Positions 1 through 38,316 of a stretch of 38,316 bases of DNA are shown one piece after another. The DNA is from Pirellulales bacterium (GTDB taxonomy: Bacteria > Planctomycetota > Planctomycetia > Pirellulales > UBA1268): NCBI GenBank assembly GCA_039831725.1, contig JBDOMQ010000406.1, forward strand, positions 1 to 38,316. The letters are read 5' to 3'. Under the pieces are notes generated by a model that was given only the letters and a program-made list of their open reading frames with translations, did not search any database and had not been told where the DNA came from. Both the position numbers and the translations under genes were made by a program. Every line of letters begins with the position of its first letter. Positions within the stretch are counted from its first letter, which is position 1.

Positions 1-427
1 GATTACGCCGCTGAACATTCTGTGCCATATCTGCAAAAAAACGAAGAGAATCAATGAAGTTCTCAACGTCCCCCATGGCATGAGCTGGTAATTTACCTGC
101 ATCAATTGCTTCGATATGAGACACAACCGCTTTTTTTTGTTCCACTAAATCTGCGAACCGATGAAGCCGCACACCACGGTCATTTGGAGCCAGTGTTGAC
201 CAACCCGATTTCTTGAATGCCTCGTTCGCCCTGTCAACACTTTGGTTAACATCGGCTGCGGTGTAGGCATGCACCTCCGCAAGCACATCACCACTGCCTG
301 GATCACGAGATTGAAATGTTGTGTCTCCGGAGCCGCACCAATCTTCACCACCAACAACACCAGAGATAATTCCTCCCGACAGGTATGATTCAACTTCAGG
401 AATTTTCGTCACCGTAACTGAAGCCAT
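1..427 (-). CDS. aldehyde dehydrogenase family protein, N-terminal part only (gene runs off the left edge)
   Basis: Absent from the ORF track because it is open at the window edge. Hand translation of the minus strand from ATG at 427 gives MASVTVTKIPEVESYLSGGIISGVVGGEDWCGSGDTTFQSRDPGSGDVLAEVHAYTAADVNQSVDRANEAFKKSGWSTLAPNDRGVRLHRFADLVEQKKAVVSHIEAIDAGKLPAHAMGDVENFIDSLRFFADMAQNVQRRN with no stop down to position 2. This is the typical ALDH N-terminal layout (..DP..G.V.A.V...TA.DV..AV..A..AF..W..L.P..R...L.R.ADL.E......IE..D.GK). A GGAGA motif lies 6 nt upstream of the ATG. Confidence 0.8.
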   Translation of the reverse strand, partial: MASVTVTKIPEVESYLSGGIISGVVGGEDWCGSGDTTFQSRDPGSGDVLAEVHAYTAADVNQSVDRANEAFKKSGWSTLAPNDRGVRLHRFADLVEQKKAVVSHIEAIDAGKLPAHAMGDVENFIDSLRFFADMAQNVQRRN

Positions 428-637
428 ATTTTGTCTCCGCGTTCTTGAGGATAGATATTTCTCAAAGGATTAAAGCACAAGGGTTCTATTCGGCTTAAGG
501 ACTGCCACCATCAGACTCTCTTACAGCATACCCGCGCAATTACTGATGTGTCGCCACTAGCACTTCATAAGACTGCGTGTAGAACGCCGACAGCCCGTAT
601 TCTGAAGCAGTATTACGTCTCTCTTGGCTTAAAAACA

Positions 638-1696
638 TCAGCCCAGAAGTCGTTGGATCCACCGTGCGGCAGCAAGGCCACTTGATGCTGCAGACTCAAC
701 ACGACCACCACCAAATGCATCGCCACAACAAACGACTGGCGGCTTATTCTGCACCGCAATCATTGGCGTCTTGAGCGGTGAAACGGGAAAGGCATATTTC
801 CAACGCTGTAGCGAACTCGCCTGAACCTCATTAGAAGTTGTCCCGTCAATCCAACAACGTACTGCTTCTATGAGTTTGTCTTCTACCTGCCTCGGATCAG
901 AATCGAAGTGATCCCTACTAAATTCAGCAGTTGCCTGAACCGTAAGGCTCGGCACTGGGGATATTCCTTTTAAAGAGTTGTCAGCAATCCAGGCAACCGG
1001 ACCAGAACAGACTTCAAGACCGCCAGGATCGGGTAATAGGCTTGGCTTCGCTAAGCGAAGCATGAGTGAGAAACAGGGAGAATACTCTACTGACGAAAGC
1101 ATTTCCCACACCTGTGGATCGACAACGGGAGGTTGCAGTCCACCAGCGTGAAATACTTCGACAGCTTGTGGAACAGGGGCAGTGAGCAAAGCGGCACGGC
1201 CCACAACCATTTCATCGTTTTCACAGGACACATGGACTGCATTGTCTTGAACACCCACGGAACGAACACGTACTCCCGTTTTCACCGCTTCGGGCAGTGT
1301 CCCCGCAAGATACTTTGGAAGACTTGTCATGCCATGAGCACCTCTCCAACGGGCGTGCCCAACTTCATCAAGTGGGTCGATAGCTGGACCATCGGCTGTT
1401 TCTGACCGCGGAAACAAATCACACCATGGCATAACAGCAAGGGTGTCTTGTGCTTCGGAGACAACACTTCCAAACGCTCTTCCCTTGACGGAAAAATATT
1501 GGGCACCATGATCACAGACGGCTTCACCAATCCGGCGGGTTGCCATTCGACCACCAACTCCACGCGATTTCTCTAAAACTCTTACCCGGTAGCCAGATTT
1601 GGTTAGATAGCAAGATGCCATGAGGCCAGCAATTCCAGCCCCAACAACAACAATGTCGTATTCGCCAGAAGATTGATCAGTTTGTAGAGCGGCCAC
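638..1696 (-). CDS. NAD(P)/FAD-dependent oxidoreductase (flavin amine-oxidase / renalase-like, COG3380-type)
   Basis: 352-aa ORF. It has the Rossmann dinucleotide motif DIVVVGAGIAGLMASCYL, then VLEKSRGVGGRMATRR and DHGAQYF. The GTG start at 1696 overlaps the upstream gene by 20 nt. Confidence 0.8.
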   Translation of the reverse strand: MAALQTDQSSGEYDIVVVGAGIAGLMASCYLTKSGYRVRVLEKSRGVGGRMATRRIGEAVCDHGAQYFSVKGRAFGSVVSEAQDTLAVMPWCDLFPRSETADGPAIDPLDEVGHARWRGAHGMTSLPKYLAGTLPEAVKTGVRVRSVGVQDNAVHVSCENDEMVVGRAALLTAPVPQAVEVFHAGGLQPPVVDPQVWEMLSSVEYSPCFSLMLRLAKPSLLPDPGGLEVCSGPVAWIADNSLKGISPVPSLTVQATAEFSRDHFDSDPRQVEDKLIEAVRCWIDGTTSNEVQASSLQRWKYAFPVSPLKTPMIAVQNKPPVVCCGDAFGGGRVESAASSGLAAARWIQRLLG

Positions 1697-2096
1697 GAGC
1701 TTTCCAAGCAGTAGATAGGATGAGAGAAAATGGAATCCACCAAATCAAATCATTTGTGACAATATTCAAACCGAAGGCCAACGGAAGCCTTTCAGACCAA
1801 AGTGCCTCAGCAAATCCTATTGGGCCAAGAACTTTGCCTAGAAAGCCCACAAATACAATGGGCCAGTGGCGAATCGGATCAGAAGCTGCAATAAGATATC
1901 CGATGCCATAAACCCCGACAATCATACCGATGCATTGCCAGAACTCAGGGTAGTGAGGCGGTTCCATTCCGGTAGCCCGGAATACCCAGAGCGGAAAAAG
2001 GATTGCAACCCCACCCCATGCGATGTTGTAGACACCAGCCGTATAGAGAACCCATCGCATCCAAGGCTTGGTCTCGATTTGCTCAGATTGAGTCAT
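1677..2096 (-). CDS. small integral membrane protein (about 4 TM helices), function unknown
   Basis: 139-aa ORF with an ATG start. It has four hydrophobic stretches (WVLYTAGVYNIAWGGVAILFPLWVF, CIGMIVGVYGIGYLIAA, IVFVGFLGKVLGPIGFA, LIWWIPFSLILSTAW). Its 3' end overlaps the oxidoreductase start, which suggests co-translation. Confidence 0.6.
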   Translation of the reverse strand: MTQSEQIETKPWMRWVLYTAGVYNIAWGGVAILFPLWVFRATGMEPPHYPEFWQCIGMIVGVYGIGYLIAASDPIRHWPIVFVGFLGKVLGPIGFAEALWSERLPLAFGLNIVTNDLIWWIPFSLILSTAWKARGRSTN

Positions 2097-2155
2097 GAGG
2101 CTCTTCTTGTTGAGTTCGTAGAGGTAATAAACCGATGGCTGTGATCAATGTACAT

Positions 2156-2881
2156 TTACAATAGACTCAGGAGGTCTGCTGTGCAGGGGATGCGGCTTCC
2201 GGCAAGCAGTTCTCCCTCATCGCACCCACCAAGGCACCCCACAGTTTTAGAGAATGCCTCCACTCGCGTAAAAACGCTTGCTTTTTCAGGAGGAAACTGA
2301 GAATCGTAGCACCGAACCGCTTTCAATTTCTGCTCCAAGTGACCGTCAATATTAACGATAAGAGGCCAATGGCCTGCTGGAAGATCAGCAACTCCCGCAA
2401 ACAGAAAATAGCTCAGGAGACTGGGAACTGTATGAACAGGCAGATGATCAAAGACATCGTCCCATTTCGTCAATCGAGAGTAGAAAACAGCTGCCTCTGT
2501 TATCGCCATAGCCTGGGCGTGGTCAGGTGAAGCCATCGGTGTCTTGTCACCAATTCCAAGAACCAAGCGCGGACGGTATCGACGAAAAATTTTTGCAAGA
2601 GCTACCCGAACTTCAAAACAGTCAAAGAGCCTTCGATTCGGAAACCCCAGTTGTTCACGATGCACAACACCGAGCACGCCAGCAGCTTTTGTTGCTTCAG
2701 CAAGCCGCTCTTCTGGACCACTCGATCGTGGTGTGGGCTCACCATCCGTGATATCAACAATACCTACCCGAAACCCCTGAGAAGCTAATCTTGCGAGCGT
2801 GCCTCCACAACCAATTTCAACATCATCGGGATGCGCACCAACAGCGATAGCATCAAGTGGCTCAGGAAGTTGGTCGGTCAC
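2156..2881 (-). CDS. PIG-L / LmbE family N-acetylglucosaminyl deacetylase (BshB1-like)
   Basis: 241 aa. It carries the family signature [38 protein letters not shown], followed by the ..FPNRRL.. and HPDH-type region (SPDHAQA). The GTG start lies 3 nt after the cobL stop. Confidence 0.85.
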
Positions 2882-2884
2882 ACC

Positions 2885-4132
2885 CTACCCCGCCTTCGTC
2901 GCCGCCATAAGAAAGTTCGGATTTATCGCCTCGAAACGAATACGATCCATTTGCTCTATGCCACGGGCGATATTGACCATCCAGTATCCGGCGTCGTCTG
3001 AACGACTTCGCAGTAGAGCATGAACCGCAGCAAGATTTTCAATGCTATTGCAACTGGTTACTAAACGACCTCCAGGCTTCAGACGCTCCCAAGCCTGTTC
3101 GACAAGTGAACTAACCGCACGACCACTCCCCCCAACGTAAATACTGTCGGGGTCTGGAAGATCACTCCAAGCCTCTGGAGCCTGGCCCAAAATAGCTTGC
3201 AGATTACTGACACCAAATCTCACGGCATTTTCTTCGATCAACTGATGGTCATCGGTATCCATCTCAATGGCAAAGACAGAACCGCTCGGGGCGAGCCTTG
3301 CGGCCTCAATAGCCAATGAACCGCTACCTGCCCCAACGTCCCACACAGTACTCGTGGAGCATAACGAGAGTTCAGCAAGAGCCAGACTGCGGACTTCTTT
3401 TGGAGTAAGTAGACCCCTCTTCGGACGCGACTGCAGGAAAAGCTCATCAGAGTTTCCGAACAGACGTCTGCCCGCCTTACTTGGCGGTTCAGTTAATCCA
3501 CTCGGACGAATAAGGATCATAACGTTCAAAGGCCCAAACGATTCTTTGGAAATCTCCTGTAGTGAACCTTGTGTTACTCGCTCATCCGGCGAGCCAAGGT
3601 TTTCACAAACATATGCTTGGAGACCTGTCACTCCCTGCTCAAGGAGAACTTCAGCGACAGCATTCGGAGGCCATTTTTCACTTGTGAAAAGACCCGCAGT
3701 ATCGACCATACGAATCTTGTCGATAACACGATCAATAACCGTTAACCCAGAAAGGCTGGCCAGGTAGGCGTCTTCCCAACTCTCCTTAACTCTGGCAAAT
3801 GCAAGTTGCATGCTACTTACATGAGGAACAACTTCGAATCTCTCTTTTCCGAGTTTGGCACAAACATAGCGTGCCGTCCCATAGAAAAGTGGATCCCCTG
3901 ATGCCAAAACAACAATCTTTTGCTGGCCATCAGATCCCTCTATGCGGTCAACCAACTCCTCAAGACTCGAGACGATTTCAAGCCGCCCCTGCATGTCTTT
4001 AGACAGCAGGGGACTGCATGAGTCCGGGCCTAACAAAATACTGGCTGATTCAACAATTTTCACGGCATGGGCGGTCATCCCCTCGATGCCATCATCACCA
4101 ATCCCGACAATAAAAACTTTTTCGGCCGCCAC
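2885..4132 (-). CDS. cobL: precorrin-6Y C5,15-methyltransferase (decarboxylating), fused CbiE/CbiT
   Basis: 415 aa. The N-terminal half is a tetrapyrrole-methylase fold (KVFIVGIGDDGIEGMT...VVLASGDPLFYG). The C-terminal half is a class I SAM methyltransferase (VWDVGAGSGSLAIEAARL). The GTG start is preceded by GAGGAGG. Confidence 0.85.
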   Translation of the reverse strand: MAAEKVFIVGIGDDGIEGMTAHAVKIVESASILLGPDSCSPLLSKDMQGRLEIVSSLEELVDRIEGSDGQQKIVVLASGDPLFYGTARYVCAKLGKERFEVVPHVSSMQLAFARVKESWEDAYLASLSGLTVIDRVIDKIRMVDTAGLFTSEKWPPNAVAEVLLEQGVTGLQAYVCENLGSPDERVTQGSLQEISKESFGPLNVMILIRPSGLTEPPSKAGRRLFGNSDELFLQSRPKRGLLTPKEVRSLALAELSLCSTSTVWDVGAGSGSLAIEAARLAPSGSVFAIEMDTDDHQLIEENAVRFGVSNLQAILGQAPEAWSDLPDPDSIYVGGSGRAVSSLVEQAWERLKPGGRLVTSCNSIENLAAVHALLRSRSDDAGYWMVNIARGIEQMDRIRFEAINPNFLMAATKAG

Positions 4133-4165
4133 CGGACCTCCTCTGCAGCTTACCGCGATAGTTGA

Positions 4166-4498
4166 TCAGGCCTGGAACGAACTGCCGCAACCGCAGCTTT
4201 TCGTGGCATTTGGGTTATTGAAGGTGAAGCCTCGTTTATCAATTCCCTCGTGAAAATCGAGTGTTGTCCCATCAAGAAAAAGATCACTCTTTTTGTCCAC
4301 CACAACCGATATGCCATGCTGGTCAGTTTTCGAGTCAGCTTTTGGGTCGAATTGAGTATCAAAACCAAGTGAATACTGAAACCCACTACAACCACCTCCG
4401 GCAACGCCGACGCGAAGAACTGTACCGTCCTCGAGTTTCTGATCTGTAATGATTTTCTTGACTTCGCTGGCTGCCTTTTCAGTAAGCGTAATCGACAT
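4166..4498 (-). CDS. erpA: A-type iron-sulfur cluster carrier / insertion protein (HesB/IscA/ErpA family)
   Basis: 110 aa. Contains LRVGVAGGGCSGFQYSLGFD and the C-terminal NPNATKSCGCGSSF, which are the three conserved Cys of A-type carriers. The ATG is preceded by a GGAGA motif. Confidence 0.85.
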   Translation of the reverse strand: MSITLTEKAASEVKKIITDQKLEDGTVLRVGVAGGGCSGFQYSLGFDTQFDPKADSKTDQHGISVVVDKKSDLFLDGTTLDFHEGIDKRGFTFNNPNATKSCGCGSSFQA

Positions 4499-4729
4499 TG
4501 TAAAAGTCTCCGTAGGAGTTTGCGAGTTGTTTCAAGAACCACGACAGCCACGACAAGCGGCTTTCACCGGACGAATTCTACCATTCGATGAGTCGCGAGA
4601 ATGCCCTTAACCATCTGAATTTAGTTTATCCCGGTCCTGATTGGCGGCAAAGGCCGGTGCACTGATACAGTCAGAAGTTGACTCCATGGCGGTACTTTCT
4701 AGCGGTTACGCAGGAAAATCGAATACGAA

Positions 4730-5911
4730 CTATACATGGCCAAGGGACTCAACCGCTGCTTTCAGCCTCTCTGCTGCCACCTCTATCTGCTCTACTGAGG
4801 TCATTCGTGAGACCCCAAAACGGATACTCTGACGAGCTTCTTCCTCAGATAACCCCAAGGCACGTAAGACATGGCTTGGTCTTGGCTGTTCACTCGAGCA
4901 TGCGCTACCAGAACTCGCTGCCACTCCAGTTCGAGACAATTCTGCAAGAAGAGTCGCCCCATCAATTCCCGGAATACGAATGTTCAAGTTATTGGGGAGT
5001 CGTAAACCGGATTCAATCGCCGGACCATTCAATTGTATGCCTGGAACATATTTCAATAGCAGGTTCCAAAGTTTTGTACGTAAATCACCCATATGACTTA
5101 TTGCCACATCCAGCCTTTCATTTGCAAGTTCAAAGGCACGCCCCATTCCAACTATGCCGGGTACATTAAGCGTTCCACTTCGAATACCACGTTCCTGTGC
5201 ACCTCCAAAAACCTGTGGGTCAATTCGCACATTTCGTTGTTGACGCCGAACATACAGAGCACCAACACCTTTTGGGCCATGACACTTGTGAGCTGAGAAA
5301 CTGGCTAAGTCAGCACCAAGTGCAGTGACGTTCAAAGAGCAGTTCCCAATTGCCTGCGCACAATCCACATGAAGCAAAGCCCCATGAGCATGCACAATGT
5401 CAGCAATATCAGAAATTGGATACACGAAACCCATTTCATTATTCGCAAACATGATTGAAACAAGAACTGGCCCCGAGGAAATCATCTCATCGAGATGCTC
5501 AAGATCAAGAGCACCTGGAGCTTTACTGTCTTTTGTTGCTACTGGTAAACGACAGACAGACAAGCCTTGCCGCTCTAGTTGGTCGGCTACATCGAGAACA
5601 GCTGCGTGCTCTGTTTCAGGGACAATGCACTGTTTTATTGACTGACGGCTTACTGCGCCAACCATCGCCAGATTGATACTTTCAGTAGCTCCGCTCGTAA
5701 AAATAATCTCTTGAGGTGTCGCTCCAACCACTTGTGCCACACGTTGCCTTGCTGTCTCTACAGCGTCACGTGCCTCCACCCCCATTGCATGCGTACCACT
5801 GCCTGCATTTCCGTAGGTATCTGTAAACCACGGAAGCATTGTTTGAACCACGTCGGGATCGACTCGAGTGGTTGCATGGTTATCCAGATAGACAGGACCA
5901 TTGTCGGGCAT
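4730..5911 (-). CDS. cysteine desulfurase, class I (IscS/NifS type)
   Basis: Contains YLDNHATTRVDP near the N-terminus, the PLP-lysine motif SFSAHKCHGPKGVGALYVRR and the active-site loop SSGSACSS. I start it at the ATG at 5911 (MPDNGPVYLDNHATT, AAGGAA upstream). The ORF stays open to 5998, but that extension would overlap the upstream gene. Confidence 0.85.
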   Translation of the reverse strand: MPDNGPVYLDNHATTRVDPDVVQTMLPWFTDTYGNAGSGTHAMGVEARDAVETARQRVAQVVGATPQEIIFTSGATESINLAMVGAVSRQSIKQCIVPETEHAAVLDVADQLERQGLSVCRLPVATKDSKAPGALDLEHLDEMISSGPVLVSIMFANNEMGFVYPISDIADIVHAHGALLHVDCAQAIGNCSLNVTALGADLASFSAHKCHGPKGVGALYVRRQQRNVRIDPQVFGGAQERGIRSGTLNVPGIVGMGRAFELANERLDVAISHMGDLRTKLWNLLLKYVPGIQLNGPAIESGLRLPNNLNIRIPGIDGATLLAELSRTGVAASSGSACSSEQPRPSHVLRALGLSEEEARQSIRFGVSRMTSVEQIEVAAERLKAAVESLGHV

Positions 5912-5969
5912 CACTGAATATTCCTTACCAAATCTGTATGACCGCACCCATGATGTTTGGTTCGATAAT

Positions 5970-6599
5970 TTACGCAAGAACGCCAGCTTCAACCGCATCT
6001 AGAGCAATCTGAGACCACGTTTCAAACTGCTTGCGCTCGGCGAGTAACTTCTCAGATGATTGAAATCCGCACTCGAGTAGGTCGGCCTCACGAGATTCCA
6101 CCTCGGGGACTTGTAACTCAAGTACATGGACAATCCCGAGATGCACGCTCCCAACAGGAGTAGCATCGTCGTTGATAAGCCCCACGCATCGGCTTGCAAA
6201 ATCTCCGCTGATTGCAACTTCCTCATTGAGCTCCCGTAACATACCAGCCTCATATGACGCATTATCGCCATACTCCCCATCAGTACTGGCGATATGACCG
6301 CCAACACCAATAGACCGCTTGGCCCGGAGTCGTGCTTCTCCCTGTCCACCACCGCGCGTGTAGGAAAAAAACTGTGTCACTCCATTTGGATCAGGCCATG
6401 CGAGCAGGCAGTATGGGATCAGCTGCTTAAATGATGGATCCTCTTCTGCTTGCTCGCGTGGCATCCAGAGTGTTTGATTGGGATCAAGAAGAATCGGAAG
6501 GTATTTTTCAACGTCTCCACAAAATCCCTGAAACAACCCAGCCTGCTCCAATACGGATCGAGGCACCACCAAAACATCTTCCTGAGGTAGAGAGGACAC
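5970..6599 (-). CDS. Nudix-fold phosphoesterase-like protein (YmaB / COG4112-like)
   Basis: 209 aa. It has a degenerate Nudix box, GGHIASTDGEYGDNASYEAGMLRELNEEVAI, preceded by KQLIPYCLL...YTRGGGQGEARLRAKRSIGVGGH. I associate this pattern with the COG4112 MutT-like group. Not verified. Confidence 0.5.
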   Translation of the reverse strand: MSSLPQEDVLVVPRSVLEQAGLFQGFCGDVEKYLPILLDPNQTLWMPREQAEEDPSFKQLIPYCLLAWPDPNGVTQFFSYTRGGGQGEARLRAKRSIGVGGHIASTDGEYGDNASYEAGMLRELNEEVAISGDFASRCVGLINDDATPVGSVHLGIVHVLELQVPEVESREADLLECGFQSSEKLLAERKQFETWSQIALDAVEAGVLA

Positions 6600-6726
6600 G
6601 AGCGTAACTCCTTTTCATGATTCAAATAGGGAACTGTTTTTATCCGTATTTCTCATTGCATCATACAACGACCAGCGGAAAGTTTTACGGAGACTTCTGA
6701 AGAAAACTCTGACTGACATTTTTGCA

Positions 6727-7803
6727 CTACAAAATCAGCATTGCATCGCCGTAACTCAGAAATCGATAGCCAGTCCGAACTGCTTCTTGATACGCGCGCC
6801 TAATAAGATCATGGCCAGCAAACGCGCTCACAAGAACCATCAAGGTCGTTCTCGGCATATGAAAGTTCGTCAGCATGACGTCCACTGCACAAAAAGAATA
6901 TCCGGGACGAATATATAAGTCTGTTGCACCAACAAATGACTCGGCTGCTCCAGCCTGAGCAGCAGTTTCAAGAGACCGAACGGCTGTCGTGCCGACGGCC
7001 ACGACTCTTCCACCAAGCCGCTGAGTTTGACGAATCGCTGCTACCGTTTTATCCGAAACAGCACACCACTCAGAGTGCATTGCATGCTCGTCAATTTTTT
7101 TCGTGCCGATAGGCCGAAATGTATCGATCCCAACATGCAAAGTAACTTCTGCACGCTTTACACCCCTGCTCTTTAGTTCTCGCAAGAGCGCAGGCGTGAA
7201 GTGCAGGCCTGCCGTCGGTGCCGCAGCTGACCCCGGCCGTTCCGCAAAGACTGTCTGGTATCTCTCAACATCTTCACTCCGGGCTACCCCCTCCCGAATA
7301 TATCCAGGCAGAGGAACCCGGCCAACTCGTGACAGAAGATCGAGTATCGGCTCGTCTGAACATGGATCGAATAACCAGGTCCCTCCCACATCACGCGCAA
7401 CAAGTTCAAGAACTGCCTGATCTCCACCATCTTTGCCCATTATTATAATTCGTTCACCAACGCGCAAGGTTCCCCGCGTCTTAGACAACAGACGCACAAG
7501 CCGACGTCCATCGTCCCCAACAACTTCTGCTAAAAAGAGGCCCTCCCAACGCCCATCTGTTTCAGCCCGCCGTCCATGCAGGCGGGCCGGTACAACCTGT
7601 GAATCGTTTACTATCATGAGATCGTTTGGTGCGAGGATCTTAGGCAAATCACAAATATTCATATGTCGAATAGATTGCGATGCCCGGTCCAAAACAAGCA
7701 GCCGAGCAGCAGCACGATCCGCCAGTGGTTCCTGGGCAATAGATGACTCGGGAAGGTCGTAGTCATAAAAATCGGCTGTATTTAAATCTGCTGAACCTGT
7801 CAT
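6727..7803 (-). CDS. queA: S-adenosylmethionine:tRNA ribosyltransferase-isomerase
   Basis: Contains FYDYDLPESSIAQEPLADRAAARLLV at the N-terminus, LHFT in the middle and RFLSYGDAMLI at the C-terminus, all QueA hallmarks. I prefer the ATG at 7803. The ORF is open to a TTG at 7821. Confidence 0.9.
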   Translation of the reverse strand: MTGSADLNTADFYDYDLPESSIAQEPLADRAAARLLVLDRASQSIRHMNICDLPKILAPNDLMIVNDSQVVPARLHGRRAETDGRWEGLFLAEVVGDDGRRLVRLLSKTRGTLRVGERIIIMGKDGGDQAVLELVARDVGGTWLFDPCSDEPILDLLSRVGRVPLPGYIREGVARSEDVERYQTVFAERPGSAAAPTAGLHFTPALLRELKSRGVKRAEVTLHVGIDTFRPIGTKKIDEHAMHSEWCAVSDKTVAAIRQTQRLGGRVVAVGTTAVRSLETAAQAGAAESFVGATDLYIRPGYSFCAVDVMLTNFHMPRTTLMVLVSAFAGHDLIRRAYQEAVRTGYRFLSYGDAMLIL

Positions 7804-7855
7804 GCTTATAAAGGTACCCAAAAAACGAACTGCTCGGAATGGTTAAACTGGCGAC

Positions 7856-8767
7856 GTGCACAACTCAAACTCTACCCAACGACACTCTTCAACAAGCCTC
7901 CATACCAGCGTTCTGGTGAAGGAGTCGCTGTCATTCCTGAATCTCGCTACGGGGATGACAGTTGTTGATGGAACACTCGGAGGCGGAGGGCACACACGAC
8001 TGCTTGCAGAAACCGTTGGACCAACAGGGAAGGTCATTGCTATTGACCGGGATCCCTCTGCAATTGAACGTGGTGCAAAAGAACTCACGAATCTCCCGAT
8101 TCGATTTGCCCAGGCAAACTTTTGTAATCTCCCTGAGGTTCTCGATGCAGTAGAGGTTGAAAGTATTGATGGCATGCTTCTGGATGTCGGCATTTCAAGT
8201 GATCAACTGGCCGACCGTGAAAGAGGGTTTTCATTTGACTCTGATGGACCACTTGATCTGCGATTTGATCCAACGGAAGGGGAACCCGCATGGAGGCTTA
8301 TAAACCGACTCCGACCAGAAACGCTTGCAAACCTTATTTATGAATTTGGAGAAGAACGACACAGCCGCCGAATCGCGAGACGCATTGCGCACGCCCGGGA
8401 GCGGGAGCCAGTAGAATCGGCCAGAGAGTTCGCCAAACTTGTAGCGTCCGCCATACCTCGTCAAGCAACGCATCAAAAAAGAATACATCCAGCGACTCGC
8501 ACTTTTCAGGCACTTCGAATTGCAGTAAACGAAGAACTTAAGTCTCTGCAAATTGCACTTGAACGAATACCTACTCGTTTAAAACCTGGGGGCAGGCTGG
8601 TTGTTATTTCATTCCATTCACTCGAAGACCGGCTTGTAAAGACAGCTTTTCGCAGCCCACAAACCTGGAACTGCCTTACGAAATCACCGGTTGAGGCTAC
8701 GGCAGATGAAGTCGCTCTAAATCGTCGGTCTCGGTCAGCGAGACTCCGGGCTGCGGAACGAATATGA
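7856..8767 (+). CDS. rsmH: 16S rRNA (cytosine1402-N4)-methyltransferase
   Basis: Contains HTSVLVKESLSFL, VDGTLGGGGHT, DLGISSDQL-type (DVGISSDQLAD), RIHPATRTFQALRIAVNEEL and ISFHSLEDRLVK, which are canonical RsmH/MraW motifs. It has a GTG start and no mraZ upstream. Confidence 0.9.
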   Translation: MHNSNSTQRHSSTSLHTSVLVKESLSFLNLATGMTVVDGTLGGGGHTRLLAETVGPTGKVIAIDRDPSAIERGAKELTNLPIRFAQANFCNLPEVLDAVEVESIDGMLLDVGISSDQLADRERGFSFDSDGPLDLRFDPTEGEPAWRLINRLRPETLANLIYEFGEERHSRRIARRIAHAREREPVESAREFAKLVASAIPRQATHQKRIHPATRTFQALRIAVNEELKSLQIALERIPTRLKPGGRLVVISFHSLEDRLVKTAFRSPQTWNCLTKSPVEATADEVALNRRSRSARLRAAERI

Positions 8768-8991
8768 AAAGCACTCCGTGGGTAGAATGTTACGCGGTCT
8801 TCCCATTTTGACATGCGAATAGGCTATTTTCGATATTTTTCGGCAATAGCAACTCCGTTTGCAAACAATGTTTTTCTTTCCCTGCCGCTCTAGCAACACC
8901 CGCACACTTTCAGCAGAATCACTGCCCTTAAGAAAACCAAGAGCTGCGAAGCACGCAGCCGCTGATCGTATCTTATTCGTGCGGACTTTGA

Positions 8992-9774
8992 ATGGGACGT
9001 GAATCCAAATTCCTTCTGTCGTTACTCGGTCTTCTAGCAGGAATTTTTGTGACTGCACTTGCTCTACGGCTATTCATTCCACGCCCCCCAGAGGGCGCTG
9101 GTCCGGATATTCATACACTCAGTTTTAATCCCTTTGCTGAAACAGTTCCTCCTCCTGACCTTACCCCGAGCCCGGAAAAGAGGCCGCTACAGCGCGTAGC
9201 TACCATCAGTGATACGACACAAACACAGACGCGATTTCAAAACATTGAGGCAAGCTTTGAACCCTCGTTTGAGCAAGCCGATCAAGAAGACTTTTCTCTT
9301 CCAGCGATGAAAATTGATGACCCCCCCGCGCTTGAAGCAGTCGACGAAACTCCTGCCCTCGACTCGCAGGAGTCAGGCGTGAAGCAATTTCCGGATATTG
9401 AAAACAAGAACGCTCCATGGCAGATACCGACCGCAGTAGAAACACTTCCTGAAGCACCATCAGCAACAGCTGTAGATAACGTCAATTCACAGTTGCCTCC
9501 ACAGTCCCTACCCATCGCCAATTCACCACCTCAAACAGCTATCACAAAACCAATGAAAAAGCTTTCACCAGGTATGCTTTATGACGTGCAAGAGGGTGAT
9601 TCCTGGTGGCAATTAGCAGAGACCGCCTACGGTGATGGCCGTTATTACCGAAGCCTTTTCGCATGGAATAAAGCTCTTGAGCCCCGAGTGTCGCTATCAC
9701 CGGGTACAACCCTCGAAATCCCCCAAGCAAACCAGCTCCAGCTAGCATGGCCGAGACTGATTCCTGCCGAATAG
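8992..9774 (+). CDS. membrane-anchored, Pro/acidic-rich protein with C-terminal LysM domain
   Basis: 260 aa. It has an N-terminal TM anchor (FLLSLLGLLAGIFVTALALRLF), a long low-complexity P/E/T/Q linker and a C-terminal LysM-like motif (YDVQEGDSWWQLAETAYGDGRYYRSLFAWNKAL...LSPGTTLEIP). Confidence 0.7.
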   Translation: MGRESKFLLSLLGLLAGIFVTALALRLFIPRPPEGAGPDIHTLSFNPFAETVPPPDLTPSPEKRPLQRVATISDTTQTQTRFQNIEASFEPSFEQADQEDFSLPAMKIDDPPALEAVDETPALDSQESGVKQFPDIENKNAPWQIPTAVETLPEAPSATAVDNVNSQLPPQSLPIANSPPQTAITKPMKKLSPGMLYDVQEGDSWWQLAETAYGDGRYYRSLFAWNKALEPRVSLSPGTTLEIPQANQLQLAWPRLIPAE

Positions 9775-9881
9775 ATTCCGGGGATAAAATCGCTCTGGCC
9801 TCGTCTTCTCTCCACCGCTACCGTCCGACTTCTCGTCATCATCATGAATGCAGATGACACCGTCTCCCAAGTGGTGAATAC

Positions 9882-10826
9882 ATGCAGTTTGGAAAACTTG
9901 AAAGAAGAATTTTTCTCCTCGGATCGCTCGCGGCTTTTATCCTCCCTGCAAATACTCTATTTGCGGCAGGCTATAGAACAGCAAACTTTGTCGTTGAAGC
10001 CCCCACTCCACAGTTAGCACAGAAGATTGGTGATGCTGCCGAACAGTATCGCCACGACCTTGCCATAGAGTGGATTGGACAACCTCTTCCTCGGTGGAGT
10101 CAGCCATGTCCAATCACCGCAGAAGTAGCCCCAACACTTGGTGCAGGTGGTGCGACAAGCTTCGTATTCGATCGAGGTGAAGTCTTCAACTGGACCATGA
10201 CGATTCAAGGCAGTGAAGAACGGATTCTTGATTCTGTCCTCCCACATGAAGTCACTCATACAATTTTCGCAAGTCACTTCCGTCAACCACTACCACGATG
10301 GGCTGATGAGGGTGCCTGCACTACCGTAGAACATCCGGTAGAAAGAGCCCGACAACACAGACTACTCATCGAGTTCCTACGAACAGGTAGAGGGATTTCA
10401 TTTCCCGAAATGTTTGCCATGAAAGAATACCCGGCAGATGTACTTCCACTTTACTCGCAAGGCTACTCGCTTGCTCGCTACCTGATAGAGCGAGGTGGTA
10501 GAAAACGATACATTCATTTCGTAGGTGACGGTTTAGCAAGTAGCGATTGGCCTCAGTCCTTGAGTCAATATTATGGAATTGAAGATATTGGCAAACTGCA
10601 AACCGTTTGGCTGGAATGGGTGAAACGTGGCTGCCCTGCTCCACCAGCGTCTGTTGCTGCTGCGATTCCTCAAGTTCAAAACATCGCACGGACCGCTCGC
10701 GGACAAAGTCCTGATGGATCAAACGTGAACCAACCCACAAGAGATCGGATTTCCGCAACGGCAGCACGGCAATCGATTTATGTTCAGCGAGCTCAACGCA
10801 TTGAACGGAAAACTAATAGTAACTAG
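9882..10826 (+). CDS. secreted zinc metallopeptidase-like protein (peptidase MA, Peptidase_MA_2-like)
   Basis: 314 aa. It has a signal peptide (RRIFLLGSLAAFILPANTLFAAG) and an HExxH plus downstream Glu pattern (HEVTHTIFASHFRQPLPRWADEGA) typical of gluzincin MA-clan proteins. Confidence 0.6.
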   Translation: MQFGKLERRIFLLGSLAAFILPANTLFAAGYRTANFVVEAPTPQLAQKIGDAAEQYRHDLAIEWIGQPLPRWSQPCPITAEVAPTLGAGGATSFVFDRGEVFNWTMTIQGSEERILDSVLPHEVTHTIFASHFRQPLPRWADEGACTTVEHPVERARQHRLLIEFLRTGRGISFPEMFAMKEYPADVLPLYSQGYSLARYLIERGGRKRYIHFVGDGLASSDWPQSLSQYYGIEDIGKLQTVWLEWVKRGCPAPPASVAAAIPQVQNIARTARGQSPDGSNVNQPTRDRISATAARQSIYVQRAQRIERKTNSN

Positions 10827-11794
10827 CCACCAATAACTAGCACTGTCATGTGATAAAAAACCGGCGCTGCGAAACAGATCGAATCAATACGATCAAGCAC
10901 GCCACCATGACCGACCACAAGCGTTCCATAATCTTTCACGCCCCGGTCTCGCTTGATGGCTGACATTGTCATACCGCCTGCAAATCCCATGACTGCGACG
11001 ACCAGCCCAACGATCGCTGCCTGCCATGGCTGAAATGGTGGTGCCGCCCACCACAGCACTGCTGCAAGAAGCGCCGTACTTGTTGCACTGCCGAGCAGGC
11101 CTTCCCATGTTCGATTGGAACTGACTGCAGCAGCAACTAATCTCTGGCCCAACATTCTACTCCATACATACTGCATACAGTCCGCAAACTGGACGAGTAG
11201 AATCAAAAAGAACAGCAGCCGAAAGTTTGCATCACGACTCCCTAATTCAACTGCACGCTCAGTCGCTCCATCGACTTGAAGTTCGAGGAGAGCTGGTGCG
11301 AATGACAAGCAGTACACGCATACAACAAGACCCGCTTGAATTTTTGCTGTTCGCTCAAGAAATCGCTTGTAGTCACCAGCTACCGCTGCCCTGGCCAGAA
11401 CAAATAACGTCGCATAAACAGGGAGAAACACACTGTAGATGTCGTATCGGTTGAGCCCGACAAGCACATAGTGGAGGGGCGTGAAAAGAAAAAACACCCA
11501 GAACAGCGCTCTGTGATCACCCTTGCGAGTCGGGGTGAGCGTAATGAACTCTCGCAATGCCCAAAAAGAAACGAATCCGAACAGGGTGACGGTAGCAGTG
11601 GACCCAAGCCAGAAAGCAGCAGCCAAAACCGTACATAAAACCCACCATCCGCGAATTCGCATATTAAATGTCCGCACTGCAGCAGCATCAATACCCCGGT
11701 CCGGATGACGTTTAAGAAATTGCCCTACCCCTGTTACTACGGATAGTAAAAGGAGTACGCCCGCAACTAAGGCAATGGTACGAATATCATTCAC
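10823..11794 (-). CDS. cdsA: phosphatidate cytidylyltransferase (CDP-diglyceride synthase)
   Basis: 323 aa and polytopic. The C-terminal CdsA signature is SAIKRDRGVKDYGTLVVGHGGVLDRIDSICFAAPVFYH. GTG start. Its stop overlaps the stop of the convergent 9882..10826 gene (shared CTAG). Confidence 0.85.
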   Translation of the reverse strand: MNDIRTIALVAGVLLLLSVVTGVGQFLKRHPDRGIDAAAVRTFNMRIRGWWVLCTVLAAAFWLGSTATVTLFGFVSFWALREFITLTPTRKGDHRALFWVFFLFTPLHYVLVGLNRYDIYSVFLPVYATLFVLARAAVAGDYKRFLERTAKIQAGLVVCVYCLSFAPALLELQVDGATERAVELGSRDANFRLLFFLILLVQFADCMQYVWSRMLGQRLVAAAVSSNRTWEGLLGSATSTALLAAVLWWAAPPFQPWQAAIVGLVVAVMGFAGGMTMSAIKRDRGVKDYGTLVVGHGGVLDRIDSICFAAPVFYHMTVLVIGG

Positions 11795-11846
11795 TCAGGA
11801 AGCACCCTTTCTGGCATTGGCACCGTGTATCAGTACTGCCACTTTT

Positions 11847-12515
11847 CTATTCCTTCAAAGCTAAGACTGCCCTACGCGCTCGTGCTAGAAAGTCTAGCTT
11901 GGCTTCGTCTCGCTCTAACCAAAGCGGAGGACCAAAGCTAATGCAGGAAAGTAAGGGCACGGGTAAAAATTCTCCACGCGGCAGCACTCTATTAAGATTG
12001 TCGATATGAACAGGTATCAATTCGATTTCTGGACGTTTTTTCGCAAGATAATAGAGCCCACTTTTAAAATCACCAATCTCACCGGTTGTGCTTCGGCTAC
12101 CCTCAGGGAAAACAATAAGAGATCTCGTACTCCCCGCCTGACGCAACATAAGATCAACCGGACTCTGATGAACTTTAATATCTGTTCGATCAATCAGAAT
12201 TGCATTGAACACTTCTTCGGCCAGCCACCTCCTCAAAGCACCGCGAGACCAATAATCTTTAGCCGCTACCGGACGAGTTATTTCCCGAACTAATCGCGGC
12301 AACGACGCCCAGATTAGAAGCGCATCGAGATGGCTCGTATGATTGGCAAAGTATACCCTTTGGCATGTATCTGGCTGACTCGCGATCCAGCGAATACTTG
12401 CCCCCGCCAGCAGACGTGCCAAGCCGGCTAAACCGAGACCGGTTATTCTACATAATGTCGACCGGTTACCTGATTGGTCGAGCGATGGTGTTGGCATATC
12501 AGCAGGGGCAAGCAT
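11847..12515 (-). CDS. plsC: 1-acyl-sn-glycerol-3-phosphate (lysophospholipid) acyltransferase
   Basis: 222 aa. It has the acyltransferase block I NHTSHLDALL (HX4D) and block III FPEGSRS. Confidence 0.85.
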   Translation of the reverse strand: MLAPADMPTPSLDQSGNRSTLCRITGLGLAGLARLLAGASIRWIASQPDTCQRVYFANHTSHLDALLIWASLPRLVREITRPVAAKDYWSRGALRRWLAEEVFNAILIDRTDIKVHQSPVDLMLRQAGSTRSLIVFPEGSRSTTGEIGDFKSGLYYLAKKRPEIELIPVHIDNLNRVLPRGEFLPVPLLSCISFGPPLWLERDEAKLDFLARARRAVLALKE

Positions 12516-12557
12516 AAAGGGGTAGATGGAGTCGGGGGATGAGACAATGAAAAAGAG

Positions 12558-13232
12558 CTAAGGAAGAGAGACGAATGGGTTATGTTTTTTCTCGTGACCA
12601 ATTGTCGTTGGCTCACCATGACCAGGCAAAACAATTGCAGAATCTGGCAGATTGTAAAGCTTGTTTTGAATTCCTGTTGCAAGTGACGAGAAATCGCCAT
12701 CGGGAAAATCCGTTCGACCAACACCTTCACGAAACAATACATCACCGGCAAGCACAAGGATTGGATCAGTCGCAAACCAGAAAACAATATGGCCGACGGA
12801 ATGACCAGGAATCTCTGCAACAGTCGCGCAAAATGCGCCTACCCGTAAATCCTCATCCTCACACAAGAAGGTGTCTGCAGGGGGACTCTTTACATCAATG
12901 CCATATCCAGCTGAAAGATTTGCAACTGGATCGGTAAGTTTTGCAGCATCACCATGACCTATAAGAACAGGAGCCGAGGGCCATCGCTGCTTCATAGAAG
13001 AAACACCTGCAATATGATCTGAATGGCCGTGCGTCAGCACAATTGCTATTGGATCAAACTCGTGGTCGTCAATGACTTCGATGACAGCATCGGGCTCAAA
13101 GCCAGGGTCTACGATTAGACAGTCCGAAGACCCTGCCTGCGTGAGAACGTACGTGTTCTCGTAAAAGGGACGAGACACAATCCTGTACACCTCAAACGGC
13201 GATGCAGTAATTAATGGGTGGCGAGATTGCAT
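12558..13232 (-). CDS. MBL-fold metallo-hydrolase (glyoxalase II-like)
   Basis: 224 aa. It has the metal-binding motif LTHGHSDHIAG, then PGHSVGH and later GRTDFP..LPGHG. Confidence 0.85.
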   Translation of the reverse strand: MQSRHPLITASPFEVYRIVSRPFYENTYVLTQAGSSDCLIVDPGFEPDAVIEVIDDHEFDPIAIVLTHGHSDHIAGVSSMKQRWPSAPVLIGHGDAAKLTDPVANLSAGYGIDVKSPPADTFLCEDEDLRVGAFCATVAEIPGHSVGHIVFWFATDPILVLAGDVLFREGVGRTDFPDGDFSSLATGIQNKLYNLPDSAIVLPGHGEPTTIGHEKKHNPFVSLP

Positions 13233-13580
13233 GTAAAAGTAGCGACCAAGGAGAGAGTACGGTAAACAGCCGGACTAAATGATACGCGAAATCTTGAGAG
13301 TTCGATAAAAACGTCTCAAAACAGGTGTTTTTGCCATTTCCCACACCTCGACGGATCGCTAACTTCTCCTTGTAGGTTACGAATTGTATTTTTGCGGCTT
13401 GCAAGAGTTTGTTGGATCATTCTGTTTGTACGAATCAGCCATACAAAAGCGATCTCTCAAATGAAGTACATGCCCTCATTGCGATAACGTAAAAGGATTG
13501 GTAAATCATTATTTTGCCGCTCTTCAGCGGCAGGTCGGCATGAAAAGTTCACCGACCATTCCAGATAAGAGGAGCAAGCC
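13233..13580. promoter_or_regulatory. divergent intergenic region; must carry the promoters for the MBL-plsC-cdsA operon (leftward) and the DUF1571 gene (rightward)
   Basis: 348 nt non-coding gap between divergent start codons. I could not pin down -35/-10 boxes. Two short hairpins (GCCGC-6nt-GCGGC at 13516..13531; GGTCGG-13nt-CCGACC at 13533..13557) sit just upstream of the AAGAGGAG RBS at 13567..13574. Confidence 0.35.
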
Positions 13581-14516
13581 ATGAGCAGATCAGGGATGAC
13601 TGCGATCAAAGCAACCACAACAAAACATTTTTCCCTTAGCCATAAAACTCTTTGTGGCGTATGTGCATGGACGCTACTCTGCAGTGTTCTTCTGGGTGGC
13701 CTGAAGGCTCAAGAAACTCCAGGAAGCCAGGTAGGATTAATACCAAACGGAGACACGGCGCAAGGTAATATCAACGCCGGCGAGGCAGTATCCAATACCG
13801 GTCAAGGTGAGCACCCTCTGGAACCTGCTCTGGCTCTCGCTGCCAAAGGCCTTAATAACCTTCGGGCTAATATAAAAGACTACTCATGCACAGTTGTCAA
13901 AAGAGAGCGTATCGGGGGCGAACTTCAGCCGCATGAATACATGTTTGCAAAAATTCGACATGAGCCCTTTAGTGTTTATCTCTACTTCCTGGCTCCAGAA
14001 GCAGTAAAGGGACAAGAGGTCATTTATTCTGATGGCAAGAATGATGGGAACATGCTAGCCCATGCGGGTAGTGGGGTACGTGCAATGGTCGGCACGGTTT
14101 CTCTCAAACCACAGAGCATGCTCGCAATGCAGGGCAACCGATATCCAATTACAGAGATTGGTGTCGAGAACCTTGCAGAGCGACTTGTCGAGGTTGCTCA
14201 ACATGACAAGCAATTCGGCGAGTGTGATGTTAATTTTTTCCCTGAAGCAAAAGTAAATGGAAGGGTCTGCACCTGCATTCAGGTTGTCCATCCAGTACCT
14301 CGACGAAACTTCCGTTTTCACCTCGCTCGAGTCTACATGGATGACGAATATCTTATTCCCATTCGCTATGAAGCATATGACTGGCCTAAAGAGCAGGGAG
14401 GCCAACCGATCCTTATGGAAGAATACACCTACATGAATGTCAAAGTGAACAATGGCTTCACAGACGCCGACTTCGATCCCACCAACTCGGCTTATAAATT
14501 TAACTCAGGTGGTTGA
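13581..14516 (+). CDS. exported DUF1571-like protein (predicted LolA/lipoprotein-sorting-like fold)
   Basis: 311 aa. A strong RBS precedes the start. It has a signal peptide (LCGVCAWTLLCSVLLGGLKA/QE). The core LNNLRANIKDYSCTVVKRERIGGELQPHEYMFAKIRHEPFSVYLYFLAPEAVKGQEVIYSDGKNDGNMLAH matches my memory of DUF1571 (PF07608, first described from Rhodopirellula). The family and fold assignments are not verified. Confidence 0.55.
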   Translation: MSRSGMTAIKATTTKHFSLSHKTLCGVCAWTLLCSVLLGGLKAQETPGSQVGLIPNGDTAQGNINAGEAVSNTGQGEHPLEPALALAAKGLNNLRANIKDYSCTVVKRERIGGELQPHEYMFAKIRHEPFSVYLYFLAPEAVKGQEVIYSDGKNDGNMLAHAGSGVRAMVGTVSLKPQSMLAMQGNRYPITEIGVENLAERLVEVAQHDKQFGECDVNFFPEAKVNGRVCTCIQVVHPVPRRNFRFHLARVYMDDEYLIPIRYEAYDWPKEQGGQPILMEEYTYMNVKVNNGFTDADFDPTNSAYKFNSGG

Positions 14517-14526
14517 GAGTCAAAAG

Positions 14527-17500
14527 CTAGGGCCCAGGCCCTGCTCCTTTCTCCGATTCATAGTGTGTAATCGTTGATGACTCATTCACGCTGCCGACGA
14601 TTTGTGTTGATGACGAAACACTCACGCCGTGTCCTGCTCCATACTGCACAGTAGGCTGATCAACGGCCAAGGAGTTAAGATCAAGCCTCGTATACACTTG
14701 AATCAGTCGCCCAAGCCCCGCTCCTGCACTCAGAAGCAAAAGCATAAACCCAGGCCAGGCTGGTTCACGGTAAATAATCCAGCCAACAGCGAGAACGCAC
14801 GCAATAGCTGGCCACCACCGATTAGCGAGTGAGAGCATCTCGTCAGCAAATTTTACAATTCCCCAACATCCCCACACTCCAAGGACTAAAACTACAAGCG
14901 TTGCAACGGCACGTCCGGCCCTTGAAAGGGGCGGGGCGGCAAACCGAATCGTTACAGCTGCACGAGTTGTTTGTGGCTGTATAATCAGTTTTTTCCACCG
15001 ACTGCTTGTGAGAAATGTTGAACTGAATTGTCTTGCGGTCGAACCAACTCCAGACATTCCGGGTGCGCTGCTCACCCAATCTTCTAGTGGCGGAACACCG
15101 TATTGCTTTCGTCGACTCAGACGAAATTCGTTCAATCGTGTCCCTACCCCCTTGGGAAGTGCAGGCGAAATAGTGGCGATGAGTTCGTCAATTTCTGTTT
15201 GTACATTCATCCTTATTTCACGTGACTCATTCTCGTTCAGCACGTCTCCAAGCCCAGCAAACCGTATCACCCGGCTTCTGGGATGATTGATTGTCCACAA
15301 AACTTTCTCAACAGGCATGCCAACCACGCTAGGCAAAGCCAAAGACACTGGCTCCCCTTTCATTGTTGTGGTCTCGAATTCCCCAACGAACACAAAGACC
15401 AATTCGTGTGGCCAGGAATCTGCCCCTACGGGCACAGCCCAAACTTCCGACGAACTGTCACGACGGGGCCTCTGTGGCTGAATTTGCTGACCATCTAGCA
15501 ACATTTCATAAACACGAAATCCTGCTGGTACTCGAACCCGCACTTCAGAGGCCGTCCTTGGTAGTTCAATACAACAAACTCCTGAAATCCGACCACGCTC
15601 ATCGACAATCACTTCGATGTCAATGAGCGGCACAGCGAGAGAAGAATCAACTACGGCTATTGGCTCAACATCGGTATTAGTAAGTACCGATTCTGGACGT
15701 TCCACCAGTGCTTGTTGTGGCTTTATATCGCTCTGATATAGCCATATTGGATCGTCCGAAGGCAATTCAACACGCCACACATCACTCTGGTTTTTCTCTG
15801 AAAGTCGCATCGCAAGCAGACCACGACTACTCTCATCGAGAAGTTTTTCTTGAGCCATACCCAATTCTGAAACGTGCTGATCATCAAAAATCGTAATATT
15901 GTCTCGCTGACCAACATCTCTCCAGATCACTGAATAGGGGAAGCCAACGGCGGAAGCTGATTGCACGAGAGGCAAAACCCCTTTCCTCGGAAGACGAGCA
16001 TTGCTAGTTGCCTGAACCCGTAAAAGAAAAATTCCCGAACGGGGTTGCTGAAGAACTACCCTGTAAACGTTCTGCTTTTCTTTCAGCAAGAAAATGTCCA
16101 GTGGCCGTTCTTTCTGAGAACTGGTGCTCACTTTTTTGTTCTCGAATACTTGACAGGACTCAAGCCGATAACCGTCCGGAATACTGACACGATCCTTGAT
16201 CCAGGCTGTTTGACTTGAATCAATCGTAGCTTCAAAAACCAGGTGATTCTTATCGACACCCTCTACTATTTCTTCTATCTGCGTCCCACGTAAAGGCGTT
16301 TGCTCGCGATTTACCTCTACATATGCCGTCTGTCTCCGCAAGACAAAAGGCTGACGACTTACGTCGACCCCATCTCCAGAAAAGTCAGTGGAACTATCTT
16401 CAGAGAACGACTCGTTGACACTTTCTATGAGTTCGGTAACCCATTGCAAAGTCCCATCCCCAAGTTCATTTACCTGCGGAGGAGCTACTGCCTCAGGAAA
16501 CTGCACGTTGTATGAAATGCCTGGGTTACCAACCAATACTGACTCACGAGTATCCCGTCCAACTCCTCGGATCCACGCATACGGCAACTCATATTTGCCG
16601 ATATGATTTATCAATGGCATACGAAATACCATCTGAAACGTTATCTTCTCTCTGCTGGGCTCAGTACGATCGACTCTGTAGATACCTCGCCCTAATGACT
16701 GCACTTCAAATTCACCCGTTATGTGAGGTGCATCAACTTTTTCTTGTCCTTGATCGAGAACAAGGCGAGGGTCTGCCTGAATCCAGAATGTCGGCAGTAT
16801 TGCATCACCCCCATCTATCATGAATTCCGCCGTTAAGACGATGCCATTCGGTGTCCATGACATCTGATTTCTGCTTTCCGATTCAGGGACCCTTATTGTC
16901 AAAGTCTCTTTGCGATCCAAAGGTTGAATAACTCGTAGACGGTCGGCAGGAGGAACCCTGAAACTCTGCAGCCGTGAATCGAGAGACACTGTCTCTTGCG
17001 CTGGCTGAAAGATTCCCTGACCAGTCGACCATTCACACTGAAATCCTCTACGCTGCCCACGCGAATTAGCCATTTCGGCAGAAGGCATCATCGCGACCAC
17101 GGTCTGTGGAGACCTCGGAAGGCAAATCTCACAAGCCTCTACATCACCCCTTCGTGTTCTTACAGGCTCCAACGGAATAACAAGGCTATGCCTTCCTCCG
17201 GCTGGAAGTAATAGACGTGCCTGTTTACGATCAGCAGACAACGACGCACTTAACGACCCTCCATCAAGAAGAAACGGCTCATCACCAAAACGACCTCCTG
17301 CAGCTGACTGATCAAGCAAAAGCACGTCAGCTGAATCAGTTTGCACCAAGAGCTTTAAACGCCAAACTTCATCATCGTTCTGAGTAGCCGAACCAGGAGC
17401 CGATGGCAACTCAATTCTTGAGTTCAAAATGTGCACTCCAGAAGACTGGGATGCCCCTGTTCCAGCTAACACTCTGTAAAGTGGCTCCGGAACCAGAGCC

Positions 17501-20500
17501 GTTGTTTCTCCATCAACTGGGGTAAGAAACACCTGCACAGGCACCTCACTACCATAGGAACACACTCCTGAGGACATGCATACAAGAAACACAAAAGACA
17601 TCTGCTTCTTTGCACGCCCATATATCCAAATACGAAAACCAGCAGCAGCAAGAATTCCCCATAAGCTTGCACGAGCTATCAGATCAAACGGTGAAGGCAC
17701 CCACAACGCAGCTACTGAAGCAACCACAACACTGGCAACCAGCAACCATGCACTCCTCCAAAAAAAAGCTAATGACAACAACGTTGCAGCGGCAGCAACA
17801 CCAAGAGCTGACACAGCCAACAACCATCGATTAACCAGCAGAAAAAATCTTGGCTGGTATCGTCCACTCGTTGGAACAAACCATCGTGAGTTGAATGTAG
17901 ATGAAGCAGCGCGGAGGCTCGTCTTTGCGAACCACGACTCTCGTTGAGACAGTCCAGAAAGCCTTTCGACCCAGTCAGTATCCTGCTGAAAAATTTCTGT
18001 GTATCCGGACGGAACTTCAACCAGCCGTACATTCTTTGGGAGATCCAGCTGCATTTCCCGAGTAAGTGTTGGGGCATCAACCGCTGGCACAACAGAAGAC
18101 AACTTCCAAATCCCTTGAAAAAAATCAGCCACAACAGCTGTATGCACGGTTACAAAAACTCGTTGACGGCCACTTGGCAGATAGACAGGAAACTCTCGAA
18201 CGTTCGATGACTGCAGAGGTATGGATTCGCCCTGTACCTCTAACCCGATTAGGCGATGGCCCTCTGGCAAACTCACGGTAACACTTTGCCTACCATCATT
18301 TTCGATAATAAACGTTGTTTCATACTCCGCATTTGCAGATGCATAACATCGCACCCGCGAACTCTCTCTCCACACCCAAGCGCGGGCAACAGACTGAACG
18401 CTATCAGGAGCCGGTAGAATTTCTACAGAAGGCCCCGTTTGGGCTAAAGTCGATCCGTCGTACAGTAACTCGACAACTGACTGAATTGGCAATATTGACT
18501 GATCTGCCAAAGGTGGCAGTTGAACAAGACAATGATTGAGTACTGAGGGGCGGCTTCCGCGGGCAGCTTGAATACTGATACGACCCTGTGTCGCAACTGC
18601 TGATTCAACCCACACCAGAGGAAGAGCAGTCTGTTCTTTAAACTGTTGTTTTCCAGTTGCTCTCAGAGTGACCGCCCCTGTTACCGGAGGATTCAATTCG
18701 ACCAACCAGGACTCTTTCAAGGACCTTTCTGTGCTATCCGACTCTGCACCAACATTTGACTCGGTGGTATTGAGACGACGAGCAATAGTCGTTGTCTCAT
18801 TATCAGAAAGAATTGACCAATCAAGATTTCCAACCGGTTCTGAAAAGTGCACCGTGACGGCGTCAAGTTCGCCCTGAAATGCCTGACACAAAAAACTATA
18901 GGTTTCACTAAGTTGATCGCCACGAACTGTGAATTGCGACTGGGCAAAAACTTCAAGAGGGGGTCGTCTACGAAGAAACCGGAACACATTCGGAGTAGCA
19001 AGCCGACCTACAGGCACGCGTTGCCGCCAAACACCTTGTTCAGCAAGTAATGTTAAACGTGGTTCAAATAATACTTCATTCTCTGGCCCCTTAATCTTCA
19101 CTAGTGTGGTTTCTGGGCTCGTCCGTAAGTCGACCCAAGCCTGACCAGAAATTTCACCGACAAGCTGAATCATGTCGGCGTCTGTGGAGCGAATCTGTCC
19201 ACCCGCCGGCACACCACGACGATGGCCCGTTATCCTAATTCGTAGACGCTCTCCATCATGAATAGCTTGGGGAAAGTCGAGAATAAGCTGATCGTCGTTC
19301 TTGCCTCGCACTACTTTCCACTCATATCCCCCCACCACGTTACCGACATCACGCTGTACACGATCCGGAATGACTTGTTCTGCTGCATCGCCACGCTCGG
19401 CCACCGTGTCTTCAGCGATGAGTGGCTCAACTGAATCGATAAACCACTCCTTACCAATTCGCCCAACAATACTGTGTACGCTGCCACGACGGACATAAAT
19501 ATCACAGGCAGCACGTCCAATCAGTGAAGCAGAAGAGACATCAACTGTCGTTACTCGAGCAACATCAAAATCTGGTTGCCTCTTCATAACTGAAACGCCA
19601 CACGAACCATCTGCATCTTGTTGCTCAAACGCAAATCCTGATTCGCTGCGTTGGCTTGCGAAGCCGTCGAGTGAACCGGTACTGAAATTGGCTACCTTCG
19701 GCCATTCAACTGCTTTTTCAGGTGCAACTGCAAGACAGTTTCCCACCACCACATCGGAGACTTGAAGGGTATTTTCTACGTCTATGAAAAACCCACCGCC
19801 AACCCAAAGCTCTGCATCAATCGCCACACCAGGAAGTTGGAAACTCTCCTTCTCTTTGTGAATACTTGAGATGACACTTCGAAGCAGAATGCGTGCATTG
19901 GTTCCTATGAGGGTTGCCGGCAGCCGGAGACTAATCGTATCGTCCGATTCATGACGAACATCCACTGCATTAGATCTTCTCATTTGGTTTGGCCCGTCGC
20001 CATAAGCCTGAGCGCTCATGATTGTGACTTGTTTATCAATCTTGAGACGCACAGATCTCTCCGACCAAACTGTCTCGGGAAGAATAATTGAGCCAATCTC
20101 TACAGTTCTTTCTCCAATAGAGATGCTAGACCAAACCGAACAACGATTTGTACGACGAGGAGAAAGTGTCACATCAATCGACCGTCTCGGCCCAAATTTA
20201 TATCGCCAACGACAAAATTCATCAGAGGCCAATTCATTATCATCAACTGTATCGGTGATCGGCACGTTACCTACGACCATCGGCACAACAGTTTCTGGAA
20301 GATCGAGGACAAGTGTTGTCGACAGAGAGGGGACACGTGGGAATAAAAAGCTGGACTGGCCCACACTCGAAGAGAACCCCCGATTGAGTGAGCGTTCTGT
20401 ACGTACAGGTAGCACACGAAGATTGGCAAATAACCTACCCGCACCAGGTGCCTGAAAATCTATCGAGCCATCCGGCTTTCCGAACAAATTAACAGGCACA

Positions 20501-21048
20501 CCATCTGGTTTCCATAATTTATCTAGCGACTGTAATTCCTCACTTTCCTGCAACCAATCAATCGGTTGCGAGGCTGTACCTTCTTCATTAAGCCAACGGC
20601 TATTTTGAAAGCGTGCCTCTCCTGGAAAGACCTCAATTGCTCCACCTAGATCGGGCAACCGCACAGAAACATCTCCGAGGAGCGCTCCTGATTCATCGAG
20701 CTTCATTTCGTAGAGGACGTATTCGGCAACCGGGCGAGGTGCTTCAAAAGCACGCTTCGCATCGAGTGGTAACAGTCGCTGGACAACCGTATCAAATTCA
20801 TCGACGGCCATTGGGATGTAGCGTGTCTCATCACGAATGACCTCGGAAAGACGACCGGAAGGCACGTACACACGAGAGAAGGACAGACCGCCATTTTCAA
20901 CTCGGCCAACAGGGCCTTCCCTGGCTTCATCGACATCTGCTCCATATAAAAAATCACCTTGCCTCACACTGTATCTGCAAAGAAAAAAAATAAGTACTAC
21001 GAGAAGTAGTCGCCAAAATGGTATGTGAAAACAATATTTTTTGCACAT
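14527..21048 (-). CDS. giant membrane protein (about 2173-2176 aa), two tandem ectodomain modules, unknown function
   Basis: This is an uninterrupted 6.5-kb ORF, open to a GTG at 21057. I favour the ATG at 21048 (MCKKYCF..), with GGAG 11 nt upstream. It has an N-terminal anchor (FWRLLLVVLIFFLC), an ectodomain of about 1040 aa, four hydrophobic helices at residues 1071-1168, a second ectodomain of about 880 aa, three C-terminal TM helices (residues 2050-2125) and a 51-aa S/T/G-rich tail. I saw no catalytic or known repeat motif. Confidence 0.9.
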   Translation of the reverse strand: MCKKYCFHIPFWRLLLVVLIFFLCRYSVRQGDFLYGADVDEAREGPVGRVENGGLSFSRVYVPSGRLSEVIRDETRYIPMAVDEFDTVVQRLLPLDAKRAFEAPRPVAEYVLYEMKLDESGALLGDVSVRLPDLGGAIEVFPGEARFQNSRWLNEEGTASQPIDWLQESEELQSLDKLWKPDGVPVNLFGKPDGSIDFQAPGAGRLFANLRVLPVRTERSLNRGFSSSVGQSSFLFPRVPSLSTTLVLDLPETVVPMVVGNVPITDTVDDNELASDEFCRWRYKFGPRRSIDVTLSPRRTNRCSVWSSISIGERTVEIGSIILPETVWSERSVRLKIDKQVTIMSAQAYGDGPNQMRRSNAVDVRHESDDTISLRLPATLIGTNARILLRSVISSIHKEKESFQLPGVAIDAELWVGGGFFIDVENTLQVSDVVVGNCLAVAPEKAVEWPKVANFSTGSLDGFASQRSESGFAFEQQDADGSCGVSVMKRQPDFDVARVTTVDVSSASLIGRAACDIYVRRGSVHSIVGRIGKEWFIDSVEPLIAEDTVAERGDAAEQVIPDRVQRDVGNVVGGYEWKVVRGKNDDQLILDFPQAIHDGERLRIRITGHRRGVPAGGQIRSTDADMIQLVGEISGQAWVDLRTSPETTLVKIKGPENEVLFEPRLTLLAEQGVWRQRVPVGRLATPNVFRFLRRRPPLEVFAQSQFTVRGDQLSETYSFLCQAFQGELDAVTVHFSEPVGNLDWSILSDNETTTIARRLNTTESNVGAESDSTERSLKESWLVELNPPVTGAVTLRATGKQQFKEQTALPLVWVESAVATQGRISIQAARGSRPSVLNHCLVQLPPLADQSILPIQSVVELLYDGSTLAQTGPSVEILPAPDSVQSVARAWVWRESSRVRCYASANAEYETTFIIENDGRQSVTVSLPEGHRLIGLEVQGESIPLQSSNVREFPVYLPSGRQRVFVTVHTAVVADFFQGIWKLSSVVPAVDAPTLTREMQLDLPKNVRLVEVPSGYTEIFQQDTDWVERLSGLSQRESWFAKTSLRAASSTFNSRWFVPTSGRYQPRFFLLVNRWLLAVSALGVAAAATLLSLAFFWRSAWLLVASVVVASVAALWVPSPFDLIARASLWGILAAAGFRIWIYGRAKKQMSFVFLVCMSSGVCSYGSEVPVQVFLTPVDGETTALVPEPLYRVLAGTGASQSSGVHILNSRIELPSAPGSATQNDDEVWRLKLLVQTDSADVLLLDQSAAGGRFGDEPFLLDGGSLSASLSADRKQARLLLPAGGRHSLVIPLEPVRTRRGDVEACEICLPRSPQTVVAMMPSAEMANSRGQRRGFQCEWSTGQGIFQPAQETVSLDSRLQSFRVPPADRLRVIQPLDRKETLTIRVPESESRNQMSWTPNGIVLTAEFMIDGGDAILPTFWIQADPRLVLDQGQEKVDAPHITGEFEVQSLGRGIYRVDRTEPSREKITFQMVFRMPLINHIGKYELPYAWIRGVGRDTRESVLVGNPGISYNVQFPEAVAPPQVNELGDGTLQWVTELIESVNESFSEDSSTDFSGDGVDVSRQPFVLRRQTAYVEVNREQTPLRGTQIEEIVEGVDKNHLVFEATIDSSQTAWIKDRVSIPDGYRLESCQVFENKKVSTSSQKERPLDIFLLKEKQNVYRVVLQQPRSGIFLLRVQATSNARLPRKGVLPLVQSASAVGFPYSVIWRDVGQRDNITIFDDQHVSELGMAQEKLLDESSRGLLAMRLSEKNQSDVWRVELPSDDPIWLYQSDIKPQQALVERPESVLTNTDVEPIAVVDSSLAVPLIDIEVIVDERGRISGVCCIELPRTASEVRVRVPAGFRVYEMLLDGQQIQPQRPRRDSSSEVWAVPVGADSWPHELVFVFVGEFETTTMKGEPVSLALPSVVGMPVEKVLWTINHPRSRVIRFAGLGDVLNENESREIRMNVQTEIDELIATISPALPKGVGTRLNEFRLSRRKQYGVPPLEDWVSSAPGMSGVGSTARQFSSTFLTSSRWKKLIIQPQTTRAAVTIRFAAPPLSRAGRAVATLVVLVLGVWGCWGIVKFADEMLSLANRWWPAIACVLAVGWIIYREPAWPGFMLLLLSAGAGLGRLIQVYTRLDLNSLAVDQPTVQYGAGHGVSVSSSTQIVGSVNESSTITHYESEKGAGPGP
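14683..14910 (-). other. C-terminal 3-TM bundle of the 2176-aa protein
   Basis: AVATLVVLVLGVWGCWGIV / WWPAIACVLAVGWIIY / WPGFMLLLLSAGAGLGRLI, followed by the hydrophilic tail DLNSLAVDQPTVQYGAGHGVSVSSSTQIVGSVNESSTITHYESEKGAGPGP. Confidence 0.65.
17554..17850 (-). other. internal inter-module junction of the 2176-aa protein (3 TM + basic loop + signal-anchor-like helix)
   Basis: Residues 1070-1168: RFFLLVNRWLLAVSALGVAAAATLLSLAFFW / AWLLVASVVVASVAALWV / ASLWGILAAAGFRIWIY / GRAKKQ / MSFVFLVCMSSGVCSY. Confidence 0.65.
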
Positions 21049-21056
21049 ATGTACCA

Positions 21057-24000
21057 CTACTCCGTTTCAGCTCTTGACTGAGACGACGCAGCGGGAACAA
21101 CCGTCTGCGCAGTAGATGGCTTCATATTAATAACGAGTGACTCTTGAGGCGGGACGTTATTTGATCCCGATTGCTTCATCTCCCACGACTCCGGCTCATA
21201 CGTGCCTTGAGCACGACTCTTGGGCAGAAGACGCCACCAACTAGTGACTCCGGCTGGGACAGCAAGCGCGAGACCGGGCAGACTTGCTCTCAGAACGCAA
21301 AGTGTAATTGTTGGCCCAATTGCCATGCCACCAATGAAGACGACAGACGCTCCGACCAAAACCACTGTTACCAATCTGGGGAGGACGGTTAATACGACAC
21401 CGACTGCAAGTGGAATTCCACTTGCTATGAGCACAAGTAACCACCGAGGGAAAAGAAAAACACCCACATCAGCAGGACTTCCCATATCGCAGAACACCCG
21501 CCTGTGTTCAATAAAATCTCTTGGCACAGACAGCCAACCAGACCCTAGTCTTCCCTGCGTCTTCGACTGTGGATTCGCAGCCGCAGTTACCCATGATGCC
21601 AGGTCTTGCACTGAAACAGCTGGCTTTTGGTTCAAACTTGGACTACTCCAGTCCCAAACTTGTTGGCTTGTCCACCCTCGGGGACCCCATAGAAGTTCGG
21701 ACCCATCTGGTACCAAGATTTCCCAGACAACACGGCTATACAACGAGGACGACGGCATCGCAGAACTTTGGAAGTCGATCCAAGCGAGGCCGTTGATCGC
21801 TCCCTTAAATAAACTTTCTTTCCGTGGTTGACGAACTTCTACTTCAACAAGATGAGTTCCTCGTGTCTGACCTAAGTCGAGATTGACTCTTCCTGTAGCT
21901 TCGTCCGCGGCACTCCACGGTGAATTATTGACCCGAGCTCTCGCTATTCGATTGCCTAGCACCTCACCATTTTCATTCTCATCTTCCGTCAAAACAGGCA
22001 GGGTAAGTGTCAAAGCATCAGAGGAACTTGTCACAGCAAACGCCCATTGATCAGTCCTCATTGGGCCCCGAAGTGTCGTTCGCACCCAGGTCGCCTCCAC
22101 GACAGTTTCACCAAGCAAAGTCCTCTGACTTTGGCTTACTGCTATGTCGATTGCCGCTTGCCCCTGAGAGGCGTTCCATGTTCTACCGAGCCCTATTGTC
22201 TGCAGATTCCCTTCTCGATTCCACCGGTCGTCGCGTACGTCGACATTCAGTTCTTCGATAGAAGAAAGAGTGACTGATTGACGAGCAACAACCGCACCCT
22301 TTGGAAGCAGGAGAGGAATAGATACCGGAACTGTTGCCTCTTCTGGTATCTCCGGCATGAGTTGGCTATACCGCGTTACAAGTTCGCCACTCCCGAACAA
22401 TGGATTGGGCAACAGGACTCGAACAATACGCCAGGAACGCTCACCGTCATCAATTTCAGCACCTGCCCCCAACTCATTATTGTTCAATTCATCTCCACCC
22501 AAATCATCGACTCCAGATGATCTACTGATAACTTCTGGAGTCAACAACTCACCATTGAAACGAGCCTCGATGGCACCTGCCTCAACCACGCTTTGAGGCA
22601 CCATCCACTCAATGAATTGAAGCGGGACGTGGGCTACGTTTATACGGGTTGCCTGCTGTACAACCACCTGCCGCAAACCGACGTCCACTTGCGCGGTGAT
22701 CGATGCGTCAATCTGTTGGTCAAGAATACGGCGTGTTGCCACAAAAGTTGCCTTATCGGCCTGAACCCGATACGACATTCTCGACAAATCAACCGTTGGG
22801 CTATTCAACTGTGACAAGACTTGTCGGCTCATGCCTACAATTCGTTCCGTATCCGGAACGAGTTCAATATCACTCTCGGAAGTAATTCCTACACTTGCAG
22901 GTCCAACAAGATCGGCTTTTGGAACAGGTGTGGTCCACTGCACCTCCTCACTAGCCGGATCGAGTTGACGGCTGCATTGCAGTTCAACCACCACCTCTCC
23001 GGCTATTGGCTTAAGGAATGGAACAGTAACCACCCCGGAAGACTCTGACACAGATGCACTATCAACAACACCGGGAGGACCGACTCCCTCAATTTTCCAG
23101 CCAGGTGCCAAGATATCTAGTTGCTTTGCTGCAACACCACGAACAACAGCTTGCAGACGAATCGATAACTCCAACCTGTTTCTGGTGACGTGGAAGATAT
23201 ATTCAGGCTCCACTACTAATTGACTTCTCCGTGGAAGCACTTGTAACGGCAGTGACATAGGCTGCGAGTCGAATGCAAATGCCGCGACAAACCCTTCCTG
23301 TGAAAGAGTTGCAGACGCATCAGTTTGTCTATTCCCGGATCGAGGTTCCCACTCGACAGTCCAGTCTTCATCAGTAAAGACACTCACCTGACCCCACTGC
23401 CGCCATAGTGGGATTTCGTCAATAGAAAAACCACCAACATCTATTCGGTCTTCGCTAGAAGTATCGATTGCTCGCTCACAAACAAGCTCAAAAGAAGCAT
23501 TCCCATCTTTTGTTTTATCAACCCGAACAACAACTTGCGGCCTTGAAGGAGAACCTCCGCGGCTGAGTATTTTTGCGGCATTTCCCACTGACCGAACAAC
23601 TGAACGGGAAGGTAGTCGGATAGTAAAAAGCCCCTCATTTTTAGCAAGATTCGTCAGAGAAAATCCGGCTGTTATCTCTGCCAATCGACCATCTACTCGA
23701 ACAACACTTTCAACTCTAGACTCAGCAATCTGCCGAACAGGAACATTTCCTATTTGAGACTCCTCTAACTGGAGTCGTGTGGGCCCGACCGCACCACGAA
23801 TCTCTACGATACTTCCTGCTGTGTCGTCCTCGCCATCGATCAGCTGTGTGGTAGGCGTGATGACACCGGCGTTAATTTTGACCAGAGGATCACGTCGCTG
23901 TGTTTCTACTGATATTTTTGAGTCTGTAGCAGCTGGTAAAGTAAAGCTCAACTGATCACGATCAAGTGACACGTCCACCGGAACCTGACCTTTCAGCACA

Positions 24001-24740
24001 ATCGTATGAGGCCTTCCACCTTCTCGCCTCTTCACTGAGTCAGTCTCCTGCCCTTCATTCTGCTCATTAATCCAGACAAGGAAGCCTTTGTCTAAGATGG
24101 ATTGTGGCTCGAAGACACCTTGCCGAAGAGATGGTTGATTGGAGGCCCTGTCGGTCTTGCTATCTACTGGTGATGGATCAATTGTGACCACAACCTCACC
24201 ATTTCCAACAACTTCAGGTGGCTTCGCAAGAATAAGTTCGGGGAGTTTCAACGGCAGCATACCCCATCCTGAGCGAGTACTCCGGACGACACACTCCACA
24301 TCGACGTCAGCATGCGTAACGTTGCTCCCGGCTGGAGCCGGCAAACGTATTTTCATTCGGAGTTGCTCAAGGACGACTCCCGGCGTCTCTGCCTGAGCCG
24401 GCAAACCATCTCGCAATCGGACAAGGTCCACAAAGTCTCGATAGCGAAATCCTGGAACAGGAATCAAACGACCTAAATCGTCCTCCACGTAATACAGGTT
24501 CGGTTCTACTTGTCTCACTTCTCGTGCCACAGGCCCCGCCTGATCATCACGAACCTCTTCTCCGAGACATGAAATACTCACCACCAGAAGCCCTACAAGG
24601 CCACGAAAAACAGAGCCAACTAATTGCCGGGCTTTAGGCAGGCAGGAGTACAACCACCTGTGTAGCACACATCTCACAACAACTCGCAAGTGAGTTGTGC
24701 ACACGTTATTTTGCTCAGTGATTCGTCTGGCTGTGGCCAA
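21057..24740 (-). CDS. giant membrane protein (up to 1227 aa), single ectodomain module, paralogous to the first half of the downstream 2176-aa protein
   Basis: This is an uninterrupted 3.7-kb ORF. It has a signal/anchor segment (LVGSVFRGLVGLLVVSISCLG, residues 40-60), an ectodomain of about 1030 aa, three TM helices (residues 1092-1172) and a 55-aa hydrophilic tail. The first in-frame ATG is codon 129, so the start must be TTG or GTG (24740, 24704, 24689, 24677, 24668 or 24653). The exact 5' end is uncertain. Confidence 0.85.
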   Translation of the reverse strand: MATARRITEQNNVCTTHLRVVVRCVLHRWLYSCLPKARQLVGSVFRGLVGLLVVSISCLGEEVRDDQAGPVAREVRQVEPNLYYVEDDLGRLIPVPGFRYRDFVDLVRLRDGLPAQAETPGVVLEQLRMKIRLPAPAGSNVTHADVDVECVVRSTRSGWGMLPLKLPELILAKPPEVVGNGEVVVTIDPSPVDSKTDRASNQPSLRQGVFEPQSILDKGFLVWINEQNEGQETDSVKRREGGRPHTIVLKGQVPVDVSLDRDQLSFTLPAATDSKISVETQRRDPLVKINAGVITPTTQLIDGEDDTAGSIVEIRGAVGPTRLQLEESQIGNVPVRQIAESRVESVVRVDGRLAEITAGFSLTNLAKNEGLFTIRLPSRSVVRSVGNAAKILSRGGSPSRPQVVVRVDKTKDGNASFELVCERAIDTSSEDRIDVGGFSIDEIPLWRQWGQVSVFTDEDWTVEWEPRSGNRQTDASATLSQEGFVAAFAFDSQPMSLPLQVLPRRSQLVVEPEYIFHVTRNRLELSIRLQAVVRGVAAKQLDILAPGWKIEGVGPPGVVDSASVSESSGVVTVPFLKPIAGEVVVELQCSRQLDPASEEVQWTTPVPKADLVGPASVGITSESDIELVPDTERIVGMSRQVLSQLNSPTVDLSRMSYRVQADKATFVATRRILDQQIDASITAQVDVGLRQVVVQQATRINVAHVPLQFIEWMVPQSVVEAGAIEARFNGELLTPEVISRSSGVDDLGGDELNNNELGAGAEIDDGERSWRIVRVLLPNPLFGSGELVTRYSQLMPEIPEEATVPVSIPLLLPKGAVVARQSVTLSSIEELNVDVRDDRWNREGNLQTIGLGRTWNASQGQAAIDIAVSQSQRTLLGETVVEATWVRTTLRGPMRTDQWAFAVTSSSDALTLTLPVLTEDENENGEVLGNRIARARVNNSPWSAADEATGRVNLDLGQTRGTHLVEVEVRQPRKESLFKGAINGLAWIDFQSSAMPSSSLYSRVVWEILVPDGSELLWGPRGWTSQQVWDWSSPSLNQKPAVSVQDLASWVTAAANPQSKTQGRLGSGWLSVPRDFIEHRRVFCDMGSPADVGVFLFPRWLLVLIASGIPLAVGVVLTVLPRLVTVVLVGASVVFIGGMAIGPTITLCVLRASLPGLALAVPAGVTSWWRLLPKSRAQGTYEPESWEMKQSGSNNVPPQESLVINMKPSTAQTVVPAASSQSRAETE
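21225..21467 (-). other. C-terminal 3-TM bundle of the 1227-aa protein
   Basis: VGVFLFPRWLLVLIASGIPLAVGVVLTVL / RLVTVVLVGASVVFIGGMAIGPTITLCVL / ASLPGLALAVPAGVTSWW, then the tail PKSRAQGTYEPESWEMKQSGSNNVPPQESLVINMKPSTAQTVVPAASSQSRAETE. Confidence 0.65.
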
Positions 24741-24949
24741 GGCCCGGCTACTTCCCTGTTTTGTGCAATAAGAAAGAATGATGCTACAGACACCTATTCG
24801 TATGATAGTTTTTAACGGTTGCGCAAACTTCTACCTATTATCAACCTACAACGACTTGAACCCCAAAGACCAGCGAAACCCCGTTTTTCAAGGAGTTCAA
24901 GGCCGATCGATCACGCATAAGTGACATGAACGCTATTGTCGGCGCACTC

Positions 24950-25783
24950 TTACCCAGTGAGGAGATCACGGAGCCCAGTCGCAACCCGTTGATTGGCTGC
25001 AGCAACAAATGCCGGACGATCCAGCGACACGGTTGCCTGCACCGGAAGTTCGCAGGAATCTTCTGGGTGTCGACAGGGCACCACCACCGCCCCTGCCTCT
25101 GCAGCAATCAATAACCCAGCAGCGACATCCCAGCATGCAATTCGACGCACCCAAAAGCCATCAAGTCTGCCTGCCGCCAGATACGCCAAATTAATCGCAG
25201 TGGAGCCAGTCCTGCGTACGGAGTGGACATGTGGCACAATCGAAAGAAAATCCGCCACTGCAACGGACTCACGATCTACGTGCGGCGGAAAACTCACCGC
25301 AACAAGCGCATCGGAAAGGTGTGGTGGATCCGTAGTTCGAAGAACCGTGTTTTCAAGTCGAGCTCCCCCACCACGAATGGCTGTGAAGCACTCATCTGCA
25401 ACCGGGTCATAAATTGCCCCGGCTAGAATTTCATCACGATAGGCGAGCGCTACTGAAACACAATAAGCTGGAAAGCCATGAACATAATTGCTCGTACCAT
25501 CAAGCGGGTCCACCATCCAACGCAGTGAAGAACTGGCGGAATCTTGAGCACCCTCTTCTCCAATAAATCCATGATCTGGAAATCTACTCAAAAGAATTTC
25601 ACGGATTGTTTTCTGAGAAGCAAGATCCGCCTCAGTAACAAGATCTCTCGGACCCTTTGTAGAGACAGCAAATCGTCCACGCCAGTCGCGAAGCACGTCA
25701 CCTCCTGCGCGTGCCGCAACCTCTGCAAACTCGCCAAACTCATTCAGCTGTTCTACCGTACTAATTTCTGAGGGGACATTCAT
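24950..25783 (-). CDS. suhB: inositol monophosphatase family protein (SuhB-like)
   Basis: Contains FIGEEG and WMVDPLDGTSNYVHGFPAYCVSVAL, the IMPase motifs, and the later WDVAAG. I prefer the ATG at 25783 (MNVPSE..). The ORF is open to a TTG at 25795. Confidence 0.85.
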   Translation of the reverse strand: MNVPSEISTVEQLNEFGEFAEVAARAGGDVLRDWRGRFAVSTKGPRDLVTEADLASQKTIREILLSRFPDHGFIGEEGAQDSASSSLRWMVDPLDGTSNYVHGFPAYCVSVALAYRDEILAGAIYDPVADECFTAIRGGGARLENTVLRTTDPPHLSDALVAVSFPPHVDRESVAVADFLSIVPHVHSVRRTGSTAINLAYLAAGRLDGFWVRRIACWDVAAGLLIAAEAGAVVVPCRHPEDSCELPVQATVSLDRPAFVAAANQRVATGLRDLLTG

Positions 25784-26136
25784 TTGCGAACCCAATGGTG
25801 GATGTATTTGAAGAAATTTTATTTATAAAAGGCCAACGCACCAGACAGCTTCTTTGCGACCCGGCAAAGCCTCTACTCGCAGTGGCTTCACGCCTGTGGT
25901 TCAAACGCCATATCGCAAGGACACTCGAAACAAATCCGTTGCGGTCCAAACGTGAACAGACATATTGACTCCTCAGAGGATCACGTGGCATGCATAGCCT
26001 TCCCGGAGGACATCTTAAACACAGCAGAAGAACCACAAACCGTGTATAACAACATTTCGATGAATAACAAATCAACACATGCAGCACTATTTGTCACTCC
26101 TGCTGCATTCCCGTGCCAGCAGACACATTCTCCATC

Positions 26137-26964
26137 ATGAAAATCGAGTCTCCCCCTCCGTCAACAAAAAATCGGACATCTGACACGAGTGCCTCAAAAG
26201 AACATTTGCAGGCGAATCCCAAGGAACGGACACACAAACTTGGGTCGCTGACAACTCAATTGGATCTAGCGAAACCAGGATCGGGCATATCCATAAAGTC
26301 TGGTGAGTCCTCGATTTCCATACTTGGCATCTGTCTTCCTAAACAGACTCTTTCATTCAGTGATGGTTGGTTCCGGGGAAATGACGCTACTGGTGTCTAT
26401 GCTGTTAACGATGCCCGTCAGTTACAGACCAGCGGCTTATGGAGATTGCAGGGTACGTGGTGCCCGTTGAGTGACATAGAAAATTCGATTACGGCAGAAC
26501 TCATTCTCTCCAGCGAGACACTCAGAGAGAAAAGTGATGGATCTCTTGCCGTTGAAAATTCATTCCTGGCAACATCGGCGCAAACAGGAAGATGGTCCAC
26601 CAACTCATTCCACTGGGAACGAGAGACGCTAGGATCGCGTGAGTACTGGAGCAAAAAATCTGGCCAAACCATAACGGTTCAATGTTTTGTATTCCAACTC
26701 CCAGGCTTTGAACACACGATCGCATTGTTTACCCGAAGTGACGAAATTCACCACACGGCGTTGACATCCTCACCTGCCGGAGATTGTCATGGCTCAGCGA
26801 CACACAAATACGTGCTGAAAAGCTATTTTTTTCCGACAATCATTGAGAAGGGAGTGCTCCATCGCGGTCGAATACTGGCCGTTCTGGGACCATCTCAGTC
26901 TGAAAAAGACTGGTGCACGGCGGCTGCCGAAGCATTTGCACACCAGCCACCTCTTTTGCAGTAG
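26137..26964 (+). CDS. hypothetical protein, no recognisable motifs
   Basis: 275-aa ORF from the ATG at 26137 (283 aa from the GTG at 26113). It is on the same strand as the downstream YhaO/YhaN-like pair and 153 nt upstream of it. It has no TM segment and no motif that I recognise. Coding status rests on ORF length and the absence of a competing frame. Confidence 0.45.
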   Translation: MKIESPPPSTKNRTSDTSASKEHLQANPKERTHKLGSLTTQLDLAKPGSGISIKSGESSISILGICLPKQTLSFSDGWFRGNDATGVYAVNDARQLQTSGLWRLQGTWCPLSDIENSITAELILSSETLREKSDGSLAVENSFLATSAQTGRWSTNSFHWERETLGSREYWSKKSGQTITVQCFVFQLPGFEHTIALFTRSDEIHHTALTSSPAGDCHGSATHKYVLKSYFFPTIIEKGVLHRGRILAVLGPSQSEKDWCTAAAEAFAHQPPLLQ

Positions 26965-27106
26965 CGGAATTCAGCGGATTGCCGGTACAGTCCCTGGTGG
27001 ATTGGTAGACCAGGTAAACCAAGTAAAGATTAGCGACGCTGACCGGCCAAGCCACTCACGGTGTTTTTTGTGAGCGCGTCGACGACAACGCGAGCCCTAC
27101 TAAGAA

Positions 27107-27114
27107 AGGAGGAG
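27107..27114 (+). promoter_or_regulatory. Shine-Dalgarno site (AGGAGGAG) for the 27118 start
   Basis: AGGAGGAG lies 3 nt before the ATG at 27118. This is why I reject the longer GTG-initiated ORF from 27061. Confidence 0.6.
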
Positions 27115-27117
27115 ACC

Positions 27118-28347
27118 ATGTTCGATCTGCTCTTTATAGGCAATCCCGCAATTGATAAAGCGATTGCTGAACCAGAAGACATGCCACAATCGCTCGTAGC
27201 CAGACTCCGTGGAGCACCTCTAAAAACTCTCGAAAAAACATACCGCCTCGCAATTGAATCGCAGGCACAAGGAATTGTTCTCTGTGGATCAATCATGGAC
27301 CCCGCTCGTGTGAGTCCAGCACAACTCGTTGCATTGCGTCAGTTGATTATCGAGGCTGCTGACCACGATTGCGAGACGCTCTGGGTAGCGACAAATCCAG
27401 CTGATGCCCAAGAATACTTACGCATGCTGGGTGAACCGAAGGGACTCTCTTTTGCCAGCTCTCTCCGCCCCTGGACCAAAACTATTCGTTCTACAACCGT
27501 TGAACTATGGGCTGTTTCTACTGAAGCAGATATCGAGAGAATCGCTACTCAGAGTTCATTTGAGCCTCTCCATCGGCAAATCATTGTTGGCTCGGATACG
27601 TGCCCGGACAATGATCACGACAATGATCACTCTGTGCAATCGTTTCTATCGTCTAGTCATTTGTTACAGCCTAACACGTTGGCTGTCTGGGCAACGCAAT
27701 CCTCTTCGTCACTACCTCAGCATGTTTTTCCACTTCCAAGCATTCAATCACGTCGACAAACGGACTCACTGAACACTGGTTGCTATGGGCTTACGTTCTA
27801 TAGGCCACAATTTGATGGTGACAGTGATTCTCATTTGGGAAATAAATGTACAGTCGATCAGTGGAAAAAACTTCCAGTAAGTGAAGTTATCTGGCGAACT
27901 CTTCATATCGAATCAGCCGATGAGGACCATGAAGCACTTTCCCAACTCCTCTGGGAAGCCTGCCAGGGTTTGTTGGGTACCGTCGTACCAGAAGTCGACG
28001 AGACAATAGCAGCGAGTCCACTCGTCATCATAGACTGCAAAATAGCATGCGGAACCAGCATAACCCGACGACTCGAGGTCAATGAAATAGCCCCAGAGAC
28101 GAAAAGAATTCTTCGTGAACGATGCGCTGCGGCATCTCCGCATATTTGGATACAAACTATCTCTGCTGACGTTGAAGAGCCACTTGCGGCCCTTGGGCGC
28201 AACCGTTCTGGAGGACGTCCGGGTGCAAGCAACTCTTTCACATCTGCTCTCGCCGACCTCGTAACAGAGGCCGAAACGGCGTCTCCTGAGACAACGGTCC
28301 AACGTGAAGCTGGTTGGCTGGCACTTGAACTTCTCGAAAGTGAATAA
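27118..28347 (+). CDS. YhaO/SbcD-like calcineurin-fold protein with apparently degenerate metal-binding motifs
   Basis: 409 aa from the ATG at 27118. It sits immediately upstream of a YhaN/SbcC-like ATPase, which is the canonical nuclease-ATPase gene order, and its size matches YhaO-type partners. The strand pattern is LLFIGNPAID ... IVLCGSIMDP ... LWVATNPAD, at the places where metallophosphoesterases have D-x-H, G-D-x-x-D and G-N-H-D/E. Homology is inferred, not verified. Confidence 0.5.
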   Translation: MFDLLFIGNPAIDKAIAEPEDMPQSLVARLRGAPLKTLEKTYRLAIESQAQGIVLCGSIMDPARVSPAQLVALRQLIIEAADHDCETLWVATNPADAQEYLRMLGEPKGLSFASSLRPWTKTIRSTTVELWAVSTEADIERIATQSSFEPLHRQIIVGSDTCPDNDHDNDHSVQSFLSSSHLLQPNTLAVWATQSSSSLPQHVFPLPSIQSRRQTDSLNTGCYGLTFYRPQFDGDSDSHLGNKCTVDQWKKLPVSEVIWRTLHIESADEDHEALSQLLWEACQGLLGTVVPEVDETIAASPLVIIDCKIACGTSITRRLEVNEIAPETKRILRERCAAASPHIWIQTISADVEEPLAALGRNRSGGRPGASNSFTSALADLVTEAETASPETTVQREAGWLALELLESE

Positions 28348-28420
28348 AGGAGCAAAAGATGCAGCCACAGAGGAAAAGTAAGTAGAACGCCAGCGCGGCT
28401 ACCTTCAAGGAACTTTATTC

Positions 28421-31400
28421 ATGCATATTGAGCAACTTGAAATTGAATGCTTCGGAGGACTGCAACAAGTCAGCCTAAAAGACTTAGGTCAGGGCGTCGA
28501 AGTTATTCACGGCACTAATGAAATCGGGAAAACATCATTACTCGAATTCATCCGAGCCGTGTTTTTTGGGTTTGAGGGATTATTTAGACGAGGTGTTCTT
28601 GATCCAAAACTTCCTTGCAGCGGCCGACTTATTGTTGTGACGGGAAAAGGCCCTCGGGGCAAACGAGAACGTCATCGTTTCATTATTGAACGCCGCCACG
28701 AAGGACCTGGCATCGCATCACTCACAAGAGAAAGTTACGAAGACGACATCGTTGGGCTCGGTGGTGACGAGGGAGATAGTATCACTGTAGAGCAACTTGA
28801 TGGCACCAGCACAGATGCTCAACGCATCTATCTTCAGGACATCGTAGGCGACATTGACGAAGCCACGTTTACAAGCGTTATGGCCTTTGGACTCGACGAA
28901 CTCCATGAACTTCGCACACTTGAACCGGAAGGGTGTGGGAGTCGGTTGTATGAACTCGCAAATGGTCTTGATCGATCACGAGTGGCAAGAACTATTAGGC
29001 AGATCGAAGAAGCCCTTCAACGACTTGCACAAGGAGATGATGAGAAAACACCACGGCAGCTTCTTATCGAAAAACGAGATGCATTACGAAAAGCCAAAAG
29101 CGACACGCAATCTAAATATTATGTTGGAGACCTCTTCATTGAGCACACCAAAGTCAAACGGGAAATAGCAAGCCTTGAAAAGGCTGTAACCAACGCCGCT
29201 GCTACAGAAAGCCTTGCACGTGACGCTCTGCCAACAAGCCAGTTACGGCACGCATGGCAAGAACTCTCTGGCGAACTCGAGTTACTCAAAAAAGTTGCTT
29301 TGGTGCACCCTGACTTCGATGGATGGCAACACGACATAAAAAAGCGAAAACAAATTTCACGTGTTGTAAAGAAGCGATTAAATGAAAGAAGGAGACTTGC
29401 CCGAGAACTCGCAAGCTATGACACAAAGACCGCTGTCTGGAAAAAACGTGTTGAAATTAAGAGCCTCCTGGAGGATCGTTCCCAGATAGAACGACTCATC
29501 GCCGACGTTACTCGAACCGAAGCTCATGCAACGCTTGCAGCCCGTCGTTTTGGGGAGCAGATCGGACTCTGCGGACTCACAAAAGTCATCTCTGTTGAAG
29601 ATCCACAAACCAATGACGTCGGCATGGCTGTTGTCTTACCTGAGGGTCTTTCGCTTTCATTCGGCCCGCTACGAAATAGGGCACGAAACTGTAAACGTGC
29701 GTCTCGTGCGGTCGCTTCTGCTCGTAAGCAGGTTGCCCGAGCACGGTCGGAACTCGCTAAGGCTGAACAACAAATTGACAAAGATCGAGGAGCACTCAGT
29801 GGCTCAACTCTCGCTGCAGCTCTCGAAGCAGCTACAGAGCAGTCTGCGGCAATCCGTAAACGAATAAGTGCGGGTGAACGACTGAATGAACTGCACCAGA
29901 CAATCACACAACTTGAGCAGGAAATGGGCAAACAGCTTGCCAGCCAGGTAATGCCATTAAGCTGGCTGCTTGGGCTCGGCAGCATATTTGTTGTTGGAGC
30001 TGGAATGCTGCTATCTGGCCTCCTGTTACCATCAGTTGTAACAGGACCACTTGCTTACGTCATCGCGGCGCTCGGTCTTGCAGGCACTGGTGTGGCCTCC
30101 GTAATGACCTGGACGCTTGACAAGTCCTCAGGAGCGAGGCTTGGAGAAACACGTCGGCAGCACGCACTTGCACTAAAGCAGCATAAAGATGTTACCGCTC
30201 AATGCGAAACACTCGACACCAAAATCTCAAAACCCTCACGTCAGTTCTCATATTCCAGCAAAGAAGTAAATGATTCACAGCAAGAATTTGCTACTGCATC
30301 ACAAACCAGTCTCGAGCGACGCGCCGCAAGGGCAGATGCTGAAATCATTCGGCTGGAGCACATGGCAACCTACGAGGGAGTCCTTCGTAGCCATAAGGAT
30401 CGCATCTCTAAATCTAAGGAGAAATTAAAGCTGGCTTTCAGTCGAAGAAAGAAAAGCGTTGCACGCTGGCAAAAATCTCTCGAGCACAGAGGACTACCTA
30501 ACACGTTAAGCCCCTCAGAAGTCTGGCGAATTGGCACACACCGCCACGAACTCCTTACGCTCGACGACGACCGGAGGCGACTTTCCGACGAGGCCCGTCA
30601 TAAACGGGAAGAATTAGCTGCTACTTCGAGACGAATTGAAGCGATGCTTGTTGATTGTGAACTCCTGCCAGAAGGCACTTCACTCGATCAGCTTCAGCAA
30701 CTCGATGACCTTTTGAACAAACAGCGGCTACTCCACGACCGACAAAAAACATGTGCTCGCAAGCTCGAGAGGGCGAGGATTCGCCATCGGCAAGCAATTC
30801 GCCAACTGAAGGTATGCGATCGTACACTCAAAGCGAGGCTCGAACGGTGGGATGCAGCAACTGAAGAAATATTTCTCTCCAAGACTGATCGCCGGCCATA
30901 TTTTGATGAGCTTACGGAAAAGACTCGTATTGCAGAGCGAACATGGCGAGACGGCAGGAGTCGATTCGAAGACCCGACGCTACTTGATACATGGATCGAG
31001 CAAGCGTCTAAAATTTCTTTTGAACAGCGACTGTCTGATGCTGAAACGGCAACAAAAGAACTGCGTGAGAGCCTTCGTATCCAGAAAACTAGACTTGGCG
31101 AAATTGAGCAAGAAATTCAACTGGCTGGGAAAAACAAGAGCTCAGAAACAATTCAGCAGCAAGTTGCTGTAGTTGATGATCAAATAGCCGCACATGATCA
31201 ACGCATCGATCTACTCACATCCACCCGCGAAATTTTAGAACGCACCCGTGCGGAAGTGGCAAGGCACCACCAACCCGCTGCGCTTATTGAAGCTTCTTAC
31301 TGGCTCACTCGACTTACAGAAGGCCGATACGTTCAAATCACTACGGCGGCTGATGAAGCTCGGCTTGATGTCCATGACGCTGCTGGTGCAATCTGGAACC

Positions 31401-31732
31401 CGGAACGACTCAGCCGAGGTACTCGAGAACAGGTTTTTCTCGCTCTACGACTCGCCCTTGTACGTGACCTACACGAACATGGCATTACACTTCCCGTGGT
31501 TATGGATGACGCCTTGGTTAACTTCGATGATCAACGTGCCAAAGCCGCATCACGCACTCTTGTTGAATTTATGAATGATCGCAACGGTGATCACCAAATG
31601 CTGGTTCTCACCTGCCATGCTCACGTCGCCACACTCTTTCGAGCAGCAAAAGCAACCGTTCGTACTCTTGGTTCAAAACAAATTTCAGGTGACAGAACAG
31701 AAGGCGACGCTCTGCCACAAGAGTCTTGCTGA
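28421..31732 (+). CDS. SMC/Rad50-like AAA ATPase of the YhaN (SbcE, AAA_27/COG4717) type with a central transmembrane hairpin
   Basis: 1103 aa. The N-terminal head is MHIEQLEIECFGGL...VIHGTNEIGKTSLLEFI (Walker A). The C-terminal head is LSRGTREQVFLALRLAL (signature), LPVVMDDALVNFDD (Walker B/D-loop) and MLVLTCH (H-loop). Long heptad-like, charged regions lie on both sides of two TM helices at residues 513-565. There is no CxxC zinc hook anywhere in the protein. Confidence 0.85.
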   Translation: MHIEQLEIECFGGLQQVSLKDLGQGVEVIHGTNEIGKTSLLEFIRAVFFGFEGLFRRGVLDPKLPCSGRLIVVTGKGPRGKRERHRFIIERRHEGPGIASLTRESYEDDIVGLGGDEGDSITVEQLDGTSTDAQRIYLQDIVGDIDEATFTSVMAFGLDELHELRTLEPEGCGSRLYELANGLDRSRVARTIRQIEEALQRLAQGDDEKTPRQLLIEKRDALRKAKSDTQSKYYVGDLFIEHTKVKREIASLEKAVTNAAATESLARDALPTSQLRHAWQELSGELELLKKVALVHPDFDGWQHDIKKRKQISRVVKKRLNERRRLARELASYDTKTAVWKKRVEIKSLLEDRSQIERLIADVTRTEAHATLAARRFGEQIGLCGLTKVISVEDPQTNDVGMAVVLPEGLSLSFGPLRNRARNCKRASRAVASARKQVARARSELAKAEQQIDKDRGALSGSTLAAALEAATEQSAAIRKRISAGERLNELHQTITQLEQEMGKQLASQVMPLSWLLGLGSIFVVGAGMLLSGLLLPSVVTGPLAYVIAALGLAGTGVASVMTWTLDKSSGARLGETRRQHALALKQHKDVTAQCETLDTKISKPSRQFSYSSKEVNDSQQEFATASQTSLERRAARADAEIIRLEHMATYEGVLRSHKDRISKSKEKLKLAFSRRKKSVARWQKSLEHRGLPNTLSPSEVWRIGTHRHELLTLDDDRRRLSDEARHKREELAATSRRIEAMLVDCELLPEGTSLDQLQQLDDLLNKQRLLHDRQKTCARKLERARIRHRQAIRQLKVCDRTLKARLERWDAATEEIFLSKTDRRPYFDELTEKTRIAERTWRDGRSRFEDPTLLDTWIEQASKISFEQRLSDAETATKELRESLRIQKTRLGEIEQEIQLAGKNKSSETIQQQVAVVDDQIAAHDQRIDLLTSTREILERTRAEVARHHQPAALIEASYWLTRLTEGRYVQITTAADEARLDVHDAAGAIWNPERLSRGTREQVFLALRLALVRDLHEHGITLPVVMDDALVNFDDQRAKAASRTLVEFMNDRNGDHQMLVLTCHAHVATLFRAAKATVRTLGSKQISGDRTEGDALPQESC
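29957..30115 (+). other. transmembrane hairpin at the midpoint of the SMC-like ATPase
   Basis: LSWLLGLGSIFVVGAGMLLSGLLL - PSVVTG - PLAYVIAALGLAGTGVASVMTWT, residues 513-565 of 1103, which places it at the apex of the predicted coiled coil. Confidence 0.7.
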
Positions 31733-31836
31733 TTTGAAGAATACTTCTTTGGTGCTGCAGAACAAACAAATTGAATTTGGTTCTACCCACGCATCTAGAT
31801 GTTCAGAAGCAAACTCGCCGGTGGCATGAGTGTAAA

Positions 31837-32310
31837 CTACCCTGCCCCGGAAATATCAGGAATACGTTCTCGGACCAACGACAGGTACCGTGCTCGCATC
31901 CCCCCGAGAAGAATACCAAGATAGGCATTGCCACCAAGTGAAAGAAAAAGCGCAATCAACGAACCAACCAAGAGTGACCACGGCTTGCTTTCCTGATCAG
32001 GGATGATCGTACCGACATCTCCCTCAACCATAGCAGTTCCAGCTGGTGTCACTTTGGGGCGCGACGCTGCTTCTATAACTGTTCGTTCTACAGCTGCCGG
32101 CCAGCGATCCGCGACATAAATACACACCCTTCTAACGTCTCGTTCATCAACTGGAATATCACTAGTGAAGGTGTACGGGCTTCGGCCGGAAACCAGATCG
32201 GGTTCGACTCTGACTAAGTACTCTCCTCCCCCGTCATCAGTTGGTACGAATGCTGTCTCAATTCCGGTAGCTAACATTGCTGCTGCCAGTGTTAGTAATT
32301 CGATGAACAT
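31837..32310 (-). CDS. small exported/anchored hypothetical protein
   Basis: 157 aa. A GAGGAA RBS precedes the start. It has an N-terminal hydrophobic segment (MFIELLTLAAAMLATGI), a soluble domain of about 95 aa, a C-terminal TM helix (WSLLVGSLIALFLSLGGNAYLGILLGG) and a basic tail. It lies 63 nt downstream of the AI-2E transporter gene on the same strand. Confidence 0.5.
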   Translation of the reverse strand: MFIELLTLAAAMLATGIETAFVPTDDGGGEYLVRVEPDLVSGRSPYTFTSDIPVDERDVRRVCIYVADRWPAAVERTVIEAASRPKVTPAGTAMVEGDVGTIIPDQESKPWSLLVGSLIALFLSLGGNAYLGILLGGMRARYLSLVRERIPDISGAG

Positions 32311-32373
32311 AGCTGTTCCTCACAAAAGTTATCGATCAGAGATTTGTTAAATCTACTAGGACTGACTAAAAAA

Positions 32374-33447
32374 TCAGTAGCTGTTTTCCGGCGAGACTGT
32401 TGCTTCCTTCTCTGGCATGTGATCTGAAAGCGTATCAAGTTCAGTCTGTAACATAGTCAAGGCTGCTTGCAAGAATGCAACTGCAATAGGGCCAACAAAG
32501 ACTCCTATGGGCCCTAAAGCACCAACTCCACCAAGAATACTCAGCAGAGCAAGCAGCGGATGGAGCTTTGACTGCCCCTGCAAAACGTATGGTTTGATGA
32601 TGTTGTCGACTGTTGAAACCACCAAGGCACCCCATAATGCGAGACCAAGAGCTGCCCACGTACTCTTTGCAAAGAAGAGCAAATAAAGGCTGGCCGAACC
32701 CCAAACTGCTGCAGCACCAACAAATGGTATAAGAGCACCAAAAAATGTAAGGAGTGTAAGTAGAAAAACAGCCTGGAGTTCTGCGACATAAAAACCAAAC
32801 CCTGCCAGGATGGCCTGGACTATCGCAGCCAATAACGTCGAACTCACTACAGCACGACTTACCTCTTCAAATTCTGTTAAAAACTGCCACTGGTACCGCT
32901 GATCGAGAGGGATTAGTCGTGTGACCGCATCAAACATTCTTGCTCCATCAGCTAGAAAGTAGAATAGTGCGACAGTCATAACAATCACTCCGATAATCAA
33001 CTTTGCTGCCACGACTGGAGCACGAGTCGCAATCGGACCAAAAAAGTTCTCTGCCACTTTTTTCAACTCTGTATTGATGTCATCGGCGGTGAGAGAAAGG
33101 CCCGTCGCTTCATTCACTGTTTCAATGAGTCCAGAAAGCACCGTTGGGTCAAGCCGCATTCCATTAGGGCTTTGCGCCATTGCAATCGCATCTCCACCGG
33201 CTCGGACAACAAGGAGCGCGAGCGGGACAAGAACTATGAGCAAAACAAATGCTGTTGTAAGTCCAGCAGCAAACCACTCCTGGACCCCTAACTTCTGCCG
33301 CAACGCTCTGTACATAGGACCAAAAATCACGACAAGCATTGCAGCCAACAGAAGTGGCAATAGAAAAATGGACATGACTCTCAGTGAAAGCAGTCCAAAT
33401 ATCACCACCAGCCCAAGAATTACACTAAGAGAAATCAGACGTGTCAT
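32374..33447 (-). CDS. AI-2E family transporter (PerM/YdiK-like, UPF0118)
   Basis: 357 aa with about 8 TM helices. It has the typical family layout, including IPFVGAAAVWG..., VSTVDNIIKPYVLQGQSKLHPLLALLSILGGVGALGPIGVFVGP. Confidence 0.8.
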   Translation of the reverse strand: MTRLISLSVILGLVVIFGLLSLRVMSIFLLPLLLAAMLVVIFGPMYRALRQKLGVQEWFAAGLTTAFVLLIVLVPLALLVVRAGGDAIAMAQSPNGMRLDPTVLSGLIETVNEATGLSLTADDINTELKKVAENFFGPIATRAPVVAAKLIIGVIVMTVALFYFLADGARMFDAVTRLIPLDQRYQWQFLTEFEEVSRAVVSSTLLAAIVQAILAGFGFYVAELQAVFLLTLLTFFGALIPFVGAAAVWGSASLYLLFFAKSTWAALGLALWGALVVSTVDNIIKPYVLQGQSKLHPLLALLSILGGVGALGPIGVFVGPIAVAFLQAALTMLQTELDTLSDHMPEKEATVSPENSY

Positions 33448-33645
33448 GATGTTACGGAACTCTGGTTATGTACGTATTTTGGCCGATTTTCCCGACCACA
33501 GCCTACCGATTGTAAACTGGTCTCCTATCAAAGTGGGAAAAATCAATTTTTGACTCGTAGCAACTGACAATCCCGTGCAATACTAAGATTGAGCCACTAT
33601 ATCGCTGACTGCTGGTCTCCTCGACCCAGCCCTACCTTAATTTGC

Positions 33646-35961
33646 ATGACGTCAATCCACACAACTGATGGCCCTCAGGTCTCACTCGTTATTCCCATCC
33701 GTAATGAAGCGGGTAACATAGGCCCTTTAATAGAAGAGATTCGTACATCACTCGAAACAGCTGGGTTCTCTTGGGAAATTCTCGTTATCAATGATGGTTC
33801 CACTGATGGGTCAGCTCATGAAGTCGAATCTCTCTCGGGCAATGCCTCGCAAATTCATTTAATCCATCTTACAGATGGGCGAGGCAAATCTGCAGCTCTC
33901 TTAAGAGGATTCGCCAGCGTGCGGGGTAAAGCTGTCGTCATGCTTGACGGTGATGGTCAGGATGACCCGAGTGAAATCCCGAAAATGCTCACCCAACTGG
34001 GCCTAGCCCCTGATGGCCAGAAAGTTCCCCCGGCAGAAGCCGATCTTGTGAACGGATGGAAAACACCCCGGCTGGACCCTTGGCATAAAACAATGCCATC
34101 TCGAGTTTTTAATCTGCTTGTCAGCTGGCTTACAAACGTATCGCTTCACGATCACAATTGTGGGCTGAAAGCAATGCGTCGTGAAGTTGCTCAGCGACTA
34201 CCGCTAGCGACCGGCATGCACCGGTTTATACCTGTTCTGGCTGCAGCCTCAGGATACCGTATTATCGAACAGCCGGTTCATCACCGCCCACGCACCCAAG
34301 GAGTCTCCAAATATGGCGTTGGGCGTTTCTTCCGTGGACTGTTCGATCTCGGTTGTGTTTGGCTTAAGCTACAGACTGGTCAACTCTGCACAGCAAGCCA
34401 GAAGAATTCTCTACCCGATCCTACCGCTGGTCTTAGGAAATTCATGTATGTGCTTCTTGCTCTCATTGCATGTAGCAGCGTTCTTGGCCGAATCACTACG
34501 ATTACAACAACAGATCGATTAGCGCTGGAGAAGAGGTTAGTGCAAGAAGCCGTTCAGAGACGAACGGCAAGCAGTGCAACTCCGCTCACACCTGCCAAAG
34601 AGTTTGCTCTAAAACAAGAACTGTCCAATCGCATCCGACGTGAAAAGGGGCTTTTCCGTCCCTTTCTTTCAGCGAATGATCGCAGCCGGTGGCTGACGAT
34701 TCGAAGCCTTGCAGAACGTGGGACGTTTGCGATCGAAGACCTTGCTGCAGAACCTGGATGGGACACAATCGACGCAGTCGTTCATCCAGACAAAAATGGA
34801 AAATTGCACCTGTATTCAAGCAAGCCACCACTCCTTTCTGTTCTGCTTGCGGGGCCCTACTGGTTACTTGTCCAAGCAACAGGATGGACTCTCGGCGACC
34901 ATCCATTTCTTCTTGGTCGTTTCATGCTGGTTCTTTACGGACTAGTTCCTTTGGGAGTTACCATTCTCGCATCGTGTAGCTGTATCGAACTTATTGGCAC
35001 AACCGATCGAGGAAAAATCTGGTCTGCAGCGACCATTGCCTTTGGCACACTCCTTACAACATTTGCTGTGGCACTAACCAATCACTCTTTCGCTGCCGCG
35101 TGCACTGCAATAAGTCTTTACTGTGTTTTGGTTGTTACCAAAACACAAGGGCGTTCTTGGTTCCTTTTTGCAGCAGCCGGCCTGACCGCTGGCCTTGCCG
35201 CAGCTTTTGATCTTCCTGCGCTTGCTTGGACTATGACTGTCATAGGAATCCTAGCTGCATTCGACTGGCGACAGACTGCCTGTGCCACTCTTCCGGCAGT
35301 GCTTATTGTTTTGGTTGCGGCCCTTGGAACAAATGTTCTTGCTCATGGCTCGGCATGGCCGCCATACGCATTTCGTACCGCACCGACTCCTTCTGAAATT
35401 TCAATAAAACGCAACGAAATACAGACTCCTGTAAATCAATGGAACCCAGAAAATTGGTATGACTATCGATTCAAAATGCCGAACGGCCGAGTGGTTGAAA
35501 GCTATTGGCGATCACCAGGTGGTATCGACCGTGGTGAGACATCGATTACTCGGTATGCGTTTCACGCAATCATTGGACACCATGGAATATTTTCGCTCAC
35601 ACCTGTTTGGCTCCTCGTCCTGCCTGGCCTCATCTTTATGCTAAGGAGACCTGGGCATGGATGGCAGATTTTATCTGTGGCTATTATCGCTGTTTCAGTC
35701 ACTGTCATTCTCTTTTACTTGACCCGACAGCCGTGGGACCGCAACTATGGTGGATCAACCAGTGGGTTCCGTTGGGTATTTTGGTTGGCACCAATTTGGA
35801 TCTCTTCTCTTACACCAGCAGCTGATCGTATGGCTGCCAGCAGGACCGGTTACTCGGTCTTACTATTACTTCTTGGGCTTTCGGTATTGTCCGTTGCAGC
35901 ACCCACATGGAACCCATGGACACACCCCTGGCTCTACCAGCTGTTCAATTATCCGGGATAA
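33646..35961 (+). CDS. fusion glycosyltransferase: N-terminal GT2 (polyprenyl-phosphate glycosyltransferase-like) + C-terminal polytopic GT-C (ArnT/PMT-like) domain
   Basis: 772 aa from the ATG at 33646 (ORF open to a TTG at 33589). The GT2 part has VSLVIPIRNEAGNIGPLIEE...EILVINDGSTDGS...VVMLDGDGQDDPSEIP (DxD region). Then come TM helices and a first-loop motif, SANDRSRWLTIRSLAERGTF, that resembles the D-E-x-R-Y...G-x-W loop of ArnT/PMT GT-C enzymes. About 10 further TM segments follow. Confidence 0.7.
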   Translation: MTSIHTTDGPQVSLVIPIRNEAGNIGPLIEEIRTSLETAGFSWEILVINDGSTDGSAHEVESLSGNASQIHLIHLTDGRGKSAALLRGFASVRGKAVVMLDGDGQDDPSEIPKMLTQLGLAPDGQKVPPAEADLVNGWKTPRLDPWHKTMPSRVFNLLVSWLTNVSLHDHNCGLKAMRREVAQRLPLATGMHRFIPVLAAASGYRIIEQPVHHRPRTQGVSKYGVGRFFRGLFDLGCVWLKLQTGQLCTASQKNSLPDPTAGLRKFMYVLLALIACSSVLGRITTITTTDRLALEKRLVQEAVQRRTASSATPLTPAKEFALKQELSNRIRREKGLFRPFLSANDRSRWLTIRSLAERGTFAIEDLAAEPGWDTIDAVVHPDKNGKLHLYSSKPPLLSVLLAGPYWLLVQATGWTLGDHPFLLGRFMLVLYGLVPLGVTILASCSCIELIGTTDRGKIWSAATIAFGTLLTTFAVALTNHSFAAACTAISLYCVLVVTKTQGRSWFLFAAAGLTAGLAAAFDLPALAWTMTVIGILAAFDWRQTACATLPAVLIVLVAALGTNVLAHGSAWPPYAFRTAPTPSEISIKRNEIQTPVNQWNPENWYDYRFKMPNGRVVESYWRSPGGIDRGETSITRYAFHAIIGHHGIFSLTPVWLLVLPGLIFMLRRPGHGWQILSVAIIAVSVTVILFYLTRQPWDRNYGGSTSGFRWVFWLAPIWISSLTPAADRMAASRTGYSVLLLLLGLSVLSVAAPTWNPWTHPWLYQLFNYPG

Positions 35962-36119
35962 CCCCGACTTGTTACCTGCACGGACTACTCCCCTGATTCA
36001 GCAGGCAGCCCAACAACCGAAAAAACACCAAAACAAGTATGGGATCGATTACAGGATGGCAATAGACGTCCGAATGATTACGATATTGGTTCGCAATGTG
36101 TGCCGAGAGGATAACCACG

Positions 36120-36773
36120 ATGACGAGTGCTCATCCAATACGCGTATTTCTTATTGATGATCATGAAATTGTTCTTCAAGGAATCTCAGTAATCTTACAT
36201 GGTGGTCACATCGCCGTCGTGGGGACAGCATCGTCAGGGGAGCAGGCACTCGAGGACTGCCGCGCGGTGCAGCCCGACGTTGTTTTGCTCGATGTGAGAC
36301 TTCAAGGTGGCGAGGATGGTATTTCACTCATCAAACCACTACGGGAAATCTGCCCAAAGTGCAACGTTATTGCATTCACAGCTTTCGATAGCCCCACCGC
36401 CATTGCCCGATCCGCAGCCGCCGGTGCAACTGATTTCATCCTTAAGACCACAAGTAGAGATGCCTTATGTGCTGCAATCGAAGGCGCGGTAGCAAACTCA
36501 ACAACTCGCTCCGACAGCCCATTGAGTAAACTGACCGCACGTTTATCAAAACGATCACTCCCCCCAGAAGTCAACGCTCCATTAACACCCCGAGAGTTTC
36601 AGGTCTTAAAAATCATTTCACTCGGACTTTCAAACCAAGAAATTGCAGACTCACTCGGAATAAGTATCGAAACCGTGAAAGAACACGTGCAAAATATTCT
36701 ACGAAAGCTACAAGTCAAAGACCGCACTCAGGCTGCGGTTTGGGCCGTTCGACAGGGCTTCGATAACTTGTGA
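36120..36773 (+). CDS. two-component response regulator, NarL/FixJ (LuxR-type HTH) family
   Basis: 217 aa from the ATG at 36120 (GAGAGGA upstream). The receiver domain is IRVFLIDDHEIV...PDVVLLDVRLQGGEDG...AFTAF. The C-terminal LuxR HTH is LTPREFQVLKIISLGLSNQEIADSLGISIETVKEHVQNILRKLQVKDRTQA. No histidine kinase gene is in the window. Confidence 0.85.
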   Translation: MTSAHPIRVFLIDDHEIVLQGISVILHGGHIAVVGTASSGEQALEDCRAVQPDVVLLDVRLQGGEDGISLIKPLREICPKCNVIAFTAFDSPTAIARSAAAGATDFILKTTSRDALCAAIEGAVANSTTRSDSPLSKLTARLSKRSLPPEVNAPLTPREFQVLKIISLGLSNQEIADSLGISIETVKEHVQNILRKLQVKDRTQAAVWAVRQGFDNL

Positions 36774-36784
36774 TAGGCCATGAA

Positions 36785-38116
36785 TCACAAAAGCTCACTT
36801 GCAAGGTCGGCAAGCGCAGACCTTTCACCTTTCTCGAGTGTAATGTGCGCAAATATTGACTGCCCAACCATCCTGTTGATGAGATAGCTAAGCCCATTCG
36901 AGAGAGTGTCGAGATAGGGCTGATCAATCTGACGTATGTCACCCGTAAAAATGATCTTCGTACCCTCCCCTGCTCGTGTGATTATTGTTTTCACCTCATG
37001 AGGCGTGAGGTTCTGAGCTTCGTCGACGATAAAAAATATCTTTTGTAAACTGCGACCACGAATATAAGCCAAGGGTGTCACTAAGAGTTTTTCAGATTCT
37101 CGCATCTCCTGAATTCGCTGCGCGGCTGGAGAGCTTTCATGAAACTGATGGCGTATGACAGTTAGGTTATCGTACAGAGGCTGCATGTACGGATCGAGCT
37201 TATCGGCGATATCACCCGGTAAAAAACCAAGATCCCGATTTGACAAAGGTACAACAGGGCGAGCCAGCAATATCTGACGATATTGCTGGCGACGTTCGAG
37301 GGCTGCAGCCAACGCCAGCAGTGTTTTACCAGTACCAGCAGTACCAGCGAGAGTTACCAACTTTATATCATCGTCCAAAAGTGCGTTGACGGCAAATGAT
37401 TGCTCAGCATTCCGAGGACTTATTCCATAACAATTTTTTTTCTCTACCCTCACAAAGGCATTGTCTGGGGTCTTGAATGATACCAATACTGACTTACTAC
37501 CATCCCGAAGAACAAAATTTTCATTCGCTATTGGATTCGCCACGTCTGGCAAGTCTTCAGCTGAAACCTTACCGGAACCAATATAAAAATCACCAATAAC
37601 GCCTGCATCTACATCCTCAACAACTCGTTTCCCCGTGTAGAGCTTGTCGAAACTCTCAATCTTGTCACTAGTATAGTCTTGTGCAAGAACCCCAAGGCCT
37701 TTCGCTTTCATCCTCAGGTTCGTGTCTTTCGAGACGAGAATAACTCTACGTCCCAGCCGCTCCTTCTGAAGACTCGCCGCTGTATTTAATATGCGATGGT
37801 CCGGAGTGTTTTGAAGAAATGCGGCGGCAATACGATCATCCTGCTGAGCACCCAATATCACTCGTACGCCACCACGACCTTGGCCAAGAGGCGCTCCCGT
37901 TGTCGACAGAAGATCACCGGTCAATTGATCTAGTTCACGCAGAAATTGCCTCGCCTGAAAATGGATATCTTCATTCCCACGTTTGAACTTATCGAGTTCT
38001 TCAAGAACTGTAATGGGGATCGCAACATCATGCTCCTGAAAATTTCGAATGCAATTTGAATCATGCAGAATTACATTCGTATCAAGAACAAATAATTTAC
38101 GAGACTGGTCTTCCAT
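36785..38116 (-). CDS. PhoH2-type ATPase: N-terminal PIN domain fused to PhoH-like P-loop NTPase
   Basis: 443 aa from the ATG at 38116 (GGAGG upstream; ORF open to a TTG at 38242). The PIN part is [30 protein letters not shown]. The PhoH part is [18 protein letters not shown] (Walker A), [11 protein letters not shown] (Walker B) and TGDIRQID. Confidence 0.85.
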
Positions 38117-38316
38117 AACCACCTCCAAAGTATTTTCACCTTGATTTAATCGCGGAAACACCTCTTTCAACGAATAGTCTAAACAGACTCCATATAAATC
38201 GAGAATACGAATTATCGCATAGAGCCACCTGACACCTACCAACTCTGCCTTGAAATTCTTGTACTCTTCGGCCCCCCCTCAACATCGCATCAAAAACGTG
38301 CAAAGGTTACACGAAG

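Follow-up and report, generated by a model that had tools for sequence, protein, structure and literature searches.

Which cellular role could be served by two giant membrane proteins that are encoded back to back in a Pirellulales bacterium? The window analyzed here is a stretch of 38,316 nucleotides (contig JBDOMQ010000406.1), and the two genes in question, designated A and B, lie on its minus strand between an IMPase-family phosphatase gene and a gene for an exported 311-aa protein. Pirellulales are abundant in marine and freshwater systems, and close to half of the genes in the phylum Planctomycetota are unannotated. An earlier, sequence-only reading of the locus had proposed an undescribed envelope system consisting of the giant pair and the 311-aa protein.

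A and B as a conserved two-gene unit

The coordinates and lengths of the two abutting minus-strand ORFs (1227 and 2176 aa) were as that reading had given them (Table 1). The TAG stop codon of A (21059-21057) overlaps the listed GTG of B by 1 nt. Judging from orthologue N-termini, the true start of A is probably the GTG at 24677, which gives a product of ~1206 aa; for B, an ATG at 21048, 8 nt past the A stop, appears more likely than the listed GTG, and B orthologues begin with MCKQ or MSKQ at the position matching this ATG.

Among related loci, 57 of 59 have A followed by B, and the same order was found in six divergent genomes (21-25% identity to A), with a stop/start overlap of 1-4 nt in A-B loci. 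B was a single ORF in every orthologue examined, that is, modules 2 and 3 were never split, and in some MAGs (P0112, P0116, and P0234) A, B1, and B2 are fused as one protein of 3007-3410 aa, a variant showing that the modules act together. A and B are thus a translationally coupled two-gene unit that is conserved across uncultured Pirellulales and fused in some genomes; the gene order, the undivided state of B, the overlaps, and the fusions argue for an obligate partnership. By their substitution rates, both are real genes under purifying selection, with dN/dS values against three orthologues of 0.12-0.18 for A and 0.21-0.25 for B.

The homologue search returned 86 full-length homologues of A, and a search with the B2 profile over a word-based candidate list returned at least 2 proteins. 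A profile search of the A/B module family reached ~2800 cluster representatives, all of which, where named, are Pirellulales MAG proteins labeled "hypothetical protein"; the cluster members looked up were solely MAG "hypothetical proteins," with no cultured carrier among them. The promoter/terminator scan was uninformative, promoter-like sites lying below shuffle expectation, and scanning the window for Rfam families and tRNAs gave no match.

Table 1. Positions of the genes and of the parts of A and B in the window
Feature	Position	Strand	Description and basis
DUF1571 gene	13581..14516	+	311 aa, signal peptide; Pfam PF07608
Gene B (modules 2 and 3)	14527..21057	-	uninterrupted ORF, 2176 aa
B cytoplasmic tail, Ser/Thr-rich	14530..14691	-	SSSTQIV...ESSTITH
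B2 C-terminal 3-TM bundle	14692..14922	-	hydropathy, AF2
Module B2 ectodomain, all-beta	14923..17547	-	distant paralogue of A (hhalign, AF2, Foldseek)
Mid-B membrane cluster	17548..17862	-	B1 3-TM bundle, basic loop RAKKQ, internal signal-peptide-like helix
Module B1	17863..21039	-	signal/anchor (residues 7-32) and ectodomain; homologous to A (hhalign)
Gene A (module 1)	21057..24740	-	uninterrupted ORF, 1227 aa
A cytoplasmic tail, disordered	21060..21209	-	AF2 and family alignment
A C-terminal 3-TM bundle	21210..21446	-	conserved small-residue and PG motifs; hydropathy, AF2
A periplasmic ectodomain	21447..24560	-	~63 beta-strands, beta-sandwich chain, then helix and beta-hairpin (AF2, Foldseek)
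A N-terminal 'tip' motif	24408..24485	-	EDDLGRLIPVPGFRYRDFVDLVRLRD, residues 86-111; conservation profile, invariant columns
A signal peptide or anchor	24561..24626	-	residues ~39-60, ...LLVVSISCLG↓EE; hydropathy
IMPase-family phosphatase gene	24950..25795	-	upstream of A, same strand; Pfam PF00459 E=4.7e-60

A, B1, and B2 share one module plan

Profile comparisons identify A, B1, and B2 as distant paralogues of one module. Using hhalign, A matched B1 with a probability of 96% (E=4.8e-9, collinear across 709 columns) and B2 with a probability of 80% (E=1.3e-5); the direct comparison of the B1 and B2 profiles gave no significant match. BLASTP among the three modules was also without a significant match; the paralogy became visible only by profile-profile comparison. 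A common tip motif (GRLIPVPGFRY / RYIPMAVDEF / TALVPEPLY) occurs in all three, and in the conservation profiles no other segment of any module is conserved as well; in A, the highest conservation lies in the N-terminal EDDLGRLIPVPGFRYRDFVDLVRLRD. The secondary-structure layout of the A and B2 AF2 models is alike at both ends, and their Foldseek match lists are nearly the same.

In this plan, a Sec signal peptide leads into ~950-1000 aa of all-beta ectodomain, a chain of beta-sandwich domains, which is followed by a short helix, then a beta-hairpin and a tightly packed 3-TM bundle; modules 1 and 3 terminate in a disordered cytoplasmic tail of ~50 aa with a short Ser/Thr-rich motif. Hydropathy located three 3-TM clusters, one terminal in A, one midway along B, and one terminal in B. 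The hydrophobic N-termini and terminal 3-TM bundles described in the sequence-only reading were seen by hydropathy and AF2, and its ~50-residue tails appeared after the membrane anchors as low-confidence segments of the A and B2 models. The TM helices bear conserved small-residue and PG motifs, basic residues lie just after TM3, and most of the invariant positions hold G, P, W, or an aromatic residue. The family consensus of the A tail is SASSLTRxAxxPSL[IV]I, with ESLVIN in the clade of the A studied here; B tails carry a related motif, S[ST]x[TY][RQ], which is missing in some orthologues.

Tethering of the modules at both ends, as an arch or handle, had also been proposed and is doubtful. The hydrophobic segment at the N-terminus is, in most orthologues (those of A included), a canonical Sec signal peptide with a cleavage site of the AxA type, and AxA↓[A/E/D] sites precede all three modules. 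Because of these signal peptides, each module is probably held in the membrane solely by its C-terminal 3-TM bundle. The internal signal-peptide-like helix of mid-B, for which orthologues show AxA↓[A/E/D] sites, would be a putative re-export signal for B2.

Family searches and predicted folds

Pfam and NCBIfam scans of A and B detected no family, nor did a Pfam scan of 44 B2 orthologues; within Pfam, neither Ost1/ribophorin I (PF04597) nor FG-GAP was matched by A or B. A PDB sequence/profile search with A gave no match, including none to an OST subunit. The proteins are Cys-poor (0.7-1.0%), as first described, and a motif search of A and B found no Walker A, HExxH, thioester (CxEQ), RTX (GGxGxD), LPXTG, or DxDxDG motif.

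Several known identities were considered and rejected, in agreement with the earlier failure to match the locus to TamB/AsmA, Mce, Bat, A2M, or RTX systems. For TamB/AsmA, MCE/Let, Bat/MoxR-BatD, and RTX adhesins there was no HMM match and no GGxGxD, and the ectodomains were modeled as beta-sandwich chains, not as a beta-taco or MCE ring. An A2M identity was set aside for lack of CxEQ and of Pfam A2M domains, with A2M, CD109, and complement chains appearing in the Foldseek lists at a probability of only 0.13-0.21. A defense-system reading was dropped because PADLOC gave no match at E<=0.1 to known anti-phage defense models for A or B. Literature searches covering giant genes of planctomycetes, homologues of ribophorin, and crateriform structures found no gene-level description fitting A/B. 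The A/B module family is undescribed; both its module plan and the order A then B (B1 + B2) are present at this locus.

The AF2 model of A (pLDDT 77) contains 63 strands, with helices nearly absent outside the membrane and those of the C-terminal bundle at model residues 1072-1150. The B2 model is of low confidence (pLDDT 56.6) because its alignment was shallow (19 sequences); its bundle helices lie at model residues 916-992. Foldseek matched A to Ost1/RPN1, integrin alpha legs, ITIH1, and the M1-peptidase N-domain, and PIG-T was also among the matches of A and B2. For both, Ost1/RPN1 was the top match (E=5e-9 for A, 2e-8 for B2, ~430-500 aligned columns), with TM-scores of 0.21-0.32 and rmsd values of 18-19 Å. 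Because TM-scores of ~0.3 are low, the structural analogies are generic, and the predicted models resemble generic beta-sandwich scaffolds only. Across Pfam, NCBIfam, PDB, and Foldseek, no confident placement of A or B2 in a characterized family was obtained, in line with the first impression of the locus.

A periplasmic scaffold as the preferred reading

We consider A-B to be a non-enzymatic, heteromeric, inner-membrane-anchored periplasmic scaffold, with a probability of about 0.45. We infer this function from the all-beta model, the scaffold-type Foldseek matches, the G/P/W/aromatic invariants, the absence of catalytic or nucleotide-binding motifs, and dN/dS values 3-5 times above those of neighboring genes. 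The three modules would assemble 1:1:1 via nine TM helices, whose conserved small-residue and PG motifs point to assembly in the membrane, and the highly conserved N-terminal tip motifs would possibly add to it. Such an assembly would reach far into the periplasm, in kind like integrin alpha legs or the Ost1/PIG-T scaffold subunits, and could serve in the Pirellulales envelope as a structural tether, a spacer, or a platform for docking, with the cytoplasmic tails offering a partner a place to dock. The absence of recognizable catalytic motifs may also be compatible with a new enzyme, or with the 9 TM helices forming a transporter, and a purely structural role leaves the conserved adjacency of the IMPase-family gene unexplained.

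A bolder possibility, which we hold to be rather unlikely, is that A-B is the core of an unrecognized Pirellulales-wide envelope machine, in which a 9-TM base would carry three beta-sandwich legs, each of ~1000 aa, as a pseudo-threefold heterotrimer. The conserved tips would then engage peptidoglycan, the outer membrane, or a surface structure, and cytoplasmic regulation would run through the conserved tail motifs, perhaps via the linked IMPase-family protein. If true, this machine could be a basis for a planctomycete-specific trait, for example for periplasm-width control, for anchoring of crateriform structures or fibers, or for FtsZ-less budding.

Neighboring genes and alternative readings

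Of the genes around A-B, only the IMPase-family gene upstream is recurrently conserved; it adjoins the pair in 61 of 66 loci and, among the divergent genomes, in 5 of 6. Together with the first rank of Ost1/RPN1 in the Foldseek searches and the presence of PIG-T, this adjacency speaks for A and B as accessory substrate-handling subunits of a membrane glycan, lipid-linked-sugar, or transamidase-type enzyme complex, with the phosphatase as a possible source or recycler of a phosphorylated sugar or inositol intermediate. We regard this role, drawn by analogy, as unlikely. The Ost1/RPN1 signal reads as generic beta-sandwich similarity because integrin legs, ITIH1, and M1 N-domains match about equally well; superpositions at a TM-score of ~0.3 deviate by ~19 Å, A lacks sequence similarity to Ost1 in the PDB profile search, the conserved neighborhood contains no STT3/PglB-like or GT-C gene, and the IMPase neighbor is missing in one divergent genome.

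The integrin alpha leg domains among the best structural matches suggest another analogy, in which A/B would be an integrin-like TM receptor or adhesion-signaling device: the tips would bind a ligand in the periplasm or outer envelope, and the Ser/Thr tails would relay the state to a cytoplasmic partner, e.g., via phosphorylation. Conservation peaking at the N-terminal tips of otherwise fast-evolving ectodomains would fit, as would SASSLTRxAxxPSLII in the A tail and its relative in B tails. However, A/B have no head domain (beta-propeller or vWA) and no metal-binding motifs, no Ser/Thr-type kinase, phosphatase, or regulator is conserved nearby, and the tail motif is not kept by all B orthologues. 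A receptor of this kind appears distinctly unlikely.

The gene downstream of B bears on the original proposal that membrane arches tethered at both ends cooperate with a DUF1571/LolA-like carrier in lipid or lipoprotein trafficking. Assignment of the 311-aa protein to DUF1571 is solid (PF07608, E=1.5e-76; the score of 257 bits exceeds the gathering cut-off of 27, and the match covers all 208 profile positions); besides this it had no Pfam match and no PDB sequence/profile match, a literature search on DUF1571 found no paper, and the family presumably belongs to the LolA clan. The protein has a signal peptide and, like A and B, is an envelope protein, and its gene stands next to B in close relatives (L001-L014). 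Nevertheless, it adjoins B in just 8 of the 37 loci with enough downstream sequence, and in 29 of these 37 the gene after B is a peptidase-MA-like one. The DUF1571 gene is convergent to B (10-nt gap between the stop codons), is divergently paired with an MBL-PlsC-CdsA block wherever visible, and is missing from the six divergent A-B loci. Its dN/dS is 0.04-0.05 as compared with 0.12-0.25 for A/B; it is thus under much stronger constraint and evolves ~5 times more slowly than the pair. From synteny and dN/dS, we judge the DUF1571 gene to be an unrelated neighbor outside the A-B unit. Of the envelope system first proposed, the conserved giant pair with its three periplasmic modules stands and the DUF1571 member falls away; likewise, the neighborhood expected across relatives was kept for A and B only. 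Trafficking finds no support in the predicted folds, which are beta-sandwich arrays without a beta-taco, a half-barrel, or an AsmA/MCE/LolA-type groove or tunnel, and the N-terminal segments of A/B look cleavable. The arch-and-carrier proposal is largely refuted by synteny and seems very improbable.

Least probable of all is an A2M-like protease trap or other periplasmic defense or colonization factor, for which the A2M, CD109, and complement chains in the Foldseek lists and the precedent of YfhM-type A2M, a large inner-membrane-anchored multi-beta-sandwich periplasmic protein, could be cited, but which is opposed by the low Foldseek probabilities, the missing CxEQ and A2M domains, the negative PADLOC result, and the lack of a PBP1C partner gene.

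Implications

About 10 kb per genome is given to A-B across an apparently large part of the order Pirellulales, and the pair is so far without name, domain, or function in databases. What is new here is the architecture of three paralogous modules and the corrected neighborhood, IMPase-A-B in place of one with DUF1571. To our knowledge, the genes behind most planctomycetal ultrastructural features are unknown; an envelope-spanning scaffold, if that is what A-B forms, would be the first molecular handle on planctomycetal envelope organization. If A-B is a passive structural protein, it would be one further lineage-specific "hypothetical," well defined and unsurprising.

Comparison with known systems

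YfhM/ECAM A2M proteins are, like A/B, very large periplasmic multi-beta-sandwich proteins with an inner-membrane tether; A/B differ in lacking the thioester and A2M domains and in their anchor, and the Foldseek probability is <=0.2. Ost1/ribophorin I and PIG-T share with A/B a type-I-like layout of extracytoplasmic beta-sandwiches and a C-terminal anchor, as well as a non-catalytic scaffold role that is presumed for A/B. Compared with them, the A/B modules are 2-2.5 times longer, are anchored by three TM helices instead of a single one, and occur as three paralogues; A has no sequence similarity to them, the TM-score is ~0.3, and no catalytic partner is encoded near A/B. GldM/PorM form the Ig-like stalks of type IX secretion and gliding, are anchored in the inner membrane, span the periplasm, and are encoded, as A and B are, beside their partner. 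GldM has an N-terminal anchor of one TM and pairs with the GldL motor, whereas A/B have no motor-like partner and no sequence or profile similarity to GldM; like A/B, GldM/PorM are beta-sandwich-rich, inner-membrane-anchored, and long enough to span the periplasm. The integrin alpha leg (thigh, calf-1, and calf-2) lacks the 3-TM anchor of A/B and carries a beta-propeller head with FG-GAP and Ca-binding motifs that are absent from A/B. Its chain of beta-sandwiches, its membrane anchor, and its short motif-bearing cytoplasmic tail recur in A/B, and integrin alpha is an obligate heteromer, to which the assembly suggested by the A and B genes may be likened.

Gene structure and selection

The giant ORFs A and B and the adjoining DUF1571 gene were all present at the coordinates given by the sequence-only reading. 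The TAG stop of A overlaps the listed GTG of B by one base; for B, the ATG at 21048, which lies 8 nt further downstream with GGAG ahead of it, is the more probable conserved start, and the GTG at 24677 is the probable start of A. Against three orthologues, dN/dS was 0.12-0.18 for A and 0.21-0.25 for B, which marks both as real genes. DUF1571 gave 0.04-0.05, an extreme constraint, and the upstream phosphatase about 0.08. Pfam, NCBIfam, PADLOC and PDB sequences returned no match to A or B, and a motif scan found in them none of the motifs sought earlier. The DUF1571 assignment was confirmed by a full-length PF07608 match (E=1.5e-76).

Features of the A-B locus and flanking genes
Feature	Position	Strand	Size	Remark
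A	21057..24740	-	1227 aa	
B	14527..21057	-	2176 aa	
B1 (first half of B)	residues 1 to about 1130	-		closes with 3-TM cluster and short basic loop (RAKKQ)
Internal hydrophobic helix of B	after B1, before B2	-		predicted B2 re-export
B2 (second half of B)	after internal helix	-		closes with second 3-TM bundle and tail
DUF1571	13581..14516	+	311 aa	
MBL-fold	12558..13232	-		
PlsC acyltransferase	11847..12515	-		
CdsA	10823..11794	-		
IMPase-family phosphatase	24950..25795	-		upstream of A, same strand

Module architecture and topology

The AlphaFold2 model of A (76-sequence alignment, mean pLDDT 77), combined with hydropathy, predicted an N-terminal hydrophobic helix, a linker, and an ectodomain of about 63 β-strands (model residues 57-1071) forming a chain of β-sandwich domains nearly devoid of helices, followed by one helix and a β-hairpin, three to four membrane helices (1072-1150), and a disordered tail. 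This plan occurs twice in B. The B2 model was weak (pLDDT 56.6 overall, good at residues about 100-410); it shares with A a predicted strand-strand-helix start and helix-hairpin-3TM end. Invariant residues among the orthologues are chiefly Gly, Pro, Trp or aromatic, and small-residue and PG motifs are conserved in the TM helices. The A tail carries SASSLTRxAxxPSL[IV]I family-wide, and the B tails a looser S[ST]x[TY][RQ].

BLASTP detected no similarity among A, B1, and B2. Profile-profile comparison aligned A with B1 over 709 collinear columns (Prob 96 %, E=4.8e-9) and with B2 over 375 (Prob 80 %, E=1.3e-5), and the Foldseek match lists of the A and B2 models were practically identical. The best-conserved segments, the N-terminal tip motifs, are mutually related (GRLIPVPGFRY in A, RYIPMAVDEF in B1, TALVPEPLY in B2). 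These results and the shared model ends identify A, B1, and B2 as ancient paralogous copies of a single module.

In orthologues, each ectodomain is preceded by a hydrophobic segment that is a canonical Sec signal peptide (basic residues, h-region, AxA site, then A, E or D), the B-internal segment and, in fused proteins, the one after the A tail included; in every bundle, TM3 is followed by basic residues. Together these features predict periplasmic ectodomains and cytoplasmic tails. The N-terminal tether proposed earlier stands as a hydrophobic segment, but given the AxA sites it is doubtful as a lasting anchor and may well be cleaved. The B2 re-export helix (B residues about 1131-1170, window about 17548..17667) forms a complete Sec signal peptide inside B, with AxA sites followed by A, E or D at the equivalent position in nearly all orthologues (L011-L080). 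This suggests an origin of B from two fused genes and that signal peptidase I may cut B internally into two polypeptides.

Distribution and gene order

A word-indexed search recovered 86 full-length A homologues, and an exhaustive profile search 2791 cluster representatives at E<=1e-3 (1102 at E<=1e-30). All named members seen were Pirellulales, Pirellulaceae or Planctomycetia MAG entries annotated "hypothetical protein", with no cultured carrier among the homologues and cluster members looked up. Among 80 loci from GTDB species representatives, A precedes B in 57 of the 59 with sufficient sequence, B being one ORF in all. This order persists in six more divergent genomes (A 21-25 % identical), with 4-nt overlaps or short gaps. 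Three cluster representatives, P0112 (3077 aa), P0116 (3007 aa), and P0234 (3410 aa), one of them locus L078 (about 2109-11114), carry A, B1, and B2 collinearly in a single polypeptide; this classic fusion evidence gives good support to the prediction that the three modules act together. A conserved, undescribed three-module set of inner-membrane and periplasmic protein is well supported.

In the fused ORFs (3007-3410 aa, some Pirellulales MAGs), the A tail motif passes straight into the B signal peptide. Thirteen MAG records (L011, L015, L020, L027, L030, L032, L035, L037, L039, L041, L060, L062, L077) are titled 'Candidatus Kuenenia' or 'Chitinophagaceae' and share the Pirellulales-type synteny block; these labels look wrong.

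Flanking genes

The proposed three-gene system did not hold: DUF1571, convergent with B, lies next to it in just 8 of 37 loci, which are all close relatives, and none of the six divergent A-B loci contains it. In the other 29 of the 37, B is followed by a peptidase-MA-like gene, owing to block inversion. DUF1571 is divergently paired with the MBL-PlsC-CdsA genes wherever visible (10/10 loci) and stays 72-95 % identical across genomes where A and B fall to 25-35 %. That the A-B set is unrelated to DUF1571 is well supported; if DUF1571 is lipid-related, the phospholipid-synthesis block is a more plausible partner than the giant pair. DUF1571 travels with this block through the inversion (window 10823..14516). 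With the peptidase-MA-like gene (window 9882..14516), the block is inverted or rearranged between subclades (L016-L080 versus L001-L014), with a breakpoint directly at the B 3' end.

The recurrent neighbour of A-B is the IMPase-family gene, adjoining A in 61 of 66 loci (tblastn) and in five of the six divergent genomes, where the sixth has an Hsp70-like gene instead; the remaining flanking genes all differ among these six. NCBIfam did not assign its product to SuhB, HisN or CysQ, and intergenic gaps of 150-480 nt make co-transcription with A uncertain.

Upstream of the IMPase gene lies a conserved divergent trio (26113..26964, 27061..28347, 28421..31732, plus strand; window 26113..31732), whose synteny extends to most of the 80 loci. 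Its first two products (283 and 428 aa) match nothing in Pfam or NCBIfam and the third is a 1103-aa SMC/SbcC-like ATPase (AAA_23, SMC_N); the trio may be an uncharacterised SbcCD/Rad50-like system. Elsewhere (window 7856..9774), the ORF after rsmH/mraW (7856..8767) encodes 260 aa with only a weak LysM-like C-terminal match and is not a recognisable dcw-cluster gene.

Interpretation and comparison with known proteins

We favour, at a probability of roughly 0.45, a heteromeric, non-enzymatic structure of the Pirellulales envelope that would act as a scaffold, tether or platform and in which A, B1, and B2 would be joined through nine TM helices, the conserved tips perhaps adding to assembly and the cytoplasmic tails serving as docking sites. 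Models, motifs, and conservation of A and B gave no indication of catalytic activity, of a groove for lipids or of a channel.

When the A and B2 models were compared with the PDB using Foldseek, Ost1/ribophorin I was the top match (E=5e-9 and 2e-8, about 430-500 columns), but with TM-scores of only 0.2-0.3 and rmsd of 18-19 Å; accessory subunits of this or the PIG-T type, serving some membrane enzyme possibly tied to the IMPase gene, are unlikely. Integrin alpha legs, ITIH1, PIG-T, and the M1 aminopeptidase N-domain matched next, and an integrin-like receptor is slightly less likely again. Lipid trafficking coupled to DUF1571 is very improbable, and an A2M-like trap, matched with low probability, the most improbable of all. 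All these model-based matches are to β-sandwich scaffolds. It is rather doubtful that a truly novel envelope machine has A-B as its core. The family is undescribed; its fold class is common and its arrangement recognisably type-I-like.

Follow-up and report, generated by a model that had tools for sequence, protein, structure and literature searches.

Tandem units consisting of a transmembrane (TM) helix, a periplasmic domain and a TM bundle, either split or fused, are found in RND/MmpL proteins, SecDF and the tandem FtsX permeases. RND proteins and SecDF possess 12 helices in total. In the MacB/FtsX type, TM1 is followed by a large periplasmic domain and by TM2–4, the units often occur as tandem pairs, and mechanotransmission is driven by an ABC ATPase. 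On the eukaryotic side, Ost1/ribophorin I and PIG-T, from OST and GPI-transamidase, respectively, carry a luminal pair of long-strand beta-sandwich domains followed by a membrane helix, while the legs of integrin alpha chains (thigh, calf-1 and calf-2) and macroglobulin (MG) arrays form long beta-sandwich stalks ending at a membrane anchor. In this study, we analyze two adjacent genes, A and B, of a marine Pirellulales bacterium, and confirm that their products contain one module of ~1000 residues in three copies, which are ancient and have diverged. The A/B family has no prior name and is widespread in Planctomycetes. Per genome, ~3400 residues and 12 hydrophobic helices are devoted to it, the latter number being equal to the helix total of RND and SecDF. 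However, the A/B unit has 1+3 helices and exists in three copies, whereas the RND/SecDF-type unit has 1+5, and the periplasmic part of A/B is all-beta and five to ten times larger than in the RND/SecDF/FtsX types. No sequence similarity of A/B to RND/MmpL, SecDF or FtsX was found in Pfam and NCBIfam.

The window, i.e., the whole stretch of DNA that was analyzed, comprises 38,316 nucleotides (contig JBDOMQ010000406.1), and all the features described below lie on its minus strand. According to the ORF listing, gene A (21057..24740) has 1227 codons when counted from the most upstream TTG, a putative start, and gene B (14527..21057) encodes 2176 aa; the GTG start of B overlaps the stop codon of A by one base. 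Gene A constitutes module 1. Residues 1–1152 of B (17602..21057) constitute module B1, which is collinear with A, and residues 1153–2176 (14527..17601) constitute module B2, as recognized by merged-profile hhalign and an AF2 model. The original prediction had described a hydrophobic helix, an ectodomain and three TM helices recurring three times, and this pattern was recovered from hydropathy together with the positive-inside rule, which the topology of A, B1 and B2 satisfies. Its ORFs and coordinates were correct, and every quoted motif was found at the residues and nucleotides given. By hydropathy, the N-terminal hydrophobic segments are located at residues 39–60 of A (24561..24626) and residues 7–32 of B (20962..21039), and B2 opens with an internal signal-peptide-like segment at B residues 1153–1172 (17542..17601; hydropathy for 1153–1169, plus motif counts). 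The three consecutive TM helices occupy residues 1095–1167 of A (21240..21458; hydropathy, with the cluster at 1091–1165, and the AF2 model), B residues 1072–1147 in B1 (17617..17844; hydropathy, with the cluster at 1071–1147, and alignment to A) and B residues 2047–2123 in B2 (14689..14919; hydropathy and the AF2 model). A cytoplasmic tail of ~60 aa follows the third TM helix of A, and one of ~50 aa lies behind the TM bundle of B2.

Pairwise BLASTP among A, B1 and B2 gave no significance (best E 0.05–0.8, not collinear), and phmmer with single sequences against all ORFs of the locus returned no ORF matching both A and B. Because the divergence of A, B1 and B2 is beyond pairwise reach, the BLASTP null does not refute homology. 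With profiles, HMMER yielded a modest match of A to B1 (E 1.8e-8, for a very small database), whereas the B2 profile gave nothing significant against A or B1. The claim that A and B1 are collinear paralogues was borne out by hhalign of the family profiles (98.6 %, E 1e-15, 908 columns), with an alignment spanning A 87–~1165 and B 75–~1145; this HHalign check, set beforehand as the refutation test, came out far above background. Separately built alignments of A and B1 gave 96.8 % and E 2.3e-10. The profiles of A and B2 matched in two collinear pieces (88 %, E 3e-6, and 75 %, E 2.6e-5), those of B1 and B2 were weak alone (63 %, E 7e-5), and the merged A+B1 profile matched B2 with 98 % and E 1.5e-13. 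Seven reversed-profile controls reached a best score of 36, with E 0.009 or worse, and the collinear profile homology between the modules of the proposed A/B1/B2 superfamily exceeds these controls. The strongest piece common to all three is the membrane-proximal beta-sandwich domain, at A residues 908–1031 (21648..22019), which in windowed hhalign matched B residues 924–1029 in B1 (17971..18288) with E 1e-8 and B residues 1827–1943 in B2 (15229..15579; VRVRVPAGF…LLDG…VLWTINHP) with E 1e-4. The TM region of A aligned to B 1072–1144, and the third TM helices of A and B2 align around a common PG motif. The data support A and B1 as the closest, fully collinear pair, and B2 as a shortened, more diverged copy.

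One might argue that the likeness exists at the level of domains only, with generic Ig-like beta-sandwich arrays arising independently on ordinary membrane anchors and no duplication of a whole module. Both A (38 %, E 3e-4) and B do show weak off-diagonal matches to themselves, A 772–836 matches B2 307–367 weakly and off-register, and the Foldseek matches described below are to generic arrays; the off-diagonal matches show that part of the profile signal stems from repeated domains. Nevertheless, a single collinear path joins A and B1, starting at the N-terminal motif and extending over ~900 columns through the TM bundle (E 1e-15), the off-diagonal matches are all far weaker than this, and the windowed matches fall on two diagonals. 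Outside the sandwiches, the alignment likewise covers the N-terminal motif, beta-hairpin, TM helices and PG motif. A purely domain-level likeness is in our view quite improbable.

The motif pairs proposed for A and B1 (FAFDSQ/FAFEQQ, VLPRRSQLVV/VMKRQPDFDV, GWKIEGV/EWFIDSV and FLFPRWLL/FLLVNRWLL) all lie in aligned columns, as do the A/B2 pair VVWEILVP/VLWTINHP and the W1006/P1011 motif of the membrane-proximal domain of A. The most conserved central block of the ectodomain extends in A from FAFDSQ to GWKIEGV (residues 488–553, 23082..23279) and is aligned by the profiles to the block FAFEQQ … EWFIDSV of B1 (B residues 475–543, 19429..19635). The FAF match between A and B1 holds, but its identity is partly lineage-specific, with only D/E and Q kept family-wide. 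The N-terminal motif of A (NLYYVEDDLGRLIPVPGFRYRDF, residues 81–103, 24432..24500) includes the A-family invariant residues G90, L92, V95, P96, G97, F98 and F103, and in the full-length context it matches B 75–123 with E 1.6e-4 to 2.3e-5. The three N-termini align in the manner originally suggested, but the three-way motif alone is not significant (E 0.25–0.3, the same as the control; E 0.01 for A–B1).

A and B2 were modeled independently with AF2 (mean pLDDT 78.7 for A; pLDDT 63, only a moderate confidence, for B2), and both models follow the same plan, in which an all-beta ectodomain leads to a beta-hairpin and then to three back-to-back TM helices (positions 1069–1147 of the A model, to which 30 must be added for A numbering). 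The secondary-structure elements come in the same order, with a string agreement of 78 % versus 40–54 % for shifted controls. Relative to A, B2 is short of about one beta-sandwich domain, and additional helices precede its TM bundle; the loops joining the TM helices consist of 1–4 residues in both models. Foldseek returned the same top PDB folds for A and B2, namely Ost1/ribophorin I, integrin legs and macroglobulin domains. The top match of both, Ost1/ribophorin I, has an E of 1e-8 to 1e-7 and a probability of 1.0 over ~460–500 columns, although the TM-score on the target is only 0.25–0.32 and the rmsd 18–21 Å. TM-scores were low overall (0.1–0.3), and the matched folds are generic beta-sandwich arrays. 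The A/B modules have three TM helices and ~seven domains, whereas Ost1 has a single TM helix and just two domains; moreover, it is not triplicated, belongs to another kingdom and complex, and has no sequence match to A/B, the Ribophorin_I Pfam profile matching neither A, B nor the A homologues. The likeness to integrin legs and MG arrays is generic (TM-score about 0.1), and A/B possess neither a beta-propeller head nor a thioester.

Since A2M, CD109, C3/C4 and the staphylococcal Sdr/Clf adhesins are also among the Foldseek matches, A and B could be pictured as membrane-anchored proteins resembling alpha-2-macroglobulin or adhesins, which would act in the periplasm by trapping proteases or binding ligands. 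We judge this highly improbable, given the low match probability (0.1–0.3 for the A2M class), TM-scores below 0.1, and C-terminal three-TM anchors and a triplication that are unlike bacterial A2M. Neither the CxEQ thioester motif nor an HExxH motif is present in A or B. The 1+3 TM topology, the cytoplasmic N and C termini and the tandem repetition, on the other hand, are shared with MacB/FtsX, and would fit divergent permease units of that type in which mechanotransmission is driven by an ABC ATPase. Such an identity is very unlikely, because no FtsX or MacB_PCD Pfam match appears even at E 1, the ectodomain of ~1000 aa is all-beta as opposed to the Sabre/Porter alpha-beta fold, and TM loops of a few residues leave no room for a coupling helix. 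An ABC ATPase is likewise missing from every conserved neighborhood, with none in the window nor in five divergent contexts.

The first helix of each module had been read as an in-to-out membrane helix. A hydrophobic segment is indeed present in every module, but it looks like a Sec signal peptide. Judged from sequence features, the leader of the modules, including the internal one of B2, resembles a cleavable Sec signal peptide with a -3/-1 motif, and these leader segments may perhaps not be permanent TM helices. The segment at residues 39–60 of A (…LLVVSISCLG/EEVRDD) could serve as a signal peptide or, alternatively, as a signal anchor. Hydrophobic N-terminal segments occur in 165 of 189 A-family N-termini, with a -3/-1 small-residue site in 152 of the 165. 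The B1/B2 junction, which reads GRAKKQ-MSFVFLVCMSSGVCSYG/SEVP in the window, keeps the n-h-c layout and a -3/-1 site in 55 of 56 non-redundant homologues, and a strict AxA in 29 of the 56 versus a background of 11.5 %, cleavage sites being judged here by motif counting in Ala-rich proteins without a trained predictor. The N-terminus of the window's own B has a poor -3/-1 site. Signal peptidase I may remove the leaders, including that at the B1/B2 junction, which would turn B into a polyprotein. A rather doubtful extension of this idea is that of a Planctomycetes-specific, pseudo-three-fold envelope machine derived from a polyprotein, in which Sec-type signal peptides separate the three paralogous modules. 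By cleavage in the membrane, signal peptidase I would free three C-terminally anchored beta-stalk subunits for a periplasm-spanning tripod organizing the unusual planctomycetal envelope; one signal peptide would then be internal to B, and two would be internal to the fused 3000–3400-aa forms. At the internal signal-peptide-like junction, polyprotein-style processing in bacteria can be put to the test.

Homologues of A amounted to 86 by word search and to 2791 cluster representatives by full HMM search, with E values of 1e-30 or lower for 1098 of the latter. All the Pirellulales loci examined that were of sufficient length keep the A→B pair, in a conserved position. B retains its two-module length in all complete copies (~1900–2400 aa), and its distant homologues, one of them a Gemmataceae protein, retain the TM-cluster spacing. 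Three proteins (P0126, P0130 and P0249) contain A, B1 and B2 in one chain of 3000–3400 aa, and P0249 is a single 3410-codon gene call in an NCBI genome. The duplication is older than the divergence of the sampled Pirellulales lineages, and probably also older than that of Gemmataceae.

We considered and rejected an interpretation as MacB/FtsX permeases, as alpha-2-macroglobulins or as mere repeats of domains. We find it reasonably probable that one membrane module underwent an ancient tandem triplication and that the resulting modules form a pseudo-trimeric envelope scaffold. Each module starts with a Sec-type hydrophobic leader and a short conserved hairpin-helix motif, continues as a stalk of 750–1000 periplasmic residues, made of consecutive beta-sandwich domains with the conserved membrane-proximal domain last, and ends in the beta-hairpin and TM bundle, whose three tightly packed helices bring the chain back to the cytoplasm. 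A and B1 have retained the full series of domains, and B2 has lost about one. Side by side, the three modules may assemble in the cytoplasmic membrane as a single pseudo-trimer, which would have 9–12 TM helices and project three long legs, rich in beta structure, into the periplasm. We infer this assembly only from adjacency, fusion and paralogy; the hetero-oligomeric or serial arrangement suggested originally gains support from the fact that A is always followed by B, the stop codon of the one adjoining the start codon of the other, and from the three natural single-chain fusions. As a guess, we favor a pseudo-trimeric periplasmic scaffold that is anchored in the inner membrane and has 12 TM helices. 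In the planctomycetal envelope, it might act structurally, as a scaffold, a spacer or a tether, as opposed to catalyzing reactions or transporting substrates. A structural role is favored by the all-beta ectodomain, the lack of thioester and HExxH motifs, and the database results. In Pfam and NCBIfam, no family matches A, and B gave only a DUF5693 match that fell short of the cutoff (E 0.24); Pfam searches of 31 A homologues gave just three isolated matches (E 0.03 or worse). PADLOC found nothing, and profile HMM searches of the PDB gave a best E of 0.42 for the A family and nothing at E 5 or better for the B family. A literature search found no paper on the A/B family.

With one module triplicated, the problem shrinks to a single unit of ~1000 residues, and the triplication predicts a hetero-oligomer with pseudo-three-fold symmetry. 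For a phylum in which the molecular basis of the envelope architecture is still poorly explained, this provides concrete targets that genetics, cryo-ET and proteomics can address.

As for the surroundings of A and B, a scan for operon promoters and terminators was uninformative, with fewer promoter-like sites than in shuffles. The adjoining SMC-like three-gene cluster was considered as a partner or defense system and rejected; it gave only generic ATPase N-terminal matches. Directly upstream and on the same strand lies a conserved neighbor, an inositol-monophosphatase-family gene (24950..25795; Pfam E 4.7e-60). The inositol-monophosphatase-family gene is missing beside the fused gene of locus L086. 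Of 63 loci, 57 have it at this position, as do likely three more in which overlapping extended stop-to-stop ORFs led the filter to reject it, and it is also kept in L003 and L084, two distant loci.

The two large ORFs that together occupy 14527–24740 on the minus strand are A (21057–24740, 1227 codons) and B (14527–21057, 2176 codons), and the stop codon of A overlaps the GTG start codon of B by a single base. The G+C content of the window is ~49 %, and the nearest relatives of both genes are found in marine Pirellulales MAGs. It had been proposed that A, residues 1–1152 of B (B1) and residues 1153–2176 of B (B2) are three tandem copies of one module, composed of one hydrophobic helix, a huge ectodomain and three TM helices. 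Hydropathy and the positive-inside rule bear out this architecture three times over. In each module, a positively charged stretch precedes one hydrophobic helix and 750–1000 hydrophilic residues, and the C-terminal part consists of three back-to-back hydrophobic helices (the TM bundle) followed by another positively charged segment.

The interpretation as three copies of one module is confirmed at the level of profile homology. BLASTP among A, B1 and B2 found no similarity (best E 0.05–0.8, scattered), and single-sequence phmmer never linked the A and B families. From the protein database, 86 homologues of A and 33 of B were gathered, along with 83 genomic loci carrying the A–B pair, and family alignments were built. 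Here hhalign succeeded where BLASTP had returned nothing, matching the A family to the B family with 98.6 % probability (E 1e-15) along a single collinear path of 908 columns, which runs from A 87/B 75 through to the TM bundle; independently built family alignments gave 96.8 % (E 2.3e-10). Each of the A/B1 motif pairs listed in the original prediction falls in aligned columns, as do VVWEILVP of A and VLWTINHP of B2, and the alignment of the three-way N-terminal motif agrees with the proposal, although by itself this motif is not significant.

B2 is related to both other modules. It matches A in two collinear pieces (A 691–1033 with B2 451–797, E 3e-6; A 239–620 with B2 132–559, E 2.6e-5), and the B1 and B2 profiles match each other with E 7e-5. 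Against a merged A+B1 profile the match rises to 98 % (E 1.5e-13, A 241–612 with B2 134–551), and the membrane-proximal domain and last TM helix are also collinear, more weakly; this gain is what true transitive homology would be expected to produce. In seven reversed-profile controls the score never exceeded 36 (E 0.009 or worse). A sliding-window scan placed the matches on two diagonals, at offsets of about −35 to +22 (B1) and +929 to +1083 (B2), and the strongest piece common to the modules was the membrane-proximal domain, A 908–1031, which matches B 924–1029 (E 1e-8) and B 1827–1943 (E 1e-4). A rival account, in which A, B1 and B2 are independent arrays of generic domains, has specific tests against it and is disfavoured. 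We are highly confident that A, B1 and B2 are homologous modules; they are three paralogues from an ancient tandem triplication, in which A and B1 are the closest pair and B2 is shortened.

AlphaFold2 with the family alignments gave a good model of A 31–1227 (mean pLDDT 78.7) and a moderate one of B2 (pLDDT 63.3). In both, the ectodomain is all-beta and built of consecutive sandwich domains, with some strands of A reaching 23–25 residues, and is followed by one to three short helices, a beta-hairpin and three TM helices with connecting loops of 1–4 residues. When residues are paired according to hhalign, the two independent models have the same DSSP state at 77.8 % of 492 positions, compared with 40–54 % in shifted registers. 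B2 is without ~160 residues corresponding to A ~620–890, roughly one domain, and its helical insert ahead of the hairpin is longer. In Foldseek searches of the PDB the models share matches, namely Ost1/ribophorin I of oligosaccharyltransferase (E 1e-8 to 1e-7), integrin alpha legs and macroglobulin-domain proteins, and PIG-T is matched by B2 only. The TM-scores are low (0.1–0.3), as expected for flexible multi-domain chains, so these matches identify a fold class and not a function. Despite the macroglobulin-domain matches, a reading of the modules as macroglobulin-like traps is disfavoured by tests specific to it.

Each module begins with a hydrophobic segment, or leader, laid out n-h-c like a Sec signal peptide. 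In 55 of 56 non-redundant homologues, the B1/B2 junction consists of a short basic loop and a hydrophobic core, then a −3/−1 small-residue site with acidic residues after it (for example …PALA|AEQP, …VARA|DEA and …ATAA|DP), and strict AxA occurs in 29 of the 56, against a background of 11.5 % in equally long ectodomain windows. In the window, this internal leader lies at 17542–17601 on the minus strand (B residues 1153–1172), with an AxA-like site reading …SSGVCSYG|SEVP. N-terminal segments in both the A and the B family resemble the junction segment, although the site in the B leader of the window itself is poor. Judging by these motifs, the "first TM helix" of the modules may be a cleaved segment, and processing may split B into two proteins. 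The junction segment in the marine clade of the window also carries a conserved Cys-rich motif, SG(V/A)CSYG.

The A/B proteins form a family that is widespread in planctomycetes and has no name; the A-profile HMM, in a full search, recovered 2791 cluster representatives at E ≤1e-3, 1098 of them at E ≤1e-30. Wherever a locus has enough sequence, A (~1100–1250 aa) is immediately followed by B (~1900–2400 aa), whose two-module length is always kept, and the TM-cluster spacing is the same in distant B homologues, one Gemmataceae protein included. Three database homologues, P0126 (3077 aa), P0130 (3007 aa) and P0249 (3410 aa, one called gene in an NCBI assembly, locus L086:8001–18233), carry all three modules on one polypeptide, and in each of them the A, B1 and B2 regions are picked up by their respective profiles. 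Fusion of this kind is classical evidence of joint function, and the topology is consistent with it, since the C-terminus of each module is cytoplasmic, on the side where the following leader starts. The strong divergence of P0249 from the other two suggests more than one fusion (or fission) event. The cytoplasmic tail of A (~1185–1227) bears a family-conserved motif, ASS(L/T)TR..A..PSL.I, with S1201 near-invariant; in the fused proteins it persists as the A–B1 linker, and a cytoplasmic partner may dock there.

Neither A nor B matched a known family or catalytic motif. We put the odds that the modules form a joint complex at about even. In such a complex, a pseudo-trimer anchored in the cytoplasmic membrane, the modules would contact one another through their TM bundles and through the conserved central and membrane-proximal domains, and three long stalks would reach out into the periplasm; that it specifically serves as a structural element or scaffold of the planctomycetal envelope is a doubtful further step. 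In RND, SecDF and tandem FtsX proteins, a unit of TM helix, periplasmic domain and TM bundle is repeated, split over genes or fused, and the A/B architecture resembles them in principle. There is no sequence relationship, the A/B unit has 1+3 helices, and its ectodomain is far larger and all-beta. At the fold level, Ost1/ribophorin I and integrin legs are the nearest solved structures. Tests of membership in any of these families were negative or gave no clear result, and MacB/FtsX-like permeases are disfavoured by specific tests. No description of the triplicated architecture was found in the family libraries and literature searched.

An inositol-monophosphatase-family gene (IMPase, 24950–25795, minus strand; SuhB/HisN/CysQ-like, no NCBIfam model at cutoff) lies directly upstream of A, and 57 of 63 loci have it in this position and orientation. 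Three further IMPase loci, which the filter had rejected because extended stop-to-stop ORFs overlap, were added by us. The gene also occurs in two distant contexts (L003 and L084) with otherwise different neighbours, and is absent beside the fused gene of L086. Divergent from the IMPase–A–B unit is a plus-strand cluster (26113–31732) encoding proteins of 283 and 428 aa without a family match and a 1103-aa SMC/AAA_23-like ATPase; all three genes recur at this position in L001 and L002. Its size pattern recalls condensin-like or Wadjet-like systems, and PADLOC matched the N-terminus of the ATPase and nothing more.

On the other side, a plus-strand gene of DUF1571 (13581–14516), a Pfam family known as planctomycete-specific, adjoins B convergently. 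Between the two, right after the B stop codon, is a perfect GC-rich hairpin (14528–14543, GGGCC-CAGG-CCC region), which may act as a bidirectional terminator. Minus-strand phospholipid-synthesis genes (10823–12515) encode a PlsC-like acyltransferase and CdsA (CTP_transf_1); genes of this kind are again found downstream of B in the divergent genomes of L001 and L002, the distant fused locus L086 has a PlsC-like gene too, and an AI-2E_transport-family gene is a recurrent upstream neighbour. These recurrences may reflect mere synteny or a lipid/envelope theme. Several contigs from the GTDB collection that carry the Pirellulales-type pair have record titles naming them "Candidatus Kuenenia" or "Chitinophagaceae" MAGs (L014, L018, L023, L030, L033, L036 and others), and these taxonomy labels are likely wrong.
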